This document shows, in pieces, positions 1 to 64,000 of a DNA stretch of 64,000 bases. Position numbers and translations under genes: made by a program. A model generated the notes under the pieces. That model made no database searches. It saw nothing but the letters and a program-made list of their open reading frames with translations, and was not told where the DNA came from. This DNA comes from a virus, in the IMG/VR virus record IMGVR_UViG_3300050821_005171, positions 14,701 to 78,700 of that record. The stretch is one strand, 5' to 3'. Positions within the stretch are counted from its first letter, which is position 1, and each line of letters opens with the position of its first letter.

Positions 1-1
1 G

Positions 2-763
2 GGACGTTCCTGTTGTCGCGACCGTAGCCGAACCGAAGCCTGGGCAAGCCTGGATCGCGGCCTGCACTGCCGCCTGATTAGCATTCCACTGAAGATCAGC
101 AGTGCGAAAGGCGTTCCCTGAACCATCCGTGAGAACGATCTTATAGGTGCCCACCGTCCTAGCTGGAGACGTCGGTGAAAATTGCTGGGTCGGCTCACTG
201 CCAACAGTGACCTGCGCAATCGCCACCTGCATGGCGAAGATTTGATTGCCGACCGTAAATCCGCCGGCCGACGATCCAATGGTTCCCTGGGTTCTCTGGA
301 AGAACGAGTGAACCTGCCCGATCAGATAGCCACCATTGGGCTTAGCGGCGACTGCAAGAATACCCACCGTCTCGTTGCTGTACGGCGTGCTGTCAGACGC
401 TTCGCCAATAGGATTCTCGCTGAACAGCGGGTCGTATCGCAGCTTTGGCGCGACCCCGACAACAGTTCCGATGTCTGGGACCTGCCCAACAAGTGGATAT
501 ACGAACAGCGAGTGATAGGCCGGGAACGGAACATCAATCGCGAGTCCGGCGATCGTCTCGTCGTTCTGGCTGATGTCGAACTGCTCTCCGACCTGAATGT
601 TCGTGGGTGGACCAGGAGCCAGAGAGGTGGATTTCTTGAGAATCTGCTCGGCTGTCCCGTCTGCGAAGTATCTTGGAGCAAACGTGTTGGCGGTCAGGCC
701 GCCGTCATTGAACCAGATTTCGATGCCGGTCCGACAGCATAGGCAACTCCAGAACCAAGTCAA
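2..763 (-). CDS. Tail tip/fibre-type structural protein, 3'-truncated by window edge
   Basis: Not in the ORF track. Open minus frame from TTG at 763 (TTGA overlap with upstream stop): MTWFWSCLCCRTG...GTYKIVLTDGSGNAFRTADLQWNANQAAVQAAIQAC, resembling the GTF.LT..TA.I..NA.A..VQ.AL module of tail and surface proteins. Confidence 0.65.
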   Translation of the reverse strand, partial: MTWFWSCLCCRTGIEIWFNDGGLTANTFAPRYFADGTAEQILKKSTSLAPGPPTNIQVGEQFDISQNDETIAGLAIDVPFPAYHSLFVYPLVGQVPDIGTVVGVAPKLRYDPLFSENPIGEASDSTPYSNETVGILAVAAKPNGGYLIGQVHSFFQRTQGTIGSSAGGFTVGNQIFAMQVAIAQVTVGSEPTQQFSPTSPARTVGTYKIVLTDGSGNAFRTADLQWNANQAAVQAAIQACPGFGSATVATTGTS

Positions 764-1194
764 TTCGGCCCCCCTGTATCACCGGCCGCGCAGGGGTCGC
801 CACCGATGATCTCGTAGATCGTGCCGCCGCCATTTAGGTCTGTGATGTAAATCCACACATCTCCTGCCAAGTTGGCAATTCGATTGTAAGCCTGAACCTG
901 TTCCGGTTCGCTGGCCGTAAGCGTCTCCGTGGCGGTGCCATCCGAGTTGACCGTGTAGAGATTGACGGCCTGCGCCTTCAGGGCGTCGTGACGACCAACG
1001 GTTTTTGCCAGAAGGATCGGTTGCGATGACGAGGCAAAGATCGAGAGGATCGTGCCCCCAGCAGTGCGATGCACTTCGCCCTGGCCGACCACTTTTGTAA
1101 TCAGCGAGGATTGGATCGCATCGACGAGCACATTCCAATCGTTGGCCGAGACCGGCTTCCCCATGAACGCTCTCGGCAGCGGCACCATTGTCAT
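760..1194 (-). CDS. Putative tail tip/baseplate protein
   Basis: 144 aa, ATGA-coupled, two genes downstream of tape measure. Confidence 0.55.
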   Translation of the reverse strand: MTMVPLPRAFMGKPVSANDWNVLVDAIQSSLITKVVGQGEVHRTAGGTILSIFASSSQPILLAKTVGRHDALKAQAVNLYTVNSDGTATETLTASEPEQVQAYNRIANLAGDVWIYITDLNGGGTIYEIIGGDPCAAGDTGGPN

Positions 1195-2372
1195 TGGACG
1201 TATGGCAATCCGATCTGGAGTGTGGCCCCTGGCGGAGCGTTGATCGAGAGCCCAAAGTCGAAACTAGAAGACGGATTCCCACCAGTAGGATCGGTATAGA
1301 GGTTGCCCACCGTGAACAGCTTGTAAAAGTCTACCTCTGGAAAAATATCGTCTTTGGTTTGAGTGCTGACCACCCGCTGGTAGTTCGGATCGGTCCCCTT
1401 GGGATGCGTCCTGAAGAAATAGTCCCATCCGGCAAAATCGCTGGCCTCGATCAAGATTTGCCGAATCTGAAACTTAAAGTGCAGGGACCACATCGTGACG
1501 CCGAGTGCATCATTATTTGGATTGACTCCCGTGTTGAATGGATTGGAATCCGAAGGGTTTCCTACTTGCATCGTGGCGTCAGCGCCACAGCCCACAAACA
1601 TGACCGTCCGCTCAGGCAGCCCAAAGAACGGCTTACTATTTAGCGCTCCGACTGACTGCTCGATCCTGCTCCACGGAGGAAGCGGGACGAACTTCCAGGC
1701 AATGTCGACAGTCTGGGTCGGCTCGAACTTGGTGACGTTGACGTTTTGTTCTACGGGGTCATATACGCCATTTATTTGCCACGAAAGACCTGGAGTCGGC
1801 AGCAAAATCGCGTTTGCGCCAAAGTCTGTTTTGAATTCGAGCGCGACGCCTACTGGAATCTGAGGGTCATCGTCGTTTGTGTAATACCGCTTGGTGACAT
1901 ACGAGACGGTGGCCTTGTACCCATTCGTAGGCTTCGGCAGGTTGAGCTGATTTCCGTCCGGGCCTACGCTGGAGTCAGTCCAGCAGATATCGTCAATTGC
2001 ACCCATCGGGACGACGTGGATGTGATCTACAGCCAGCCAAGGCTTTCCAGGAAATGTAGCCGGGAGCCACGTTTGGAAGATGTTTGAACCCGTTCCAGAC
2101 GGGATCGTACCCCACTGATAGCTACCACCAAAATCGATCATGAAGGCATCGATTTGGTCCCACGGCACGATGAACTGCCTCTGGGCGGTCTGCCTCCCCT
2201 CTCGCGGAGTATAGGTGTAGGTAAGACCAGCCGTTTCCAGCAGGCAGTATTGATTTCCACTCACACGCCCGACAACAGTCAGGGCAGATGCGGCCGGAGC
2301 CAGATCACCACACGACGTGTCGATCATCGTGAGCGGATCGGTGTTGTCCGGATAGTGGTGATGTCTTGTCAT
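1191..2372 (-). CDS. Putative distal tail/hub protein
   Basis: 393 aa, beta-rich, directly after tape measure. Confidence 0.55.
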   Translation of the reverse strand: MTRHHHYPDNTDPLTMIDTSCGDLAPAASALTVVGRVSGNQYCLLETAGLTYTYTPREGRQTAQRQFIVPWDQIDAFMIDFGGSYQWGTIPSGTGSNIFQTWLPATFPGKPWLAVDHIHVVPMGAIDDICWTDSSVGPDGNQLNLPKPTNGYKATVSYVTKRYYTNDDDPQIPVGVALEFKTDFGANAILLPTPGLSWQINGVYDPVEQNVNVTKFEPTQTVDIAWKFVPLPPWSRIEQSVGALNSKPFFGLPERTVMFVGCGADATMQVGNPSDSNPFNTGVNPNNDALGVTMWSLHFKFQIRQILIEASDFAGWDYFFRTHPKGTDPNYQRVVSTQTKDDIFPEVDFYKLFTVGNLYTDPTGGNPSSSFDFGLSINAPPGATLQIGLPYVQ

Positions 2373-2380
2373 TTAGGTGG

Positions 2381-3841
2381 CTATCTCGAAAAACCGAACA
2401 TGGCATTGGCCGCTCGACCGGCCACTTCACGCTTTCCGGCCTCTGTTTGATTGAACCATTCTTGCGCAACCTTCTCGACGGTCCCTAAGATACCTTCGGT
2501 GGCCAGGGCCGTCCGTCGCGCGTCGTCATCGCGAAGCATCGTGTTTTGGATTGCGGCATGGACCTGGGACACGTCCATAACCCCTGACGCTTCCCCTTCG
2601 ATAGCGTTCATTCGCTTTTGGCGAATTTCGTCGAGCAGCTTGAATTTTGGATCGCCAGCCTTTGCGATATCAGAAAGCTGCGATTTCTGCATGAGGTAGT
2701 CCTTTTGGACCAGCAGTCTCTGGTAATCCCTGGGACGCGCCCCCTGCATGAGTTGCTCATTGAAAGCCCTGGATTGCTGCCCCTCAATTGCCGCGAGGCG
2801 AGCCTTCGCCATTGCCGCCTCCTGATTGGCGTCCTGCTCTTCATCGGCAGCCTTCTTGACGTTGGGCGGCTCTGTTTTCATTTGCGTACGCGCATTTGAA
2901 GACAGAAACTTCTCGGCCTGTTCCGGGGTAAGGCCCTGACTTTTGTCGTATGCGCGCCTTCCTAGTATTTCTGCAATGACATCCGGATCACGAGATGCGG
3001 TAACTAGTTTTTCTTGATCGATAGAAAGCTCTTTAGGAAGCCCCTTAATCGAGTCGTATCCACCGGCAGCGCGCTGCTTAATATCAACTCCAAACTGCTT
3101 TGCAATGTCGTATCCGAGGCCCCTGAATGCTGCTTTGTAGTCCACGTTTCCAGTCTGCTTGCTGTAATTTGAGCTGAACATCGTCGACAATTTTTGCCAT
3201 GCCTCACCTGCCGCACCGGAGAACCCACGCCCCGGAATCTGCGTGTTAATGGCCTTGGCCTGCTCCTCGGTGAGTTTTTGGGAGGCGAACTTCGCCCTTT
3301 TCTCCAAATCCGGCATCTCGGCCCTTAGCTGCATCTTTTCAGACTGGAGGGCTGCCGCATCCATCTTCACCGCCTGCATGGAAGCATCCCTACTGACCTT
3401 TTGGAGCTGTAGCCGTTTGTCGAAAATGTCGTTCAGGTTTTCCAGTTCTTGCGACATCTTCTTGAAGGCGTTCGTCTGCTGGTCGGTGAATCCGAGCAGG
3501 CTCGCAAAGGCTGGAATCAACGCCGACGTCAGGCTGACCGCGAGGCCGCCAACAGCCCCCTGCAATGGACCCATGATCGAAAAGACCTGGGCGAAATTGT
3601 TGGAGCTGGCGATCAGCGCACCACGAAGCCCGGTCTGACCCCAGACGGTGATGGCGTCCTGGATTCCATAGGAAAGCTGCTGCATGGCGAGCCCGAATTT
3701 CTTGCCAGCCACAGAGCCATGCTGCATCTCTTCCGACGTTTGCTTGGCCTGCGACTTAACGCGGGCGAGCGCCCCGGTGAGATTCTGCTCGCCCGTCGCG
3801 CCAAACTGGACGCCAATTCCGCCGATAATCTGAGTCGGCAT
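2381..3841 (-). CDS. Tape measure protein (short, 486 aa)
   Basis: Ala/Gln-rich helical protein with N-terminal QQLSYGIQD motif and a hydrophobic segment; follows tail chaperones. Confidence 0.75.
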   Translation of the reverse strand: MPTQIIGGIGVQFGATGEQNLTGALARVKSQAKQTSEEMQHGSVAGKKFGLAMQQLSYGIQDAITVWGQTGLRGALIASSNNFAQVFSIMGPLQGAVGGLAVSLTSALIPAFASLLGFTDQQTNAFKKMSQELENLNDIFDKRLQLQKVSRDASMQAVKMDAAALQSEKMQLRAEMPDLEKRAKFASQKLTEEQAKAINTQIPGRGFSGAAGEAWQKLSTMFSSNYSKQTGNVDYKAAFRGLGYDIAKQFGVDIKQRAAGGYDSIKGLPKELSIDQEKLVTASRDPDVIAEILGRRAYDKSQGLTPEQAEKFLSSNARTQMKTEPPNVKKAADEEQDANQEAAMAKARLAAIEGQQSRAFNEQLMQGARPRDYQRLLVQKDYLMQKSQLSDIAKAGDPKFKLLDEIRQKRMNAIEGEASGVMDVSQVHAAIQNTMLRDDDARRTALATEGILGTVEKVAQEWFNQTEAGKREVAGRAANAMFGFSR

Positions 3842-3845
3842 TCAA

Positions 3846-4295
3846 TTACCCGCCTTGTGCGTTCGGCTCAATCGGTTTGGGATCGTCTTGCTTTGCCGGT
3901 TTTCCGGAGATCGACTCGGTCCAGAATGTGTCTAACTGGTTCCACTGCTCGACGGTCACTTTGGCATAGATCGCATCAGCATCAGCATCCGTGATCGCGT
4001 TATCAAATATCCTGAGTGCGAGCCGGAAATGAAACATCCTCCCTGTGGCCGAATCCATGAAGGCGGCGACTTCTCCCTGTGTGATGATCGTAGAGTTGGC
4101 AAAAATCCTGTACGCCTCGGCGAGCACACGACCGGCGATGTCAGGACCGGCGTTCTTGACTATCTGGGCTGCCAACTCGAACTGTTGCAGATACATCCTC
4201 CGCAACTCTCGCTCGACGTAGACCTGAACCATCAGGCCCGCTGAGCCGAACTTTCGCATCACGCCGTCAACTTCTAGCGGTAGGTTTTGCTGCAT
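3846..4295 (-). CDS. Tail assembly chaperone-like protein
   Basis: Helical 149 aa between tail tube region and tape measure. Confidence 0.55.
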   Translation of the reverse strand: MQQNLPLEVDGVMRKFGSAGLMVQVYVERELRRMYLQQFELAAQIVKNAGPDIAGRVLAEAYRIFANSTIITQGEVAAFMDSATGRMFHFRLALRIFDNAITDADADAIYAKVTVEQWNQLDTFWTESISGKPAKQDDPKPIEPNAQGG

Positions 4296-4968
4296 TGGCC
4301 TCTCGTTTTTGGCGGGTCAAATTGCCCAGTATCTGCTCTGCCCTTTGCCTCAATCTTCGATGCTGCTTGCGTGGAATGGTCGCCGGCTTGTTGACCTCTG
4401 ACTCGCTGGCGATCAGCGATCGATACTGAAAGAGCGTCAGCTTTCCAATGTCGGCCAAGCTGCACTGCCCCATGTCGCAGGCAATTTTGAATCCCCGCTT
4501 CCAGTTTGGCATCTCGTTCTGATTGACGGAATTTCTACTGACCTTTGACGCCCACTCAACATCGCTCATCGAATCAAACGCGCTGATCTGGTTGCGGACC
4601 GCCACGAACTCGAAAGCATCATCGTTAGACCACCCGCCAATCAGGTTGGCACACTCAAGCCAACTCTTTGATCCCCGCAATGAGAGCCACAGGCTCATTA
4701 GGATGCCGGGCTCCGTCGACAGCCAGCCCAGAATGTCCGTAAGGTCGATAGACGTCGCCTCGGCGATGGCTGCGATGCGATACTTGCGGTCCTTTTCGTC
4801 TCCCGTTTTAACGGCGGCCATCGCATCAATAAAAGCAGCGCTACGGCCCTGCAATAGATAGTTCTCGATCGCCCCCAGGTCTCCAATCGTAATTGGATGC
4901 AAGAGCACCATGTCCTGCCCCAGCAGAAATGGCACTCCGGCACCGACGGCGCGAGCGAGAGAAAACAC
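4267..4968 (-). CDS. Tail assembly chaperone-like protein (long form)
   Basis: Probable GTG start at 4968 overlapping the tail tube stop; LHPITIGDLG..IE and C-terminal IGKLTLFQY motifs. Confidence 0.55.
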   Translation of the reverse strand: MFSLARAVGAGVPFLLGQDMVLLHPITIGDLGAIENYLLQGRSAAFIDAMAAVKTGDEKDRKYRIAAIAEATSIDLTDILGWLSTEPGILMSLWLSLRGSKSWLECANLIGGWSNDDAFEFVAVRNQISAFDSMSDVEWASKVSRNSVNQNEMPNWKRGFKIACDMGQCSLADIGKLTLFQYRSLIASESEVNKPATIPRKQHRRLRQRAEQILGNLTRQKREANAAKPTARS

Positions 4969-5417
4969 TATGGCTGCTCCGTGCCTCCAGACACGCAACC
5001 CTCGGCCAGCGTTCCGTCAGGGTAGGTCCACTGACCGTGCGTCACCGCCGTCACGCGCACGCTGATCTCGGTAGCCTGATTGATTTCGACCGTCTCGCCG
5101 ATGGTCTTGATGCGGGCCGGTACGATCCAGTGTCGGACGTTGTTCTCGTACAGCAACAGCGTCACCAGCTCGCCAACTTCGATGATGTCGTAGATCGAAT
5201 CGAAGATGTTGAGGATGACGTCGAACGAAACGTCTCCACGGCACTTGCCCAGCGCGGTGAGATTGAAGCCGTTGCTCCCTGAGTGGCAAAACTCGGGAAC
5301 CGTGGCCTCCATGTTGAACTCCCAGCGCCCGACATCAGCCACGTCGCTGGGGTCGATATGGATGAATCCGCACTGGCCGCTGATGTTGCCGTGTTCTACC
5401 GGGGGAGGATTGGACAT
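4968..5417 (-). CDS. Putative tail tube (major tail) protein
   Basis: 149 aa beta-rich (ISGQCG...WEFNM...C-terminal VTHGQW); upstream of chaperones and tape measure. Confidence 0.6.
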   Translation of the reverse strand: MSNPPPVEHGNISGQCGFIHIDPSDVADVGRWEFNMEATVPEFCHSGSNGFNLTALGKCRGDVSFDVILNIFDSIYDIIEVGELVTLLLYENNVRHWIVPARIKTIGETVEINQATEISVRVTAVTHGQWTYPDGTLAEGCVSGGTEQP

Positions 5418-5447
5418 CGGAACCCTTTCGTGTCAGGCACCCAAAAA

Positions 5448-5999
5448 CTACATGACTCCGGCCAGGAACAACGTCCAGGCAATGTCTTCGGTACCGCTGT
5501 GCTGAAGCCGCAGAATGTTCGATGAGTTGTTGGCGACTGGCCATCCAGCCAGCCTGTTCGTCATGAAGATGTGGTCGCCGGCTCCGCAGGTTAGTTGGCA
5601 GTCGACATTCCCATTAAACGGGGCATCCCAAGCGTGCCCGGCGCTTCCGGCTCCGCCCACGAGCAGGACTGCATCCGGGTTTAGAACGAAGCCGCCCGAG
5701 CCGTTAGGGGTTCCGTTATTTTGAATGAACAGCATCTTGATCGTGGCGAAGTCAATGACGTCCTCAAAGACGTCCTGAAGCACCCCCCAGAGATTGAGGT
5801 CCGTGATCGGCGATCCGGCCGTCACGACACCTTCTCCCTGATAAGTCATGTTGGCCTGGGCCAGAACGCCACTGTTTCCCTGCGACAGCGTGCATGAGGC
5901 GCTGAGCCTCCCAGCGTTCTGCAACGTCCCGATCAGGGGAATCTTGTTGAAGTTCCACCCGATCGACAGGCCGTGCGTCACCCTGAGAGATGTCGTCAT
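5448..5999 (-). CDS. Virion structural protein, unknown
   Basis: 183 aa Gly/Asn-rich beta protein in tail operon. Confidence 0.5.
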   Translation of the reverse strand: MTTSLRVTHGLSIGWNFNKIPLIGTLQNAGRLSASCTLSQGNSGVLAQANMTYQGEGVVTAGSPITDLNLWGVLQDVFEDVIDFATIKMLFIQNNGTPNGSGGFVLNPDAVLLVGGAGSAGHAWDAPFNGNVDCQLTCGAGDHIFMTNRLAGWPVANNSSNILRLQHSGTEDIAWTLFLAGVM

Positions 6000-6061
6000 G
6001 TCGCGCTAGTCCGGAAGCCTTATGCCGCAACGGTTTAGGTTCTGTTACGAAATCATTTCTC

Positions 6062-6106
6062 AAAACGAAAAAAGCCGGGGCAGGAATTGATATTCCCGAC
6101 CCGGCC
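6062..6106 (-). terminator. Intrinsic terminator-like hairpin upstream of tail genes
   Basis: Minus strand GCCGGG-TC-GGGAAT-ATCA-ATTCCT-GC-CCCGGC-TTTTTTCGTTTT. Confidence 0.75.
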
Positions 6107-6152
6107 GCACTATCCGCGATGGACGTGAACCGATATCGACACTGCACAGGCG

Positions 6153-6455
6153 TCAGTCAGACGAAACCGGTTCCCCTTCAGTCCCGGTATCAACTGGGCG
6201 ATGGTTACCGCCAGCAACCATTTCCTCAAGGGCGTTCGTGAAACCCCTGAGTCGCTGGTCGCTTACCTTCCTGATCTCCTGAATTGTTCCCTTACTGACG
6301 AGCAGCGTCAATCCCACTGTTCCGTTGAAGTCCCTGATGCAGACTTCGGACAGGATTTGCTGCAATGCTGCGCGGGCCAATGCCCCGAAGTTCCGATTTG
6401 TATCGGTTCCGAGGAGGCTATCGCCAACTATGGTGCCTGGACGTGGCGGCGTCAT
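6153..6455 (-). CDS. Small DUF2292/YezD-like protein
   Basis: Probable start ATG 6455; ...DFNGTVGLTLLVSKGTIQEIRK helix + beta-hairpin pattern. Confidence 0.5.
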   Translation of the reverse strand: MTPPRPGTIVGDSLLGTDTNRNFGALARAALQQILSEVCIRDFNGTVGLTLLVSKGTIQEIRKVSDQRLRGFTNALEEMVAGGNHRPVDTGTEGEPVSSD

Positions 6456-6723
6456 TGTGACGTTGTACCACACCGGAAGCACGCCTGTCGCTCCAGCCAT
6501 TCCAATCCTGACCGCCGAACACGTTGGTGTCGCTCCAGGCCGACAGACGATTATGGCTGTCGTACAAGTCTTCTCCGTGGAAGGCATTTGGCAGCGTGCG
6601 GCCGGCATAGTGGCCATGCATGTACAGGTTCGATCCACCGAACGAATTTGGGACGGTGCGGTCCTGGGCCAGCATGACTCCAGAGGAAGCGACGAACACG
6701 AGCGTTGCGAGAACGGCTCTCAT
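6418..6723 (-). CDS. Small secreted protein
   Basis: Signal peptide MRAVLATLVFVASSGVMLA; repeated N.F.G motif (PNSFGG, PNAFHG, TNVFGG). Confidence 0.55.
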   Translation of the reverse strand: MRAVLATLVFVASSGVMLAQDRTVPNSFGGSNLYMHGHYAGRTLPNAFHGEDLYDSHNRLSAWSDTNVFGGQDWNGWSDRRASGVVQRHNDAATSRHHSWR

Positions 6724-6776
6724 TTCTGGGCTCCGAATAGGTTGATGTGTAATCACAATGTGCATACACACTGTAC

Positions 6777-7250
6777 CTAATTGTTGCCCTGCTTAACAAC
6801 ATCGTTGCGGCGATTGACCTTGTAGGTCAGCATGCCCTGGTAAATCCCGTCACCTGCGTACCCTGGCGCTCGGCAGATGTGCTCACCGGTGCGGCGACAG
6901 AGCAGCGAGTACCCAGTGTTCGTATCGAACTCAAGTTGGGCATCGTCGTAGATCGACTTGAGCTGATCGATGATCAGGCCGCACTGATCCTTGGGGTCGT
7001 TGACGCCGTCCTCTTTGACGTACACGCAAATCTGGAATACGACGTCCTGGAACTCGCCAAAGTACCCGGAATACGAGCCGCTGGACCACCTACGCGAAGC
7101 TGTACTGACGGGGCTGAACACAGCGTAGGGGAATGGCGTGTTAGCCGGAGCCTCTCCGTCCCAGATGCTTCCGGCCACAATCGAGTCGAGCAGATTGTCC
7201 GTCCACAGGCCAACAATCGCCTTGTCGACCTGCGTCGATGACGACGTCAT
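6777..7250 (-). CDS. Tail terminator/completion protein (DUF3168/gp17-like)
   Basis: IWDGEAPANTPFPYAVF and FQICVY motifs; position. Confidence 0.75.
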   Translation of the reverse strand: MTSSSTQVDKAIVGLWTDNLLDSIVAGSIWDGEAPANTPFPYAVFSPVSTASRRWSSGSYSGYFGEFQDVVFQICVYVKEDGVNDPKDQCGLIIDQLKSIYDDAQLEFDTNTGYSLLCRRTGEHICRAPGYAGDGIYQGMLTYKVNRRNDVVKQGNN

Positions 7251-7351
7251 TAAGACTTGGCCTTAGCCTCTTTGCCCTTGGCGACAGATGCCCTGCGGTC
7301 CTTGGGCTTGTTCTTGGGGCGCGCCGGCTTTGGTGTTGATTGCTCTGCCAT
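7250..7351 (-). CDS. 33-aa Lys-rich microprotein
   Basis: MAEQSTPKPARPKNKPKDRRASVAKGKEAKAKS fills the gap between gp10-like and terminator genes; TAATG coupling. Confidence 0.5.
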   Translation of the reverse strand: MAEQSTPKPARPKNKPKDRRASVAKGKEAKAKS

Positions 7352-7354
7352 TGG

Positions 7355-8041
7355 TTAAATCTCGTAATCTGGGCCACTGGGAAGATTGGCCGGGAACTGA
7401 GCGCTGACACTCACGGCACCCGGTGCGACACCCTTGCCGAGCGGGGTCGCCATGATCCGCATGATAGCATCCTGCTCTTCGCTCAGGGTACGCCGAAGGA
7501 ACGATCGCTGGAGGATCGGCTTGCGTCTGGCAAATGTTCGGAGCAGATAGAGCCTGCCGGCGATCGTCACGATTCCGGCCCGTCTCATCAAGGCCCTGTT
7601 GCTGTTGCCCTTCTTGATTCGCCTTCCGCCCTTACCGGGACGCCGAACGCTTTCCATGATCCGAGCCGCGTCCGCAGCGCTAATCGGGATCGTCATGGCC
7701 TTCTTCTTAGTGGGCCGCATGTCGGCCCCAGTGGTGCCGACCTCCTGCCACAGCCCATGCGGAGAGTTAGTGCCAACGATGCCCGAGAAGTTCGTTTTGT
7801 CTAACTGGACGAACATTCGCCTAATAATGTCGCCACTGACCGCCCTGGGATAATTTCCCGGGGCCGACGGCGCTTCGACTGGAGACTGCCCCTGGCTGAC
7901 GTTCTCAATCACCTTCGTGCGGAGATGCTCACAGACTCTCTGTACCCGGTTATTGACCTCGGTTTTGAGAGCCCGTGTGAATTTTTCAGCACTCCAGGTG
8001 AACTTTACGTTGCTGATAATTTGCACAGAGACATCCGCCAT
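7355..8041 (-). CDS. HK97 gp10-like neck/tail completion protein
   Basis: SAPGNYPRAVSG, VGTNSPHGLWQEVGT and RSFLRRTL motifs. Confidence 0.75.
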   Translation of the reverse strand: MADVSVQIISNVKFTWSAEKFTRALKTEVNNRVQRVCEHLRTKVIENVSQGQSPVEAPSAPGNYPRAVSGDIIRRMFVQLDKTNFSGIVGTNSPHGLWQEVGTTGADMRPTKKKAMTIPISAADAARIMESVRRPGKGGRRIKKGNSNRALMRRAGIVTIAGRLYLLRTFARRKPILQRSFLRRTLSEEQDAIMRIMATPLGKGVAPGAVSVSAQFPANLPSGPDYEI

Positions 8042-8778
8042 TCCTGATGCACGATCATGTACGGCCTTCCGAATGGATCAACGTAATCGCCCATCGCGTC
8101 CTTGATGGCCTGGACCCCATATCGGACACCCTCTCCGGTCAGACACAGGTCGGATATCGCTGGGTGGTGGACGTTTTTTCCGAATCCGCACTTCCAGGCC
8201 AGGAAGTTGGCCACGGCTTGATCGGTGTATGTTCGCGAGCAGTTGGCCGTATACGTGAGCAGCGTTTCGTAAAACGCGATAAGGTTCCACTTTGAGCCGA
8301 TGTGCGTCCCGCCGTTGACAACATCTCTGGGCAACAAGTCTCGCCAATCGTGCGGCCTGAACTTCTCCTGATCCTCCCTGTTAAATTGCGAATCGGCGTG
8401 CGTCATTCCTTCCGAGACGAGGTGCAGGCCCTTCATGACCGGGATGTCGACCTGAAACGTAACGTCGCACGAGTCCGTGTGAATGACGGTCTCGTACTCG
8501 CACTTACGCATGAAATCGAGCCGGGCCATATAGCAATCCAGCGCAAATCGGTTCGATTCGCGATCTGGAATGACCTTCTTTTCCCGCTTGAGAATGTGGA
8601 CCCCGGCCCCGTTCAGCATCGTCTCGAACCATCCTGGCAGCTCATTGGTGGCGACGACGTGGTCGCAATCCGTCAGGTTTTGGAGCGACTCGACGTAGCG
8701 CTCCAGACCCTCCCGATGACTGTCGCACCAGTGCGAGCCATGTGCTCCGGCCAAGGTGCATTTCCTATTCATCGCCAT
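8005..8778 (-). CDS. GT-A-fold glycosyltransferase-like protein
   Basis: HTDSCDVTFQ (DxxD), VVNGGTHIG, DQAVANFL and IVHQ motifs. Confidence 0.6.
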   Translation of the reverse strand: MAMNRKCTLAGAHGSHWCDSHREGLERYVESLQNLTDCDHVVATNELPGWFETMLNGAGVHILKREKKVIPDRESNRFALDCYMARLDFMRKCEYETVIHTDSCDVTFQVDIPVMKGLHLVSEGMTHADSQFNREDQEKFRPHDWRDLLPRDVVNGGTHIGSKWNLIAFYETLLTYTANCSRTYTDQAVANFLAWKCGFGKNVHHPAISDLCLTGEGVRYGVQAIKDAMGDYVDPFGRPYMIVHQEWRMSLCKLSAT

Positions 8779-8830
8779 GCGCCGGGAGCCTTTTGTAGAA
8801 ACGATTTAAGTGCTATTGCGAAATGATTTC

Positions 8831-9073
8831 TCAGGCGTCTCCGAGGTGCGAAACGGAAGTCGGATACCCTTCCCAGGCATGCGGAACTTTCTCGACGATT
8901 CTTCGGTCCAAGTGGGCCTGGGATTTCTTGGGGCTCCCTGGTTCGCAGATTGCGGGCACCTTCACCACCAGTCGGCCCCCTGCGGCCTTGACCTCGATCC
9001 CTTGGGCTCCGTGGTTTTGGAGCATGTGGGCTCGCAGCCTCTGGGCTGCCTGAATCAATCGTTCGTCTATCAT
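8831..9073 (-). CDS. Hypothetical protein
   Basis: 80 aa, ATGA-coupled to the head closure gene. Confidence 0.55.
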   Translation of the reverse strand: MIDERLIQAAQRLRAHMLQNHGAQGIEVKAAGGRLVVKVPAICEPGSPKKSQAHLDRRIVEKVPHAWEGYPTSVSHLGDA

Positions 9074-9411
9074 TGCTTGGCCAGAATCTCCTGCAATTCG
9101 GCCCTGTACAATCGCTTCAGTTCGTCGAAGCTGCGGCGGCCAACGACCCAGAAAATGCGAGGCTTCGGCCCGAACAGAATCTGGTCCTTGGGCTGCAAGC
9201 TGTAGATGTCCGCAAGGAAGTACATTACGTTGTCGTACTCGACGCTGGCCCTATCGTAAGGGTCGTCGGATGCCGTGTTGATCGGCTGGATTCTGCACTG
9301 CATCGTTCCGAGCGGTTGCCAGCCGCGAATCGCCGCGCCGGTCGCGCCCTTCGTGATGGCTTGCCTGCGAACCGTGACAGTGTGGATCGACGCGAGCGAC
9401 TGAAGGCTCAT
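9070..9411 (-). CDS. Head closure/head-tail joining protein (SPP1 gp16-like)
   Basis: Probable start 9411; HTVTVRR...GA...W...CRIQP...DQILF pattern. Confidence 0.7.
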   Translation of the reverse strand: MSLQSLASIHTVTVRRQAITKGATGAAIRGWQPLGTMQCRIQPINTASDDPYDRASVEYDNVMYFLADIYSLQPKDQILFGPKPRIFWVVGRRSFDELKRLYRAELQEILAKQ

Positions 9412-9536
9412 ATGCGGACAATTATTGCACAGTGCGTTGCCAACCAACAACTTCGGATCGGTTTGCCTTGTCGATTCTGGTAATATCAACTCGTAGATTT
9501 TCTGAATCTGTTGGGTAGTTTTGAGAGGACCTTACC

Positions 9537-9890
9537 ATGAAATTTCTGATCGTTTCGATTGCCGCTCTTGCCTGCCTGCTGCTGGGCACGTCCCAGGTCC
9601 AGGCCCACCATCACCGACATTGTTGCTGCCAGCGCGTGACTGTCTGCGTCGCGGTTCCGGCCTGCCCGTGTGGTGCTGTTTGCAACTGCGGCGCAACGTG
9701 CCCGTGTCCCGGATGTCCAGTGCATCACCCCGAGAACGTCGCTCCGGCGTGCTCAGCACCATCGTGCAATACAGGCCCAGTCGTCGCGACGCCTGCGATC
9801 GTGAAGCCGAAAGTTGTCGCGCCAGTTCCTGAGACGGCAACGCACCACGTCCACCAGAAGCAAAACCCGACCAACCGCACGAGGCACTAA
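9537..9890 (+). CDS. Secreted His/Cys-rich (metallothionein-like) protein
   Basis: Signal peptide, then HHHRHCCC...CPCGAVCNCGATCPCPGCPVHH. Confidence 0.65.
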   Translation: MKFLIVSIAALACLLLGTSQVQAHHHRHCCCQRVTVCVAVPACPCGAVCNCGATCPCPGCPVHHPENVAPACSAPSCNTGPVVATPAIVKPKVVAPVPETATHHVHQKQNPTNRTRH

Positions 9891-10005
9891 ACACAAACAG
9901 CGTCACAACTTATCCACTGTAACGCCGAGCTGAACCCGTAACGAATCCACCATCTCTTCGGTGCGGGCCGGCAAGGACAAACAAAAGGACTGGAACCACG
10001 ATGCG

Positions 10006-10344
10006 ATGGACGCAGCAACCAAAGCGCGCCTCTGGATTCTCGCTTCGAGCTTCGCTATCGCAGCGTTCGCCGGGATGGCGGCGTACCTGCGAGTCGCCAA
10101 GTGGGACCGCAGAAAGCTGCCAGAACTGGCAATGGGAGCCGCCTCCGCCCTAGCCAATGGCGGCTGCATCGGCATCATCGCATGTGCTTTCTGCTATTGG
10201 AAATACAACGGCGAACCGGATATGTTCGTCGTGTTCGGGTCAAGTTCCGCCCTCGGGCTTGGCGGATTAGAGATGGTCAACTTCGTACTCAGGATCGTCC
10301 AGCATCACATGACGCTGACGCCGGGCGATCGGGAGAAGAAATGA
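10006..10344 (+). CDS. Holin-like membrane protein (3 TM)
   Basis: Three hydrophobic segments with charged C-terminus; LydA-like holin pattern. Confidence 0.55.
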   Translation: MDAATKARLWILASSFAIAAFAGMAAYLRVAKWDRRKLPELAMGAASALANGGCIGIIACAFCYWKYNGEPDMFVVFGSSSALGLGGLEMVNFVLRIVQHHMTLTPGDREKK

Positions 10345-10880
10345 TGAGCCCGACGCTTCCCAGAAAGCTGTCTCTGGCCTCGATGGTGCTGTCGGTTACC
10401 ACGGCCATCGGCCTGGGCATCCTGTTCAACGCTCGCGAGAACGACCGCCGCGAGAATCAGGCTGCTGCCAGACTGGCGACCGACGTCAAGAAACAGGCGT
10501 CCGCCCAGGGAAACCTGATTAACACCATCCTATTCGCAACGGACCTCGCGATTGTCACGGTGAGCGATAAGGGCGACATCGTTGGCTGGAATGAGGGGGC
10601 TGTCCGCAAGTTCGGCTATACCCAAGCAGACATGATTGGAAAGTCCCTCGGCACCCTGATGCCGGATGCCCAAAGCGCTGATCGTCACAAGCGGGCGTTT
10701 AACGACCACACAGTAACCGATTGGGTGCGTCGAGGGATTGCAATGGATTGCACAATGCCCACTAAAAGCGGCGGAAAAAGGCACGTCCTGGTATTCGCCT
10801 ACGAAATCGACCAGCCGCCAGCCAAGTTTGCGGCTATCATCCATACCCCGGCGTTCGTGGTGATCAAGGACAAGGGATAG
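10341..10880 (+). CDS. Membrane-anchored PAS-domain protein
   Basis: N-terminal TM, then AIVTVSDKGDIVGWNEGAVRKFGYTQADMIGKSLGTLMP (PAS signature). No kinase domain. Confidence 0.75.
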   Translation: MMSPTLPRKLSLASMVLSVTTAIGLGILFNARENDRRENQAAARLATDVKKQASAQGNLINTILFATDLAIVTVSDKGDIVGWNEGAVRKFGYTQADMIGKSLGTLMPDAQSADRHKRAFNDHTVTDWVRRGIAMDCTMPTKSGGKRHVLVFAYEIDQPPAKFAAIIHTPAFVVIKDKG

Positions 10881-10901
10881 TGGAAGCGGCGGGCCACATG
10901 A

Positions 10902-11399
10902 ATGAAGAACGAAGACGGCGGTTGGACCATCCGGACGCTGCGTAAGTTTTCCATCCAGCAGATCAGAAACCTTGAGAAATATGTTGCGAGGCGGTTCAAG
11001 GACCTTGAGAAGCGGCTCGACCAACGGTGGTCTTCTGACCAGACAGCGATCAGTAAGGTCAATGAAATCCGGCAAGTAGTGAGTGACCTCGGGAACCGAA
11101 TCGAGAGAATGGTCAGTCGCGACGAGATGAATACTCGCATCACCTCGGTGGAAAGCCTGCTCAAAGAAGCGGCGAACACCGCGAAGGCGGCCACGGACGG
11201 CCATTTCTCAATTAACCGGGAGAAGATTGAAAAGAATGAGGCCGCTCTCGGGGCACTGTCGAAGGATGTCACTGAGCTTAAAACCAAGAGCGGCACCGTT
11301 GAGACGGGTTCGCAAAAGATATGGGAGCGAGCCGGTGTAATTATCAGCTTGGCAGTCGCCATAGCCGCGCTGGTGTCGGCATTCTGGAATAGGAAGTGA
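10902..11399 (+). CDS. Coiled-coil protein with C-terminal TM
   Basis: Heptad-rich body; C-terminal hydrophobic helix. Confidence 0.65.
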   Translation: MKNEDGGWTIRTLRKFSIQQIRNLEKYVARRFKDLEKRLDQRWSSDQTAISKVNEIRQVVSDLGNRIERMVSRDEMNTRITSVESLLKEAANTAKAATDGHFSINREKIEKNEAALGALSKDVTELKTKSGTVETGSQKIWERAGVIISLAVAIAALVSAFWNRK

Positions 11400-11403
11400 A
11401 CCC

Positions 11404-11613
11404 ATGAAGGCCGCCACTAAAAATACCCCAGAAATTCAGGAAGCCAGGGCGGTCATCGTGATGCTACTTAACGACCCGCACGGCAACTTCGGCAGCTTGC
11501 AAGTCGTCAGGGAATGCGCGAAGGGCGGCTGCCATCCTCGCGATTGCGAGAATGCTCGTCGGGTGCTCCGCGTCCTCGGGGAGAGCTGGGAAGAAGAATT
11601 GGAGGAGCGATAG
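11404..11613 (+). CDS. Hypothetical protein
   Basis: 69 aa, tightly packed in operon. Confidence 0.5.
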   Translation: MKAATKNTPEIQEARAVIVMLLNDPHGNFGSLQVVRECAKGGCHPRDCENARRVLRVLGESWEEELEER

Positions 11614-11615
11614 CA

Positions 11616-11951
11616 GTGCCGGAATGGATCAGCGGACCTTGGGGAAAGTTTCTCGCATTCATCGCCACGTCGATCGTTTCCGGCGCTGTGGCAGCCGGAA
11701 CCACGGCGGTTCATTTCTACTACGAGACGAAACAGCAAATCGCGGTTCTCAAAGAGCAGATGACTGAAGTGCAGAACCGATTAGAGCTGAGAGTCGCCGC
11801 CAACGAGCGCAAGAGCCTGAAACACGAAGTTCAGATCGCATCGGTTGTCAGGAAGCAGGACCAGATATTCGGCAAAGAAGCCCCGGTGGGCGACGCGATG
11901 CCTCAATTTTCTCCGGTCTCGCCGCCAGCTCCCAGTAAAGGACCGCAATGA
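11616..11951 (+). CDS. TM + coiled-coil protein
   Basis: GTG start after GGAGGA; one TM then coiled coil. Confidence 0.6.
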   Translation: MPEWISGPWGKFLAFIATSIVSGAVAAGTTAVHFYYETKQQIAVLKEQMTEVQNRLELRVAANERKSLKHEVQIASVVRKQDQIFGKEAPVGDAMPQFSPVSPPAPSKGPQ

Positions 11952-12373
11952 ACACTGACGACACGACCAAGGCCGCCAACAAAATCGTGGCCTGGATTGG
12001 CGCGAACAAGACCCACGTCTTCGCCGTCGCCGGGGCAGCCCTAGCCGGGGCAGGCTACTTCCTCAAGATTCTGTCCTGGGAGCAGGCGGTCGCCGTCGCC
12101 ACCGCGTGCGGAGGGTTCTCGTGGTTGCAGAACATCACAAACACCCAAACTAAACAGATCAAAGAGGCAACCGGAGACCAAACCGAGCACCTAAACCTTG
12201 CGGCCGACCTGCGCGCCGATCACATCAACGAAGTGTCAGAAACTGCGGCAGCCGCAGCGGTTACCGCCATCCGACCGGACGTCCACGAGGAAGCGGCCCA
12301 CACAAAGATCAAGCAGGCGGTTGCTAAAAAGGTCACCAAACCGCATGCTCGCAAATATCACGAACATCCGTAA
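11948..12373 (+). CDS. Holin-like 2-TM protein
   Basis: NKTHVFAVAGAALAGAGYF...AVATACGGFSWL with basic C-terminus. Confidence 0.55.
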   Translation: MNTDDTTKAANKIVAWIGANKTHVFAVAGAALAGAGYFLKILSWEQAVAVATACGGFSWLQNITNTQTKQIKEATGDQTEHLNLAADLRADHINEVSETAAAAAVTAIRPDVHEEAAHTKIKQAVAKKVTKPHARKYHEHP

Positions 12374-12401
12374 CCGAACCACTAATTTTTAGGAAAGAAA
12401 A

Positions 12402-12866
12402 ATGTCCGGACCTGTTGGAGCGACCGTTATTGTCAATCCCACCACCTACAAGGAAATGCTGGCTCGCAACGAGTCAGTGTTCCTGAAACAGCACCATTTT
12501 TTCACCAGCGGAATTTTTGCCAGCCATTGGTTCCCGCTCGACAGCGAGGCCCAGTTTGACAGCCTGCATAAGTACGCTGCCAATGCCCTCGCCGCTCAGG
12601 GTTCCGTGGACTGGACGACTGTGGGACGCCCTGGCAATCTTCAGGTGGCCAATCCGCTCAGGGCCAAAGTCCTAGCGGCCGTCATCGCCGGAGAGTACCC
12701 GGGACAGGAAACTGTTTCGGTGCTTTTGTCCGACGCCTTTGAGCTGGTAATCGCGCTTTATCTCGGCGCAGTTCAGACCCAGCTTGCCACGGGCAACTAT
12801 GGGACCACGCCAGATCAGCAGTATGCCCAGGTCCAACTGTGGCAGAACCAAGCGAACGCGGCGTAG
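12402..12866 (+). CDS. Hypothetical protein (paralog of 13606-14130)
   Basis: Collinear similarity to 13606-14130. Confidence 0.6.
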   Translation: MSGPVGATVIVNPTTYKEMLARNESVFLKQHHFFTSGIFASHWFPLDSEAQFDSLHKYAANALAAQGSVDWTTVGRPGNLQVANPLRAKVLAAVIAGEYPGQETVSVLLSDAFELVIALYLGAVQTQLATGNYGTTPDQQYAQVQLWQNQANAA

Positions 12867-12911
12867 TTTCGGGAGCCCTCATTTTCAGGAATCACGATCG
12901 GCCGCAATTTA

Positions 12912-13397
12912 ATGCCCCGGACAATCCAATGTCTGCCCATGTTCCTGTTGGTGCTAATGCCAATGACTTCTCCGGCACTAGCAGGACAGGGCCGGCAGGA
13001 GATCGTGATTGAAGTCAATCACAACAGGACCGCAGTCTGCAATTGGATCGAGCTTAAGCACCGGCTTGTCGAGGAGAGCACCGGGGCCAAGGTGGTAGCG
13101 ATCGACTACAGCACAGTGATCTTCTCGAAGGAAACTAAATACGGACTAGAGGTGTTCAATCTCCGCAGGTATGGAAGCCTCGGAGATTACCGGGGAAGGT
13201 TCACTTCTAGCCTTCGTGGCAACCTGAGAGACTTCGGATATCGAATTGTCGTCAGCCCGATCTCTGACACTAAAAGCGAAATCCGAATCTTGATGATCGC
13301 CACCTGTGAAGAAACCAGCTCGGTGGCAGTGAATATCGAGCTGCGTAAGTCATTGCGTTTGATGCGAGAGTTTTTGACGCAACATCTTGTGAATTGA
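12912..13397 (+). CDS. Secreted hypothetical protein
   Basis: Signal peptide ending in ALA. Confidence 0.6.
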   Translation: MPRTIQCLPMFLLVLMPMTSPALAGQGRQEIVIEVNHNRTAVCNWIELKHRLVEESTGAKVVAIDYSTVIFSKETKYGLEVFNLRRYGSLGDYRGRFTSSLRGNLRDFGYRIVVSPISDTKSEIRILMIATCEETSSVAVNIELRKSLRLMREFLTQHLVN

Positions 13398-13405
13398 GGT
13401 GTGAG

Positions 13406-13585
13406 ATGCCAAAGGGAATTCTGTTCTGGGTGCTCATGTTGCTGACCCTGATCTTTGGCGTTTTTTGGAACTATCGCGTTCCGGCCGGGCAGCAGCCGAA
13501 CTATGGCGTGCTCGGAATGAACCTGCTCAACTGGGTGCTTCTGGCGCTTCTCGGTTGGGCGGTGTTCGGCTTTGCAATTCAATAG
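13406..13585 (+). CDS. Small 2-TM membrane protein
   Basis: MPKGILFWVLMLL...LLALLGWAVFGFAIQ; SD GAGGTG. Confidence 0.65.
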   Translation: MPKGILFWVLMLLTLIFGVFWNYRVPAGQQPNYGVLGMNLLNWVLLALLGWAVFGFAIQ

Positions 13586-13605
13586 CCACGAGCCCGGACC
13601 TGACG

Positions 13606-14130
13606 ATGAAGTCGTATATCGCTATGCTCCAGCAGACCAAGCCCGAATACCTGAAGCACAATGCGCATTGGTGGAACCTCGGGACCCCCAACTATGGCCA
13701 GCTTGGGGATGAGCACACGTTCAACCGTTGGCACTCTGCCGCAACTCAGGCAATCGCTAAGTATGTGGCGCAGGGACATTCGCTCAACTGGACGCCGGGC
13801 CTGACGTCCTATTGCGCGGCCCTCGTGGGAGTCAAGGGTGACACCAACGCTCTGGGCGACCATACCGCATACGGATTGACGCCGAATGAGTGGAAGATCA
13901 TTGAGTTGGCCTTTGAAGCGATTGTCACGATCGCCATTGTCTTGCTTTTTCCGCCGCTAGGAATCATCGCCGGATTCGTTGCCGAGGCGGCCTGGATCAT
14001 TTGTAAATTCCTGGTGGCGTTAATCATCGCAAATCTGGCCATCGATGTTCTAAGCGGCGCCTATGGGGTCGGCGGTCAAGATTACTCGTCCCAGCTCACA
14101 TCGTGGGCGCAAGAGGCCCCTGCTGTATGA
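13606..14130 (+). CDS. Membrane protein (paralog of 12402-12866 with a hydrophobic hairpin)
   Basis: Probable start ATG 13606; long hydrophobic stretch. Confidence 0.6.
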   Translation: MKSYIAMLQQTKPEYLKHNAHWWNLGTPNYGQLGDEHTFNRWHSAATQAIAKYVAQGHSLNWTPGLTSYCAALVGVKGDTNALGDHTAYGLTPNEWKIIELAFEAIVTIAIVLLFPPLGIIAGFVAEAAWIICKFLVALIIANLAIDVLSGAYGVGGQDYSSQLTSWAQEAPAV

Positions 14131-14522
14131 GCAAGCTCGCAACAGTCGTGTTCGTCGCCGCCGTCTGCATCACCATCGTCCACCTTCGTTCAGGGAACCT
14201 CTCCGATCCAGTCCCGGGCCCAGCCCCGATAGTCACAAACAGCCAGGGCGGATTGGCACTCAAGAAGTTCGGCCAGGACGCTGCCAAGGCTTATTTTGAG
14301 CTGGAACGACGCACCAAGTTGCCCAAGGGCGACCCGCAAAAGTTCAAGAGCTTCGGTGAGCAGAAGTCTTTCCTGAAAGCCCAGGGAGCCGTTGCAGACG
14401 AGGACGCTTTCGGCCCTCTCGCCGACCGACTCTCTAAGGCGATGGGCGAAAAATACGACGAGGACAAGCTGGCTGCTGAAGAGCACAAAATCGGCCAGGA
14501 GCTGCTTGATGCCAGCAAGTAG
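14127..14522 (+). CDS. Signal-anchored protein
   Basis: N-terminal hydrophobic helix, PDPVPGPAP-like linker, helical domain. Confidence 0.6.
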   Translation: MSKLATVVFVAAVCITIVHLRSGNLSDPVPGPAPIVTNSQGGLALKKFGQDAAKAYFELERRTKLPKGDPQKFKSFGEQKSFLKAQGAVADEDAFGPLADRLSKAMGEKYDEDKLAAEEHKIGQELLDASK

Positions 14523-14730
14523 CGGCACGCCATTCGGCAAAGTACGACTGCTTATCAAGAAGGCCAAAGAGACTCCGGATGGCGCTCACGAGAAATACGT
14601 GGCACTGGCACAACTGAGAACGATAGCGGCGGCACTGATCGAGGCCGCTCCGCACGATGCCCTGATCGAGTTTTGTGAGTTCCTCTGCAAATACAGAGAG
14701 CGAATGGATGCTGCAAATACTGCTCGCTGA
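14509..14730 (+). CDS. Hypothetical protein
   Basis: Fills gap in operon, coupled at both ends. Confidence 0.4.
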   Translation: MPASSGTPFGKVRLLIKKAKETPDGAHEKYVALAQLRTIAAALIEAAPHDALIEFCEFLCKYRERMDAANTAR

Positions 14731-15163
14731 CGTCACGATCCCGATCCACTGGCCCGCTGGCGGCATTCTTAACCAGCACACGATCACGATCATGCTCTTG
14801 GGCGGAGCGGCGGCGTGGGGCGTCCTGGCGATCCACAATGCGTTTGGGCACGGCAAGAGCTTATTGGAGTCCATCACGCTCGGGATCGTGTCGGCCGAGT
14901 CGCTGCTCGAAGCTGCGTCGAAGGTTTGGCCGGCGGCCAAGGGCGGCGCCACAGAAGCCGAGAGGGATGCGGCTATTGCGTTGCGAGTGTTGCAGATTCT
15001 TGAGCAGCAACGGCAGCAGCCCGACGCTCCCCCTGGACCAGATCAGAAAATACTCCCTAAGCCTTCCCCAGCACCGGACCCCGGCCCGCTCAACCCTCCG
15101 GCAGTGACCCCACAACACGCCGCGTATCTGGCCAATCAAGCTGCACATCAAACCGTCCTGTGA
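14708..15163 (+). CDS. Membrane protein with Pro-rich tail
   Basis: TM segment(s), Pro-rich C-terminus. Confidence 0.55.
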   Translation: MLQILLADVTIPIHWPAGGILNQHTITIMLLGGAAAWGVLAIHNAFGHGKSLLESITLGIVSAESLLEAASKVWPAAKGGATEAERDAAIALRVLQILEQQRQQPDAPPGPDQKILPKPSPAPDPGPLNPPAVTPQHAAYLANQAAHQTVL

Positions 15164-15172
15164 GGTGATGTC

Positions 15173-16021
15173 TTGGCGCGAACTGACTTCTACCTGGGCT
15201 GGAACAAGGACCAGGAGCGGCGTGATCTGCTGTGGAAGAACCACACGCCGTTCGACTGGACGCGACTGAGGGCCGCATCGCCGCTGCCCGAGTTCGATCC
15301 GAGGCCGGTGCTCGCTCCACCAAAAGATCAGATGCAGACTTCGGAATGCGTGGCCTTCAGCGGGGCACTCCTTGGGGAATTGCTGAATTGGATCAAGACG
15401 CAGGGAGCGCTTATCCGATTCTCTGAGCCTCACCGCTACATTACTTCGCAAGAAAGGTCACAGCCACCAACAACAGGAAGCGATGACGGAGCCCTGATCC
15501 AAGGCTCGATTGATTCGATGCGCATGGATGGATTCGCGCTTTCAGAGACGATGCCATTCACTGGGTCTTACGTGCCCCAAGTGACACAAGCAGCGAGGGA
15601 TCAGGGACTACTTCACAAGATCAACAACTACGCCCATATTGATGGATATAATTCCGCCTTTACGTGGCTGTCTCTCGGCATTGGATGCATCCAAATTGGA
15701 ATTCCTGTCTGCGATTCTTTTATGCAGCTCACAGGCAAGGATTGCATCCTCGACGAAAGCGGATTCAAGGGATCGGTAAAGGGCGGACACGCCCTGGCAA
15801 TCATTGGATATGTTGCACGCAAGGACGCACAAGGGCGAAACTACCTGATCCTCCAAAATTCATGGGCAAGTGTCTGGGGTGACCAAGGATGCTGCCTAGT
15901 CGATCCAGCTACATTTGACCGCATTTGCAAGTCCCAAAAGTGCGAGGTCTGGGGGATCACCGATCTCACATCGTATGAAGATGCTTCAGGAAGGCTCGAT
16001 TTCTCGGGGTTTCACATCTAG
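15173..16021 (+). CDS. Papain-like cysteine peptidase (C1 family)
   Basis: PKDQMQTSECVAFS (oxyanion Gln, catalytic Cys), GGHALAIIGY (His), LQNSWASVWG (Asn). Confidence 0.9.
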   Translation: MARTDFYLGWNKDQERRDLLWKNHTPFDWTRLRAASPLPEFDPRPVLAPPKDQMQTSECVAFSGALLGELLNWIKTQGALIRFSEPHRYITSQERSQPPTTGSDDGALIQGSIDSMRMDGFALSETMPFTGSYVPQVTQAARDQGLLHKINNYAHIDGYNSAFTWLSLGIGCIQIGIPVCDSFMQLTGKDCILDESGFKGSVKGGHALAIIGYVARKDAQGRNYLILQNSWASVWGDQGCCLVDPATFDRICKSQKCEVWGITDLTSYEDASGRLDFSGFHI

Positions 16022-16089
16022 GCCAAAAACGAAGAGCAGGAGCGTTTCTACCGCCCTGCTCTTCCTGGACACCGAAAGGATTGTTTTCG

Positions 16090-16569
16090 ATGCCATTACA
16101 GAGGAATCGTATCCCACTTGCAGTCAGGTTCAAAAGGCACATCAGCGAACGGCTTCCGAACGGATGCATTTTATGGATAGGAACAGTTAACAGCCGAGGA
16201 TACGGATCGATCAATAACGGCTACGGAAAGATGCTCTATGCGCACCGCGTCGCCTGGGAACTGGCGAATGGCCCAATTCCGGCTGGACTTTTCGCCTGCC
16301 ATCGCTGCGATGTCCGACGCTGCGTGAATCCCGAGCATCTATTCCTTGGAACAGTCTCCGACAACCAAGCAGATATGGTTGCCAAGGGACGCAGCAACAG
16401 GGGCGAGAGGCACGGAAATGTCAGAGTCACCGAGCCGATCGTCCGAGAAATTCGGGCCAAATACGCGGCAGGCGGAATCACGATGGTCGAGCTTGCTATA
16501 GAGTATGGCGTTTGCAGAACGAACATCCTTCATATCGTGAACAGAAAATCCTGGAAACACGTAACCTGA
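16090..16569 (+). CDS. HNH homing endonuclease with C-terminal HTH
   Basis: CILWIG..GYG, YAHRVAW, CHRCDVRRCVNPEHLFLGT..DN motifs. Confidence 0.9.
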   Translation: MPLQRNRIPLAVRFKRHISERLPNGCILWIGTVNSRGYGSINNGYGKMLYAHRVAWELANGPIPAGLFACHRCDVRRCVNPEHLFLGTVSDNQADMVAKGRSNRGERHGNVRVTEPIVREIRAKYAAGGITMVELAIEYGVCRTNILHIVNRKSWKHVT

Positions 16570-17438
16570 TGTCCGCTCCGATCGACTGCATAGACTGTCG
16601 CCTGCTCCACGCCTGCTGCGTGATCGAGCGGATCGACTACGGCGCATCCAGCATCAATTGGACGGTGCCACCAGTCGACTTCTACGACAAGTCTGGCGAT
16701 GACGGCTGCCTGATCGGCTGCATCCCAGAAGGCGTCGTCGTGGCGTTTCGGGGGACCGAAGCGCCCAACGATTCGTCGGTTCCAGTTAAGCAGAGGCTGC
16801 TCGATTGGTGCTCAGATTTCGAGGCCAACCTTCGGCCGATGGGTACGCTGCCAGGGCTCGTTCACAACGGCTATGCCTCATCGCTTGAGGAACTGTGGCC
16901 GCAGATTGAAGCGAAGCTGATGGAGCTGCTGTCGCCAGGCGCGACAGTCTTCCTCACTGGACATTCAAAAGGCGGCGGAATGGCCGTTCTGGCAGCAGCA
17001 CGCCTCCACATGGAGTGCAGCCACTGGGCAACCGGCATGATCGATGTTGCGACATTCGCGTCCCCAAGGGCCGGAAACGACACGTTTGCCGCAGAGTTCA
17101 ACAAGGCTTTCCCTGCGTGCCGACGCTACGAATTTGGAAACGACCTAGTCGTGCATTTACCACCACACAGCAACGTCATGGCCCTCCTGAATATGTACGT
17201 TGGGGACTTTTCTCGCTGGATTGACGTCGATTACCAGTCGGTCGGCGAGCTAATCTACATAGCTAAAGATGGTGTGCCGGTCTTCAACACCCAGAGCGTC
17301 CGTGGAGAATGGCTGGCAGCCGAACGATTGGCCGGGATTACCGAAATGCTGGCCACCCTTAACTTTGAACAGATCGTGACAAATCACAGAATCGACGCGG
17401 GTTCCGGCTACATGAGAGGGGTTTGCCGAAATGAATAA
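16569..17438 (+). CDS. Class 3 lipase (alpha/beta hydrolase)
   Basis: VVAFRGT, VHNGY, FLTGHSKGG nucleophile elbow, DLVVHLPP and C-terminal His. Confidence 0.9.
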   Translation: MSAPIDCIDCRLLHACCVIERIDYGASSINWTVPPVDFYDKSGDDGCLIGCIPEGVVVAFRGTEAPNDSSVPVKQRLLDWCSDFEANLRPMGTLPGLVHNGYASSLEELWPQIEAKLMELLSPGATVFLTGHSKGGGMAVLAAARLHMECSHWATGMIDVATFASPRAGNDTFAAEFNKAFPACRRYEFGNDLVVHLPPHSNVMALLNMYVGDFSRWIDVDYQSVGELIYIAKDGVPVFNTQSVRGEWLAAERLAGITEMLATLNFEQIVTNHRIDAGSGYMRGVCRNE

Positions 17439-18729
17439 GACAGGAGTTCTTCTCGTCTGCGGAGTGCTCGCACTCGGCTATTGTCTGTTTTCCAAACCAA
17501 CCGAACAACCAGCCTCGGCCAGCCAAAGTGCGACCCCTGAGCAACAGGCTCAACCACAACCCAGCACATTCGACAAATTCATCGCCGATTGGCGCCCTGA
17601 ACATCGCGAGGAAACAAAAGCGCTCGGCCCGGTGAAAGACGCACCCAAAGAGCCGGAGGTCACGCTGCCTAAAGTGCAGGAACTGATCGAAAAGGCCGTC
17701 AAAGAGAAGGCCCAAGAAGACAAGCCTGTGATGCAGGTGATCCCGCAGGCAGAGCCGAAACCACACCATTCAGCGGCCACGAGAAAGATGAGCCGATCCG
17801 AGAGGCTCCTGCACGTTCCGGATGATCCGGCGCCTTCGGCATTTAAACTCACGGTGCTTGAAAAACGCGACATTCCCGTTGGATTCACCGGACCGGTGAT
17901 CTACTCGGCAAGTTGGTGTGAATGGTGCCCAGTTGAAAAACGGGACGTCAGGGCGGCCGGATATGCTTCCAAGTTCCGGATGGTCGAGTTGCGCAGTGAG
18001 TCCGAAGCCAAGTCCCGTCACATGGAAGAGTTGCCGGTCACAGTGTTCTTCCGGAATGGCATAGAGGTCGAGCGAACGACCGGCTACGACGGAACGCAGA
18101 AGCGACTCAACACGATTCTTCGCCACACGGACGCTCTATTCCGGGAAGCGTCATACACTCCACCGCCGGCACCTGGCGTCAAAGGTGACGCCCTCGATGA
18201 CGATCCTGTCGCTCCCGTCCAGCAACCATCATGCTCGACTCCCAAAGCTGCGCCACTGTCAGCCCCGCTTTGTTCGAGCCCGGCAAGCAGCATAGCTGCT
18301 TCGTGCTCGGCCCCTGCAACGACGTACACCGAAGTCCGTTCGTGCGCGACCCCTGACCACCCGGTTCTAGGCTATGTGGCCAACTCGGCTTCGTGTTCAA
18401 GCCCGTCCAGCAGCTACGCCTATGCCGCACCGTCGTGCTCCAGCCCGTCGAGCGTCGCCTATGCTTCGGCACCGGTCACGTATTCGTACGCGCTTCCGAC
18501 CTACAGTTATGCGGCTCCGAGTTGCAGCAGCCCGAGCTATTCGTATGGAGGCGGGAACTGTGGATCGCCCGGAGGTGGCGGTGGTGACGTGCTTGGATAC
18601 GGAGGAGGCTGGGGAAGAAATTACGGCTACTCGCCGAGCTACGGATATGGCGGTGGTTACGGAGGCGGATGGGGTGGCGGAGCATATGCCGGGAATTGTC
18701 CCGGAGGCGTCTGTTATCCTCGCTGGTAA
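17431..18729 (+). CDS. Membrane-anchored thioredoxin-like protein with Cys/Ser/Pro/Tyr/Gly repeat tail
   Basis: Signal anchor; SASWCEWCP CxxC and LPVTVFF cis-Pro loop; repeated xCxxP units (SCSTP, LCSSP, SCSAP, SCATP, SCSSP x3); ends NCPGGVCYPRW. Confidence 0.75.
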   Translation: MNKTGVLLVCGVLALGYCLFSKPTEQPASASQSATPEQQAQPQPSTFDKFIADWRPEHREETKALGPVKDAPKEPEVTLPKVQELIEKAVKEKAQEDKPVMQVIPQAEPKPHHSAATRKMSRSERLLHVPDDPAPSAFKLTVLEKRDIPVGFTGPVIYSASWCEWCPVEKRDVRAAGYASKFRMVELRSESEAKSRHMEELPVTVFFRNGIEVERTTGYDGTQKRLNTILRHTDALFREASYTPPPAPGVKGDALDDDPVAPVQQPSCSTPKAAPLSAPLCSSPASSIAASCSAPATTYTEVRSCATPDHPVLGYVANSASCSSPSSSYAYAAPSCSSPSSVAYASAPVTYSYALPTYSYAAPSCSSPSYSYGGGNCGSPGGGGGDVLGYGGGWGRNYGYSPSYGYGGGYGGGWGGGAYAGNCPGGVCYPRW

Positions 18730-18748
18730 AAACCAAGGGAACCAAACT

Positions 18749-18970
18749 GTGACGAAAAGCAAAGACTCCGACGCAGTGACGGCTGCCAAGATCACGGCGG
18801 CCAGCAACATCATCGTGGCATACGTCAACGCGGGAAACCAAGTTCGTTTGAGTGGCCACAGCGAGATCGATGTCCTGGAACATCGTGGGTTCACCGGCGA
18901 CCTGCACGACGTTGTTGAAGGCTCGATCGCGACTCTCAAAGAACACCTTTGCGGCGGCACGGAAGCATAA
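18749..18970 (+). CDS. Hypothetical protein
   Basis: GTG start after AAGGGA. Confidence 0.5.
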   Translation: MTKSKDSDAVTAAKITAASNIIVAYVNAGNQVRLSGHSEIDVLEHRGFTGDLHDVVEGSIATLKEHLCGGTEA

Positions 18971-19188
18971 CACCAAAAGCGACCGCAATCGTGTTGTGGA
19001 AACCAACCCTAACCACCAAGCAACTCTGGAGCCTCTGTGCGTCCCTCGTAATCCTGTGCGTCATGCTGATGATCGGATGCTGCATGACATGGGCCGAAAA
19101 CGTCGGCTTGCGCTACCAGCAGGAACAGACCGCCAAAAAGCTGGATCGCGTGCTGGAGATTGCCGAAAAATTCAACAAGCCCGAGTAA
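18949..19188 (+). CDS. Small TM + coiled-coil protein
   Basis: Cys-containing TM, then QQEQTAKKLDRVL; start uncertain. Confidence 0.5.
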   Translation: MRRHGSITPKATAIVLWKPTLTTKQLWSLCASLVILCVMLMIGCCMTWAENVGLRYQQEQTAKKLDRVLEIAEKFNKPE

Positions 19189-19202
19189 CGAAAGGACCCA
19201 AC

Positions 19203-19562
19203 ATGAAGCTGTTTCTCGTTCAACTGCTGGCCGAGGTGGCAATTCTGATCGGGATGGCCGATACCTCCCAGGGCCAGGACTACGTCTACCGGGTTGTTCG
19301 TCCGGCGCGTCCCGCCAAAGTGAAGGTCTACGCAACTTACCCATCCTACGGTTACGTCGCACCGGTCGTTTCGGCCCCGGTGGCTGCGTCCTACAGCTAT
19401 GCCTATCCAGCGGCCTACGGCTACTCCTACGCGGCTCCGGTTGCTTACCCGGGCACTTATGGGTACTACGGGTACGGAACGCCAGCCTGGGGCTCGTATG
19501 GAGCTTGGGCCGCTCCTCCAGCATCCAGAGGAGTGGGTTTCAACATCGGGTTTAGCTGGTAA
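19203..19562 (+). CDS. Secreted Tyr/Ala/Pro-rich protein
   Basis: SD AAAGGA, signal peptide, YSYAYP/YSYAAP repeats, C-terminal GVGFNIGFSW. Confidence 0.65.
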   Translation: MKLFLVQLLAEVAILIGMADTSQGQDYVYRVVRPARPAKVKVYATYPSYGYVAPVVSAPVAASYSYAYPAAYGYSYAAPVAYPGTYGYYGYGTPAWGSYGAWAAPPASRGVGFNIGFSW

Positions 19563-19657
19563 CCCACCTTGCAAAAGTGTTGCGAAATCGTTTCGCAATA
19601 GAACGCAAGTATTTACACAGCAATCGGTAACAAACAACGCGAAGGGACGAAATTAGC

Positions 19658-20017
19658 ATGCCAACCGTCACAATCGACAAAACAGCCCTCGACGCGATCG
19701 TCACGGCGATCACCGGGATGGCCACGGCCGTCGCCACACTTGAGAATGACCTTCAGTCACAAGCTGACAGTGGGGCAGCACTTGCGGCTGCAACCGACGA
19801 CAAGGCGGCCAAGGATGCGGCGGTCACTGCCGATGATGCGGCGCTCCAGACGGCTTACAAGGCCGTCACGGACGCCTTTACTGCGGCCAACATCCCAGTT
19901 CCCCCAATCCCGACGCCAACTCCGCCAGTGGTTCCGAGCCCGACTCCGACCCCGGCGGCACTCCGGATGCGAGCTAAGGGCCTGATCCCCCACGGAGCAG
20001 TCAAGAAGGCACCTTAA
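19658..20017 (+). CDS. Ala-rich coiled-coil protein with PT-rich tail
   Basis: SD GAAGGGA; last gene before terminators. Confidence 0.65.
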   Translation: MPTVTIDKTALDAIVTAITGMATAVATLENDLQSQADSGAALAAATDDKAAKDAAVTADDAALQTAYKAVTDAFTAANIPVPPIPTPTPPVVPSPTPTPAALRMRAKGLIPHGAVKKAP

Positions 20018-20064
20018 GCCAGGAACGTCATTCAGCGGAGGCCCTCTGCTGAATCCTGCGGTCG

Positions 20065-20107
20065 CAGCCCCGGCGCGTGCATGGATAGCCGCACCGGGGC
20101 TGTTTTT
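20065..20107 (+). terminator. Intrinsic terminator
   Basis: CAGCCCCGG...CCGGGGCTG-TTTTT. Confidence 0.7.
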
Positions 20108-20451
20108 GTTGAATCAGGTTGACTATCTGGCAGCCTTCCGGCAGAATCTCCTGCTTATGCACTGGGCTCAATTGATGATCCAAAACTCAGAATCTTCGCG
20201 TTGTTGCCGGCTGGCTACTCGCGATCTCCAAGCCCCAGCAATGATACCTGCCCGGTGCATTTGCTGGGGTTTGCTTTTGATAGGACCGTAAAAACCAAAA
20301 GCCCGGGGCTTCAGCTCCCCGGGCTTCGGTTGAATCCATTCCCAAGCACGCTTTTAATCCGCCAAGATCGTAAGGGCTCGGTGTATGTACGATAGACCCA
20401 CTGGAGCCAGCAGTCAAGCCCCATCGACCAGTCTGAACCCAATTTTTACAT

Positions 20452-20488
20452 GCGCCCATGCTCACTGAGAGCGTGGGCGTTTTTGTTT
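20452..20488 (+). terminator. Intrinsic terminator
   Basis: GCGCCCATGCTC-ACTGA-GAGCGTGGGCGT-TTTTGTTT. Confidence 0.65.
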
Positions 20489-20938
20489 GCGCTCATCATA
20501 GCCCACCTGTTCGGGCAACACGGCATTCAGCAAGTCCTATGGCGACGCCGTTCCTGAGCCCGTAACTGGGGTCACCTTTGGGTGATGGAGAAGGTCGCTA
20601 ACGTGGCAGAGTCCTAGATTTTTGGGGGATAAAGGGGGCGCGCCATGGTTGGCTCCCGGTTGCCTCCTACCAGCGCTCACTGGCATGGGCCAATCGATCC
20701 CACATGGCGCGCTAACCAGCGTCCCATTCCAATTACGGAAGAGTGTTACGCTAGACTTCCATGCAAGTTGAGCGTTCAAACCAGACAAACCGTACACGAT
20801 GGAAATTCAGCTCTGGACGATCAACCTCCCAGCTTGGATGCGAATTCCCGTCTTCTCCCACGCAGATCAGACAATCAAGCCACCAGAACGCTCCCAGGCG
20901 CGCGCATGACCCCCGGAAATTTTTAGGAGTTGTTAACA

Positions 20939-21157
20939 ATGTCGAGACGAGACTGGACCAGAGACAACTACGGACGGAACATCGATCCGACTGCTAAACC
21001 AGACTGCACTGTGTGTCACGGCCGTGGAGTGCTTATCACCTACCCACCTCCGAGCGGATGGCGGCCGGTTGAGGCAGAATGCTACGGCTGCATCGAGAAC
21101 CGTGACGACGAAAGCAAGCTGGCGACAGAGTACATCGAGCGCCCAAACCGATTATGA
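20939..21157 (+). CDS. Small zinc-finger protein
   Basis: CTVCHGRG and ECYGC; SD AGGAG. Confidence 0.65.
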   Translation: MSRRDWTRDNYGRNIDPTAKPDCTVCHGRGVLITYPPPSGWRPVEAECYGCIENRDDESKLATEYIERPNRL

Positions 21158-21165
21158 TTTCACGC

Positions 21166-21193
21166 TTGCACTGTGCTTACAACGTGCTACAAT
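21166..21193 (+). promoter_or_regulatory. Sigma70-type promoter with 13-bp motif in spacer
   Basis: TTGCAC-16-TACAAT; spacer contains GTGCTTACAACGT. Confidence 0.7.
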
Positions 21194-21203
21194 ACGGGCC
21201 GTC

Positions 21204-21815
21204 ATGGATCAAGCCAAACGCGATAAGAAGAATGCGCGAGCCCGCGCCGCGTATCGCAAAAAAGTCGGATACAATCCGCATCAACAGCAACACTGCGTCG
21301 TGTGCGGGAAAGGATTTATTAAACGTAATGGCAACCAAATCATTTGTTCTGGCCGATGTCGTCGCAGGCGCGAAAAAGAATACTTCATAAACCGCCCAGG
21401 CCGCGTCGCCGCCCGCGCCGCCCGCGCCGCAGGCTACCAACGGACCTGCAAGTTTTGCGGCTCGGATTTCATCGCACATCATGGCAATAAAGTCTCGTGC
21501 GAGACGTGCCAGTTATCTGGAAAACGAGAGCGCTGCAACAAGAGGGGGCAGCGCAATCCACTGGCGATTCGTTTCAGAAGCTGGATGCGCCAGCGTGGCG
21601 TATCCAATTCATCATTGTCTGCTGCCGAACGAAATCAATTACGATCCCTCTTCGAGCAGCAAGTAAAGGAAGAGTTATGCCTACGGAAGTCAAGAAGGGC
21701 ACTCAAAAAACTGCGAATCCTGTTCAACAAGGGACAGGTAAGCCCCAGTGCCTTGAAATCGCTAAAGCAGGAATTAGCACCGGAAGCCAGTTCGCAACCT
21801 TCATGTCCCGACTGA
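21204..21815 (+). CDS. Zinc-finger basic protein
   Basis: CVVCGKGF..CSGRC and CKFCG..CETC repeats. Confidence 0.65.
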   Translation: MDQAKRDKKNARARAAYRKKVGYNPHQQQHCVVCGKGFIKRNGNQIICSGRCRRRREKEYFINRPGRVAARAARAAGYQRTCKFCGSDFIAHHGNKVSCETCQLSGKRERCNKRGQRNPLAIRFRSWMRQRGVSNSSLSAAERNQLRSLFEQQVKEELCLRKSRRALKKLRILFNKGQVSPSALKSLKQELAPEASSQPSCPD

Positions 21816-21970
21816 TGTCCGACCTGATCGAGGGCAGCATCACGCCACAGGTCGGCAACGCGGCCGTGAACGCCGGTGGCAAGCTGCTGAAGGTCGTCGA
21901 GATGCAGTACCGGTACGGCAAGTCCACGCCGGGCGGTGCTCCACGACCAGAGCTGAATTTGCTGAACTAA
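21677..21970 (+). CDS. Hypothetical phage protein, overlapping upstream gene by 139 bp
   Basis: SD AAGGAAG; MPTEVKK...LMSDLIEGSITPQVGNAAVNAGGKLLKVVEMQ; followed by a terminator. Confidence 0.7.
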   Translation: MPTEVKKGTQKTANPVQQGTGKPQCLEIAKAGISTGSQFATFMSRLMSDLIEGSITPQVGNAAVNAGGKLLKVVEMQYRYGKSTPGGAPRPELNLLN

Positions 21971-21989
21971 CAGCATCTGGCCGTGAGCG

Positions 21990-22021
21990 AAACGGGCGGG
22001 AAACCGTCCGTTTTTCTTTTC
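21990..22021 (+). terminator. Intrinsic terminator
   Basis: AAACGGGCGG-GAAA-CCGTCCGTTT-TTCTTTT. Confidence 0.8.
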
Positions 22022-22023
22022 AC

Positions 22024-22052
22024 TTGCGTTGTGCTGACAACGTGCCTACAAT
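22024..22052 (+). promoter_or_regulatory. Sigma70-type promoter with 13-bp motif; probably leaderless transcript
   Basis: TTGCGT-17-TACAAT, spacer GTGCTGACAACGT; ATG at 22060. Confidence 0.75.
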
Positions 22053-22059
22053 GCCGTGT

Positions 22060-25000
22060 ATGAACTTCCTGGTGCTCGCCAAGTGGACCGACATCGACTT
22101 CCTGCGTCACAGCGCATGGTTCCTAGTCGAGACGATGGAAGCTGCCGAGAGCAGCAAGCATAAACTGTGGATCGACGGGAACGATATCGATCAGTTCTGG
22201 GTTGTTCCTGTCAGTGGGGCCGTGGACCTGTGCAGGAAGAATGTCGAGGGCACATGACCAAATCCAGGTACGCAATTTGTGTGCTAGTGGCCATCGCGAT
22301 CTTGGAGTTGGTCATGATCCTTGACCGAGACCATGAGATTGAGCGGTTGAAAACAGAGCGGGACCAAATCATTGAGACGGCATTTAACGCGAACGGCGCT
22401 ACGGCCGAATACTACTGCAAGAAGCTCAGGCAGCATGGGATCGAGCCATAATGGCCAGCGACACCAAGTTCATGACGATGATTGAGTGGGAAGGCCGAGA
22501 CGGATATCGCACGCACGATTTCAATTTCTGGGACTCGATCGAGGATGCGCGACGGTGCCGCGAAGATGCCTGGAACCGATCGCAGACGTCGAGTCGTAAG
22601 GCGGTCAGCGTCGCAATCCTCAAGGTTAAGGTGGTGGACTGACATGACGACAACCGACCAAGAAAACATGGACGACGCGCACCAGACCGCATGGCAGCGG
22701 CTCCGAAAGCAGAAAGAACCGCTCAAAACGCTCGCATTTCACGTTGTGTTGTGGATCGTCGTCCTACAGGGATTTCTGATCAATTGGATTGACAGGCGAG
22801 TCTGCACGCTTGAGCAGCAACCAATAACGGCAGTCCGATCCGATGAGCCTCCCGCTCAGCACCCTAAGGCTCCCGACGGATGGGTGATCATCTACCGCAA
22901 CGGGACAACACAAAAACTCAGCAACTATCCGATCATTGATCATGGAGATTGGATCGTTCGCGGAGAGAACGGCGAGATCACTCGCATCCCAGGCATCCAC
23001 GCTTTGGTGCGGCAGAGTGACTTTGATTCGATGCCGCATCTGGTCGGGAAGAAAACGGCGGAGCCCAAGCCATGACACACGGAGTCGCCCTGCTAATTGC
23101 TGCTGGAGCCCTTGGGTGTTGGGCAGAACTAATGCAGATTTCGTCTAGGGTTAGGCGATCCAAGCACGATTTCGCTTACTACTTCGTTCTTTGGTCGGTT
23201 TGCGCTACCGCTGGGTTCTGCTTGGCGTCCGGGGCCATGTGGTGCATGTTCGGGGAGCCGCAAAAGCTATAGACGCCAGTTTCCGAAACCACTTTTGAAA
23301 GGACCCCAGTGAGAATTTTTGTGAAAGTGTTTTTGCTAACCGCGATCGCAGTTTTCTACTTGGCCGCAACCTCCCAGGCCGGCGTCCCGCTCATCACGTC
23401 ATCCAATGTTCCAAACGGGACACTCAGCGGCACCGACGCAGCGCTGAACGGCGGGATCACCATCCAAAATATCGGTGGCACCCAAAGCCCGAAGTGGCCG
23501 ACACAAACCTGGATTCTGTGCGTCGACTTCACCTACTTCGACGCGTACATGAACCCGCTTCCGGGGTACACAAACGGCGCTGATGAACTCACGTTTGGCA
23601 TCTTGCCGAATCCGATCCAAGCCTACAGTTCAGGCTGCACAGATCAGATCGTCGATCCTGATTCACCTTACGGTTGGGTGTACTGCCGGATGGACTTCAT
23701 GGTCTGCAATTACGCGCCGGGCTACCTCAATGTGCTTTACACCTACCCGGACTACAGACTCATCGACAACACTGGCGCTACGCTCCACTAGGGGGGCTTA
23801 AGTGAAGGTCAAGGAACAACCATTACCCAAGGGCTTTAACTGCCACATCTGTGGCAAGTGGAACGACTTTGGTCCGGTAGTGCTTGCGTCATGGAACGAC
23901 ACGATCATCGTCAAGTGCCATGCGTGCCCGGCGAAATCTAAAATCAGACGCGGCAAGGTCGAGCCGATCAGGGAGAAGTGATGAGCGACGAAATTTTAGA
24001 CGAAGCGCTTAAAGCTGGTGGCCCATCGCTTGTTGAGATCATAAAACTCCGCCGAAGAGTCAGCGTCCTTGAGTCCCGTGAAATCGACGGTATTTCTCCC
24101 AGGCTCTACCTGATCGGCCAAATCTTGCCAGCTCTACTCACAAACCCTCCGTGGAGACACCAACAGTACGGCGCTGTTGTGAAGCAGGCTGTGCAGATCG
24201 CAGACCTGGCGCTCGCTGAGTACGATAAACCACAACCCGAAAGGAATCCCGATGCTGGTTGAATTCAAGCGGGTCCATGACCCGAAGACGAAAGAGGATC
24301 ACGGTGATGCCGTGATGGTTAACCCTGAATTCGTCGAGTCTGTCAGCGAGAGACCGACTTCGTCAGGGCTCATCACCGGGCAATACTCGACGCTTAGGAT
24401 GGCGTCCGGGAACACCGTCGTGGTGGAGGGCCATTGGGAAGACGTCGACATGGCCCTGCGCGGCAACAAAAGCGCCGAGACACCCAAGCCGGCCCACAAG
24501 CAGGTTACCCTTAGCGATGGAACAACCACCGTAACGTTTCCAGCCAAGCCGCAGGATGACTTCCGATGAGCAGGATCGCCGATCCGGATATGGAAGACAC
24601 AGATGCTGACCGTCCACTAGAACAACTCGCTTGTCCGCTCTGTGGTGAGTATCTGGAGCCATCCTCATCGAAACAGTGGGCCACTTGCCCAAAACTGCAC
24701 GGCAAGCTAATGCAGCAGATGAGCCCACAGGAGATCGAGCTGGTTGAGATTGCCCGCCTACCGAAAACCGGGCAGCGCGTCATGCTCGGAAAGTTCGATG
24801 TGGTACGGATCGAGAGGGAAAGGCCGGAAGGCTTCCCGATCAATCTCAATGCGACCCAGAACTTGATGTACGACCTGTTCACGGCCCGCAAGAAAGCGAC
24901 GCCGGGCCACATCCTGCTCAAGTGCCGCTTAAAGAAGCTGCCTAGGCAATTCTGCCGGATCGGGGATCAGGCGTTTGAGTTGCTGAAGCCGATCAAGCTG

Positions 25001-25749
25001 AAGAAGAATGCCCGTGGCAAATGGGTGCGGGACTCAAGAAAGTAGACCCAATGGCGCGCCGACGTAAGCAAAAGTTCAATGTCTATCGCAACGGCAAGAT
25101 TCACGTCTGTAAGGTGCAGTGCGAGACTTGCATCTACCGCCCTGGTAACAAATTTCACCTGGAACCCGGCAGGCTCAAGCAGATGACGCAGGACTCGCTC
25201 AAGAAAGACACGGCCGTCATTTGCCACGACACGCTCGGTGGCGACAATGCCGTGTGTCGAGGGTTTTTCGATCGGTTCAAAACCACCCCACTGCAACTCG
25301 CTGAGCGACTGGGTGTGATCGAGGAGGTTTGAGTGCCCAAGCCGGAAATCAAAGCCGTCCCCAAGAAAGACGGCGTCACGATCAACGTAGGTTTCAACGA
25401 AGAGGCCGGTCAGGTCGTCCTGCAATTCGGTCGGCCGATCGCGTGGCTCGGCCTCGACCCACAGGAATGCACGACGGTGGTCAATAACATGATCAAGGCG
25501 TGCCGGCAGATGCAGGCTCGGGCGAAGCTTAAAAAGGGGTAGGCGATGAGTAATCGGCAGTCGGCAAGCACCAAGGCTGTTTTTGGAAAATGCCCACATT
25601 GCGGCGACAGGTACAATGCCCAGGACTTACGGGACGGTAAAATCCCGACTCATGACTATCCGCGTCCGTGCCGATCCGTGTGCCCGGGCTCTGGGCAGCC
25701 GCCGAGATCGCTGTACGACAGCCGTCCGCTCGGAAAGGACATGCAGTAA
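22060..25749 (+). other. Run of small hypothetical CDSs (22060-22257, 22254-22451, 22451-22642, 22644-23075, 23072-23272, 23309-23791, 23802-23981, 23978-24262, 24252-24569, 24566-25045, 25051-25332, 25333-25542, 25546-25749)
   Basis: Head-to-tail, mostly coupled ORFs; several TM/signal peptides and CxxC motifs; no function recognised. Confidence 0.6.
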
Positions 25750-25752
25750 GCC

Positions 25753-26586
25753 ATGTGCCGCTGGTTGCAATATCAGGGACCCCAAATCCCACTCGCTACA
25801 CTAATCACCGAGCCAGAGAACTCGCTGCTCGACGAGGCGCTTGGAGACCCCAAGGGCGGCGAGCCAACAGAGACAACCAATGCGGACGGATTCGGCGTCG
25901 GCTTCTACACGAGCCTGCCGGAGCCCGGAATCTTTCGCACGGTTCATCCGGCTTGGAGCGATCCAAACCTGCACAACCTGTGCGCGCACATCAACTCCAG
26001 AAACTTCATGGCCCACGTTCGAGACGCTTCTCCTGGGATGGCCGTCCAGGAGTCCAACACGCAGCCCTTCTCGCACGGCAAATGGCTATTCTGCCACAAC
26101 GGTGAGATCAATGGGTTCGAGAACGGCACATTCCGTAGGGACATTTTCAATCTGATTGACGACGGATTGTTTAACGCGATCAAGGGCACGACTGACTCTG
26201 AGTTGATGTTTTATCTCGCACTGAGCCTTGGGTTGGACAAGGACCCAATTGCGGCGCTCGTCGCGATGGTCACAAACATCGAGCAGTTGGGCGGTATGCA
26301 CGGCGTCAACTACCCGGTCAATGCCACGATCGGCCTGAGCGACGGCAAGGATATCTATGCCGTCAGGTACGCTTCCAATGGCCACCCACCGTCGCTATTT
26401 CACACGAACGACGCCAAGAGTCTGGGTCGGATCAGTCCGCGACTGGCCGAGAATTACTCCCAGGACATGCGCATCGTTTCGAGCGAACCTGTCACCGGGT
26501 ACGCTTCTGGGTGGACCGAGGTCCCGCGCGGAACCGTCGTGAAGATCAGCGGGTTCGACGTCGAGACGAGAAGGTTCCGGCCGTAG
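25753..26586 (+). CDS. Class II glutamine amidotransferase-family Ntn hydrolase (EgtC/YafJ-like)
   Basis: N-terminal MCR, NADGFGVGFY, AHVRDAS, NTQPF, FCHNG, GTTDSE, SSEP. Confidence 0.9.
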   Translation: MCRWLQYQGPQIPLATLITEPENSLLDEALGDPKGGEPTETTNADGFGVGFYTSLPEPGIFRTVHPAWSDPNLHNLCAHINSRNFMAHVRDASPGMAVQESNTQPFSHGKWLFCHNGEINGFENGTFRRDIFNLIDDGLFNAIKGTTDSELMFYLALSLGLDKDPIAALVAMVTNIEQLGGMHGVNYPVNATIGLSDGKDIYAVRYASNGHPPSLFHTNDAKSLGRISPRLAENYSQDMRIVSSEPVTGYASGWTEVPRGTVVKISGFDVETRRFRP

Positions 26587-26647
26587 TCTGAAATGATTTC
26601 TGAATCGACACTAAGTCTTTGCTTCATAACAACATAAGGTGACCGCG

Positions 26648-27304
26648 ATGGATCGTCATGGGCTCAGTGAGCGGCCGGCAAAGATGCGTGGCCTGAAGGT
26701 TGACGAGCGGGGATACCCAGTCCCCTGGTTCGTTGCCGAGATCGACGGCAAGCCGGACTTTCGGGTGATGAACCCAGTCCGGTTCGTGAAGGCGATCAGT
26801 CAGAACCTGTGTTGGATTTGCGGCAATCTCATGGGCACCCAGAAGACGTTCGTCGCCGGACCGATGTGCGGCATCAACCGCACCAGCGCTGAGCCGCCGT
26901 GCCACTTGGAGTGTGCTCGCTACGCCGCGATCAACTGTCCGTTCCTCAACAACCCAAATGCGCTGCGTCGCGAAGATGACTTCACCAGGAACACGCTCGA
27001 AACACTGGGCGGCATCTCGATCCCACGCAATCCCGGAGTCGTCATGCTCTGGCAGACTAGGACTTGCTTCCCATTCGATGATGGCAACGGCAAGCCGCTG
27101 ATCTGCATGGGCGAGCCGTTCAATGTCGAGTGGTATCGAGAGAGTCGGCTTGCGACGCGAGAGGAGGTGATCGAGTCGGTAGAAAGCGGCTTTCCGGCGC
27201 TGGCGGCCATCGCCAGAACAGAGCCGGGTGCCATGCAGGACCTGCTGGACGCGCGTAAGCAGTTCGAGAAGTATCTTCCGGCTGCTACATCACCCAGCCA
27301 TTGA
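26648..27304 (+). CDS. Cys-rich hypothetical phage protein
   Basis: DERGYPVPWFV, CWICG, EPPCHLEC, CPFL. Confidence 0.7.
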   Translation: MDRHGLSERPAKMRGLKVDERGYPVPWFVAEIDGKPDFRVMNPVRFVKAISQNLCWICGNLMGTQKTFVAGPMCGINRTSAEPPCHLECARYAAINCPFLNNPNALRREDDFTRNTLETLGGISIPRNPGVVMLWQTRTCFPFDDGNGKPLICMGEPFNVEWYRESRLATREEVIESVESGFPALAAIARTEPGAMQDLLDARKQFEKYLPAATSPSH

Positions 27305-28094
27305 TCCGCTTGAAGCGGCTTAGGTATCCGGAGGCTCTTGGCGGGATGAACGGGTTGTCAATCACACCCTTGGCATCCGTGGCTTGTGGATAGCCGTACC
27401 CGATCGAGTAGTCGCCTAAACGCTCAGAGTTAATCCGGCCGCCCTGAGACATCGCAATCGGGTCCAGGCCACTGTTTCCGGAGATCGCGTTCACCACGGC
27501 CCAATTTGCTTGGATCGTCAACAAGGTTCCAAGCCTGATGTCGCTTGCATCAAGCCGGTAGTCCTCGACGTCGCCCCGAAGCTCACGATCGGTGTAGCCT
27601 GCGACGTAAACCACCTTGATCGATCCGACTTCGGCATTCCAGGCCCAGTTGATCCGCACCAACTGGCCGGTGGAACTGAACCCATCGAACTCGACGTCCA
27701 GGTAATAGTCGGTGCCCAGCACCAAGTCATCAGTGACCGGGAACCCAAGCGGGTTCTGTCCTGAACGCCCCGAGCGGTCCGTACAGACGCTTACGATCGA
27801 ACGGACGGGCAACTCTGAGAGTTGCAGGATCGTGCCACTGTCGGCGATGTGGTAGGGCGACAAATAGCTCCGAATCTGGTCCCGCATGTCGGCCGGGTTG
27901 GCCATCTTGGGCAGATATTCGGTGTACTGCGATTGGATAATGCCCGATAGCAGCTCGGCGCGGATCGCACGCTCGCAGGAGCCCTTAACGGCTTGCAGGA
28001 TGCCCATCTGGTGATCGGTCGCAGTGGTGGCCATCCCGCAGAACGAGACGCACTCAGCGAACGTCACGAGTTCCTTGATGGACTGGGCGGACAT
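27285..28094 (-). CDS. Head-tail connector/adaptor protein
   Basis: LVTFAEC..F, LPVRSIVSV, IKVVYVAGY, INSERLGDYSIGY motifs. Confidence 0.85.
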   Translation of the reverse strand: MSAQSIKELVTFAECVSFCGMATTATDHQMGILQAVKGSCERAIRAELLSGIIQSQYTEYLPKMANPADMRDQIRSYLSPYHIADSGTILQLSELPVRSIVSVCTDRSGRSGQNPLGFPVTDDLVLGTDYYLDVEFDGFSSTGQLVRINWAWNAEVGSIKVVYVAGYTDRELRGDVEDYRLDASDIRLGTLLTIQANWAVVNAISGNSGLDPIAMSQGGRINSERLGDYSIGYGYPQATDAKGVIDNPFIPPRASGYLSRFKRINGWVM

Positions 28095-28095
28095 G

Positions 28096-28233
28096 CTACC
28101 TTCTCAGCCTTCTGATGACCCAGACGACACAGGCAAACGCGGCGGCAATAACGAGCGAAACAATCAGAACGGGAATCACAAGCATGGCCACAATCTCGGC
28201 CACTGTGTTCCAAAGCGCTTGCTGTGGTGTCAT
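28096..28233 (-). CDS. 45-aa single-TM microprotein
   Basis: MTPQQALWNTVAEIVAMLVIPVLIVSLVIAAAFACVVWVIRRLRR; ATGA-coupled; below ORF-track cutoff. Confidence 0.55.
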   Translation of the reverse strand: MTPQQALWNTVAEIVAMLVIPVLIVSLVIAAAFACVVWVIRRLRR

Positions 28234-28544
28234 GGTAAACACTCGCCGTTCGTGATGTTTCCATGCCAGTGCCCGGATTCACTGGCGTCAATTGACGGGG
28301 TTACGGTCAATCCATCAGGGAACGGTCCCTCAATTTTCCAAGCAACGCTTGGTTTCGGAGGAACAACTACAGGATTGTGATGAAGGCTGTCTCCGTCTCC
28401 GAATTCTTTCACGAGAATGTCGAAAATTTTCCCCCTGTCCATTGCCACGTTTTTGCATGTCAACCATGCAGCTTTGCAGTGCGGACAAAGGAACACGAAA
28501 ATGTTCGGGTGGACCCATCTCGGCTGAAGGTCGCTCAGCTTCAT
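28230..28544 (-). CDS. DUF6527-like small metal-binding protein
   Basis: FLCPHC and TVTPSIDASESGHWHGNITNG. Confidence 0.6.
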   Translation of the reverse strand: MKLSDLQPRWVHPNIFVFLCPHCKAAWLTCKNVAMDRGKIFDILVKEFGDGDSLHHNPVVVPPKPSVAWKIEGPFPDGLTVTPSIDASESGHWHGNITNGECLP

Positions 28545-28957
28545 ATCGAAATCAACCCACCGGGCGTCCTAAGCACATGCACTATACCAAGCTGAACGCT
28601 CTTAATTGCGTCAAACGGGGCCGTCTCTGTCGCATCCACGACACTGATCTCTGCATCGAATGCTCCGGGCCAGACCACAGACTGAAGGTCGGCCTGGGCC
28701 ATCCTGATCGTCACCTTGGCCGGTGCTCCCTCTGGACTGCCGCCCAAGTCGTTGACGGTCACGACCGAATCGTTTGCATTGGGGCCATCTGTAGACAGGT
28801 CCAGCAACGGGGCTCCGGTCCCCCAACTCAACTTAAACCGGACCACGTCGGCGTCTTCCAGAACCACCCCTGTGACGCCGTCAGCCTCGTACAGCGACGC
28901 CGAGAAGTCGATAGTCCTGTTTTGGTATACGTTGATCTCGAAGCTGCGTGGGGCCAT
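28541..28957 (-). CDS. Ig/BppU-N-like structural protein
   Basis: 138 aa beta-sandwich pattern in head cluster. Confidence 0.5.
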   Translation of the reverse strand: MAPRSFEINVYQNRTIDFSASLYEADGVTGVVLEDADVVRFKLSWGTGAPLLDLSTDGPNANDSVVTVNDLGGSPEGAPAKVTIRMAQADLQSVVWPGAFDAEISVVDATETAPFDAIKSVQLGIVHVLRTPGGLISI

Positions 28958-28968
28958 CCCAGAGAGCC

Positions 28969-29223
28969 TTAAACGGTAGTCGGTGCCGCAGTTGCTGAAG
29001 GTGTGGTTTTGGAGATAACCTCACGGCCACACGAGCACTGCCAGATGAACGAGACGATCTGCCCGTCCCTGATTGGTAATCCCTGTACCCAAGTATGGGC
29101 ATGTGTCGCAGCGCTGCCGGTTGCTGTCTGCCCGGTGAGCCCCTGGACCGGGTTCAGCGGTGTTTGTGCTCCAAGTGCCATAACTATCCCCATTAAGCAA
29201 AGCACCCGGCTGAGGTTTTGCAA
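28969..29223 (-). CDS. Small exported protein with His/Cys motif
   Basis: Signal-like N-terminus, HAHTW...CSCG. Confidence 0.45.
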   Translation of the reverse strand: MQNLSRVLCLMGIVMALGAQTPLNPVQGLTGQTATGSAATHAHTWVQGLPIRDGQIVSFIWQCSCGREVISKTTPSATAAPTTV

Positions 29224-29316
29224 CCGGCCGGGTGATTCGCAGTTGGCAGGAGAGTTTTCACCAGTGAGATTTCGCCCACAGGCAACACCTTTCGGTGTAA
29301 CCCACCTGTGTTTCCG

Positions 29317-29712
29317 TTAGTTGGACGTGATGTTTGCGCCGAAACTCTTCTTGTCGCACAGGAGCGTCACGCCGAACGTGAACGACGGGCTCGTACCGGC
29401 GATGGTGGCCACGGGTTGCACGTAACGCTTTGTGCGTCGCAGCGACCGGGTCACCTGCACGCCGGCCGCAGTGACGGCCGCCGGGGCGAAGTCCCCGATC
29501 GCAGTGAACGTGCCGTTGCTCGTGTCGCACTCCGTCAACGTGAGGGTGAGCGTCGGGGTCGTGCCCGTCGCCGTTCCCACGTTGATGATCGCCGTCACTT
29601 CCGGGTCGCAGCCCTGGAAGTCGATCGCACTGCCCGTCCCCGTGGACGTGAGGGCCTGTGATCCGAAACCGTTCCCGACGACCATGTTGTTCGGGATGTC
29701 GTTCTGTCGCAT
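29317..29712 (-). CDS. Capsid decoration/cement protein
   Basis: Thr-rich jelly-roll pattern (TGTGSAID...LTECD..GTFT...KRYVQ) near MCP; SD AAGGA. Confidence 0.7.
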   Translation of the reverse strand: MRQNDIPNNMVVGNGFGSQALTSTGTGSAIDFQGCDPEVTAIINVGTATGTTPTLTLTLTECDTSNGTFTAIGDFAPAAVTAAGVQVTRSLRRTKRYVQPVATIAGTSPSFTFGVTLLCDKKSFGANITSN

Positions 29713-29775
29713 GGCTTATTCCTTGGTATCCAGAAACTCAGGTCTAACGGGTGATTCGGGTTATGGCCCGGCGGT

Positions 29776-30291
29776 CTACTTTTCGCCCCTGGCCTTCATC
29801 ATTTGGTCCATGACAGTCTTGGCAACTGACGCCGCAATCACAGAGATATTCTCGGCCGTCATGCGGTTGTCGACAGGCAGGTCAACGGGTGGTTCGTCAG
29901 TCTTTCGGACGTCCAGGATCGTGAACATATAGTTCAAGAGCCCCTTGGGCCACTCGTGCTCTTTGTTCTTCACCAACCAGTCGTTGTGCATCTGGATCAG
30001 CCCATTGACCGTGGTCCCCATGATGGGGTCGGTCTCTTGAACTGCCGGAACGAAGTCGCCGGTCGGCTGGGAGTTGTTGCGCCCAACCAAGGCCGTGTCC
30101 TTGATGTTCTTCCAGCCATGCTGCCCCGGAGTGGCCCTGTGGGACCTCCACGCGACATTCGGGCCGATCTGGAGCACGACTCGGTACGTCTTGTCGTGCG
30201 CGACAAACTCAATGGGCCGGAGGTCCTTCGACAACTTTGCCGGAGGAAGCTCGCGGACACCCGTGAGTGTCGCCGTCGCTGAACCGCTCAT
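29776..30291 (-). CDS. Hypothetical protein
   Basis: 171 aa directly downstream of MCP. Confidence 0.6.
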   Translation of the reverse strand: MSGSATATLTGVRELPPAKLSKDLRPIEFVAHDKTYRVVLQIGPNVAWRSHRATPGQHGWKNIKDTALVGRNNSQPTGDFVPAVQETDPIMGTTVNGLIQMHNDWLVKNKEHEWPKGLLNYMFTILDVRKTDEPPVDLPVDNRMTAENISVIAASVAKTVMDQMMKARGEK

Positions 30292-30392
30292 TTGTCTATC
30301 CCATCATGGACAAGAATCGCTTCAAATTAAGGCGAAATTGAGTCTATTTGCGATCACTGTCCTGTTTTCGTCTATTCCACAATTGACACAGA

Positions 30393-31898
30393 TTACGAAT
30401 TGACCAGCGTGTCGATGTACCCGAAGGACATCTCGTGCCGAGGACCGGCGTCGATGTACTGGGTGCCGCGCATCGTCGAGATGCGCTGAGCGAACTTACT
30501 CGCGTCGCTGTTGGTCACGACGAGATCGATGATCCCGGCCCGGCCGATGATCCACTCCGGGCCAACGCCGCCCAGGACGATCGTCAGTGTCGTTCCGCTG
30601 CTCTTGACGCGGTTGATCGGAATGTTGGTCGAACCGAAGACCGGCCAACCGTTCAGGCCCATGTCCACCTTGCCGCCACCAACAGTGTTGGCGGAGATGT
30701 TGAACATGAACCGTCCGTTGGTGTCGGTCCGGGTAATCAAACCGCCCCACAGGGTGTTGGTCATCGCATAGAAGAAGCCGCGATCGACCGGGGCATTCTG
30801 GTCGGCGATTGCCGCGAACAATCGTGCGGGGTCCTGGGGAGAGAACGTGTCTCCAGTGGCGCCAGTCACTCCGGCCACGACAAGGTTCGTGTTGGCGTAG
30901 TTGATCACGCCCGTGATGGCGTCGCCGCCCGAACCGTTGATCTGGTCACGGTCGGTCTTTTTGGCCATGTCGAGCGTGAATTCCATCCGTAACCAGGCTT
31001 CGACAGCAACCGACGTCGCAAACTTAATCAACTCTTCCGGGATGTCGACCAACCCTGAGTACGCCTTGGCCTGCAAGAGCAGGAAGGCAGTCTGCGGCGT
31101 GCTGGCCGTGACGGTCTGCCCCTCGGAGTAGGCTGCGATTGTGGTGGCCTGCGTCACGCGCGGGAACCGGATCGAGCCCTGGGGCGGCAGGTCGATTTCC
31201 TGGGCTCCGGCCCGAGCGAATACTTCACGCGGACGGAGCAGCTCGATCAGCTCGCCCTGACCCGGAAAGGCGACCAACGCACCACCCGAAGTCGAGATGC
31301 TGGCCGAGAGCGTCTTTTCGAGACGTTCGCTGCCGGATCGGCGTGCAATCCATGCCAACTCGGCCGGGTCGTACCCATCGGTCGAGCCATGCGACATGTC
31401 GCGGCACTCTTTGACAAGCTGCACCGGAATTCCGGGGAGCTTTGTCGACTTGTGGGTGCCAGGGTCAATGACCTCGAACTCCTGCGTCGGCATGTGATCG
31501 CAGGACAGCGGCATCGCGAACCCGTTGCTGTCCGGGATGGCCATACCTGACTCGCGGTACGCCTTGTGGAGCCGAGTGGAGAGGTCCAGTTCCGGCTTGG
31601 CGTATTCCTGCCAATCGGAGAAGTTGTTGACGCGCTTGCAGAGAGCGGTCGTCATGCGGGCCATCGAGAACGGCCGGCTGGTCATGATCGACTCGCCTGT
31701 GCGAATGCCAGGGGCACCGGTCATCCAGGGCGTCTGGACCTGTTCGGCCTTTTCGAGCCGCTGATTGATGGACTCGACTTTGGCGTCCAGCCCCTCCATG
31801 CTGTCGAGGGCCTTATTCAGCCGGGCCAATTGTGCGGTCCGGTCGGTCGCCGGGGCGGCAGGAGCGTCAACAACGGCGGTCGGATTCTGGTCGGACAT
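30393..31898 (-). CDS. Major capsid protein (HK97 fold)
   Basis: Probable start 31898; N-terminal coiled coil, GGALV..ELIELLR, IRFPR, YSEGQ, IPEELI, LNGWPV. Confidence 0.9.
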   Translation of the reverse strand: MSDQNPTAVVDAPAAPATDRTAQLARLNKALDSMEGLDAKVESINQRLEKAEQVQTPWMTGAPGIRTGESIMTSRPFSMARMTTALCKRVNNFSDWQEYAKPELDLSTRLHKAYRESGMAIPDSNGFAMPLSCDHMPTQEFEVIDPGTHKSTKLPGIPVQLVKECRDMSHGSTDGYDPAELAWIARRSGSERLEKTLSASISTSGGALVAFPGQGELIELLRPREVFARAGAQEIDLPPQGSIRFPRVTQATTIAAYSEGQTVTASTPQTAFLLLQAKAYSGLVDIPEELIKFATSVAVEAWLRMEFTLDMAKKTDRDQINGSGGDAITGVINYANTNLVVAGVTGATGDTFSPQDPARLFAAIADQNAPVDRGFFYAMTNTLWGGLITRTDTNGRFMFNISANTVGGGKVDMGLNGWPVFGSTNIPINRVKSSGTTLTIVLGGVGPEWIIGRAGIIDLVVTNSDASKFAQRISTMRGTQYIDAGPRHEMSFGYIDTLVNS

Positions 31899-31923
31899 CG
31901 CATAACCCCTTCTGGTGCTGAAC

Positions 31924-33411
31924 CTACGGGCACTCGCCGCAGGCAACTTTGAGCCGTGTGTCTACATTTTCGACACGCTCGACGACACGGTTAAAAACCT
32001 TGGCTGCTCGTTCTAATGCGGCGTCGAGCAACTCGTCGTTCTGCTCGCTGTCCCGCTTCTCCAACTCGTTATCCAGGGTTTCGAGAACGCCGCGTTCGTC
32101 GTCGTCCTTGTCGCCTGGATAATCCGGCTCTGTGTTTCGCTTCTTCTTGCCGACAGCCGGGCCTTTACCACCCTCTTCCTCTGGCTCCAGGTCGCCTTCC
32201 AGCGACTCTCCGTCTAGAGGTTTGGGGCTGCCAGCAAACCCTTTGGCCATTGCTTTGTGCATCATGGCCATGTGTTTGTGGTACTGGGCCTGCATGTTGG
32301 CCATCGCTGTTTTGTGGGCCTTCTCCAAATCACCGAACAAATGCTCGGGATTGTCGAAGCCGCCACCAGCCACATCGTGTCGAACCTGCCCGGCCGGAGC
32401 GTTGGGAACTTCTCCCGGACGCCGCGTGTCGTGCGGGTTCTGCCTCGGCACATCCCGGGACGGGTCCACGTCCTTGTTGGTGTGCGTGGCATACAGCGAA
32501 CGGTATCCAGAAGCCCCAGGAGGGATGTCGCGGTCGGGGTCAACGTCCTTGTTGATTCCGCCGGGAGCAGGCTTCTTGGGCTTCTTAAGGCCAGGATTGT
32601 CGGAGGTCTCTGGCTTGGCAGCAGGAGAAGCCCCAGGCGACAGATAATGCGGCATCTTGCCGTCCGGCCCCGGCTTCGTGTTTGCAGTTCCTGTCGGGGC
32701 ATCCTCAGGGTGCTCGTCGGTGCCAACCGGGAGCTTATCGGCCCCAGGCTTGGCCCCCACGGGCATGTCTTCACCTTCCGCGCCGAGTTGCGGTGCGTTT
32801 CCTCCGGCACTGTGCGCATCGATCACATGGTCGGCAATTCCAGCCAGTGCCTCTTGGACTTCGGGCGGGAGATTCTGGAACCAGTTCGCATTGGACACCG
32901 GAGACGGGCCTGTGGCCGGGGCACCATCCCCATCGGTGCCAGGATCACTTGTCAGCCCTGAGCCTTGCTCGGCGACCGAAGGAATGTCACCGACTTCGAG
33001 TCCAGCCGCATCCGCAAGCGCAGTAACGTGTTGCAGTGCGTCTTCCGGTAGGTCGTCGATCATGTCCATCAGCGACATGACGTGAGCTTCGGGGGTCATC
33101 TCTGGGGACTGGGCGAGCGTTCCGGCCACGGGAGAATGACCCTGGGGCGGCTTGCCGCGAGGGATGTTCGCCTGGGGGACCGCCTTGTTGCGGTAGACCA
33201 TCCGCTTGGACAGTGCGTCGAGGCTCTTACGAAGCTCTTGGCGGGCTGCCGAGCCCTCTTCGGTGTCTCGCTTCACGAGCACGAAGCGGGCCTCTGGGAC
33301 GGCCGGCTTGTCGACGATCGAGATGTCATCGACAGTCACTCCGGACAGGCGGCGACGAAGTTTAACCGGCATTCCTGCCGTGACTCCGGGTGCCATGTTC
33401 GGGTTGGCCAT
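31924..33411 (-). CDS. Scaffold-like protein carrying an N-terminal fragment of the prohead protease fold
   Basis: Starts RRRLSGVTVDDISIVDKPAVPEARFVLVKR; remainder low complexity with NKDVDP.RD.P duplication. Confidence 0.65.
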   Translation of the reverse strand: MANPNMAPGVTAGMPVKLRRRLSGVTVDDISIVDKPAVPEARFVLVKRDTEEGSAARQELRKSLDALSKRMVYRNKAVPQANIPRGKPPQGHSPVAGTLAQSPEMTPEAHVMSLMDMIDDLPEDALQHVTALADAAGLEVGDIPSVAEQGSGLTSDPGTDGDGAPATGPSPVSNANWFQNLPPEVQEALAGIADHVIDAHSAGGNAPQLGAEGEDMPVGAKPGADKLPVGTDEHPEDAPTGTANTKPGPDGKMPHYLSPGASPAAKPETSDNPGLKKPKKPAPGGINKDVDPDRDIPPGASGYRSLYATHTNKDVDPSRDVPRQNPHDTRRPGEVPNAPAGQVRHDVAGGGFDNPEHLFGDLEKAHKTAMANMQAQYHKHMAMMHKAMAKGFAGSPKPLDGESLEGDLEPEEEGGKGPAVGKKKRNTEPDYPGDKDDDERGVLETLDNELEKRDSEQNDELLDAALERAAKVFNRVVERVENVDTRLKVACGECP

Positions 33412-33422
33412 GCTTGGTCCCT

Positions 33423-33469
33423 AAAACGAAAAAAGCCGCACTGGATAATTGGTAATCCAGAGCGGCTTT
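33423..33469 (-). terminator. Intrinsic terminator-like hairpin upstream of scaffold/capsid genes
   Basis: Minus strand AAAGCCGC-T-CTGGAT-TACCAATT-ATCCAG-T-GCGGCTTT-TTTCGTTTT. Confidence 0.75.
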
Positions 33470-33500
33470 AACGCTACCGCAGCGAAGAAGAATTCAGATT

Positions 33501-33716
33501 TTAGCCGAGTTGATCCTTATCGATCGTTACTCGGACGTTGCCGGCCTTTCCGCCGTTGATCGGAACCCGCACAGCAACAGCTCCGCGATGTCCCATTTTC
33601 ACAAATTCAACGATGGCTTCCGTGATTGCCTTGCGAGCCCTGGCTATCACCGCCTCGTTGTGCGAATCCACTTCATCATCGCGCAGGCAAGAAACCTGTT
33701 GGCTCACAAAATTCAC
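33501..33716 (-). CDS. Small DUF2292/YezD-like protein
   Basis: ...EFVKMGHRGAVAVRVPINGGKAGNVRV; same pattern as 6153-6455. Confidence 0.5.
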   Translation of the reverse strand: MNFVSQQVSCLRDDEVDSHNEAVIARARKAITEAIVEFVKMGHRGAVAVRVPINGGKAGNVRVTIDKDQLG

Positions 33717-33762
33717 CGCACGTCAAGAGTGTTGATTAAAAACTCAGGGAAGTCAATGGATT

Positions 33763-34050
33763 TCAGTCTCGAAGTTCAACCGGAGATTGTTCATACAACG
33801 ATTCGAGCCTGTCGTTTGCCCGCTCGATAATGGCTGCGGCCTGTGGTGTCAGGTCCTCTGGATAGCAGTCGACATGCCACACCCCATAGTCCCAAAACTT
33901 GCCGCCGAAGCCCAGATTTCCCTCAAATCGGTACTCAGTGCAGTCCTCGGCGACATTCAGGCAGAATGACTCGCGATCGTGCTCCTGAGCATCGCACTCC
34001 TCGACCAGGACGTTGTAAATTTCGTTGGCCCAGGCTCTGGGAATGTTCAT
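33763..34050 (-). CDS. Hypothetical phage protein
   Basis: EYRFEGNLGFGGKFW..VDCYPED; probable start 34050. Confidence 0.65.
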   Translation of the reverse strand: MNIPRAWANEIYNVLVEECDAQEHDRESFCLNVAEDCTEYRFEGNLGFGGKFWDYGVWHVDCYPEDLTPQAAAIIERANDRLESLYEQSPVELRD

Positions 34051-34122
34051 TTTTATTTGGTCGCGGTCGTCTGGAAGCGTTGGAATGTAAAGACTTGAGA
34101 GCGACTCCGAAATCATTTCGGA

Positions 34123-34998
34123 CTACACAGCAGGACTGGCGAACCCATCTGCTCCGATCGAAAAACCACGGAATTTACCAGCCAGGATGGCTTGCCTGAC
34201 CTCTGGATCATAGACCCTAAACGCAGCGAGCCACGTTCCTTCAGAGATAGGCACGCCGTTCACGACGTAATTTGGCGACCTGACGATATAACTCTCGACG
34301 AGCGGGCAGGATCGCTTGGAGAGCACAACTTTGTGCATGACGCCTGCGCGCTGACAGTCCTCGACGTAGGCGTGTGCGGCCAGTTCGATCTCACCCGCAT
34401 CGATCATGTCACCCTGCTTATCAACACGGTCCGGAACGAGAATCGGGCCGAGAATGTACGTGTAGTCTGGCGTGCTGTCCACCTTAGTGAACTCTGACGT
34501 CATCTCGGCGTGTGCCGCAACCTGTCCCGAGCCAGATGCCGCAAGGGCCGGTGCTGCTTCAGGTGTTTCTGTTGCCACTTCGGTGTCCTCCGATTCTGAA
34601 TCCGGTAGTTCGGCTGGCACCTGTGCCAAGCCAGGGTCGATAGTGATCTGCCCATCAGGCCCCACGCACACCCAGGTAGACCCGGTCCCCCAGTCGTTCG
34701 GCGCCGCCGTGCCGACGCTGATCCTGTCCGGGTGGATGCCGAGCGCCTGGGCGACGCCCTGTTTCCAAGGATAGTCAAACTGAGCAGCATCACGATCCGG
34801 CTTGAGTACCACGCGGGCAATTTGCTGGGCACGATCGTAAAATAACTGTCCCTGGTTGCTCGGTCCGCAGATGACATTGATGCTCGCCAAAAGAGTGCGG
34901 GCTACGTCTTCGGAGTGAGACTTTCGCAGGATCGCTTTGTGGAGCTTGCGACGCACCTTGCGTTTCTGTCGATTGGCTTTGCGAATCTGATCCTGCAT
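34123..34998 (-). CDS. XkdF-like prohead serine protease
   Basis: ILGPILVPDRVDKQGD, EIELAAH, VMH, LVESYI, GTW, GKFRGFSIG. Confidence 0.85.
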   Translation of the reverse strand: MQDQIRKANRQKRKVRRKLHKAILRKSHSEDVARTLLASINVICGPSNQGQLFYDRAQQIARVVLKPDRDAAQFDYPWKQGVAQALGIHPDRISVGTAAPNDWGTGSTWVCVGPDGQITIDPGLAQVPAELPDSESEDTEVATETPEAAPALAASGSGQVAAHAEMTSEFTKVDSTPDYTYILGPILVPDRVDKQGDMIDAGEIELAAHAYVEDCQRAGVMHKVVLSKRSCPLVESYIVRSPNYVVNGVPISEGTWLAAFRVYDPEVRQAILAGKFRGFSIGADGFASPAV

Positions 34999-35001
34999 TG
35001 T

Positions 35002-37629
35002 TTACTCCAGCACCGAGGTCACTGTACACCGACAGTTCACCCGATTCTCAGGTGACAAGCCGGGGTCACCCGGAAATCTAGCTCGCTCACCATTACTGAG
35101 AATGAACAGGCGACCTTCTCCGACTTGGGTGCCGTCCTCGTCGAGCACCACCCAATGGCCACCACGCTGCACGATCATTTGGCCAGCGACTTCTAGGTGC
35201 ATCTCGCGAGTGTTTCTATCTCGGATTGCCACCCACTGACGGCCTTGAACTATGTTGCGAGCGATGAGGTCCTCCTGAACGCTCCACTGCCCTCCCGCAA
35301 GCGCTGCTGTGATTTCCGTTCTCGCAATTCTCTCGGCTCGCACCTCGTTGAATAGGTTCTCCGAGTCCTCTGAGATATAGGTGGCAGTGTCCTCTGGCGT
35401 CCAGCCTTCCTCGATCGCACGCAACAGGATGTCACGCAGTCTCTGTCGCGTCGTGCCTGTTACGTTTGACCGCCAATACTGAGCGTTAAAGTCCTGGGCG
35501 AGCGTGTGCCTAATGCGCTTCACCATAGACGGGGGTATCTCCATAAACCCCTTGATCCGTCGCGATGATTTCGGCTCAGCAACCTCAGCTTTCTCAAATC
35601 TGCTGACGTGTCTCAGTTCAAGCTGAGCGCCAATGATTGCCGCATCGAACATCGGTTCCACAGCGGCGTCGAGCAGCAGCGCCTCTGATCGGCCCGGAGG
35701 TAACAGCACCCAAGCACTGTCAGGATTCACGGCCTTGGTGAGTCTCACGGTGCCGTTATCACCAGCAGGGACTAGCGATTTTGTGATACCGGAGAACGTC
35801 TCATACCGACTAATCACTTCGGACTTCTGCGTCTCCAGCGCTCCCAGTAGTGCCTCAGTGAATGGAGCCACCTGGGACTCGTGGGCGGCCTCCCACTCTC
35901 GCACCAACCGGTCCACCTGCTCTGACTTGAACAGCCGGCTCCGCTTCTTGGGCTCGAACATGGGATGTCTAGGCTTGTTTGGATCGCGAGCGTATCGAGG
36001 TGGAGACTCGACTGGAACTTCTTCTTGATCTCCGCCGTAGCCAAGATCACCCCCCTTCGTCGAGCTAACGTCCCGCTCGCCAAATGCGATCAGGTCGTCT
36101 AGCGACTGGCGCTCAGGACCGAGGCGAACCTTCTCCTGCCGTCCAAACAGTGGCGGCTTGCCGTTGCTGGGCGCGTGGCCGTTTCCATTGGCCGAGCCGT
36201 TCTGGCCATCCTGCCCTGGGGCCTTGCCGCCGAACGTAGTTGGCTTGGATGGCGGGGTATGGTTCTGTGACGCACCATCCGGGCTCGGCTGTCCCTCTCC
36301 CGGTTTGGCAGCAGCCACGATCCCGGGTTGCGGTTCGCCTTCGTCGTTGCCCCACTCGGCCATCTCGGAGCTTTTGGGGACGATCGGGCGCTTGCCACCA
36401 CGGCGGAACGGTTTCTTCTGGAACAGTAACTCGCGAACCTCGTTCTGATCGAGGGCTGCCCCTTTGATGCCCAGGTCGACCGCTTTGTGGATCAGTTCGA
36501 TGTCGCTTGGGACCACTGGAGAGAAGTATGCGAAGCAGTCGCCCGCAGGTTCAAATTCGCGCACAAGGCTGCGGGTAATGTGGGCTGCGTTGTGCTTCAG
36601 GCGGGGGTTGATTGTGTTTTCTGCCCATGCCTGAATAGCTGATTCCATATTGCTCCGGTTCGCATCGGCCACAAGGCCCACGACAGCTTTTGGCACTCCA
36701 AAAGTTGCTAATGTCATGGTTAACGTCGTATCGAGTGAGGCGCGAAAATCCATTTCTTTCACGCTTGACTGTTGCATCATCGGCTTCAAACCAGAGTGTG
36801 TAATCATCGGCCGCCCGCTATGTTCGACGAGCGTGTGCTGATTGATGATCTGGTTGTAAACCTGCTTCACCTGTGGCTCTGTCAGTGTCTTATCAGTGCT
36901 GAAAATCTGCCCAGGTGGTGCATAGTTCTGGAACTGATTCCGCAGCCGATCGTAGATCGTCATCTCGATGTCGGTCGTGTTGCCGCAGTGCCACAACGTC
37001 GGCGAGCCGTAGAACCTGCCGTTGCCGTACCAATCCAGGTTCGGCTCCATGAACTCGACGATCTCACTGGCAGGCAGGATTACCGGACGCTCAGTGTGCC
37101 ACAGATTCCTGATCTCGTATGCCTCGACATACTGCGTTCGGCTGGGAATCACCCGCACGAACTGCGAGGGCATTGGCCACACTTCTTTGGTGGTGCCGAA
37201 CAAATTACGGCCCTTCCACCAATAGGCGTTGCCCGTGAGCATCTTCCAGCCCTCGGTGTAGAACCACAGGTCCCACTCCGTGAACCTGGGATTCACGTTG
37301 AAGAAGAGCTGGCACAGTGGGTGATTGGAGGGCAATGGCTCGACGACCGTACCCGACTTCTTCGGGATGCGGCGGAGCATCTTGATCTCTTGCATCGCCA
37401 TCTTGCGGGCAATGGCCCCGGAGGCGATGAACACCGAGTTGCGGTTGGCTCGCAGGAATGCGTTGCGGTCGATCAGCCACTCGGCGCGGGTGTGCCGGTG
37501 GACAGGGCCGACCATGATCTCGGCGAAGTCGGCTGTGGATTTTTCCACGCGGACAGGGCGAGCGTTCCGGCCGCTGAGGGTTTCGGCGCGGCTGAATGCA
37601 TGATCTAGTGTGGCGCTAAGCGTCGTCAT
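35002..37629 (-). CDS. Portal protein fused to MuF (SPP1 gp7-like) minor head domain
   Basis: HPL..LF..VNP, LTGNAYW, FGVPKAVVG and ENTINP (portal); RAERIARTE and NCRC (MuF). Confidence 0.9.
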   Translation of the reverse strand: MTTLSATLDHAFSRAETLSGRNARPVRVEKSTADFAEIMVGPVHRHTRAEWLIDRNAFLRANRNSVFIASGAIARKMAMQEIKMLRRIPKKSGTVVEPLPSNHPLCQLFFNVNPRFTEWDLWFYTEGWKMLTGNAYWWKGRNLFGTTKEVWPMPSQFVRVIPSRTQYVEAYEIRNLWHTERPVILPASEIVEFMEPNLDWYGNGRFYGSPTLWHCGNTTDIEMTIYDRLRNQFQNYAPPGQIFSTDKTLTEPQVKQVYNQIINQHTLVEHSGRPMITHSGLKPMMQQSSVKEMDFRASLDTTLTMTLATFGVPKAVVGLVADANRSNMESAIQAWAENTINPRLKHNAAHITRSLVREFEPAGDCFAYFSPVVPSDIELIHKAVDLGIKGAALDQNEVRELLFQKKPFRRGGKRPIVPKSSEMAEWGNDEGEPQPGIVAAAKPGEGQPSPDGASQNHTPPSKPTTFGGKAPGQDGQNGSANGNGHAPSNGKPPLFGRQEKVRLGPERQSLDDLIAFGERDVSSTKGGDLGYGGDQEEVPVESPPRYARDPNKPRHPMFEPKKRSRLFKSEQVDRLVREWEAAHESQVAPFTEALLGALETQKSEVISRYETFSGITKSLVPAGDNGTVRLTKAVNPDSAWVLLPPGRSEALLLDAAVEPMFDAAIIGAQLELRHVSRFEKAEVAEPKSSRRIKGFMEIPPSMVKRIRHTLAQDFNAQYWRSNVTGTTRQRLRDILLRAIEEGWTPEDTATYISEDSENLFNEVRAERIARTEITAALAGGQWSVQEDLIARNIVQGRQWVAIRDRNTREMHLEVAGQMIVQRGGHWVVLDEDGTQVGEGRLFILSNGERARFPGDPGLSPENRVNCRCTVTSVLE

Positions 37630-37964
37630 TAAGCGACATTCAGGTTAGGGCCACCCTGGGACGGCATCTGGATCGACGTAGGGCCGCTCTTGGGGGCACT
37701 GAGCAAGGCGATCTCAGCTTCCAGACGTTCCCGGTCACGGGCTAGGGCTAGTGAAAGCTGATCGACGGTGAGGCCCTGTACCTTGAGCTTCATGTTGGCC
37801 ACTTCCAGGTCAACAGACAGCTCTTTGATCCGAGCGGCATCACCCTCGGCCTTCTCGTCGAGAATGCTGATCCTGTCCTCGTAGCGCTGCTTGATCCGCT
37901 CGAATTCTTGGCGTTCGCGGCGTCGGCGCACGAAGCGGGCCAGACGATATAAGACCTTGAGCAT
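37629..37964 (-). CDS. Coiled-coil hypothetical protein
   Basis: TAATG-coupled to portal. Confidence 0.6.
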   Translation of the reverse strand: MLKVLYRLARFVRRRRERQEFERIKQRYEDRISILDEKAEGDAARIKELSVDLEVANMKLKVQGLTVDQLSLALARDRERLEAEIALLSAPKSGPTSIQMPSQGGPNLNVA

Positions 37965-37995
37965 CAGGACATTGTGATTGACGGGGCCTGATGCG

Positions 37996-38214
37996 TCAAC
38001 GCGAAGGGGCCGGATACTGGTGATCGTCGGATTGAACCAGCTTCACTTCAAGCTGCTCGACCTGTTCGGTGAGCTTCTTTTCGTCGTGGGCCAGCATGTT
38101 GATGTCGGCTTCATGGCCCTCGATCTCGGTGCGGCATTTGCGCAGCTTGCGGCGAGCCTCGATCAGTTTGGTGCGAATCTCATCTGACGAGTGTTTGGTG
38201 CCAATCTCGCTCAC
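37996..38214 (-). CDS. Coiled-coil hypothetical protein
   Basis: GTGA overlap with MTase stop. Confidence 0.5.
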   Translation of the reverse strand: MSEIGTKHSSDEIRTKLIEARRKLRKCRTEIEGHEADINMLAHDEKKLTEQVEQLEVKLVQSDDHQYPAPSR

Positions 38215-39029
38215 TTTACAGCGCTCCGCTTCCTGCGTTTGCGGACCACTGGCACTATCGGGTCCTGGTTTCTTGCTGGGAACATGGCCCCCTTTGCGAT
38301 CCGCTCTTCGATCGACTTGCACGTCTCTTTCGAGATGTCGATCGTCGTACAGTTTCGGCCCAGCGCGTTGGCCACAACGATCGTTGTGCCAGAGCCACCA
38401 AACGGATCAAGAACGCGATCGCCTGGATTCGTATAGGCCAATATCAACCGGCGAAGATAGTTCTCTGGGAGCTGGTTCGGGTGCCCCTTGCGCCGCTCTT
38501 GGTTGTTGCCTTGGACACGTCCCCAGAATTCACCATCACTAGGTACTCCCCAGACTGTCCCAGGAAGCCGCATGCCGCCATTATCGTAGTCATCGATACG
38601 GCGGTCTCCGTAGATGGATGCCCGGTCGCTCGGGACGAGGACTGCTTCTGGATTCCAAGTGAAATCCTTGCTCTTTGCGAAGACAAGGCAGTGGGCATGG
38701 CCGTTGATCCAATTGCTGCGTCCGCATTGTCCGAAGCGGTAGTGCCAGAGAATCCAGGCGATTCGCTTCATGCTAAAGGTCACAGCATTCTGGACGTACT
38801 TGACGGCCAGCTCGTCGTTGCCGTGCAGGCACAGCACTCCGTCGTCAGATAGCGCGTCCCAGCAGGCGTAAATCCATTGCGCAGTAAAAGTATCGAAATC
38901 CGGGCGAGAATCCTTGTAGCCGATGTACGGGTGCCCGATGTTGAATGGCGGATCGGCGAAGATGAAATCGAACTTCCCAAGCGACGGGATTAGGTCGATG
39001 CAACTTCCGCAGAGGACTGTCGCTTGCAT
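38211..39029 (-). CDS. Beta-class DNA amino-methyltransferase (m6A/m4C)
   Basis: IFADPPF motif IV, HP.Q.P, VLDPFGGSGTT motif I. Confidence 0.92.
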   Translation of the reverse strand: MQATVLCGSCIDLIPSLGKFDFIFADPPFNIGHPYIGYKDSRPDFDTFTAQWIYACWDALSDDGVLCLHGNDELAVKYVQNAVTFSMKRIAWILWHYRFGQCGRSNWINGHAHCLVFAKSKDFTWNPEAVLVPSDRASIYGDRRIDDYDNGGMRLPGTVWGVPSDGEFWGRVQGNNQERRKGHPNQLPENYLRRLILAYTNPGDRVLDPFGGSGTTIVVANALGRNCTTIDISKETCKSIEERIAKGAMFPARNQDPIVPVVRKRRKRSAVK

Positions 39030-39035
39030 TGGCTC

Positions 39036-39236
39036 CTACTTCTTCGCGGATCGTTTGCGAGGCCCAGCCATCCGGTCCATCGCCTTGTCAAAATCCCGCA
39101 CAGCCATCTCGATGATGGCCGTCCTCGTCAGGCCCTTGTCTATCGCCCGGCGGTTCAGGATTTCCAGGCAGCCGGCCGAGAGTCTGTAGGTCGCGTGTTT
39201 TTTGCCCGACTCGCCGTTAGCGACAGCAGATTTCAT
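39036..39236 (-). CDS. Ribbon-helix-helix DNA-binding protein
   Basis: KKHATYRLS..CLEIL...A...GLTRTAIIEMAV. Confidence 0.7.
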   Translation of the reverse strand: MKSAVANGESGKKHATYRLSAGCLEILNRRAIDKGLTRTAIIEMAVRDFDKAMDRMAGPRKRSAKK

Positions 39237-39439
39237 CGATCACCCTTGATGGTTCTATTTGCGTGCATCTACAGTGAGTCCTGTTGATAAGAGGCAAAGG
39301 GAGCTGAAGTTACGCTTCATTTGTGGTGCTACCTCGGCCCATTGCAGGCAGACGGACAAGTCACGTCCACCGCAAGCCGGGGCTGAGTGCTGGCAAGTGT
39401 CGTCGTAAACCAGCTCCCCGTTGCCTCTGTTAGATAGTC

Positions 39440-39468
39440 ATTGTGGCACATTGTGAGCACAAATGCAA
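39440..39468 (-). promoter_or_regulatory. Leftward promoter with 13-bp motif, overlapping the terL start codon
   Basis: TTGCAT-17-CACAAT, spacer GTGCTCACAATGT. Confidence 0.6.
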
Positions 39469-41223
39469 GACCCACTTGAGGAACTTAGGCACCTTAGCGA
39501 AGAAGAGCAGGCTCAACTAGCCGAATATGCTTGTGCAATTCAGGAGGCCCAGGGCGGGGACCCACGCAATTACGTGATGCTGCAATGGCCCGATCTGATT
39601 CTGGACACGTTCCAGTGGGACATGCTGCTGAGTCTGTTTGATCCAGCAATTCGCTCAACGTGGGTTAAGGGGAACACGGGATGTGGCAAGGGGGCCGCAT
39701 CGGCCATCGGCATCTGCGCGTACTACGACGTGTTCGAGGACGCAAAGATCGTCATTACGAGCAGTTCGGTTGAGCATGCGCTTCGCGTCATGTTCGCCGA
39801 AGTGGCAAAGTTCTACAAAATGGCCAAGTACCGACCCCCGGGAATAGTGCTCGCTGAATCTGTGCGGGATCACGAACAGCACAGAATTGATGTGGTGAAT
39901 CCTGAGAAGGACGAAGGTTTTTCCGGAGCACACGGAGAGCATCTCCTGATCGTGATCGACGAAGCAACGAGCTTCATCGACTCACGGTTTGCCCTGGCAA
40001 TGACGCAAGCCAAAAAGTTGCTGGCAATTGGGAATCCGCGAACGCTGGCTGGCGTCTATCGCATGGCCTTCGGTCGCATCGATCCCAACCGCACACATAC
40101 AGCAATGGGGCAACATGGACCACAGCGACTCATCAGCATTCCTGGATCAATTTGCATGAATGTTCGGGAGAAGCGATTGGCCTCTCCTGTTGGGCCTCCC
40201 GGCGGTATGGAGATCAGGGGCCGTAAGTTCGAGTACGGCGAGAGAATCCCAAGCGATTTCTATCAGGACGTGAAACCGATCATTCCAGGGCAAACGGCCT
40301 ACGACGAATATCTCGCACTGCTAAATGATCCTGACCCGTTCGTCGTGAAGGTGTTTTGTAAAGCGGAGTTTCCGGACGAAGATCCATATACCCAGTTAAT
40401 CTTGGCGTCGTGGCTCGATCGGCACTGCAAGTATTGGGGCGAATCGGTTAAAGCGTATCGTGACGGAACTGGAGATATCGATGACCTTCTTCCGGTCACG
40501 GTTTTTGGATTGGACCCTGCCAGTACGCTGACCGGAGATGCCACGGTTTTGGCAGCCGGAGGGCCGAAAGGAATTCGCTGCATATACACGCGAAAATTCG
40601 CAAAAACGTCACAGGTGGCCGCCTGGGCAATCGAGCAAATAGAAAGGGACTTTGGAATCAGCCTTGAGTCCGGCTGCTTTCCAATTTCGATCGACTGTGA
40701 TGGTCTCGGTCGTGGGGTGGTCGATTACATGACGGACAAGGGAGTCGCCGTTATCCCCATCATGGGCAACAGCACACCGCTCTACGACATCAAAAAGTAC
40801 GGGAATAGGCGTACTGAGATTTACTCAGAGCTTGCTAAGCGACTTAGCCCTGATGACCTTTTCGCCGATCGGCCATACGCCATCCCTGAAGACGGACTGC
40901 TCAAGGAAGAGCTGTGCGTGGCTGAGAAAGAATTCATCGGCAACGATGGGCTGCGTTATAGGCTGACACCGAAGGATAATCGCGGAAACAAGAACATCAG
41001 AGGCATCAAACAGCGCATCGGACGATCGCCAGACCGCTCAGACGCAGTCGCCCTGTGCCACGCAGCACTGATGGAATGGGAAGAGTCGCAAGGGATTTGC
41101 CATCAATTAGACCCCTCCGCATTTGAGCCTGATATGTCCTGGTCGGACGAAGAGTCCAAGAGGCCCCAGATCGTCGAAGATTGGTGGAAACCTACCACTG
41201 ACAAGAACAAGCCAATCAAGTAA
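39463..41223 (+). CDS. terL: Terminase large subunit
   Basis: Walker A GNTGCGK, Walker B LIVIDEA, IGNP, nuclease FGLDPA and SPDRSDA. Confidence 0.92.
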   Translation: MQDPLEELRHLSEEEQAQLAEYACAIQEAQGGDPRNYVMLQWPDLILDTFQWDMLLSLFDPAIRSTWVKGNTGCGKGAASAIGICAYYDVFEDAKIVITSSSVEHALRVMFAEVAKFYKMAKYRPPGIVLAESVRDHEQHRIDVVNPEKDEGFSGAHGEHLLIVIDEATSFIDSRFALAMTQAKKLLAIGNPRTLAGVYRMAFGRIDPNRTHTAMGQHGPQRLISIPGSICMNVREKRLASPVGPPGGMEIRGRKFEYGERIPSDFYQDVKPIIPGQTAYDEYLALLNDPDPFVVKVFCKAEFPDEDPYTQLILASWLDRHCKYWGESVKAYRDGTGDIDDLLPVTVFGLDPASTLTGDATVLAAGGPKGIRCIYTRKFAKTSQVAAWAIEQIERDFGISLESGCFPISIDCDGLGRGVVDYMTDKGVAVIPIMGNSTPLYDIKKYGNRRTEIYSELAKRLSPDDLFADRPYAIPEDGLLKEELCVAEKEFIGNDGLRYRLTPKDNRGNKNIRGIKQRIGRSPDRSDAVALCHAALMEWEESQGICHQLDPSAFEPDMSWSDEESKRPQIVEDWWKPTTDKNKPIK

Positions 41224-41293
41224 AATGCGGGCAGAAAGGCGGCCGCTATTCCGCCTCCTGCCCTGTCCACAACATGCTTTAAGGGAGCACGTC

Positions 41294-42043
41294 ATGTCTG
41301 GAAATCAGTCTACAGGTCGCGCCCGAAGAGAACCACTCGTAAAAGTTGGCGACCGATATGAACGGCTCGTTGTGACGTCCGTATCGCACATGAAAACGAG
41401 TAGCGGGTGGAGATGGTTTGCATCAAGCATTTGTGATTGCGGGAATGCAAATACATCACGCGACGATTCTTTAGTTAGTGGTAAGGTCCGTAGTTGCGGA
41501 TGCCTACAGCGAGAATCTGCCGGAGCGATAAATCGCAGCCACATGCTCTCGAACAGCCCGACATATTCAACTTGGGCCAACATGCTAACGCGATGCACAA
41601 ACCCCAAGTTTGAAGACTGGGACCGATACGGCGGACGGGGAATTAGGGTGTGTCAGGCTTGGTTTTCATTCGAGGCATTCTTGGCAGACATGGGCGAGCG
41701 CCCGTCTCCGTCCCACAGCCTCGATCGCTATCCCGATCAGAACGGCAACTACGAACCGGGAAACTGCCGCTGGGCTACTGGAAAAGAACAATGCCGAAAT
41801 CGGCGTGACAACAATCTCATCACCTTTAACGGAGAAACGAAAACTGCCGCAGAATGGTCCGAAATCACCGGAATCACGCCATCTACACTAAGGGCACGAA
41901 CCAGGGCCGGATGGCCTGCCGATAAGTGCCTCACGACTCCAGTCCAGAGTGCGGGATCACGGAGCAGCGGAAAAGGGACCCCGCTATCTGTCTCCGAAAT
42001 GATTTCGCAACAGCACCCAACTCAAGCACCGGCAACAAATTAA
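41294..42043 (+). CDS. HNH-type homing endonuclease-like protein
   Basis: CDCG, SCGC, YGGRGIRVC, SLDRYPDQNGNYEPGNCRWAT. Confidence 0.85.
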   Translation: MSGNQSTGRARREPLVKVGDRYERLVVTSVSHMKTSSGWRWFASSICDCGNANTSRDDSLVSGKVRSCGCLQRESAGAINRSHMLSNSPTYSTWANMLTRCTNPKFEDWDRYGGRGIRVCQAWFSFEAFLADMGERPSPSHSLDRYPDQNGNYEPGNCRWATGKEQCRNRRDNNLITFNGETKTAAEWSEITGITPSTLRARTRAGWPADKCLTTPVQSAGSRSSGKGTPLSVSEMISQQHPTQAPATN

Positions 42044-42057
42044 AGGCACCGCGACCA

Positions 42058-42384
42058 ATGGCCACCGATCAATCCGACCCACTCGGAGAAGTTGCCTACA
42101 CGGCAGAGATGCTCGTCCCAGACTCTGATCAGCCGTGCGACTGTGACGTCCCAGGGCAGGCCCCGTGTATGCCACCGCCTCCGGAAGAGTCGCACGTCTA
42201 CCGCCGTCCGACTGGAATGCGACTGAGGGAGCTTGTGGCCCTGTTGCATTCCCACTTCGACAATGAGCAAGGCGAGATCGATAGCGACCGGATCGTTCAA
42301 GTCTTTGCCGTAGAGCGCGGCATGAATCCGCTCCGGAGACTGGAGATTATGGACGGCGTTCTGATTCTGTCGCCGGATTGCTGA
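42058..42384 (+). CDS. Hypothetical protein
   Basis: Probable ATG 42058. Confidence 0.45.
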   Translation: MATDQSDPLGEVAYTAEMLVPDSDQPCDCDVPGQAPCMPPPPEESHVYRRPTGMRLRELVALLHSHFDNEQGEIDSDRIVQVFAVERGMNPLRRLEIMDGVLILSPDC

Positions 42385-42407
42385 GCGCGCAGGCCGACTG
42401 CACACTC

Positions 42408-43539
42408 CTACCTGGGAATCACTTTATTGATGTCGTCCGAAGTCGGAGCTTTGCTCATGATGGCGGACATCAACTCCCAGGCCACGCTCCGCTCTATGCA
42501 GGCATGCTTCAGATCGCCGCTCTTGTCATGCTTAGTGGCGTTGGACACGGCCTGGGCGAACTTTTTCACCAGCTTCACGAGCGCTTCATCATCCATGACG
42601 ATTGGATCGGCCTTGCGTGCTCTCGTCACAGCTCTTTCTCCCGACGTTTATCGGCAAGCAGCATCTCGATCCTGCGCCTGCGGCCGATGATGAGCCCCAG
42701 GGCCAGCAGTCCGTATTCCTTGTCGGTGGCCCCGTCTGGGGTCCAGCCTTCCGTGTTGAAAATCTCTGTGTCACGCACGAAATCCTCAAGCTCTGCCCTG
42801 AGCCGCGCGTTCTCGGTGGCGAGTTCATGTTCAATGGTCATGGCTGAACCGCCTTCGGCAGTTGATGATCTGCGAGAATTTTTCCGTGGCTGATGATGCG
42901 GTCGATCATCCAGTCGTAGCCGTGGAAGCCCTCTGACTTTTCCATGAGCGCTCGCGCCTCATCGGCATCAACAGATTTAACGCTGACGCGTGCGTACCAA
43001 CCGTCACCGAAGTCGTAGTCATAGCTCGGTTTCTCCAGGATGCGGTCAGCGTCTCCCGGGGCCAAGGTTCGCACTTCCGCCCACAAGCGACCACCTCCGG
43101 ACCACTTGCCGTCCCAGGCGTTATTTCCAGGCATCGTCAGGATGAATGCGATTTTCGTGCTCATTTGCTATTCCAGCTCCCTCAGCGCAAAGGCCCGTGG
43201 CGGCTTGGCCAGGGCCAGCTTCTCAACACTCTTGTCGGTCAAATGGTACTTATTTTTGTTTCGCTCTTTGCCCTTGATCGACATCCGTTTCAGGCCCCCA
43301 TCCCGCACCAAGTTCTGAAGCCGACAGTACCAGTGGGAGCAGTTTTCGTTGCCCCGCGTGGTCGGCTCCATGCTCGGGGCGATCTTCAGGATGGTGTCCC
43401 TGATCTTGTGCCACGTCATCCACTTGTCGGAGTTTTCGGGCTGCATCATGGCTGTTAGGATCAGCCAGCGCATTGAGCCCCCTAACTTCTCTGGCCAGTT
43501 GGTTGAGTGGCGGATTCGTTTTGAGCGGGACACTTCCAT
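42408..43539 (-). other. Four small CDSs (42408-42629, 42626-42841, 42838-43164, 43168-43539; the last is winged-helix-like)
   Basis: Tightly packed run (GTGA/ATGA overlaps) downstream of promoter 43563-43591. Confidence 0.65.
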
Positions 43540-43562
43540 TGCGTTTCTCCCTGACGTGACGT

Positions 43563-43591
43563 AAAGTAGCACATTGTAAGCACGCTGGCAA
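43563..43591 (-). promoter_or_regulatory. Promoter with 13-bp motif
   Basis: TTGCCA-17-TACTTT, spacer GTGCTTACAATGT. Confidence 0.65.
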
Positions 43592-43900
43592 GTGACGTGG
43601 AGCAGTGATGCGACAGCCGATGCTTCCATTCGCGGAGATTAAACGTGACGCCGAGATCGAGGCTCAGCAGTCTAGGCGACATACCATCCACGCCCTGCTA
43701 TTGGTTTGCTCGTTCGTTGCGTTTTTGTTCGTGATGTTTCATGTCGAAGTTCCGATTTATTGCAACTATTGCCATCAGAAAGTGGGTGGCCGTTGCGTAG
43801 CCGCGTGGCTGGTTACTCGGGCTGAATGCCGCTCCGACAACACCTGCCACTGGAAATGCTTCTGGGACCGAAACCCGCCCCCACCCGATCCGAGACCACA

Positions 43901-44581
43901 TTGACAGCACTTCCGTCACCACCGATCACGATCAAGCGCCGCATCAACCGGCACCGGCTGAGCACGTCGCCCTACCTCGCATCCACTCTGGCCAATACCC
44001 CAGAGCACGCCTTCCTGCTCCCAAAGGTGGCCCTCAAGAACAAGGTGATGGCCGGTGACTCGATCTGGGTCGCCGAAGACTGCTGCGTGAAAACCACCCC
44101 AGCCGGCATCCCTGGCACTTTCGATGCAGCCTTAACGTACCTGGATTGCCAGCAGCAAATGGTCCGTGGCGTCTCACAGAGCGACGTGCGGGGCTTCCCT
44201 TTGGGTTACGAGTTCGCTATCCCATCCCACAGGATGCGCGAGTGGATGCACCGCACCGAGTTGCTCGTGATGAAGTTCCAGGTTTACAGGATACAGCAAA
44301 TCCCCGATGAGCACCCAGCCGTGATGGGGGCGATTCCGTACATCAAGGACGAGCTAAACATCACGGCGATCGACGGCCACGACAGGCGCAAACACAACAT
44401 CAAAGACTGTGGCAAGATCACGATGCGGCAATGGATGCTCAGGGCGTTTTGGGACTCCGAGTATCCGCAACTTGAGTTGAAGTGGGGCAAGAATCCTTTG
44501 GTGGTGGCACTGCTCGTGAGCACGACGCTTAACAAGTGCCAACAACAGCAACGCAGGCTTAGATCGGCGATAGTTGGATGA
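43901..44581 (+). CDS. ASCH/PUA-like phage protein (divergent)
   Basis: GDSIWVAE, PSHRMREWMHR, RIQQI, FWDS..W..NP.V match the common GD.LWVRE..PSIHMPR family; start uncertain. Confidence 0.6.
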   Translation: MTALPSPPITIKRRINRHRLSTSPYLASTLANTPEHAFLLPKVALKNKVMAGDSIWVAEDCCVKTTPAGIPGTFDAALTYLDCQQQMVRGVSQSDVRGFPLGYEFAIPSHRMREWMHRTELLVMKFQVYRIQQIPDEHPAVMGAIPYIKDELNITAIDGHDRRKHNIKDCGKITMRQWMLRAFWDSEYPQLELKWGKNPLVVALLVSTTLNKCQQQQRRLRSAIVG

Positions 44582-45765
44582 GTATCGAGAATAAGATCGA
44601 CGACTTGAATTACGAACGGTCGTGCGAAGAGGCTTACGAGAAGCTGGAATCCATCGCGCGCCGCGCAGTGAAGTTGTTGCGTGACTTCGGCGACGGTGAC
44701 GCCGACAACCTTGGAGAAAATCTTCACAACATGAAATCCTGGGCCAGAGAGGTAGACCGCTTCTTGGAAGGTGATGATATTTAATGAGCGACCCACAAAA
44801 GCAGATTGAGTTTGAAATCCCTCCACCGGGCTCGATCAGCAGCGCCGATCTGCACAGCCTGATCGAACAGAAGCTGGAGAGCACGGCTCCGGCAGGCAAG
44901 AAGGACCTAGTGTCGATGCACATCGAAACCCAAGCCAAGTTCGTTTGCAAGGTGATCTATGCCGAACGAAAATGACGACGATCCTCGCTGGGAAGAGTCC
45001 GATTTAGACCTCAGCAGCTTGACCGAACAGCAACCGATCACGCTGAGCGACGAGCCGATCGGCGACGCTCACTGTCCGCACTGCTTGTCACGACAGGAGA
45101 AACTGCCGGGGCTGTGGCTCGAAGATCAGTCGACGGCGTTCGGGTACGTGTGCGAGAATTGTGGGAAGATCATGCGCGTCGAAGTTTTTTTCACGCCTAC
45201 ATTTCGCATATCAAAGAACGAGTAAATGGGCCGCCGCCCAGTTGACACAGAATCGCATCGCAAGATCACATGCCCAAGCTGCTGCCGAGAGCATTGGGTC
45301 GTAAAAGACATCAAGCAAACTCGCGCGAACATGCTCTGCGAGCGATGCTCTCCGCCCAAGTGCTGCCCCAAGTGCGGCCAACGCTTCAAGAAGGCCCATC
45401 AATGCAAACGGGCCGATCGCGATGTGCTCTATGCCGAGACGCACCTCCGGCCACTTAGCCCGCTCAAAAGCATCGGGCCAAAGGACGTTCACCGATTCTG
45501 CTCGATCGAATGCAATTTCGACTCGAATCACCTGCACGTGGGCGACATCACGAACAAAAGGGCTATAGTCGCACACTGCAATAGACGGATGATGGCAACC
45601 AGAGTCGTGAAGTATGTCCCGCTGTCAGTCTGGGGTGTCCTGGAAGCTGGCGACAAGCTGGGGCGAACCTACCACGGACGTTGGTGTCGAAGGTGCTATG
45701 CACTCGTGCTGAGACTGCTTGGCGACCAGACTGATTTCCGGGTTTCGATCCACGAAAAGCCTTGA
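44578..45765 (+). other. Four small CDSs (44578-44784, 44784-44975, 44959-45225, 45226-45765), two with multiple CxxC
   Basis: Coupled ORFs; zinc-ribbon motifs. Confidence 0.6.
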
Positions 45766-45838
45766 CGGGTTGAGTGGCACAACATACATATCGGCCACGG
45801 GACGTTTAATTCTCACGAACGAATCACGGAGGTGTCAA

Positions 45839-46084
45839 TTGTTGGTTTTATCGCGCAAAAAGGACGAAAAAATCATCATCGGTGACAACATCACTGTGAT
45901 GGTGGTCGCGATTGTCGGTGAAAAAGTGAGGCTCGGGGTCCAAGCCCCCAAGGAAATTACGGTTCACAGGCAAGAGGTCTACGACGCCATCAAGCGGGAA
46001 CAGTCAGGATTGTGCCTGCCAGAGATCAAGCCTTGGCGCGCAACCGACGCTTTGCCTGAATCGCAGCAATCTGCTGCTCCCTGA
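45839..46084 (+). CDS. csrA: Carbon storage regulator CsrA/RsmA
   Basis: TTG start after GGAGGT; MLVLSRKKDEKIIIGDNITVMVVAIVGEKVRLGVQAPKEITVHRQEVY. Confidence 0.95.
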   Translation: MLVLSRKKDEKIIIGDNITVMVVAIVGEKVRLGVQAPKEITVHRQEVYDAIKREQSGLCLPEIKPWRATDALPESQQSAAP

Positions 46085-46520
46085 TCTCTCTGGGCTCCGA
46101 AAACGTCAAGCAGTGGGCCGTGAGTAGCTCGTTTATGGGCGGCTCGCGGCCCACGTCGAATACCAGCCCGGCGATCTCGGCAGCTTGGTCAAGAGCGACT
46201 TCCGGTGCCCCGATCCAGATGTTGGCCAGAGGAAACTGCATCTCCTCGGACCCCAGGGAGGCCCAGTAGGCCCCGTCGTGCTCCAGGACGTTAATGCAGT
46301 ACCAGAGCAGCCCCTGGGCGTCACCTGTGGCCAGCAGGAGCGTCAGGCGGCCATTCTTGGAGGCTTGGGCCAGGATCGCGTCGATCTCTGGAAAGCTGGC
46401 CTGCCGGACCAGCTCATCGAACTCTGTGACGCGCTTCAGGCCGATCTGGAGGTATCTCCAGGGCTTACCGCTGCGCATTAGCAGTGAGTTCCGTCTGTGT
46501 CGTGTACGGAATCGCCTCAA
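46026..46520 (-). CDS. Hypothetical protein
   Basis: 164-aa ORF downstream of rusA; start uncertain. Confidence 0.5.
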   Translation of the reverse strand: MRRFRTRHRRNSLLMRSGKPWRYLQIGLKRVTEFDELVRQASFPEIDAILAQASKNGRLTLLLATGDAQGLLWYCINVLEHDGAYWASLGSEEMQFPLANIWIGAPEVALDQAAEIAGLVFDVGREPPINELLTAHCLTFSEPREIREQQIAAIQAKRRLRAKA

Positions 46521-46938
46521 TCCTAACTTCGACTCTGGCCGGCTCTCCCCACGATTTTCCTAGGGTCTCAGCAAAGATTTGGGAATCGTCTCGCCAGATA
46601 ACCCCAGTCAATGCGTCTTCAACCCCCCGCGCCAATTTGAGAACATCGGGACGTTGAACATGGAAAAGAGGAGCCGATCCGCGATAGTCGCCATTGCTCT
46701 TTAGGTGCGATTTTGGACGCGGTAAGTAGAATTCCAGATACAGTCGTACTGGCCCATCAATCAGACTCTCACACGTAAACGCCTCACGCGCAGCCGACGC
46801 GACAGCATTCTTCCAGTCCCGTGAGTTGGGATTCGCATCCGACACGGCGACGCCGATCTTCCCATCACGTTTCTTGAATGGGAACGCTCGCTTGCTACCT
46901 GCTGGCTGCGGCTTGCCATACACGACGAATTGGATCAC
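46465..46938 (-). CDS. rusA: RusA-like Holliday junction resolvase
   Basis: GKPQPAGSK, PRPKS, RPDVLKLARGVEDALTGVIWRDDSQI. Confidence 0.9.
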   Translation of the reverse strand: MIQFVVYGKPQPAGSKRAFPFKKRDGKIGVAVSDANPNSRDWKNAVASAAREAFTCESLIDGPVRLYLEFYLPRPKSHLKSNGDYRGSAPLFHVQRPDVLKLARGVEDALTGVIWRDDSQIFAETLGKSWGEPARVEVRIEAIPYTTQTELTANAQR

Positions 46939-46952
46939 GTTTCAGGTGCTCC

Positions 46953-46993
46953 AAAAGAAAAGGGGCCGGTGCCAACCACGCAGCACCGGCCCC
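46953..46993 (-). terminator. Intrinsic terminator
   Basis: Minus strand GGGGCCGGTGC...GCACCGGCCCC-TTTTCTTTT. Confidence 0.8.
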
Positions 46994-46996
46994 GAA

Positions 46997-47064
46997 TCCC
47001 AAAACCACTTGCATCAAGGCCCTAGTCTACTCCCAAAACCACTTGCATCAAGGCCCTAGTCTAC
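46997..47064. repeat. Perfect 34-bp tandem duplication
   Basis: TCCCAAAACCACTTGCATCAAGGCCCTAGTCTAC at 46997-47030 and 47031-47064. Confidence 0.95.
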
Positions 47065-47580
47065 CTGGGCATACAATTCGCAATCAAGCTCGATCCCCTC
47101 GAATGCGCGTCGCACGGTCTGTTGCGTGCCGGGCGGCAAGATTGGCAGGAGCCGTCTGAGACAGTCTGCCAGCACGATCGCCATTCCGGCCGCAATCTTG
47201 ACCGGATCGTTGTTCTCATTGTGCATCGACGCGATGCCGCCCCGCTCAAACAGCATCGAGGACCGCAGCATCTGATGCTGAATCTCTTCGTTGATCGAGC
47301 AGCCTTCGGGGTGGCCCTCGACATCGTACAGCAGCAGTGCCGTGGCGGCTGTGGATTCACGGGTCGCTTCGATCACGGCCCGACTGATTCTGTTGAATTC
47401 AACCGGCTTATCTTTTGGTCCTGGAAGCATGGTGGCGTCAGCTCCACTTTGGTTGCAATGTGGGCACTGCCAATAGGTGCTGACATGAACACGACCATCC
47501 GGCATCTCTTGCCGCGAAGCGCGCACTGCGATCAGGCAGCCGCAGCCTTCGCACAGCTTTGTTCGCTCCGGATGGTCCAT
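47056..47580 (-). CDS. Zinc-ribbon protein, probably leaderless
   Basis: CEGCG and CPHC; ATG 7 nt after the -10 box. Confidence 0.65.
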   Translation of the reverse strand: MDHPERTKLCEGCGCLIAVRASRQEMPDGRVHVSTYWQCPHCNQSGADATMLPGPKDKPVEFNRISRAVIEATRESTAATALLLYDVEGHPEGCSINEEIQHQMLRSSMLFERGGIASMHNENNDPVKIAAGMAIVLADCLRRLLPILPPGTQQTVRRAFEGIELDCELYAQVD

Positions 47581-47586
47581 GCTTCA

Positions 47587-47614
47587 ATGGTAGCACGTTG
47601 TCAGCACTGGTCAA
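47587..47614 (-). promoter_or_regulatory. Promoter with 13-bp motif
   Basis: TTGACC-16-TACCAT, spacer GTGCTGACAACGT. Confidence 0.7.
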
Positions 47615-48273
47615 GAGTTTGGCAGGGTATGGTAACCGGACTGCTCAGCAAGTTCGCCTTGGCTCATAGCCGGCATTCCAACGAATAGCTCGCGAATCTT
47701 GTATGCTTCGGAGTCGGGCACTGGAGTCAACTCGAACCTCCGAACGATCGTGTTTCCTTCTCGCCTGTCCGGTGCCTGACAAGTGGCCCTGAGCGAAATT
47801 CTGACTGGCCGACGCTCTGCTATGTCGAGCGGGTCGATCACATCCTGGATGCCGTGGTCAATCTGCGGCACAGAGAGTCCGGTTAGCTCGCGGTGTTCTT
47901 TGTTGTGCGAGATCGCCAGAACTCCGGCCGTGGCCCAAGAGCCCTTGTGGGCCAGCAGTGGGCGACACATCGGGCCAACGTCTCGCCAGTGGGCCTCCAT
48001 CGATCGCCGAAAACCGGGCAGCGTGCGATCGAGCGTGTCGGTCATGTCCGTAACGAAAACCATCGGGACCGCTTCGGATTTTCCGATGTTGTCGATTCTG
48101 ACGTAACAAATCTCGAACTGGTCGTCGTACAGCAGCGGACTTAGCGCGATCGCTGGGCTCGGACTACGAGTCAGCAACAGGCGCAACCCTCGCGTCATGG
48201 CGATCAGGATGGCGAAGAATGCCAAGAGGATCACGAGCATGCCAGAGAAGTGAATCAGGTCCATAAAGCACAT
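47611..48273 (-). CDS. Membrane-anchored beta-sandwich protein
   Basis: N-terminal TM; VRIDNIGKSEA; own promoter TTGACG-17-TACGAT at 48289-48317. Confidence 0.6.
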   Translation of the reverse strand: MCFMDLIHFSGMLVILLAFFAILIAMTRGLRLLLTRSPSPAIALSPLLYDDQFEICYVRIDNIGKSEAVPMVFVTDMTDTLDRTLPGFRRSMEAHWRDVGPMCRPLLAHKGSWATAGVLAISHNKEHRELTGLSVPQIDHGIQDVIDPLDIAERRPVRISLRATCQAPDRREGNTIVRRFELTPVPDSEAYKIRELFVGMPAMSQGELAEQSGYHTLPNS

Positions 48274-48317
48274 TTCCTTTGTGCTGACATCGTAACCACG
48301 CCATCAGCCGGCGTCAA

Positions 48318-48599
48318 CTACGGAGTATCGAAAAACGCACGCTTCACTGGACGCTGGGCCTTGGCCTTCTTGGCTTTCTTCTTCTTCGGTTTAGACGCCT
48401 TGGGTTGACCTGGAAAACCGACCAGTGGGCCTGTACTTGAAAGCATTTCTGGGACTCCGTTTGGATATTGTGGCTGGCCAAAATCTGAAGCTGTTCCGAA
48501 TAGCTGGCTGTAGGTCACTCGCGCGCCCAAGCTCGTGACCGCAAGTGCGTATCCAGGCAGTAACGGATTGCTCACGTAGCGTGGCTTACGGCTCATCAA
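48318..48599 (-). CDS. Hypothetical protein ending RAFFDTP
   Basis: Lys-rich linker plus shared C-terminal motif. Confidence 0.65.
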   Translation of the reverse strand: MMSRKPRYVSNPLLPGYALAVTSLGARVTYSQLFGTASDFGQPQYPNGVPEMLSSTGPLVGFPGQPKASKPKKKKAKKAKAQRPVKRAFFDTP

Positions 48600-48981
48600 A
48601 GAATGCCCTGTGTTTCTTGGGCTTGGGCTTCTTGTCGGCCAGTTCTCTCGGCATGGACGACACGGTTGAGGCTGGCTTCCAATTCGATCCTGGGCTAGTG
48701 CGCTGCACGGTCAGGTAGACGCTAAGAAGATCGCCTGATCGAATCGACATTTCGACGTTCATTCGAGACAGCATGAAGTCGCCGACCTTGTCGCCTCCCT
48801 GCTGGATGCTAACCGTGCGTCCAAACGCAGAATTAAGTTCGTGGGCACCGGCGGCCGTGCATTTTCCTTCAAGATCAATGGTTTGATCTGGATTCGTCGC
48901 TCCGCCCCTAAAAGTGACGCTGTCAATCTCCACCCAGATGCCGTCGATCGTTATCAATTGGCTCGGATGCGGCTGGCTCAC
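48586..48981 (-). CDS. Hypothetical protein ending RAFFDEP
   Basis: Beta-rich domain plus shared C-terminal motif. Confidence 0.7.
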   Translation of the reverse strand: MSQPHPSQLITIDGIWVEIDSVTFRGGATNPDQTIDLEGKCTAAGAHELNSAFGRTVSIQQGGDKVGDFMLSRMNVEMSIRSGDLLSVYLTVQRTSPGSNWKPASTVSSMPRELADKKPKPKKHRAFFDEP

Positions 48982-49337
48982 GACTCAACTCTCAGCGTCA
49001 GGTCAGGGAAGCCCTGGATGCTCAGGGTGACCATGTCGGCGGTCACAGACACCTTCTCCACTTCGCGCGTGATTAAATGCAAGATCGTGAGCATGGGGCG
49101 GCTGCCGTTGAATGCCAGCACGATCTGATCTCCGTTCATCTGAACGCTCATATCGAGCTGGCCCTGGCACTGGAGCGAGGCATACTTCATGTCCACGCCA
49201 CCCGGACTGAACAGGGCCTCCAGGAACTTGGTGGCCTTCCGGATCGTGTCCTGTATCTGGCTAAGCGGCGGGAGCCCCGGCAGTTGCATATTTTGGCTTG
49301 CGAGGACTGACCTTAGTGCGTCGTTTTCGTCGGACAT
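48978..49337 (-). CDS. Hypothetical protein
   Basis: 119 aa; overlaps sigma factor 3' end. Confidence 0.6.
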   Translation of the reverse strand: MSDENDALRSVLASQNMQLPGLPPLSQIQDTIRKATKFLEALFSPGGVDMKYASLQCQGQLDMSVQMNGDQIVLAFNGSRPMLTILHLITREVEKVSVTADMVTLSIQGFPDLTLRVES

Positions 49338-50106
49338 TTTTGGGCTTCTTTCTGGGTGGCGGCTTGTGGGTCTGGAACGGCTTGCAATCGTATCTTTTGG
49401 GGAGCCCGGCCATCACCCGCAATTCGTTCAGGGCATTCCGCTCAAGCTGCCTGACGCGCTCTCGCGAGATTCTGTACTTGATGCCAATCTCTTTGAGTGT
49501 CTGCCCGCTGGCCCTGGCCGTCAGCACGGATCGGAGCCTCGCATTGAGCCGGTCCATCATGCCGTTCAATCGCTCGATCGCATCGTGCAAGTGGGCCGAT
49601 TTTTCGACTGAACTGCCATCGTGCAGGAAGTCCCCCAGCTCATCGAGATCGTGCTCGGAAATCGTTGGCAGTGGCTCGTCATCGATCCAGCCCTTGCGGA
49701 GCCTAGCGTCTGGGATATGGATCGTGGACTGAGTTTGATCGACCTCGCGCTGCACCGATTGTCTAATCCACCATGAGGCATATGTGCTGAGTCTAAGTCC
49801 TCGGTCCAACTCGAACTTTTCAATGGACCGCAGGAATCCCATGCAGCCGGCCTGATAAAGATCGTCATCTGCAACTCCGGGTCGGCCGTACTTGCGCACG
49901 TAGGACCAGATCAGCGCCTTCCACTGCTCAAGTAGCAATCCGAACGCGATACCCTGAACTCGTTTGGCCTGCTTTTTCTTATAATTGGCCCTAAGCCCAG
50001 CCTGGAATTTTCTGATCAGGAACCGCTCTAGCTCAACTATCGCACTCTTCGCTTTGGGCCTTGCGGTCCATCGCTTCTGCTTTTTGGGAGGCTTCTTATT
50101 GGGCAT
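49261..50106 (-). CDS. Sigma-70 family RNA polymerase sigma factor
   Basis: Region 2 DLYQAGCMGFLRSIEKFELDRGLRLSTYASWWIRQ; region 4 TLKEIG...SRERVRQLE..AL. Confidence 0.92.
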   Translation of the reverse strand: MPNKKPPKKQKRWTARPKAKSAIVELERFLIRKFQAGLRANYKKKQAKRVQGIAFGLLLEQWKALIWSYVRKYGRPGVADDDLYQAGCMGFLRSIEKFELDRGLRLSTYASWWIRQSVQREVDQTQSTIHIPDARLRKGWIDDEPLPTISEHDLDELGDFLHDGSSVEKSAHLHDAIERLNGMMDRLNARLRSVLTARASGQTLKEIGIKYRISRERVRQLERNALNELRVMAGLPKRYDCKPFQTHKPPPRKKPKNVRRKRRTKVSPRKPKYATAGAPAA

Positions 50107-50344
50107 TCGTCGATTGTACCGCTGGTGGGCATTTTGGGATTATCTCAAAGTCGACCTGATATCCCTCGTAGCCCCACTTTATAAGCTGCGTCAGTTTGCC
50201 GGTGGTCCTAGTGGTCACGAATAGCACGATTCGCTTGCCGTGACCATCTTCAATTGGATGGGCTGCCGTGAACCAATTGCACCGGCTCATATCGGCGGTC
50301 AGTGCGATCGTTGCCTCTTGGATTGTGAGGCCGCGACACTTCAT
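50096..50344 (-). CDS. Hypothetical protein
   Basis: 82 aa, coupled. Confidence 0.55.
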   Translation of the reverse strand: MKCRGLTIQEATIALTADMSRCNWFTAAHPIEDGHGKRIVLFVTTRTTGKLTQLIKWGYEGYQVDFEIIPKCPPAVQSTNAQ

Positions 50345-50712
50345 GGCGTCTCAAAGAACGCCCGCTTGGCCGGGGCCTCTGGGTTGTGTGTGACACGCTC
50401 TCGCGGCACCGGATCAGGCAGGCTCTCGTTGAGGTTCCGGCCGGATAACTCTTGGATCATCTCAGTGCTCACGTAGAACACAAACTTGACGACCCACTCG
50501 TGGCCGCTCAGGGGCCAATACTCTGCCGTTTTCACGGTAAGACGCAGGTGCTTATGGCCTGGATTCGGGATTGTGAGGACCGACACTTTCCCCTGGCGGA
50601 ACAAAACCTCTTCGGTCCAGAGATCGTGCGTGCGGCCAACCACGACAAAGCTGTGCCCTACTACGTCGCAGGCTGTGACATCGAACTCCATTCGGCCGAT
50701 CTTGGCTTTCAT
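50341..50712 (-). CDS. Hypothetical protein ending RAFFETP
   Basis: Beta-rich domain plus shared C-terminal motif. Confidence 0.7.
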   Translation of the reverse strand: MKAKIGRMEFDVTACDVVGHSFVVVGRTHDLWTEEVLFRQGKVSVLTIPNPGHKHLRLTVKTAEYWPLSGHEWVVKFVFYVSTEMIQELSGRNLNESLPDPVPRERVTHNPEAPAKRAFFETP

Positions 50713-51353
50713 GGCTCGTCGAAAAACGCGCGTCGCGCGGGCTTGGGAACCGTCTTGGTTGGCTTCGGTATCTGCACGGCTTTTGGCTTACTCTTTTCCG
50801 GCCTGCTGAACATGCTGGCAAACTCGGCAGGCAGCGGGTAGCCGCCATAGTTAGTCGTGGGAGGTGGCGGCTGTGCCGGGGCCTCAGCCGGAACCAGCAA
50901 TCCTGAATCAATGCAGGCGTCGATGTGTTCGTTGCTGTCGAGCCTCACTGATTCTTTGTCGTATCCGTCGTAGAGCCTGTAGTGCTTGGTGCCGAGCGTG
51001 CTCACGACGCGAACCGTATCGTTCTTGCGGAGCAACAGCGGATAGCCGGATATATCTTTTGGCGGCCTGGGACTGGCCATGCTAGGCGGAAATCCGAAGT
51101 TGTAAAGCGATTTCGATTCAGCGGTCGCCATATCCAATCCCATGAATACATCGCTCGGAACACTTAACGATCTGAGAATCTGCTCCCGCGTCACTTTAGC
51201 AAACTCGCCAAACGCAGCTTCGGCCGAAGAGATGCCGCGCATTATTTGGTCGTAGTCTTTGTCCAATTCAACCTCAAAAGAAACAGAACCGGCCCCACGG
51301 TCCGGCAGCTTAGTCCGGTTGTTCGGCTGCTCGGAATCGCGGGATTGGGTCAT
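50709..51353 (-). CDS. Hypothetical protein ending RAFFDEP
   Basis: Pro/Lys-rich linker plus shared C-terminal motif. Confidence 0.7.
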   Translation of the reverse strand: MTQSRDSEQPNNRTKLPDRGAGSVSFEVELDKDYDQIMRGISSAEAAFGEFAKVTREQILRSLSVPSDVFMGLDMATAESKSLYNFGFPPSMASPRPPKDISGYPLLLRKNDTVRVVSTLGTKHYRLYDGYDKESVRLDSNEHIDACIDSGLLVPAEAPAQPPPPTTNYGGYPLPAEFASMFSRPEKSKPKAVQIPKPTKTVPKPARRAFFDEP

Positions 51354-51463
51354 GAAGCCTGTTCCGACTTACCGGCCTCGGCGCTCAGGCGTAGGGCATT
51401 TACTGGGGCGTCCCCAGAAACAAACATCGGCACAGCATCGCCTTGTTGTTTACGCATAGAAAA

Positions 51464-51558
51464 TGGCTCCGGCAGGACTCGAACCTGCACCCTTCCAACG
51501 AAGGGCCTCATCGCCATCAGGTGGCGTCCAGTATGTTTGCCTCTTTCACCACGGAGCC
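51464..51558 (-). tRNA. tRNA-Leu-like element with aberrant anticodon arm
   Basis: GGCTCCG/CGGAGCC-A acceptor, Leu-type D arm TGGTGAAAGAGGCAAACAT, long variable arm CCCTT/AAGGG, T arm GCAGG-TTCGAGT-CCTGC. Anticodon arm is non-canonical. Confidence 0.65.
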
Positions 51559-51630
51559 TCCATGACCGCCACGCCCGGAGATGGGACTCACTCTTCACCC
51601 GGTTAGGCGGTCGTGCATTCATTTAACAAA

Positions 51631-51745
51631 AGCCGCATACCGGAATTGAACCGGCATTGCCGAGACCATACAGGTATCCCGGTCGGACGTCCCATAAAAG
51701 TGGAACGTGCGGGAGTCGAACCCGCCTCGCGAACCTGCTGCGGCC
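51631..51745 (-). ncRNA. Double-T-arm tRNA-like structured element
   Basis: Outer GGCCGCA/TGCGGCT helix enclosing GCGGG-TTCGACT-CCCGC, ACGTTCCA/TGGGACGT hairpin, a further hairpin and GCCGG-TTCAATT-CCGGT. Confidence 0.5.
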
Positions 51746-51841
51746 AAAAGCACGCAGTCCATACTCCGATCACTCAGCCGAGGCTAGATGGATCGTGAAC
51801 CGCTATGCGTCTGCGATTGTATTCACAACGCCAGCACAAGA

Positions 51842-52735
51842 TCAAGCCGGTTTTTGGTTCCTGACGAACTCGTCGAGATATTTTGTACCGTAGTGCTCAA
51901 TCTCGAAGAAATTCGCACATTCAGGTGACGGTTTGTAGATGCGGAAGGTTCGCATCACTCCAAGCGTGGCCCCGCTTTCCAGTGGTCCGATGAACGAGCA
52001 ATCTGGCCTCTCGCCTCGCTTCAGGGCCTGCATGTCGGCCTTGAAGTAGTCCGTGTCGGCCCAGGTTTGCATTTGCTCCCGAGTGAGGAAGAAACAGCCG
52101 GCGTGAGGGTTCAGACATCGCTCGAACGTGGCCGGAGGGAATCCGTCCCATCCAACCATCTTCGGAGAATGCGAGACATCCTGAAATGCCCGCGTCTGCT
52201 CAAACGAGAGGGCACCATCTATGTAGAGCTTTCCTACCGATCCGTGGCCCGACTCATATCGCCTCGGCTGCAAGATCGCTCCCGGAACATCAGACTCGCC
52301 GTCGAACCATCGGAGCTTCTCAAAGAACCAGGGGTCCCTGATAATCAGGTCGTCTTCCATCATGCAGTAGTAGTCGTAGTTGCCAAGTCGCGACAGCAAT
52401 TCTCGCTGACACACGAACCCCAGGCACATCGGATCGAGCTTTCCGCCGACCATGCAATGTTCGTGCGGAAACTCAAGCACGCTGCCTCTCAAATGATTCG
52501 CTCCGTGCGTGCATATCACCACATCGATCTCATGGACGTGCGGAGCGTTCGCCTGCTCTCCAATACCAGCGTTACCGCACAGGTACTGCTGTGGGCCGAA
52601 GTTCTGCCGCAGTGCGTTCAGGCACGCCGCGAGGGCCTTTACGCGAGGCTCTGGATCGGGTCCGGTTGAGCCGCTGCCGGCACCTTCAACGGCGCTTGGT
52701 TTCCAAAAGTGCGGGATGGCGATCAGGATTTTCAT
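51842..52735 (-). CDS. GT-A-fold glycosyltransferase-like protein
   Basis: MKILIAIPHF, YDYYCMMEDDL, NPHAGCFFLT..Q, FEIEHYG. Confidence 0.55.
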   Translation of the reverse strand: MKILIAIPHFWKPSAVEGAGSGSTGPDPEPRVKALAACLNALRQNFGPQQYLCGNAGIGEQANAPHVHEIDVVICTHGANHLRGSVLEFPHEHCMVGGKLDPMCLGFVCQRELLSRLGNYDYYCMMEDDLIIRDPWFFEKLRWFDGESDVPGAILQPRRYESGHGSVGKLYIDGALSFEQTRAFQDVSHSPKMVGWDGFPPATFERCLNPHAGCFFLTREQMQTWADTDYFKADMQALKRGERPDCSFIGPLESGATLGVMRTFRIYKPSPECANFFEIEHYGTKYLDEFVRNQKPA

Positions 52736-52803
52736 CACGGCTCCCTCAAAAATTCCGGGCACGCCCGATCCTTCGAGCGTATCCGGTCGAGATGGCTTTT
52801 GTT

Positions 52804-52989
52804 TTATCGGACTCGTGTGCGGTCACGCTTGTACGCCGCCTCGCTCGGCAACTTGCGTTCGGCCGCGTCAATGAATTGCTCCAGAAATCTGAGCGTCTCG
52901 GCCTGGGTGTCGCTACATGGCACGAAATGCCCAGCGATGACTTTGAGCTGCTGCTTGGCCTGCTTGGCTGTCTCTTTGCTTGCTCTCAT
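52804..52989 (-). CDS. Small hypothetical protein
   Basis: SD AAAGGGA; promoter TTGACA-17-GATATT upstream with the 13-bp motif at 53034-53046. Confidence 0.55.
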   Translation of the reverse strand: MRASKETAKQAKQQLKVIAGHFVPCSDTQAETLRFLEQFIDAAERKLPSEAAYKRDRTRVR

Positions 52990-53086
52990 TGCCGTTCCCT
53001 TTCGGTTCGGAGTGGGTAAAAGAAAATCCTCGTGTGCTGACAACGTAAATATCGCACACGAGGACCAAGCTGTCAAGCGAACAAAA

Positions 53087-54640
53087 TCAGTTGGAGAAAA
53101 TCGTCTTTGTGCCGAACGGAAGCGGGTTTCCGCTCGCATCGACCGGGTTGTAAACTTTTGGATCGGTGTATGGTCCAGTGACTTGGAGCGTCTGCTTTCC
53201 GGTCGTCGGGTCCTTGAACATCGTCCCGTAAATTCCGTATGACGAGTGCAGCACTGTCGCCGAGCTGGACCGGAGTGCCGGATTGCAAAACACGTCCGCA
53301 CAACCTCGCATCGACTGGATGTACTGAGGCATGTTGCGACAGTCGTATGGCCCACTCTGCGACGAAAGTCCGCCGGCCCAGATCGCGTGCGTGGCCCACG
53401 AATACAGAAAGCACACCTCAATGTCGGCATTGACCATCGTCCAGGTCGCCGACATCAACTCTGTCGTCAACTCATTGAACGGGTCGAGTGCGTTTGGCCT
53501 GAATTGCGCCTGACAGCCATACTCGGTGATTAGTGCTGGAATTTCTGTCCCATCCGGTCGCTGCCATTTGATGCCAGCACAAAACGCCGCGAACCTGCTC
53601 CGCGCGTCGGGCGACGCTTGGCCATCACGACCGTTTAAAAACCCATTAGAGCCCGTGGTATACCTGCTATAAAAATGCCCGCTAATCGCACCACCCATCG
53701 CGATCGACGATTGAAGCGTGTTAAACGCCCCATCGCCAAACACCGTGTTTGGAATGATGATCGCGTTCGGACACGTCAACCGTAGGTTAGCAGCCCGAGC
53801 GTTCGCATAATCCGTCTCGATTTGAGCCCAGCACATACCGTGCTCGACCGATCCAAAACTGGCGATGCCATGCGCCTGACACCACGCCGTCGAGTAGGCC
53901 GTGAATGCGGCAGTGAATGCCGGCATTGCCGGTCCCGGCCAGGGCGAAATCTTGACCAGCGGATTCTCGTTCTCCAACTCGAAGCCGATGCACATCGGAT
54001 CGTTTCCGACAAGCTGCGCGATCGCTGTGTCGAACGCCATCTGTTTTGGCCAGAGCGTCTGCTTGTCGAGATAGTCCCAGGGTGAAGTCCGCCCGATTGG
54101 GTTTCCCATCCAGCTCAGCGTCACCGATTCTTGCGCGAGAGGACTTGGGTTGGGTCCCAGATCGGCGAGTGCGTTGACGGTCGTATAATGGAGCGGAATC
54201 AACACCCGGATTCCCTGGGCCTTTAGGGCACCGAAAAACCATTTAGCTGCGGCGACCTTCGCTGGATCAAAGCTGACTGTCGTCCCGTTGGCGTAAATCG
54301 GCCCGATGTTCGATGCGTCAAATCCAAGTGGCCGCACACACCGAACTCCGGCCGCGTACATCCTCGCGATCTCTGCGGTGTAGACTTGCTGCTGTGCAGG
54401 ATCGAGCTGCATCACTCCATTCTTGGGGTTCAGTAGCCCCCAAATGCACGAGGCGTCGAAGTTGACGCCCCACAGCAGCGCCCGCTGTCCGTTGGCAGAG
54501 AAGTGTCCATTTGAGAGCACAAGCGGAGTTGTGATCGGTGGCACATCCACTGGGGGGAATGGAGCCGGCGGCGGCACCGCAAACACATTGGACGCGAGGC
54601 CGATCAGCAGAGAGAGCGTGAGCGCAATGCGAACCTTCAT
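53087..54640 (-). CDS. Secreted clan GH-A (GH5-like) glycoside hydrolase
   Basis: Signal peptide, LWGVNF, GVRCVR, FELENE (acid/base), GHFY, LITEY (nucleophile). Confidence 0.75.
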   Translation of the reverse strand: MKVRIALTLSLLIGLASNVFAVPPPAPFPPVDVPPITTPLVLSNGHFSANGQRALLWGVNFDASCIWGLLNPKNGVMQLDPAQQQVYTAEIARMYAAGVRCVRPLGFDASNIGPIYANGTTVSFDPAKVAAAKWFFGALKAQGIRVLIPLHYTTVNALADLGPNPSPLAQESVTLSWMGNPIGRTSPWDYLDKQTLWPKQMAFDTAIAQLVGNDPMCIGFELENENPLVKISPWPGPAMPAFTAAFTAYSTAWCQAHGIASFGSVEHGMCWAQIETDYANARAANLRLTCPNAIIIPNTVFGDGAFNTLQSSIAMGGAISGHFYSRYTTGSNGFLNGRDGQASPDARSRFAAFCAGIKWQRPDGTEIPALITEYGCQAQFRPNALDPFNELTTELMSATWTMVNADIEVCFLYSWATHAIWAGGLSSQSGPYDCRNMPQYIQSMRGCADVFCNPALRSSSATVLHSSYGIYGTMFKDPTTGKQTLQVTGPYTDPKVYNPVDASGNPLPFGTKTIFSN

Positions 54641-54679
54641 GGAAATCCTTTCAAGAGGCCCGGGAGGTTGCGGGACATT

Positions 54680-57600
54680 TTAACGTATCGGCGTGCCACG
54701 CGGCAGTGGAGTGGAGCGGGTGAGTGGGGAGCGTTTCATGGGGAGTGCGTCCCGGTTCGAGAAAATGCGCGGCACCAAGAGGCGGGAAAGGAGACGCCGA
54801 TCGAGAACTCCCAAATGGATATATGCCAAAATGTCTTCCAATCGCTTGGGGACGTGTAGCAGCGCAGCCTGATTAGCCCGAGCCAATGCCAACCCCATAC
54901 GTCACCCTCGTAGTTCATCATTTCAATTCACGCATTTTTCCGGGAACATCTCGCGCAGGGCTCCGATAGAGACCTGCGGCGTGTTCCAAATCTTGATCGC
55001 GGAGAGCGATAGGATTGGACCAGGGCAATCGGGGCAGAGTGCCCCGGCACGCCCGAGCATTAGTTCGGCCTCGCACCTCTGGCATCGGGGCCACGGATCG
55101 GAGAGCATTGCACGCATACAGTCGGTGAATTCTCCGTAAGGACCTTCGCTCATCGCTTCCCCTTCCCCGCAGACGGAACAAGCTGGTCGGTCACAGGTTC
55201 TTTTCCAGGGCTTCCATCCTGCGCTGCACTTGATCGGACGGAGAATCGAATGTGCCGCAGACGATTCCCTGGCCCGGCTTGCGACCGTCAATCCGGTCGA
55301 GTGCGTTGCACACCGCGTAGACGATGTCCTGGTAGTAAATGCGGCGCGACTTCTCTTCGTCGAGCACGCCCCGCAGTCGCTCGGATTCAGACTGGAACTG
55401 CTCCTGTTTCGCGAGAATCGGATTGCAGTACGGGCACAACGCTGCGTTATGGTGGTTGTCGCCTAGCGGGCGAAACGCCTGCTGTTTCCAATGCGCGAGT
55501 TCTTCCCTAAGGCGATCGGACACACGGTCGGCCTCGGCAAGCAGTAAGACCATTTCGTCGACAGTGGTTTCCGGTCGCTCGGATTCAGCTTGCTCGACAT
55601 TGACGCTGGCTCGCAAAGTTCGCAGAACGTCACCGGAAACCAATTCGGGAGCCTCTAGTTTGCGAGCGGGCTCCTCAGTCGGCTGCTCGGCTGCGTCGGA
55701 CAGAAACTTGTTGATGTCGTAGACGACGGCAGTGAGCCCGCAGAATTGCTTGGCACGCACGATGAGCTTCACCGCCTCGCTCAGCTTGGCGTCCTTCGCG
55801 GCGACTTCCGCAATTCGTGCTGTTAGTAATCGCCGCAGGCTTTCCACGTCGCTGTCGAGCGTTGCCATTCTTTCCGCCCTTGCGGCGACTTCCGCTCTTG
55901 CCAAATCTCGTTCGTTTTCAACGATGCGAATCGCAGAAATGGCATTCGCGTAATCGTCATCGAGCTTGCCCCACTTTTGTTTCCACACGGCGACTTCCGC
56001 TTGCAGGTGCTCGACCTCTGCGATGAGCTTTCGTCCGTAATATGGCCCCAGAATCCACAGTTGCTTAATTTCCGCCAGTTCGTCTTGGGTCAGTCGCTCG
56101 CTCATGGGGATTGCTCCAAACTGTTCAATCGAGCCCTGTTTCCGATGGTGCTTCCCTGACCAGCTTGGCCATCTCTTCGAATGTCCTGGCGAGGCTTTCG
56201 CGTCGCCCCTTGGACTTAGGAAGCCAAAACGTAACCGCGCTTCGGTCGTCGTCTTCTGGGGGATGGTGCAGCATGGGAGAGCTGCACAGAATCATGCGCA
56301 CGGCCGAATAAACCGCTCCGGTGTTGCTCTGCTTGTTTTCGAGCTGCACTTCATCCGTCAGTTCCTGGCTGTAGACGTTGATTCTCATGTCGATTGCTCC
56401 GTTGTGGACGTGGCGAGAGCCGACTCTATCCGCCCCTTGAAGAACTCGTTCCAGTAGGCCGCGCGACCAATGCCGTCTGTGCGTATCTCGTCGAGCAGCG
56501 CCTTCAGCCGTTCTATCTCGTGCGACTGTTTCTGCTGCAATTGCATGAGCAGTCGCCAACGCGTTTCGTTTTGGTTGTTGACCCCGAGCGGCGTGTTGCA
56601 GGGGCACCCGTCCGTCACCCAGGCGTTTTCAATTCGCAACGGTTGTCCGCAGCCTGCGCAATTCGGGCTGACCTGCGGAAAGCCGCCAATAACGTCTGCT
56701 TGCAAACTCATCTTCAGTCTCCCGTAGTGTGGATTTGCGTGCCGTATCCGGCTCGCTCGCTCGCTTCGATGTAAATCCGCGCCGGCACGAAGGCGGCTAT
56801 TTTCCGCAGCCGTTCAATCTCCAGGTCCTGCGCGGCGATGCGGTCGAGTGCGAATGGCCAGTGCGTGCGTGCTGCGACGATCAGTGCGACGTTTGCCTCT
56901 TGCAGGTCGCCTTTAAGGTGCGTGGCGTCAGACCAGTGCCCCAGCTTGACAACGCAGCGATGCTTCGCGTCGCGAACGGCCGTCACGCGATTCATAGGGA
57001 GCACGTACCACGGTCCAGGCGTTGCCTTCTCGATAATCTCCCGGTCTCTGTCGAACTCGCTCATGGAAGGACCTTGTTTCGCGCGTACAATTTGAGGCAC
57101 GTTTGCAGCGCCCGCTTGAGGTAGTCGAGACGTTGGCCCGGTTCCCTCTCCAGGTCGCGCAACTTGGATTCACATTCTTCGCGTGTCAGGACGTTCGGCT
57201 CTGGCGAGGGATCGGGCGGGTCTTGGGGAGCCTTGAAGATTGGCCCATACCACTCCCGCTCTTTGATGCACAAATCGTCGTCGCAATCCAAACGTGCCCA
57301 GAGTTTCTGTGTGCCTCCATCGGTGACAATGGCTGCGACCGTCACGGCGCGCCATTTCGCGCCGCTGTTGATCGGCCTTGTCTGCCATACAAACCCTGCT
57401 TCGGGGATGTCGCACCGCCGTGGCTCGCAGGGCTGGGCAAAGTGTTCGTCGATAGCAAGGCAGATTCGCTCAGGCGTCAGCTTACGGCTCGGGGCCTGAT
57501 GCTTTGGCTCGGTGATGCACAGCAGCCCGGCATGAGAGTCAACCGAAAATCGCCACTCGCCGATCCGAAGCTCAGCGGGCTCGCCGCATGACTCACACGC

Positions 57601-59699
57601 GGCTTCGATGCCCTCTTGGAGGAGGTCAAGGTCAAGCGTGAACTCGGATCGCTCGATTGCCTGTTTTACGTGGTCGCGTGCCTCGCGAATGATTTCCTCA
57701 CGGTCGGCTCCTGTCGCTTTCCCAGGTTCGGCGGCTTGGCCCAGCGCATTCCAAACAGCCTCCGCGACGCGTCGTCCGCAGTCCCGTGGCTTCAGTCGCT
57801 GGATCGAATAGTCCCCTTGCCCCTTCCCGATGAAGAGTGGCCATTCCTGGCCATTGTCGTCCCGGCCGTATGACGGCTTGCATTGCGTCACGCGAAACGT
57901 CCGGCCCCGATCCGTGATTTCGTGCGTGTGTCCGTTTGTCATCGTGTTCCTCCACCAAAGATCGATCGGGATGTCAGGCGCCCGCAGCTTTTCCGTCCTC
58001 GGAATCCTTCATCCGCTTGGCGTTGCGCCTCAGAACTTTTACGGCCTTCTTAATCGCCCGCTGGATAATTCGTTGCGCTCGCTTCGGTCCGCGAATTCGG
58101 CCCTCGACAGCAGCGCGGACGACAGACAGTTCCTCGCGGTCAAACTTGTGGTTGCTCATGGCTTCACCGGATGTGCGGAAAGGAAGGCGTCGATATCCTC
58201 GATTAGCGCGGTATTGACCAGAAAATCCCTGCAAAGCTTTTGAACTCTGGAGAGCAGCTTTCCAGCCTTGCGGTTCTCGGTGGCCAATGGGTGCTCTGCT
58301 GGGGCGTCGGAGAGTGACACTTGCGGGATTTTGTCGACCTCGCGCTTTAGCCAGTGAACCCAATAGTTGGGGTCGGTTTCGCGGCACGTAGCTTCAAGGT
58401 CTCCGGAATAAAGCCTTAGCTTGTCGATCTGCGCGAACGCAGCACGGCATTCCGCCAGCTTCGCGTCTTTCCCCTTCAGTTCGGCGACTAGGGCCTTGTG
58501 GGAGGCGAGCAGTTGACGCGCCTGCTGCCCGACCTTCAAGTTGCCGAACGGGATCTCCATGAGTGTCACCGGCCCCATGCAAAGACGGACGGAGCCGCCC
58601 ATCAGGTCCGCATCAATCTCTGCGACCCGCGCTTCACTCAGTATGTCGCTCATGTTCCGTTCTCCGCATGCCAGGGCGATGCCAGCAGCGATTCTTCTTT
58701 GGTGGTCGGCAGCGGACACCAGTCGGGCAATGAATCGTCAAGTTTCCAATGGGGACCATGTACGATTTTCTTGCCGTTGCTTGCCGAACACGTCAACGTC
58801 ACGAGCGCCGTCACGTCGCAAATCCACTTAGAACGAGTTCGCACATGCGGGCATTGATGGCATCCGCGAATCTCCGTCGTTTTCACGACGGTTCGGCTAA
58901 TGAACCGGCTGTCCATCGTTCTCCCTCCTGTTTGTCGCCCCGGACGCATCACTTCAGGTATTGCTGTTCCAGGTCCGGCAGCGCATCGAGAATTTTCTTG
59001 ATCTTTTCGGGCGAGATGCCGGTCATGTCCTTCAGTAGCAACAAAACGGCGCGCTGCCTCAGTCTCGATGCCGACATTTTCTTGCCGAACTGCGAGAGAG
59101 CGACGATGCTCTCCGCCATGATTTCCAGAGGCACTTCATTCTCTGGGTTCTGCTTGACCGTTGCTTTTGGCTTGGTTGGCATCTTCGCTCCTTTGTTTGT
59201 CGCCCCGGAACCGCACGCTGACTCAGCTAATCGTCGTCGCCCCAAAGTCCGTCCATGTGCCTTCCTGCCTGACATCCGCACTTCGGACATTCAAAGCTGG
59301 CCGGCACGTTCTTTCCGCGCTCGACTTGGGCCGAGAATTTGTAGCGGCAGTTGCCGCACTGGCACTTGATGAAATAGTGGGTCTCGTTGTAACCGCGCTG
59401 GCGGTCATGCGTGTCGTATATACTCATCGTTTTCTCGCTCCTCAGTTCACGCCCAATTCGCGGCAGTCCGCAGATTCGCTTGCCAAACCGACATCGTCAG
59501 CGTTACGGCTACTGTCCAATCCGGTCTCGCCACTGGCCTCTGGTGGATACTGAGCGACAATTTCTCCATTCTCGTCGACAGCCTTGATCTTTATAATTTG
59601 TACGCAACCCGGAGGCAGTTCCACTGTCCCGATTAAATCAGGAAAATCAAATGGAGCCTTGGTGCTTATTTTTAGGGTGTAGGTTATGGTGTAGATCAT
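54680..59699 (-). other. Run of coupled hypothetical CDSs including Ead/Ea22-like proteins (55191-56105, 56125-56388, 56385-56711, 56714-57064, 57061-57942, 58156-58653, 58650-58916, 58949-59182, 59227-59427, 59442-59699)
   Basis: ATGA coupling; KATPGPW and NVALIVAAR (Ead/Ea22-like); coiled coils with a shared KDAKL motif; zinc ribbons. Confidence 0.6.
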
Positions 59700-60388
59700 C
59701 ACGCAGCTCCCATCGCCAGCACTCGCTGCACAGTGCTGCCCAGCCACTTTCGCCCGGCTGAAGTTTTGTAACCAGACTCGTTCAGCGACTTGGCGATCTG
59801 TCTCAGTGACTTCCCCTCTTGTCGCATTTGCTTCATGGCCGGCAACAGGAACTGGTAACGCTCGCGAGATGCCTTCATTCTGACCTCGGCCGACGCTCGG
59901 GCGGCACCGTGTGGATCGAAGTGATGCTTGATCTTCTCCCAGTGTCCTGGGACAGCGCTTCCAAACTTCATACCACGGAGCTTGGCCTGAGCCATCGCTG
60001 CTTTGACCCGGTCTGAGATCATCTGGCTCTCGTGCTCGGCCAGGGCTGCCATGATCCAAATCGTCAGCTTGTTGGCGAATGGCATGTCCACAGCCACGAA
60101 CTCAAGGTCGCTCTCCATCAGCATCGCCATGAATGCCATGTTCCTGGCAAGCCGATCGAGCTTGGCCACTAAGAGCACGGCCCCAGAGGCTCTACAGTCG
60201 CTCATCGCCTTGGCGAGCACGGGGCGGCTACATTTTGTGCCGCTCTCGATCTCGGTGTACGAGCGCAAGATTTCGGCACCGTTCCGCTTGGCAAAAGATT
60301 CGGACGCTGCCCGCTGGGCATCCAGCCCAAGCCCGGAGATTTCCTGACGGCCAGTGCTGACACGGTAATAGCAGATGTAGGTGGTCAT
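59699..60388 (-). CDS. Serine recombinase (resolvase domain + short recombinase-type DNA-binding domain)
   Basis: YYRVSTGRQ..SGLGLDAQ, AKLDRLARN, SLRQIAKSLNESGYKT..G.KW; promoter TTGTAA-17-TACACT with 7-nt gap to ATG. Confidence 0.92.
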   Translation of the reverse strand: MTTYICYYRVSTGRQEISGLGLDAQRAASESFAKRNGAEILRSYTEIESGTKCSRPVLAKAMSDCRASGAVLLVAKLDRLARNMAFMAMLMESDLEFVAVDMPFANKLTIWIMAALAEHESQMISDRVKAAMAQAKLRGMKFGSAVPGHWEKIKHHFDPHGAARASAEVRMKASRERYQFLLPAMKQMRQEGKSLRQIAKSLNESGYKTSAGRKWLGSTVQRVLAMGAA

Positions 60389-60440
60389 GACGGGCAGTGT
60401 ACCACCCTGGGTGCGTGATTACAATGTCAGCACACAAGAA

Positions 60441-60662
60441 TTATTTTGATCGCTCACGATCCATGATGTCGGCTGCCTGCATTGCCTCAGTGATTTGCGG
60501 GTCGTCGATCTGGTTTTTGCCAAGACGTACTCGCTCTTGAGCCCAAAACCTGATCGTGGCCGGTGCTGCCGCGTCCCGGCCGAGCAGCACGAAGATCATC
60601 TCGTCGCGGTCGGCCTTGCAGAAGCAGCTCTTCGGATCGAGCAGCTCGTTTTTCTTTCGCAT
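60441..60662 (-). CDS. Hypothetical phage protein
   Basis: KADRDEMIFVLLGRDAAAPATIRFWA motif. Confidence 0.7.
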   Translation of the reverse strand: MRKKNELLDPKSCFCKADRDEMIFVLLGRDAAAPATIRFWAQERVRLGKNQIDDPQITEAMQAADIMDRERSK

Positions 60663-60669
60663 CTGGTCC

Positions 60670-60903
60670 TCACTTGGGCTTCTTGGCAGTGATCGAAAGC
60701 AGCTTCTCGGCGTTCTCCAGGCTGATCTTCCCCTCGTTGTGCATGAAGCGGTAGAGAGTGGAGAGCGGGACCCCGGACATGGCCACTAAGTCTCGGAGGG
60801 AGCGGCCTTCGTTCAGGAGGATTTGGAGACCGTTACGGACGCCGAAGTCCATTTCGACCCACTTCTCGACACGATCGGGCCTGACCTTTCTTGGCCGGCT
60901 CAC
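60670..60903 (-). CDS. XRE-like helix-turn-helix regulator
   Basis: SLRDLVAMSGVPLSTLYRFM...ISLENAEKL. Confidence 0.8.
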   Translation of the reverse strand: MSRPRKVRPDRVEKWVEMDFGVRNGLQILLNEGRSLRDLVAMSGVPLSTLYRFMHNEGKISLENAEKLLSITAKKPK

Positions 60904-61885
60904 TGGGCCACCTCGAAGAAGTAGGACATGCACTGATCCCAGTCAGGTTTTGCGCTGCCCAGATATCGCAGGCCGGGCGTCACTGAAGGCCCGGTCGCAA
61001 AGAATGATCTCTCCGGGAGCGGAATCGAGCACCCTTCTCGGCCGGAGACGATCAGCCTCGACTGAGTGCCGTATGACGTGTCGTCGCAGAGCACCAGCAG
61101 GCCGAACGTCCCGAGCTGGTGGTCGACGCCGAGGATCACCGTCCCGTCAGGCAGTGTGACCGTCTCGTTCGCGTAGCCGTTGATGGAATATCGCCGGACG
61201 ATCATGGACTCACTCCGTGGTCGGTGCGCCTAGCTGGCCCTTGCCGGACGCGGGCCGCTCGATCTTCGGGTCCTGCACTGTCACGTCGACCTCCGGACAG
61301 AAAATCACGAGCGTCGCCGTGGGGATCGTCGGACCGCCCCTACCTGACCAGTTCATCTCCCAGGTCGCGCTGGCGACGTTGTCCAGCTCAACATCGCCGC
61401 ACATCACCCGGGTCCCAAACGGGGTCCCATCGCTGACAATCCGAATCGGCTTTGGCATCGCGCGCGTCCTTTGCAAAAACAGCTTGTTTTATAGGCCGGT
61501 CACCAGCAAACATCACGATAGCGTTCCACATCAGGAACGGAAAGCCCTGATCGTATCGTTGGCGTCAACAATGTGATCTAGCGCGTTGTGCCACAACGAC
61601 TTACGTCTATTTCAGCGGGCTATCCACCGTAGGCGTGGCCGAACACCGCCATCCGGCCCGGACTAAGTCCGCGAGCACAGCATAGGCGACCCAACCTGCG
61701 CCGTTGTTGACCTTGGTGAGGAAGCGGTACTCATCGACCAGGCGGCGGAAGTCTGGGATCATGTCGGGCGGGAGGCGGGACTCGGCCTTGGCTTGCTTTG
61801 GGGAGATTTCAACGGCCACACCTGCACCAGTGCGAAGTGATTTCTCAACTGCATCTAAGTCGTTTACTGGTATAGCATTACTCAT
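60900..61885 (-). other. Three small hypothetical CDSs (60900-61205, 61210-61476, 61607-61885)
   Basis: Co-oriented ORFs. Confidence 0.55.
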
Positions 61886-63012
61886 GCCGCGTCCTCCACC
61901 ATCCTTGCCGTCCACGACTGTCCCTGGCTGGCCATATATCCCATCGCGTTCAGCATGGAGGCGGTTTTTTCTGGGGATTCTTGCCGTTGTGTCATGTCGC
62001 GAATGAATCCGATCGCCTGCGACATGCTGGTTGGGTCCTTGATCCGGCGATGCTTTTGGCGCTCCTGCGTGACGTCGACGCCAAGAACCGACAGTCGCTC
62101 GATACGTTTACGTTTCAGGTTTGGGTCCCTACGGAGAATCTCCCAGAGGTAGGACTTCGAGAATTTCGGGTGTCTGTTTCTGGTTTTTACGCCCATCTGT
62201 GCCAGCTTTTCCGAGATGGTGCCGATCGAGTCTCCGCCGATGAACATCGTGTTAATCGCGGAGATTACCTCCTGTTCGTGAGGGACCTCTCTAAGTTCGG
62301 CAGCGCCGTCTGGTAGCTGGGCGTAGGCGTACCCATACGGCATCCGCCGGCCCAAAAGCGGGCTTCGCTGTACGTATCTTGCCAGAGAGTTTCTCTGAAT
62401 CCGGTGATCTGCCCAGGCGAAGCACCAGAAAAAATCCCCCAACAGGGACTCTTCTTCCGCCTCGGAGCACTCACCGTCAAAGCCAGCGGTCCCCAGGGCC
62501 TCGCAAGTGGCTCGATCCAATGCCGAAAGGCCATTGGACCTGATCGTGAGAGGACAGTCCGCTGCCGAGCCCTGTGCAGCCTCCACGAAGAGACGCCTCA
62601 TACCCAGTGAATTGGTCGCCAACTTCACGGAATCGGGAGAACGGCCCAACCGCCCGGCGATCCGCAGAATAAACTGCTCAAGCTCGGCTACAACCAGAAC
62701 ATGGTAGGCAGGATGCTCTAAGAGCCACAACTCTTGTTCATCACGGGGACGGCCATCCGGCTGCTGCTCATGACAAAGCCTACAAAGCAGGAATAGATTG
62801 GTTCCTGACCCTCCACCAAGGTTTGCCCGTGCCTGGACGTGACATCGCGCAGTCCAACCGCGACCATCCGGCCTGTGCCACCTGAGCCCGCATGCCCAGC
62901 ACGTATCGTGAGCCTCTGAGAGAGATCGAACTTTACCGGCTGCAATCAGCCTGAGCACAAGATTGTGATTTGCGGCGACGATCTTCTCTCTCGACAGGTG
63001 TAATCTAGGCAT
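61882..63012 (-). CDS. HNH-like domain fused to recombinase-type DNA-binding domain
   Basis: CWACG..RCH..NLFLLCRLCH; GRRMPYGY..EQEVI..I..MF..G.SIGTISEKL..MGVKTR. Confidence 0.65.
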   Translation of the reverse strand: MPRLHLSREKIVAANHNLVLRLIAAGKVRSLSEAHDTCWACGLRWHRPDGRGWTARCHVQARANLGGGSGTNLFLLCRLCHEQQPDGRPRDEQELWLLEHPAYHVLVVAELEQFILRIAGRLGRSPDSVKLATNSLGMRRLFVEAAQGSAADCPLTIRSNGLSALDRATCEALGTAGFDGECSEAEEESLLGDFFWCFAWADHRIQRNSLARYVQRSPLLGRRMPYGYAYAQLPDGAAELREVPHEQEVISAINTMFIGGDSIGTISEKLAQMGVKTRNRHPKFSKSYLWEILRRDPNLKRKRIERLSVLGVDVTQERQKHRRIKDPTSMSQAIGFIRDMTQRQESPEKTASMLNAMGYMASQGQSWTARMVEDAA

Positions 63013-63149
63013 GTGAACATAAGTCCATACCAGGAAACGGTTTACAGGATTTTATATCAGAGGGCGAGGGAGTGAAGCCCGGACATGCCGGTAGGGTAGT
63101 CAAGAACGGAGGAATGCGAAAGCATGGTAAGATCGGCAGTCGATCGAGC

Positions 63150-63902
63150 CTAAGCAGTTGGCAAATCAGGGCTTGCGGCACTATCTCCTGCATCGTCCGA
63201 TCGGTCGTGACCCCCCGCAGTAACTGCGACAGGATCGGCGTCGATGACCTTGCTCGGATCGACCAACTGCCCCGTGTTTCCGTTCAACCGCAACGATGCA
63301 AGCATATCGGGCGGAAGTCTGCGGAGCGCTTCTAGGTTCTGACGGACTGTGATCGACAGGATGGCTTCTGATCGACTGTCGGTAGGCTGCCTCACAGTCA
63401 ACGCGCGGAGGCGCATCAGGATATCAACACCGAGCCGAAGGAACGTCGAATTCCCCGCAGTTCTGCGCTTTGTTGCCACCGTCTTTTCATCGCCATAACC
63501 GCTTGCTCCATCAGGACTTTTGATCGGTCGCCCCATGCGTTTAAACCCGCGTTCAAGCTTAGATTCTTCAAAGGCTTGCATCGTGAGGGAATAGCAGCGC
63601 TCAAGTTCCCTTGGAATATCCAAGCGTTCGGCCGGTTCGGCTGCCTGTAGCCTGTCGATCCATGTGACGATCTTCTGAACCCATGCTGTGCTGATTCCAA
63701 GCTCTATTGCGACGTCGATGTGTCGGCGTTTCTCGATTCTGGCCATTCTCCAGATACGTAACTCTCTTGCGGTAGGCTGCCTTGCTCCTTTTAGGTGCCT
63801 GTTGGCCATTCGGTGCGGCCCTGGAGATTGTGAGCGCTGTACGGTTGCGGCCGAGTTTTGGCCAGTCCCGTCGATTGTCCCGCTTTCGTGTGATTCTGGC
63901 AC
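63150..63902 (-). CDS. Terminase small subunit-like HTH protein
   Basis: HIDVAIELGISTAWVQK HTH, LERCY...QAFEESK, GNSTFL pattern. Inference. Confidence 0.5.
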   Translation of the reverse strand: MPESHESGTIDGTGQNSAATVQRSQSPGPHRMANRHLKGARQPTARELRIWRMARIEKRRHIDVAIELGISTAWVQKIVTWIDRLQAAEPAERLDIPRELERCYSLTMQAFEESKLERGFKRMGRPIKSPDGASGYGDEKTVATKRRTAGNSTFLRLGVDILMRLRALTVRQPTDSRSEAILSITVRQNLEALRRLPPDMLASLRLNGNTGQLVDPSKVIDADPVAVTAGGHDRSDDAGDSAASPDLPTA

Positions 63903-64000
63903 CGGAATTATTCCGATTTAAATGTGCTTAGCATGGATCATTAAGGCTTGACGGTTTCGGGCCGGTTCGGCATGATTGACACTCCAGTCCGATCCCAACC

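What the first reader, a model, noticed from the sequence alone, without database searches (positions are those of the whole stretch)
9537..20017. Envelope/lysis-like cassette built on a papain protease, a lipase and a thioredoxin, with no recognisable endolysin
Seen: about 20 tightly coupled plus-strand genes, most with TM or signal sequences. They include two holin-like proteins, TM+coiled-coil proteins, a C1 papain-like protease with intact Q/C/H/N, a class-3 lipase with GHSKGG, and an anchored CxxC thioredoxin-like protein. I recognise no amidase, lysozyme, transglycosylase or M23/M15 domain in the window. Established: holin neighbourhoods normally hold the muralytic enzyme; mycobacteriophage LysB is a precedent for a lipolytic lysis enzyme; planctomycete envelopes have been described as rich in Cys/Pro proteins. 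Inference: a reduce-proteolyse-delipidate exit system aimed at a disulfide-linked proteinaceous envelope.
Basis: partly seen in the sequence, partly recalled or inferred. Interest (0 to 1): 0.75.

Follow-up and report, generated by a model that had tools for sequence, protein, structure and literature searches.

The report
Phage papain-protease, thioredoxin, lipase envelope cassette
A large uncultured phage, probably of planctomycete bacteria, carries a block of membrane-protein genes built around a papain-type protease and an exported thioredoxin (here also a lipase); the protease-thioredoxin core recurs in distant phages where a cell-wall-cutting lysis enzyme would normally sit, so it is probably an undescribed way of opening the host envelope, though nothing has been tested at the bench.

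Summary
Window 9537-20017 is one plus-strand block of 21 tightly coupled genes, closed by terminators at 20251-20480. It is strongly enriched in TM or signal proteins (16/20 against 14/107 elsewhere, p=5e-9). It contains a genuine C1A peptidase with an invariant Q/C/H/N set, a class-3 lipase and an anchored thioredoxin-fold CxxC protein.

No muralytic Pfam family was found in the 78.7-kb record. However, that record is only about 76% complete, and the same proteins sit on a 110.6-kb contig I could not fetch.

The strongest evidence is comparative. An exported thioredoxin follows the peptidase in 10 of 12 divergent lineages. These include prophages in Planctomycetota genomes, one of them directly upstream of the terminase. 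Small membrane or lipoproteins lie upstream, and no canonical lysin was found nearby.

The lipase is lineage-specific. A planctomycete host is supported. The premise of a wall without peptidoglycan is outdated.

Verdict: probable non-canonical lysis or envelope-opening module; the mechanism is inferred. The scan has met this module before in at least 23 other genomes.

The parts
9537..9890 (+). g1: secreted Cys-rich protein (117 aa, 14 Cys, His run after the signal peptide)
   Evidence: Signal-like N-terminus and composition. No Pfam or PHROG hit.
9961..10344 (+). g2: membrane protein with 2-3 TM segments, holin-like
   Evidence: TM segments. Weak phrog_785 holin match, E 0.0045.
10341..10880 (+). 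g3: N-terminal TM anchor plus PAS domain
   Evidence: PAS_9 E 5.9e-8 and PAS E 1.4e-7. ATGA overlap with g2.
10902..11399 (+). g4: coiled-coil protein with a C-terminal TM anchor
   Evidence: TM at residues 144-162. Only weak hits.
11404..11613 (+). g5: small soluble protein (69 aa), unknown
   Evidence: ORF with coding signature. No family hit.
11616..11951 (+). g6: N-terminal TM, coiled coil and Pro-rich tail; shape like an i-spanin
   Evidence: GTG start at 11616, corrected. TM segment.
11948..12373 (+). g7: single-TM protein (141 aa)
   Evidence: ATGA overlap with g6.
12402..12866 (+). g8: 154-aa protein, unknown
   Evidence: No Pfam or PHROG hit. The ESM Atlas search gave only noise and a low-confidence model.
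12912..13397 (+). g9: secreted protein (161 aa) with a signal peptide
13394..13585 (+). g10: 63-aa protein with two TM segments; holin-like by topology
   Evidence: Two TM segments. No family hit.
13606..14130 (+). g11: soluble N-terminal domain plus two C-terminal TM segments
14127..14522 (+). g12: N-terminally anchored exported helical protein; possible counterpart of the exported partner family found upstream of the peptidase in relatives
   Evidence: TM at residues 2-20. hhalign against family A7 gives E 0.017 with low probability, so this is only suggestive.
14509..14730 (+). g13: small soluble protein (73 aa)
14708..15163 (+). g14: TM protein with a Pro-rich C-terminal half
15173..16021 (+). 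g15: C1A papain-family cysteine peptidase. It has no signal peptide and a conserved N-terminal extension of about 40 aa, probably a short pro-segment.
   Evidence: PF00112 49.3 bits. PDB profile hits E 1e-13. AF2 pLDDT 88.6. Foldseek's best matches are procathepsin L and xylellain 3OIS. Catalytic residues are invariant.
16081..16569 (+). g16: HNH homing-type endonuclease inserted between peptidase and lipase
   Evidence: HNH_3 E 1e-15. phrog_1872 E 1.5e-30.
16569..17438 (+). g17: class-3 lipase with GHSKGG and no signal peptide
   Evidence: PF01764 76.6 bits. phrog_21992 esterase/lipase. A 52%-identity homologue lies on the same 76.6-kb contig as the 63%-identity peptidase homologue.
17431..18729 (+). 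g18: N-terminally anchored thioredoxin-fold protein (WCEWC) with a long Ser/Tyr/Gly/Cys-rich tail ending in CPGGVCYPRW
   Evidence: Profile A5 against PDB thioredoxins, E 5e-8. AF2 model pLDDT 78.8. Foldseek returns thioredoxins. TM at residues 3-21.
18991..19188 (+). Small putative lipoprotein (65 aa, lipobox LMIGC); o-spanin-like in size
   Evidence: Lipobox scan. Coding signature GC3 0.72. Function untested.
19203..19562 (+). g19: secreted Tyr/Gly/Ala/Pro-rich protein ending in GFSW
19658..20017 (+). g20: Ala/Pro/Thr-rich protein (119 aa)
20251..20480 (+). Terminator-like hairpins that close the cassette, including a 12-bp stem with a T-run at 20452-20480

Best explanation
This is the envelope-opening (lysis-type) gene block of a roughly 110-kb tailed phage of planctomycete bacteria.

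The conserved core has four elements:
- small holin-like membrane proteins
- an exported anchored or lipoprotein partner
- a cytoplasmically made, probably latent C1A papain-family cysteine peptidase
- a Sec-exported, membrane-anchored thioredoxin-fold CxxC protein

Proposed mechanism (inferred):
1. At the end of infection the membrane proteins let the signal-less peptidase, and in this phage the signal-less class-3 lipase, reach the periplasm.
2. There the pre-positioned thioredoxin sets the thiol state. It either keeps or makes the catalytic Cys59 reduced, or reduces disulfides in target proteins.
3. The peptidase then cuts envelope proteins or wall-tethering peptides.
4. The lipase, a lineage-specific addition that arrived beside an HNH endonuclease, attacks outer-membrane lipid. 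Spanins or mycobacteriophage LysB do the equivalent job elsewhere.

Shown: the identities of the enzymes, the conservation of the catalytic residues, the exported or anchored topology, the gene linkage across distant lineages and the position beside late genes.

Inferred: the lysis role, the substrate, the order of events and the role of the thioredoxin.
For: Enzyme identities.

Linkage: the peptidase is followed by an exported CxxC thioredoxin in the window, L003, L004/5/8, L009, L015, L017, L019, L046, L047 and L048. That is 10 of 12 lineages at only 23-35% peptidase identity.

Upstream genes: small TM or lipoproteins lie upstream in every locus with upstream sequence. An exported helical family lies directly upstream in at least 8 loci.

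Position: in the G364 prophage the module lies on the late strand just before the gpA terminase, lambda-type portal, ClpP and major capsid genes. In L004-L008 it lies between RusA and structural genes.

No canonical lysin found:
- none in 103 ORFs of 7 metagenomic loci
- ten lysin families absent from the G364 prophage
- no muralytic family in the 78.7-kb record

L009 has the peptidase fused to an N-terminal TM anchor, which fits periplasmic action.

Foldseek's best matches are zymogen forms and xylellain, which suggests latency.

The cassette is a single terminator-closed unit, strongly enriched in membrane proteins.

Host: planctomycete prophages carry the module, and a capsid relative is integrated in a Pirellulaceae contig.
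Against: - The record is about 76% complete, and the same proteins lie on a 110.6-kb contig. A canonical endolysin could sit in the unseen 25-30 kb.
- No C1-family peptidase is known to act in phage lysis. Known peptidoglycan-cutting papain-like enzymes belong to the NlpC/P60, CHAP and Amidase_5/6 families (PMC10318531).
- Holin assignments rest on topology and one weak hit.
- Twenty-one genes is far more than a lysis cassette needs.
- Most relatives are fragments.
- Pfam negatives cannot exclude a novel muralytic fold among the unknown small proteins.
- Timing of expression is unknown.
Confidence: 0.55

Rival explanations
1. Accessory envelope module. A conventional endolysin encoded in the unseen part of the genome does the wall cutting. 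This block only helps, for example by removing surface or outer-membrane proteins and lipid, or it serves superinfection exclusion or membrane remodelling.
For: About 25-30 kb of the genome is missing. The block has 21 genes, many more than lysis needs. The lipase and HNH are clearly add-ons.
Against: No lysin family was found in a whole planctomycete prophage that carries the module. None was found in 7 further loci. The module occupies the lysis-cassette position in relatives.
Confidence: 0.22
2. The peptidase is itself a peptidoglycan stem-peptide or cross-link endopeptidase. That would make it a new catalytic family of true endolysin, and the thioredoxin would be its periplasmic redox activator. 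A loose parallel is the disulfide-caged catalytic cysteine of the phage P1 SAR endolysin.
For: Planctomycetes do have peptidoglycan (PMC4432640). Other papain-fold families cut peptidoglycan (PMC10318531). The gene sits in the endolysin position, has no signal peptide and has invariant catalytic residues. Five planctomycete genomes lack most common wall-hydrolase families, which hints at an unusual wall.
Against: Sequence and fold place it with protein-cleaving C1A enzymes such as cathepsin L and xylellain, not with CHAP or NlpC/P60. No cell-wall-binding domain is present.
Confidence: 0.15
3. Not a lysis function at all. The peptidase-thioredoxin pair processes or matures exported phage or host proteins, or acts in host takeover or as a lysogenic-conversion trait.
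For: Several Cys-rich and Tyr/Gly-rich secreted proteins are encoded in the same block and could be substrates or clients. The pair also occurs in two planctomycete loci that lie among host-like genes (G214 and G163).
Against: The pair is consistently placed with holin-like proteins next to late structural genes. The peptidase lacks an export signal while its partners are exported. That pattern is typical of holin-dependent lysis enzymes.
Confidence: 0.08

Closest known systems
Holin-endolysin-spanin lysis cassettes of tailed phages (lambda S-R-Rz/Rz1 type)
   Same: Cluster of small membrane proteins, a signal-less enzyme and anchored or lipoprotein periplasmic partners. In relatives it sits just upstream of the terminase and structural genes.
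   Different: The enzyme is a C1A protease, not a muralytic enzyme. An exported thioredoxin is an obligate neighbour. The block here is 21 genes long and also carries a lipase. No function has been tested.
Xylellain (Xylella fastidiosa, PDB 3OIS) and procathepsin L-type C1A peptidases
   Same: Papain fold and Q/C/H/N catalytic set. A short N-terminal segment aligns with the pro-region of zymogens (Foldseek TMq 0.72 to 3OIS).
   Different: 16-23% identity. No I29 prodomain and no signal peptide. Phage-encoded and always beside membrane proteins and a thioredoxin.
Mycobacteriophage LysB (lipolytic lysis enzyme)
   Same: A lipid esterase encoded with lysis genes, thought to detach or breach the outer lipid layer. 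This is an analogy from general knowledge.
   Different: This enzyme is a class-3 (PF01764) lipase. I ran no sequence or fold comparison with LysB here. It is not conserved in distant relatives of the module.
Membrane-anchored periplasmic thioredoxins (TlpA/ResA/CcmG type) and lysosomal GILT with cathepsins
   Same: An N-terminal anchor plus an exported CxxC thioredoxin fold. GILT is a precedent for a thiol reductase working with papain-family proteases (general knowledge).
   Different: No Pfam thioredoxin family reaches threshold. Minimal glutaredoxin-size fold. Long low-complexity Cys-loop tail. Redox direction and electron source are unknown.
Baculovirus V-CATH cathepsin with chitinase (host liquefaction)
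   Same: A virus-encoded C1A protease used late to break down host barriers and release progeny (general knowledge).
   Different: That is a eukaryotic virus acting on a tissue-level target, with no thioredoxin or holin partners. This is analogy only.

Membership tests
Peptidase family C1 (papain), subfamily C1A | Significant match to PF00112 above the gathering score | tested here: met
   49.3 bits against a cut-off of 20.7, residues 42-243. Profile hits to papain-family PDB chains at E 1e-13.
Peptidase family C1 (papain), subfamily C1A | Catalytic Gln-Cys-His-Asn in register | tested here: met
   Q53, C59, H206 and N229 are invariant in 15 homologues.
Peptidase family C1 (papain), subfamily C1A | Two-lobed papain fold | tested here: met
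   AF2 pLDDT 88.6, pTM 0.89. Foldseek probability 1.00 to cathepsins and xylellain.
Peptidase family C1 (papain), subfamily C1A | Signal peptide and I29-type prodomain typical of secreted C1A zymogens | tested here: not met
   No hydrophobic N-terminus and no I29 Pfam hit. There is only a conserved extension of about 40 aa.
Class-3 lipase (PF01764) | Match above the gathering score with a GxSxG nucleophile elbow | tested here: met
   76.6 bits against a cut-off of 22; GHSKGG motif.
Class-3 lipase (PF01764) | Complete Ser-Asp-His triad | tested here: inconclusive
   Candidate Asp (GNDLVVHLPP) and His residues are visible in the sequence. No alignment to a solved lipase was made.
Thioredoxin-fold thiol:disulfide oxidoreductase | CxxC at the N-terminus of helix 1 in a beta-alpha-beta-alpha-beta-beta-alpha fold | tested here: met
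   Both Cys are invariant in 8 homologues. AF2 topology fits. PDB thioredoxins are hit by profile at E 5e-8 and by Foldseek.
Thioredoxin-fold thiol:disulfide oxidoreductase | Pfam thioredoxin-clan family above threshold | tested here: not met
   No Pfam family at E<=0.01 for the full protein.
Holin-endolysin-spanin lysis cassette | A muralytic endolysin (glycosidase, amidase or peptidoglycan endopeptidase) | tested here: not met
   None was found in the record, in 7 related loci or in the G364 prophage. The record is incomplete.
Holin-endolysin-spanin lysis cassette | Holin: a small protein with one or more TM segments and a charged C-terminus, from a recognised family | tested here: inconclusive
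   Candidates by topology are g2 and g10. The only family hit is phrog_785 at E 0.0045.
Holin-endolysin-spanin lysis cassette | Spanin pair: an N-terminally anchored coiled-coil protein plus a small outer-membrane lipoprotein | tested here: inconclusive
   g6 and g12 are anchored helical proteins. A 65-aa lipobox ORF lies at 18991-19188. Lipoprotein partners occur in relatives. None shows homology to known spanins.
Holin-endolysin-spanin lysis cassette | Late expression and a lysis phenotype | not testable with these tools
   Only position is available: the module is adjacent to late genes in relatives.
LysB-type lipolytic lysis enzymes | Homology to mycobacteriophage LysB esterases | not tested
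   No LysB sequence was compared. The PHROG hit is 'esterase/lipase', category 'other', not lysis.

The most novel reading that the evidence does not exclude
Phages of Planctomycetota have replaced the muralytic endolysin with a latent papain-family protease. An exported phage thioredoxin switches it on in the periplasm or assists it there. In this lineage a lipase supplements it to breach the outer membrane. This would be a protease- and redox-based lysis pathway with no described counterpart among tailed phages.
Probability: 0.35. Interest if true: 0.85.

Novelty: new variant of a known kind. Interest (0 to 1): 0.66.

Why it matters
All characterised tailed phages of walled bacteria lyse with a peptidoglycan-degrading endolysin. 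A conserved cassette built instead on a papain-type protease and an exported thioredoxin would be a new solution to phage exit. It would say something concrete about what holds the planctomycete envelope together, which is still an open question even now that peptidoglycan has been found there. It would also supply new envelope-active enzymes and a redox-controlled protease switch. The module is compact, recurs in many uncultured phages and occurs in prophages of sequenced Planctomycetota. The idea can therefore be tested directly by expression and by genetics in existing planctomycete model strains.

Tried and rejected
- Close relatives: single-protein scans for the peptidase in IMG/VR and for the terminase in GTDB genomes found nothing.
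A DNA pattern from the record's end found no overlapping viral record. 'Relatives' is not defined for a virus record.
- tblastn of all phage proteins against the related loci found only the peptidase and RusA, so the thioredoxin link had to be shown by profile.
- The ESM Atlas search for the unknown g8 gave noise only.
- The exported partner family A7 has no solved relative. Its link to window g12 is not significant.
- A search for a shared promoter motif upstream of g1 gave only chance-level matches. Timing stays open.
- The Pfam list for the G364 prophage was cut at 25 of 61 families, so lysin families had to be sought one at a time.
- A YkuD L,D-transpeptidase gene near that prophage is the genome's only copy and lies outside the phage-strand block, so I read it as a host gene.
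- The Pirellulaceae contig with the related capsid ends 1 kb past that gene, so it cannot show whether that relative has the cassette.
- Rejected idea: the peptidase as prohead protease. The phage already has an XkdF-type head protease next to the portal.


Full report
**What the window is**

The window is the last 64 kb of a single 78,700-bp IMG/VR virus record. The record is linear, and CheckV puts it at 76% complete. It is a tailed phage:
- portal fused to a Mu-F domain, an XkdF-type head protease and an HK97-type capsid protein on the minus strand at 30-38 kb
- large terminase at 39463-41223
- a tail and glycosyltransferase operon on the minus strand from 9489 leftwards, including an 1884-aa protein

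The plus-strand block 9537-27304 lies between the tail and head operons. The same peptidase, lipase and capsid proteins also occur on a 110,555-bp contig from another assembly. Capsid relatives sit on 110-115-kb contigs. The true genome is therefore about 110 kb, and 25-30 kb is unseen.

**Checking the observation**

Between 9537 and 20017 I count 21 plus-strand genes.
- They overlap by 1-23 nt at eight junctions, four of them ATGA.
- Terminator-like hairpins at 20251-20268 and 20452-20480 close the block.
- A roughly 900-bp stretch without convincing ORFs follows.
- Sixteen of 20 cassette proteins have a hydrophobic TM or signal segment, against 14 of 107 in the rest of the genome (Fisher p=5e-9). 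One of the sixteen is an internal strand of the peptidase.

Peptidase (15173-16021):
- It matches PF00112 at 49.3 bits.
- A family profile hits papain, actinidin, falcipain, cathepsins and xylellain at about E 1e-13.
- Q53, C59, H206 and N229 are invariant in 15 homologues that share only 23-62% identity.
- The AF2 model is confident (pLDDT 88.6, pTM 0.89).
- Foldseek's best matches are zymogen forms (procathepsin L, pro-Amb a 11) and the short bacterial enzyme xylellain (3OIS, TMq 0.72), aligned over nearly the whole length.
- The conserved N-terminal extension of about 40 aa (invariant G9 and E15) therefore probably acts as a short pro-segment.
- It has no signal peptide.

Lipase (16569-17438): it matches PF01764 at 76.6 bits and has the GHSKGG motif.

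Thioredoxin-like protein (17431-18729):
- It has no Pfam hit.
- A profile of its CxxC domain with seven homologues matches solved thioredoxins and a glutaredoxin-like protein (E 5e-8 to 1e-4).
- The AF2 model is a beta-alpha-beta-alpha-beta-beta-alpha fold with CxxC at the start of helix 1.
- Foldseek returns only thioredoxins.

Also unmentioned were a TM-PAS protein at 10341-10880 and a small lipobox ORF at 18991-19188. Holin assignments are by topology. The only family hit is phrog_785 at E 0.0045 for 9961-10344.

**Is an endolysin really absent?**

Pfam scans of about 119 ORFs covering the whole 78.7-kb record found no muralytic family at E<=0.01. Six-frame searches for GH24, Amidase_2, SLT, NlpC/P60, CHAP, GH25 and M15_3 were also empty. 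It cannot establish absence, because a quarter of the genome is missing.

**Comparative evidence**

This is the main result. The peptidase has a 63%-identity relative on a 76.6-kb contig, and that contig also carries a 52%-identity lipase homologue. I could not read that contig. Profile-based scans found more distant relatives (23-35% identity) in three sources:
- IMG/VR and metagenome contigs
- GTDB genomes
- a sample of 401 Planctomycetota genomes

In 10 of 12 distinct lineages with enough downstream sequence, the peptidase gene is followed by an exported thioredoxin-like CxxC protein. The gene follows directly or after one small ORF, and the protein carries a signal peptide, lipobox or TM anchor. 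These lineages are the window, L003, L004/5/8, L009, L015, L017, L019, L046, L047 and L048. The two exceptions:
- L014 has instead a TM protein with a low-complexity region and a C-terminal CxxGxCY loop.
- L016/L018 go straight into tail genes.

Upstream there are always two to four small TM or lipoproteins. In at least eight loci an exported helical protein family lies directly before the peptidase. The window's g12 resembles it only weakly (hhalign E 0.017). In L009 the peptidase itself carries an N-terminal TM anchor.

The lipase, HNH and the other window genes are not found in these distant loci.

Position of the module:
- In L004-L008 it lies between RusA/regulatory genes and tail genes.
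- In a Planctomycetota chromosome (G364) it lies on the late strand of a prophage. A 114-aa, a 1065-aa and two further small ORFs separate it from the gpA-type terminase, lambda-type portal, ClpP and Mu gpT capsid genes.
- This is close to where lambda keeps S-R-Rz.

Tests for a canonical lysin near the module:
- No muralytic Pfam family occurs among 103 ORFs of seven metagenomic loci.
- Ten lysin families were searched across the entire G364 genome and four other planctomycete genomes.
- They give no hit inside or near the peptidase loci. The single Amidase_2 genes and the M23 hits are hundreds of kb away or on other contigs.

**Host**

Evidence for a planctomycete host:
- One relative (L009) is in a Planctomycetaceae MAG.
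- The peptidase profile hits 14 of 401 Planctomycetota genomes against 4 of 401 Pseudomonadota at E<=1e-15. Strong full-length matches (E<=1e-28) number 5 against 0. Both counts include the seed genome, and the numbers are small.
- A capsid relative (51% identity, with syntenic portal, protease and terminase) lies in a Pirellulaceae MAG contig. It sits directly beside an AcrB/HlyD/OEP efflux operon and a DUF1559 gene, which are host genes.

A planctomycete host is therefore well supported, though by binning and integration of relatives, not for this exact phage. Lipase homologues in named bacteria are from other phyla.

**Interpretation**

It holds that the protease, thioredoxin and membrane proteins form a functional exit module. 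The linkage it proposed as a test is indeed found, and the refuting outcomes it named (not linked in relatives; a canonical cassette nearby) were not seen where I could look.

Three corrections are needed.
1. The lipase is a lineage-specific addition that sits next to a mobile HNH gene. It is not part of the conserved system.
2. The premise of a peptidoglycan-free, purely proteinaceous wall is outdated (PMC4432640; PMC5394234). The substrate could be envelope proteins, wall tethers or even peptide stems.
3. The thioredoxin may act on the enzyme rather than on the envelope. A cysteine protease working in the periplasm needs its thiol protected or unmasked. The disulfide-caged catalytic cysteine of the P1 SAR endolysin and lysosomal GILT with cathepsins are precedents (general knowledge).

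I found no paper describing a C1-family peptidase in phage lysis. A recent classification of papain-like enzymes lists NlpC/P60, CHAP and Amidase_5/6 as the peptidoglycan-related families, not C1 (PMC10318531).

**Earlier notes of this scan**

I consulted them after most of my analysis. They report the same module in at least 23 other genomes, with follow-ups reaching similar conclusions. One concerns a complete phage genome. I treat these as leads only. My results reproduce the linkage, the planctomycete association and the xylellain-like fold independently.

**Verdict**

The most likely reading (0.55) is a non-canonical lysis or envelope-opening module. The main rival is an accessory role beside an unseen conventional endolysin. 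It is a new variant of a known kind of system, unproven but directly testable.

Noticed in passing
window 18690-18729; L003:4780-4813; L014:5770-5795: The thioredoxin proteins of the window and L003, and the TM protein that replaces the thioredoxin in L014, end in a shared Cys-loop motif after a Tyr/Gly/Ser-rich tail: CPGGVCYPRW, CYGGVCYPW and CANGNCY. Function unknown; possibly an outer-membrane or wall-docking tip.
   Followed up: partly
window 9537-9890 and 19203-19562: Two odd secreted proteins. One has 14 Cys in CxC/CPC runs after an HHHRH stretch. The other is Tyr/Gly/Ala/Pro-rich and ends in GFNIGFSW, which looks like an outer-membrane beta-signal. Neither has a family hit.
   Followed up: no
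window 18991-19188: A 65-aa ORF with a lipobox (LMIGC) and a good coding signature lies between the thioredoxin gene and g19. It is a candidate small outer-membrane lipoprotein, similar in size to an o-spanin.
   Followed up: partly
window 20018-20930: About 900 bp without convincing ORFs. It holds facing terminator-like hairpins (20251-20268 +, 20327-20298 -, 20452-20480 +) and sigma-70-like hexamers. It is probably the boundary between two transcription units.
   Followed up: no
window 25753-26586: A class-II glutamine amidotransferase-like (Ntn hydrolase, GATase_4 E 1.4e-14) gene lies in the same plus-strand region. This is unusual for a phage, and its role is unknown.
   Followed up: no
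G364, G214, G163, G230, G005 (whole genomes): Five Planctomycetota genomes gave no match at E<=0.01 to GH24, SLT, Amidase_3, M15_3, M15_4, NlpC/P60 or GH25. Each has a single Amidase_2. The set of wall hydrolases in these hosts looks unusually sparse by standard families.
   Followed up: partly
L067:1041-9781 next to L067:9934-18180: In a Pirellulaceae MAG contig, a head module related to this phage (capsid 51%, portal 43%) abuts an AcrB/HlyD/OEP efflux operon and a DUF1559 gene. This is either an integrated prophage end or a chimeric contig.
   Followed up: partly
window 16081-16569 and 41123-42043: There are two HNH endonuclease genes. One is wedged between peptidase and lipase and the other lies just after the terminase. 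This suggests homing-endonuclease traffic shaped the cassette.
   Followed up: no
L065:16187-17566 (G364:C1:670688-671056): The only YkuD L,D-transpeptidase gene of that genome lies a few kb before the prophage that carries the peptidase module. I read it as a host gene, but did not resolve the point.
   Followed up: partly

What the first reader, a model, noticed from the sequence alone, without database searches (positions are those of the whole stretch)
48318..51353. Four dissimilar proteins share a C-terminal RAFF(D/E)xP-stop tag conserved at protein level
Seen: ORFs 50709-51353 (...KPARRAFFDEP*), 50341-50712 (...APAKRAFFETP*), 48586-48981 (...KPKKHRAFFDEP*) and 48318-48599 (...RPVKRAFFDTP*) end in the same 7-mer after a basic/Pro-rich linker. 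The codons differ (Arg CGC/CGG/AGG/CGT; Phe-Phe TTT-TTC or TTC-TTT; Pro CCA/CCG; stops TGA/TGA/TAA/TAG). So it is not a DNA repeat, and selection appears to act on the peptide. The upstream domains show little or no similarity. The genes form two pairs flanking the phage sigma factor. Inference: a portable terminal signal, such as a docking motif for one phage or host partner (like the SSB C-tail or clamp-binding motifs), a packaging/compartment tag or a degron. I know of no described function for it; this is the best candidate for an undescribed system here.
Basis: partly seen in the sequence, partly recalled or inferred. Interest (0 to 1): 0.85.

Follow-up and report, generated by a model that had tools for sequence, protein, structure and literature searches.

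The report
Shared C-terminal tag near phage sigma
Four small proteins encoded around the sigma-factor gene of an uncultured soil phage all end in the same seven residues (RAFF-D/E-x-P), kept by selection on the peptide; it looks like an address tag read by one partner that is still unknown.

Summary
Four minus-strand genes (214, 123, 131 and 93 aa) end in RAFF[DE]xP-stop after a Pro- and mostly Lys/Arg-rich linker. These are the only four AFF[DE] matches in all six frames of the 78.7-kb virus record. Synonymous positions are scrambled, so the peptide is conserved and the DNA is not.

New evidence: the only homologue found for any carrier is a 117-aa soil protein, 41% identical to the 131-aa carrier. 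It ends in RAFWDEP, although its linker has diverged.

"Dissimilar" needs qualifying. The bodies show no sequence similarity. However, the models of the 123- and 131-aa proteins both match the same tail-tube/Hcp-type beta-barrel domain. Profile comparison also hints that linker plus tail may be one inherited 3' module.

No reader was identified. The phage shows no clamp, AAA+, TPR or PDZ family. The one complex prediction (tail against the phage sigma) gave no answer. A resemblance to the RNA polymerase beta flap-tip helix is weak and fades against planctomycete RpoB.

Best reading (about 0.45): a C-terminal docking tag read by one common partner. Rivals are a degron, a termination-pausing nascent peptide, and a paralogue assembly peg.

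This scan has reported other shared C-terminal tags in other phages. This is a small new variant of that kind.

The parts
50709..51353 (-). Carrier 1, 214 aa. Tail RAFFDEP at 50712-50732. Its stop TGA overlaps the ATG of the next gene.
   Evidence: No Pfam or PHROG family. Orphan among 5.8e9 proteins. The Atlas model is poor, pLDDT 0.45.
50341..50712 (-). Carrier 2, 123 aa. Tail RAFFETP at 50344-50364. Modelled as a beta-barrel body (residues 1-80) with a helix, then a low-confidence tail with no secondary structure.
   Evidence: orphan; AF2 pLDDT 70; best match Mu baseplate hub 9ki1_0: Z 8.7, rmsd 2.3, 77 aligned; PilZ and Hcp/VgrG folds follow.
50096..50344 (-). Untagged 82-aa gene between carrier 2 and sigma.
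   Evidence: No family found.
49261..50106 (-). Phage sigma-70-family factor, 281 aa, with very basic N- and C-terminal extensions (net charge +32).
   Evidence: Pfam Sigma70_r2 5.5e-15 and Sigma70_r4 6e-11. phrog_351 2.5e-35. Net charge.
48978..49337 (-). Untagged 119-aa gene between sigma and carrier 3.
   Evidence: no informative match.
48586..48981 (-). Carrier 3, 131 aa. Tail RAFFDEP at 48589-48609. Modelled as a beta-sandwich plus helix (residues 8-94), then a low-confidence linker. It is the only carrier with a homologue elsewhere.
   Evidence: P0005, 41% identity, ends RAFWDEP; AF2 pLDDT 65; nearly all top matches are tail-tube/Hcp/baseplate-hub fold; best Z 8.7, ~90 aligned.
48318..48599 (-). 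Carrier 4, 93 aa. Tail RAFFDTP at 48321-48341. Very Lys-rich C-terminal half, net charge +13.
   Evidence: No family found.
47056..48273 (-). Two downstream genes of the same transcription block: a 220-aa protein with an N-terminal membrane segment and a 174-aa protein with CxxC...CxxC.
   Evidence: Kyte-Doolittle maximum 2.67 at residue 6. Weak Zn-ribbon hit, E 0.061.
46962..46993 (-). Strong terminator-like hairpin (13 pairs, 10 G-C, T-run) that probably ends the block.
51816..51845 (-). Promoter-like TTGATC-18-TACAAT upstream of the block. This is a consensus match only.

Best explanation
RAF[FW][DE]xP-COOH is a short linear docking or address peptide. It sits at the end of a flexible, Pro-rich and mostly basic tether. 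It brings four different proteins of the sigma-factor operon to one and the same binding site on a common partner, from the phage or the host.

Shown: the peptide is exactly C-terminal in all five known cases. It is under purifying selection as a peptide. In the two proteins modelled, it lies on a low-confidence segment without secondary structure, following a folded body.

Inferred: that a protein partner reads it, and that the partner belongs to the transcription or early take-over machinery. The second inference rests only on the position of the genes around the phage sigma gene.
For: - Four of four copies are at the extreme C-terminus, with none elsewhere in six frames of 78.7 kb.
- Synonymous sites are randomised, and stop codons and the free position vary, so nothing at the DNA level is kept.
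- The register to the next start codon differs between copies (ATGA overlap twice, 14-nt overlap once, 45-nt gap once). This argues against a coupling element in the RNA.
- The one homologue from another soil sample (41% identity) keeps R-A-F-[W]-D-E-P, while its linker has a 3-residue indel and different residues.
- The bodies have no sequence similarity, and the AF2 models give low-confidence tails without secondary structure behind folded bodies.
- From established knowledge: unrelated proteins sharing a C-terminal peptide that docks on one hub is a known principle. Examples are T4 gp43, gp33 and gp55 on the gp45 clamp, and T7 acidic tails on the polymerase.
Against: - No reader was identified. 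Pfam over 70 other ORFs shows no clamp, AAA+, ClpX, TPR or PDZ family.
- There are only four carriers and one outside homologue, so co-variation between tag and reader cannot be tested.
- Two carriers may share a fold, and linker plus tail may be one inherited module. Part of the sharing may therefore be common descent.
- C-terminal Pro and [DE]-x-P ends are over-used throughout this phage. The last three residues are therefore less specific to the tag than they look.
Confidence: 0.45

Rival explanations
1. C-terminal degron or anti-degron. The tail is read by a host protease or adaptor so that these early proteins are removed on schedule. Alternatively, the Pro cap shields them from proteases that recognise C-termini.
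For: The tail is strictly C-terminal and exposed on a low-confidence, unstructured linker. The genes lie in what looks like a regulatory block with sigma and RusA. The genome-wide excess of C-terminal Pro (16 of 77 genes against 4.8 expected) suggests that protein C-termini are under some general pressure in this host.
Against: From general knowledge, known bacterial C-terminal degrons (ssrA LAA, MuA RRKKAI) end in non-polar or basic residues, not in acid-x-Pro. Seven conserved positions are more than such degrons usually need. No stability data exist.
Confidence: 0.15
2. Cis-acting nascent peptide. With RAFF[DE]xP in the exit tunnel and Pro in the P site, termination is slowed. This tunes coupling to the next gene or mRNA fate, so the ribosome is the reader.
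For: All five copies end in Pro directly before the stop. Arrest peptides are conserved only at the C-terminal peptide level, with unrelated upstream parts. They include R-A-x-P types and Pro-stop types (NSP-stop, NAP-stop) that stall with the stop codon in the A site (PMC10987492). A C-terminal Pro-Pro motif interferes with termination in E. coli (PMC3834316). Three of the four carriers overlap the next start codon.
Against: The carriers have no N-terminal signal or membrane segment, unlike the monitoring substrates (maximum KD(19) <= 1.11). The genes downstream are not sec/yidC. Four stalls in one operon would be costly. Stop codons vary. Pro-ending genes in this phage overlap the next gene no more often than others (7 of 16 against 26 of 59). 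With a fifth of genes ending in Pro, Pro-stop can hardly be a special switch here.
Confidence: 0.12
3. Diverged paralogues or a shared 3' module with a structural role. The carriers descend from one tube-fold (Hcp-like) protein or share one recombined C-terminal module. The tail is a peg that fits into a neighbouring subunit of their own homo- or hetero-oligomer.
For: The models of the 123- and 131-aa proteins both match best to the same domain of the Mu baseplate hub 9ki1_0 (Z 8.7 and 8.5), and both have many tube/Hcp/VgrG matches. hhalign gives 131-aa family against 214-aa protein: 59 columns, 37% identity, E 9.5e-5. The 123- and 131-aa proteins share [MV]PRE 23 residues from the end in ungapped register.
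Against: Z of 8-9 is in the range that models without true relatives also reach (notes). The models have only pLDDT 65-70, built from 1-2 sequences. The 93-aa carrier has almost no room for such a fold. Body identity is nil while the tail is perfect, so the tail still needs its own selective reason.
Confidence: 0.15
4. Specific version of the docking idea. The tail mimics the RNA polymerase beta flap-tip helix and docks on region 4 of a sigma factor (phage or host), or on another protein that binds the flap-tip helix.
For: E. coli RpoB 903-908 RAIFGE, in the flap-tip helix PEEKLLRAIFGEKA, is the best match to RAFFDE along RpoB (BLOSUM score 19). The flap-tip helix binds sigma region 4 (PMC8321222, citing Geszvain 2004). 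The carriers flank a sigma gene.
Against: A score of 19 or more is expected 0.12 times per RpoB by chance, and the flap-tip helix is not the best match for RAFFET or RAFFDT. The positions of L901 and L902 are basic or small in the tails. In four of five Planctomycetota RpoB sequences read here the helix is LLHAIFGR, and in the fifth LLRAIFGR, which is much less like the tail.
Confidence: 0.05
5. Chance, or a DNA- or RNA-level element such as a module boundary, terminator or ribosome site.
For: A small G-C hairpin plus T-run overlaps the tail codons of the 214-aa gene (50727-50739).
Against: That hairpin is present in only one of the four copies. Third codon positions are scrambled. Spacing to the next start differs between copies. 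The motif is unique in six frames.
Confidence: 0.01

Closest known systems
T4 late-transcription and replication proteins that share a C-terminal clamp-binding tail (gp43, gp33, gp55 on gp45)
   Same: Unrelated phage proteins carry one short C-terminal peptide on a flexible end, and the set is linked to a phage sigma factor. This comparison rests on general knowledge; it was not tested here.
   Different: The motif is different: there is no Q or Leu-rich core, the linker is basic and the end is acid-x-Pro. No clamp gene was recognised in this phage, and the sigma itself lacks the tail.
[quoted passage not shown]
   Same: A conserved C-terminal peptide that starts with R-A and ends in Pro at or next to the stop codon, with unrelated upstream sequence, encoded directly upstream of another gene.
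   Different: There is no localisation signal in the carriers, no sec/yidC gene downstream, four copies in one operon, and an aromatic pair plus acid in place of Gly/Pro.
Acidic C-terminal tails of T7 gp2.5 and gp4 and the bacterial SSB C-tail (DDDIPF)
   Same: An exposed C-terminal peptide used as a docking handle by several proteins.
   Different: Those tails are acid runs that end in an aromatic residue. Here the tether is mostly basic and the last residue is Pro.
Shared C-terminal tags on unrelated phage proteins reported earlier in this scan (e1-173140, e1-4772764, e1-831089, e1-5411303, e1-5772389, e1-5658787, e1-5376568)
   Different: The peptide sequence differs. There are far fewer carriers (4 against 7-32). 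The host-range class differs (a temperate ~79-kb phage with serine recombinases). No related genomes are available to test co-variation.

Membership tests
Sliding-clamp-binding peptides (bacterial QL[SD]LF type; PIP box Qxx[LIVM]xx[FY][FY]) | Gln at the first position and an aliphatic residue four positions before the end of the motif | tested here: not met
   The residues before FF are [RKH]-R-A. The position of the aliphatic residue holds K, H, K or R, and no Gln is in register (sequences).
Sliding-clamp-binding peptides | Aromatic or hydrophobic pair near the C-terminus | tested here: met
   FF in four copies and FW in the homologue.
Sliding-clamp-binding peptides | A clamp available as the hub | tested here: inconclusive
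   No clamp family among the 70 other ORFs scanned or in the ORFs. The host is unknown.
Translation arrest peptides of the monitoring-substrate type (SecM, MifM, VemP, ApdA/P, NSP-stop) | Conserved C-terminal peptide ending in or next to Pro, with variable upstream sequence | tested here: met
   Criteria as given in PMC10987492.
Translation arrest peptides of the monitoring-substrate type | N-terminal secretion signal or membrane segment | tested here: not met
   Maximum Kyte-Doolittle (19-residue window) 0.72-1.11 in the four carriers, against 2.67 in the neighbouring membrane protein.
Translation arrest peptides of the monitoring-substrate type | Encoded upstream of secA, secDF or yidC | tested here: not met
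   The downstream genes are small ORFans, the sigma factor and a membrane ORFan.
Translation arrest peptides of the monitoring-substrate type | Ribosome stalls at the motif | not testable with these tools
   Needs toeprinting or a peptidyl-tRNA assay.
Beta flap-tip helix mimic that binds sigma region 4 | Hydrophobic patch equivalent to L901, L902, I905, F906 (as I recall it from Geszvain 2004, which was not read here) | tested here: not met
   Only the two aromatic positions are kept. The L901/L902 positions hold AR, AK, KH, VK or GG.
Beta flap-tip helix mimic that binds sigma region 4 | Likeness to the host's own flap-tip helix | tested here: inconclusive
   RAIFGE in E. coli, but HAIFGR or RAIFGR in five Planctomycetota genomes. 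The host is not known.
ssrA-like / ClpX C-motif degrons | Non-polar (LAA-type) or basic (RRKKAI-type) extreme C-terminus | tested here: not met
   The ends are DEP, ETP, DTP.
Capsid or encapsulin-type cargo-loading peptides | The same C-terminal peptide on the phage's known capsid-internal proteins (protease, scaffold) | tested here: not met
   The protease at 34123-34998 ends ...GFASPAV and the scaffold-like gene at 31924-33411 ends ...ACGECP. There is no AFF[DE] elsewhere.
Tail-tube / Hcp fold (bodies of the 123- and 131-aa carriers) | Beta-sandwich or barrel with a flanking helix that superposes on tube, Hcp or hub domains | tested here: inconclusive
   Z 8.7 and 8.5-8.7 with ~77-91 residues aligned at rmsd 2.3-3.1, and hit lists that are mostly tube-fold (mixed with PilZ domains for the 123-aa model). 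The Foldseek E-values are only 2e-3 and above, and the models have pLDDT 65-70.

The most novel reading that the evidence does not exclude
The tail is an address label read by one still unknown component of the transcription take-over machinery: the phage sigma, host RNA polymerase or one of its factors. The four carriers would then form a sigma-linked set of tethered factors. This would be a new counterpart of the T4 gp33/gp55-gp45 arrangement, in a phage lineage with no cultured relatives.
Probability: 0.15. Interest if true: 0.75.

Novelty: new variant of a known kind. Interest (0 to 1): 0.42.

Why it matters
Shared C-terminal tags are a compact way for a phage to aim several unrelated proteins at one hub. 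Each new tag points to a hub that the phage exploits.

This tag sits around a phage sigma factor in a lineage made almost entirely of ORFans. Finding its reader would give a first functional handle on that take-over module.

The tag is short enough for peptide pull-downs and reporter fusions. The unusual excess of Pro-ended proteins in the same genome raises a separate question about translation termination or C-terminal proteolysis in the unknown host.

Tried and rejected
- Complex prediction of phage sigma (residues 45-245, 9-row alignment) with the tail of the 131-aa carrier (residues 95-131): score 0.00, verdict "no answer". It is not evidence either way.
Neither the 110,555-bp contig that holds the same proteins nor the context of P0005 could be fetched.
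- Word-index searches: the 214-aa and 123-aa carriers hit only themselves. A search restricted to the last 40 residues of the 131-aa carrier found only itself and missed the 214-aa carrier, which shares RAFFDEP. That search therefore failed its own positive control.
- The representatives search gave four further "hits" in giant repeat proteins (TPR, LapA, PPC, Listeria-Bacteroides repeats). I judged these spurious sums of weak repeat matches.
- DNA pattern for the tail:
  - IMG/VR: 52 hits, about the number I estimate from the pattern's information content and my rough guess of the collection's size. All were single hits, mostly in short frames, and none had a Lys/Pro linker.
  - 401 Planctomycetota genomes: 11 hits against 19 for the reversed control.
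- P0005 and the P131/P0005 alignment found no locus in viral, metagenome or genome collections.
- Looking for relatives of the phage:
  - The portal found nothing in IMG/VR.
  - TerL and the 131-aa carrier found nothing in GenBank phages.
  - A 6-kb DNA query found nothing in GenBank phages.
  - Distant sigma relatives L001-L011 have no shared tails.
  - The nearest planctomycete prophages share only TerL and portal and have no tails.
- Sequencing runs: only the probable source soil metagenome was listed, with no RNA holder. Its contigs show no variants.
- A paper search for the motif strings returned only hits to "giraffe".
- The ESM Atlas gave no usable match for the 214-aa carrier or the untagged 119-aa gene. 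A PDB sequence search with the tail gave nothing.
- The genome search cannot draw relatives for a virus record.
- A slippery-site or frameshift reading of GCGTTTTTC was rejected by inspection: it is not an X XXY YYZ heptamer, and two of the copies read TTCTTT.
Full report
**What is there**

The window is bases 14701-78700 of a single 78.7-kb virus record. The record comes from a soil metagenome.

On the minus strand, a tightly packed block runs from about 51.8 kb down to a strong terminator-like hairpin at 46993-46962. Its genes, in order of transcription:
- 214-aa gene, 50709-51353, tagged
- 123-aa gene, 50341-50712, tagged
- 82-aa gene, 50096-50344
- sigma-70-family factor, 49261-50106 (Pfam region 2 at 5.5e-15, region 4 at 6e-11, phrog_351 at 2.5e-35)
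- 119-aa gene, 48978-49337
- 131-aa gene, 48586-48981, tagged
- 93-aa gene, 48318-48599, tagged
- a membrane protein and a CxxC...CxxC protein

RusA follows after the terminator.

Elsewhere the record has these recognisable genes:
- a portal fused to a Mu-F-like domain
- an S78-type prohead protease
- an HK97-type capsid gene
- TerL
- a DNA methyltransferase
- a CsrA-like gene
- two serine-recombinase-like genes

It is therefore a tailed, probably temperate phage. Almost everything else is ORFan.

The four tagged genes end in ...ARRAFFDEP...AKRAFFETP...KHRAFFDEP and ...VKRAFFDTP. AFF[DE] occurs only these four times in six frames of the whole record, always followed by x-P-stop. These four are the only clique among the C-termini of 915 open frames.

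The four Arg codons are all different. The two Phe codons alternate, and the Pro codons and stop codons differ. By my count, 9 of 30 codon pairs at invariant residues are identical, which is about what I estimate random synonymous use would give.

The position of the next start codon relative to the motif also varies: ATGA overlap twice, a 14-nt overlap once and a 45-nt gap once. A G-C hairpin with a T-run overlaps only one copy. The conserved object is therefore the peptide.

**Is it kept elsewhere?**

The 214-aa, 123-aa and 131-aa carriers are orphans in the word-indexed 5.8-billion protein set. An exhaustive HMMER search of 1.84 billion representatives with the 131-aa carrier found one true homologue, P0005 (117 aa). 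Its source label is a read-assembly identifier from run ERR1700732.

P0005 is 41% identical to the carrier and ends in ...NKRVGGRAFWDEP. Six of seven tail residues are identical and the seventh is F to W. The linker differs and has a 3-residue indel.

It is a single data point. At 41% identity I estimate that 6 of 7 identical residues has a chance of roughly 0.02. No DNA context for P0005 could be obtained.

**Are the carriers unrelated?**

By sequence, yes. By structure, perhaps not.
- The AF2 model of the 131-aa protein (pLDDT 65) is a beta-sandwich with one helix (residues 8-94), followed by a low-confidence tail.
- The model of the 123-aa protein (pLDDT 70) is a beta-barrel (residues 1-80) with a helix and a low-confidence tail without secondary structure.
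- Both models align best or near-best to the same domain of the Mu baseplate hub, 9ki1_0. The 131-aa model gives Z 8.5 over model residues 7-98 and hub residues 23-142; the 123-aa model gives Z 8.7 over 1-81 and 24-138.
- The hit list of the 131-aa model is almost entirely tail-tube, Hcp, VgrG and Dit folds. The list of the 123-aa model mixes these with PilZ barrels.

These Z values lie at the level that unrelated models can also reach, so this is a lead and not a result.

hhalign adds two hints. The last ~60 residues of the 131-aa family align with the end of the 214-aa protein (37% identity, E 9.5e-5, probability 59%). The 123- and 131-aa proteins share [MV]PRE at the same distance from the end. 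Linker plus tail may thus be one old 3' module spread by duplication or recombination. The tail need not have arisen four times.

**Who reads it?**

This is unknown.
- Pfam over 70 further ORFs shows lipase, papain, HNH, GATase, PAS and a tail-completion protein. No clamp, AAA+ unfoldase, TPR or PDZ family was found.
- I followed one recalled lead. [quoted passage not shown]
- That lead proved weak. The score is expected 0.12 times per RpoB by chance and does not hold for the ET and DT variants. Five Planctomycetota RpoB sequences read LLHAIFGR or LLRAIFGR.
- I keep the flap-tip lead at about 5%.

**A rival that deserves a bench test**

Every copy ends in Pro-stop and begins with R-A. This recalls the RAPP-like and NSP-stop/NAP-stop arrest peptides, which stall ribosomes at or next to the stop codon (PMC10987492). 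A C-terminal Pro-Pro motif is known to disturb termination in E. coli (PMC3834316).

Several points speak against it:
- The carriers lack localisation signals.
- Nothing like sec or yidC lies downstream.
- This phage ends 16 of 77 confident genes in Pro (4.8 expected, p 1.7e-5). Seven of the 77 end in [DE]-x-P (0.5 expected).
- That Pro excess shows no link to gene overlap.

The Pro excess is itself unexplained. It also makes the last residues of the tag less special than RAF[FW].

**Distribution**

The motif is not a general feature of phages or of planctomycetes.
- Pattern scans of IMG/VR gave about the number of hits I estimate for chance, and the loci held from the prokaryote scan looked like chance too. 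Neither showed convincing carriers.
- In 401 Planctomycetota genomes the pattern was no more frequent than its reversed control.
- The nearest prophages found there (portal 33-37% identical) share only TerL and portal with this phage.

No host assignment is claimed.

**Verdict**

This is a real, selected, strictly C-terminal peptide on four proteins around a phage sigma gene. It is most simply read as a docking or address tag for one partner (about 0.45). A degron, a termination-pausing peptide and a paralogue assembly peg remain live rivals.

The principle is known from T4 and T7, and this scan has reported other such tags in other phages. This motif, with its basic tether and acid-x-Pro end, is not described in the papers searched.

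Interest is moderate. The tag is clean and testable, but it has few carriers and no related genomes, and no reader was found.

Noticed in passing
whole record; examples 4968-5417(-), 11948-12373(+), 31924-33411(-), 45226-45765(+): C-terminal Pro is strongly over-used. 16 of 77 confident genes end in Pro (4.8 expected, p 1.7e-5); without the tagged genes it is 13 of 73 (p 5e-4). [DE]-x-P-stop occurs 7 times (0.5 expected). There is no link to start/stop overlap.
   Followed up: partly
48649-48681(-), residues 101-111 of the 131-aa carrier: The block WKPxSTVSSMP, between the folded body and the linker, is conserved 10 of 11 in the 41%-identical homologue P0005. That is better than the rest of the protein.
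   Followed up: no
42378-42893(+) and 43168-43629(-): Two further genes have C-termini with partial likeness to the tag...DDLREFFRG and ...KPPRAFALRELE. They were not counted as carriers.
   Followed up: no
49261-50106(-): The phage sigma has very basic, Pro/Lys-rich N- and C-terminal extensions (net charge +32). Its 3' end overlaps the next ORF by 77 nt. The Atlas gene call starts that ORF at its residue 17.
   Followed up: no
48289-48317(-): Promoter-like TTGACG-17-TACGAT starts directly after the stop of the 93-aa carrier, in front of the membrane-protein gene.
   Followed up: no
whole record: Proteins identical to the carriers are recorded on a 110,555-bp Logan/ENA contig, which is longer than this 78.7-kb record. 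The record may therefore be partial, or the phage may be a prophage with host flanks.
   Followed up: no
35002-37629(-): Portal protein fused to a Mu-F-like head-morphogenesis domain in one 875-aa ORF.
   Followed up: no
L002-L007 (IMG/VR loci with distant sigma relatives): Several phage sigma relatives stop shortly after the LRLRFGI stretch, so they seem to lack most of the region 4.2 helix-turn-helix.
   Followed up: no
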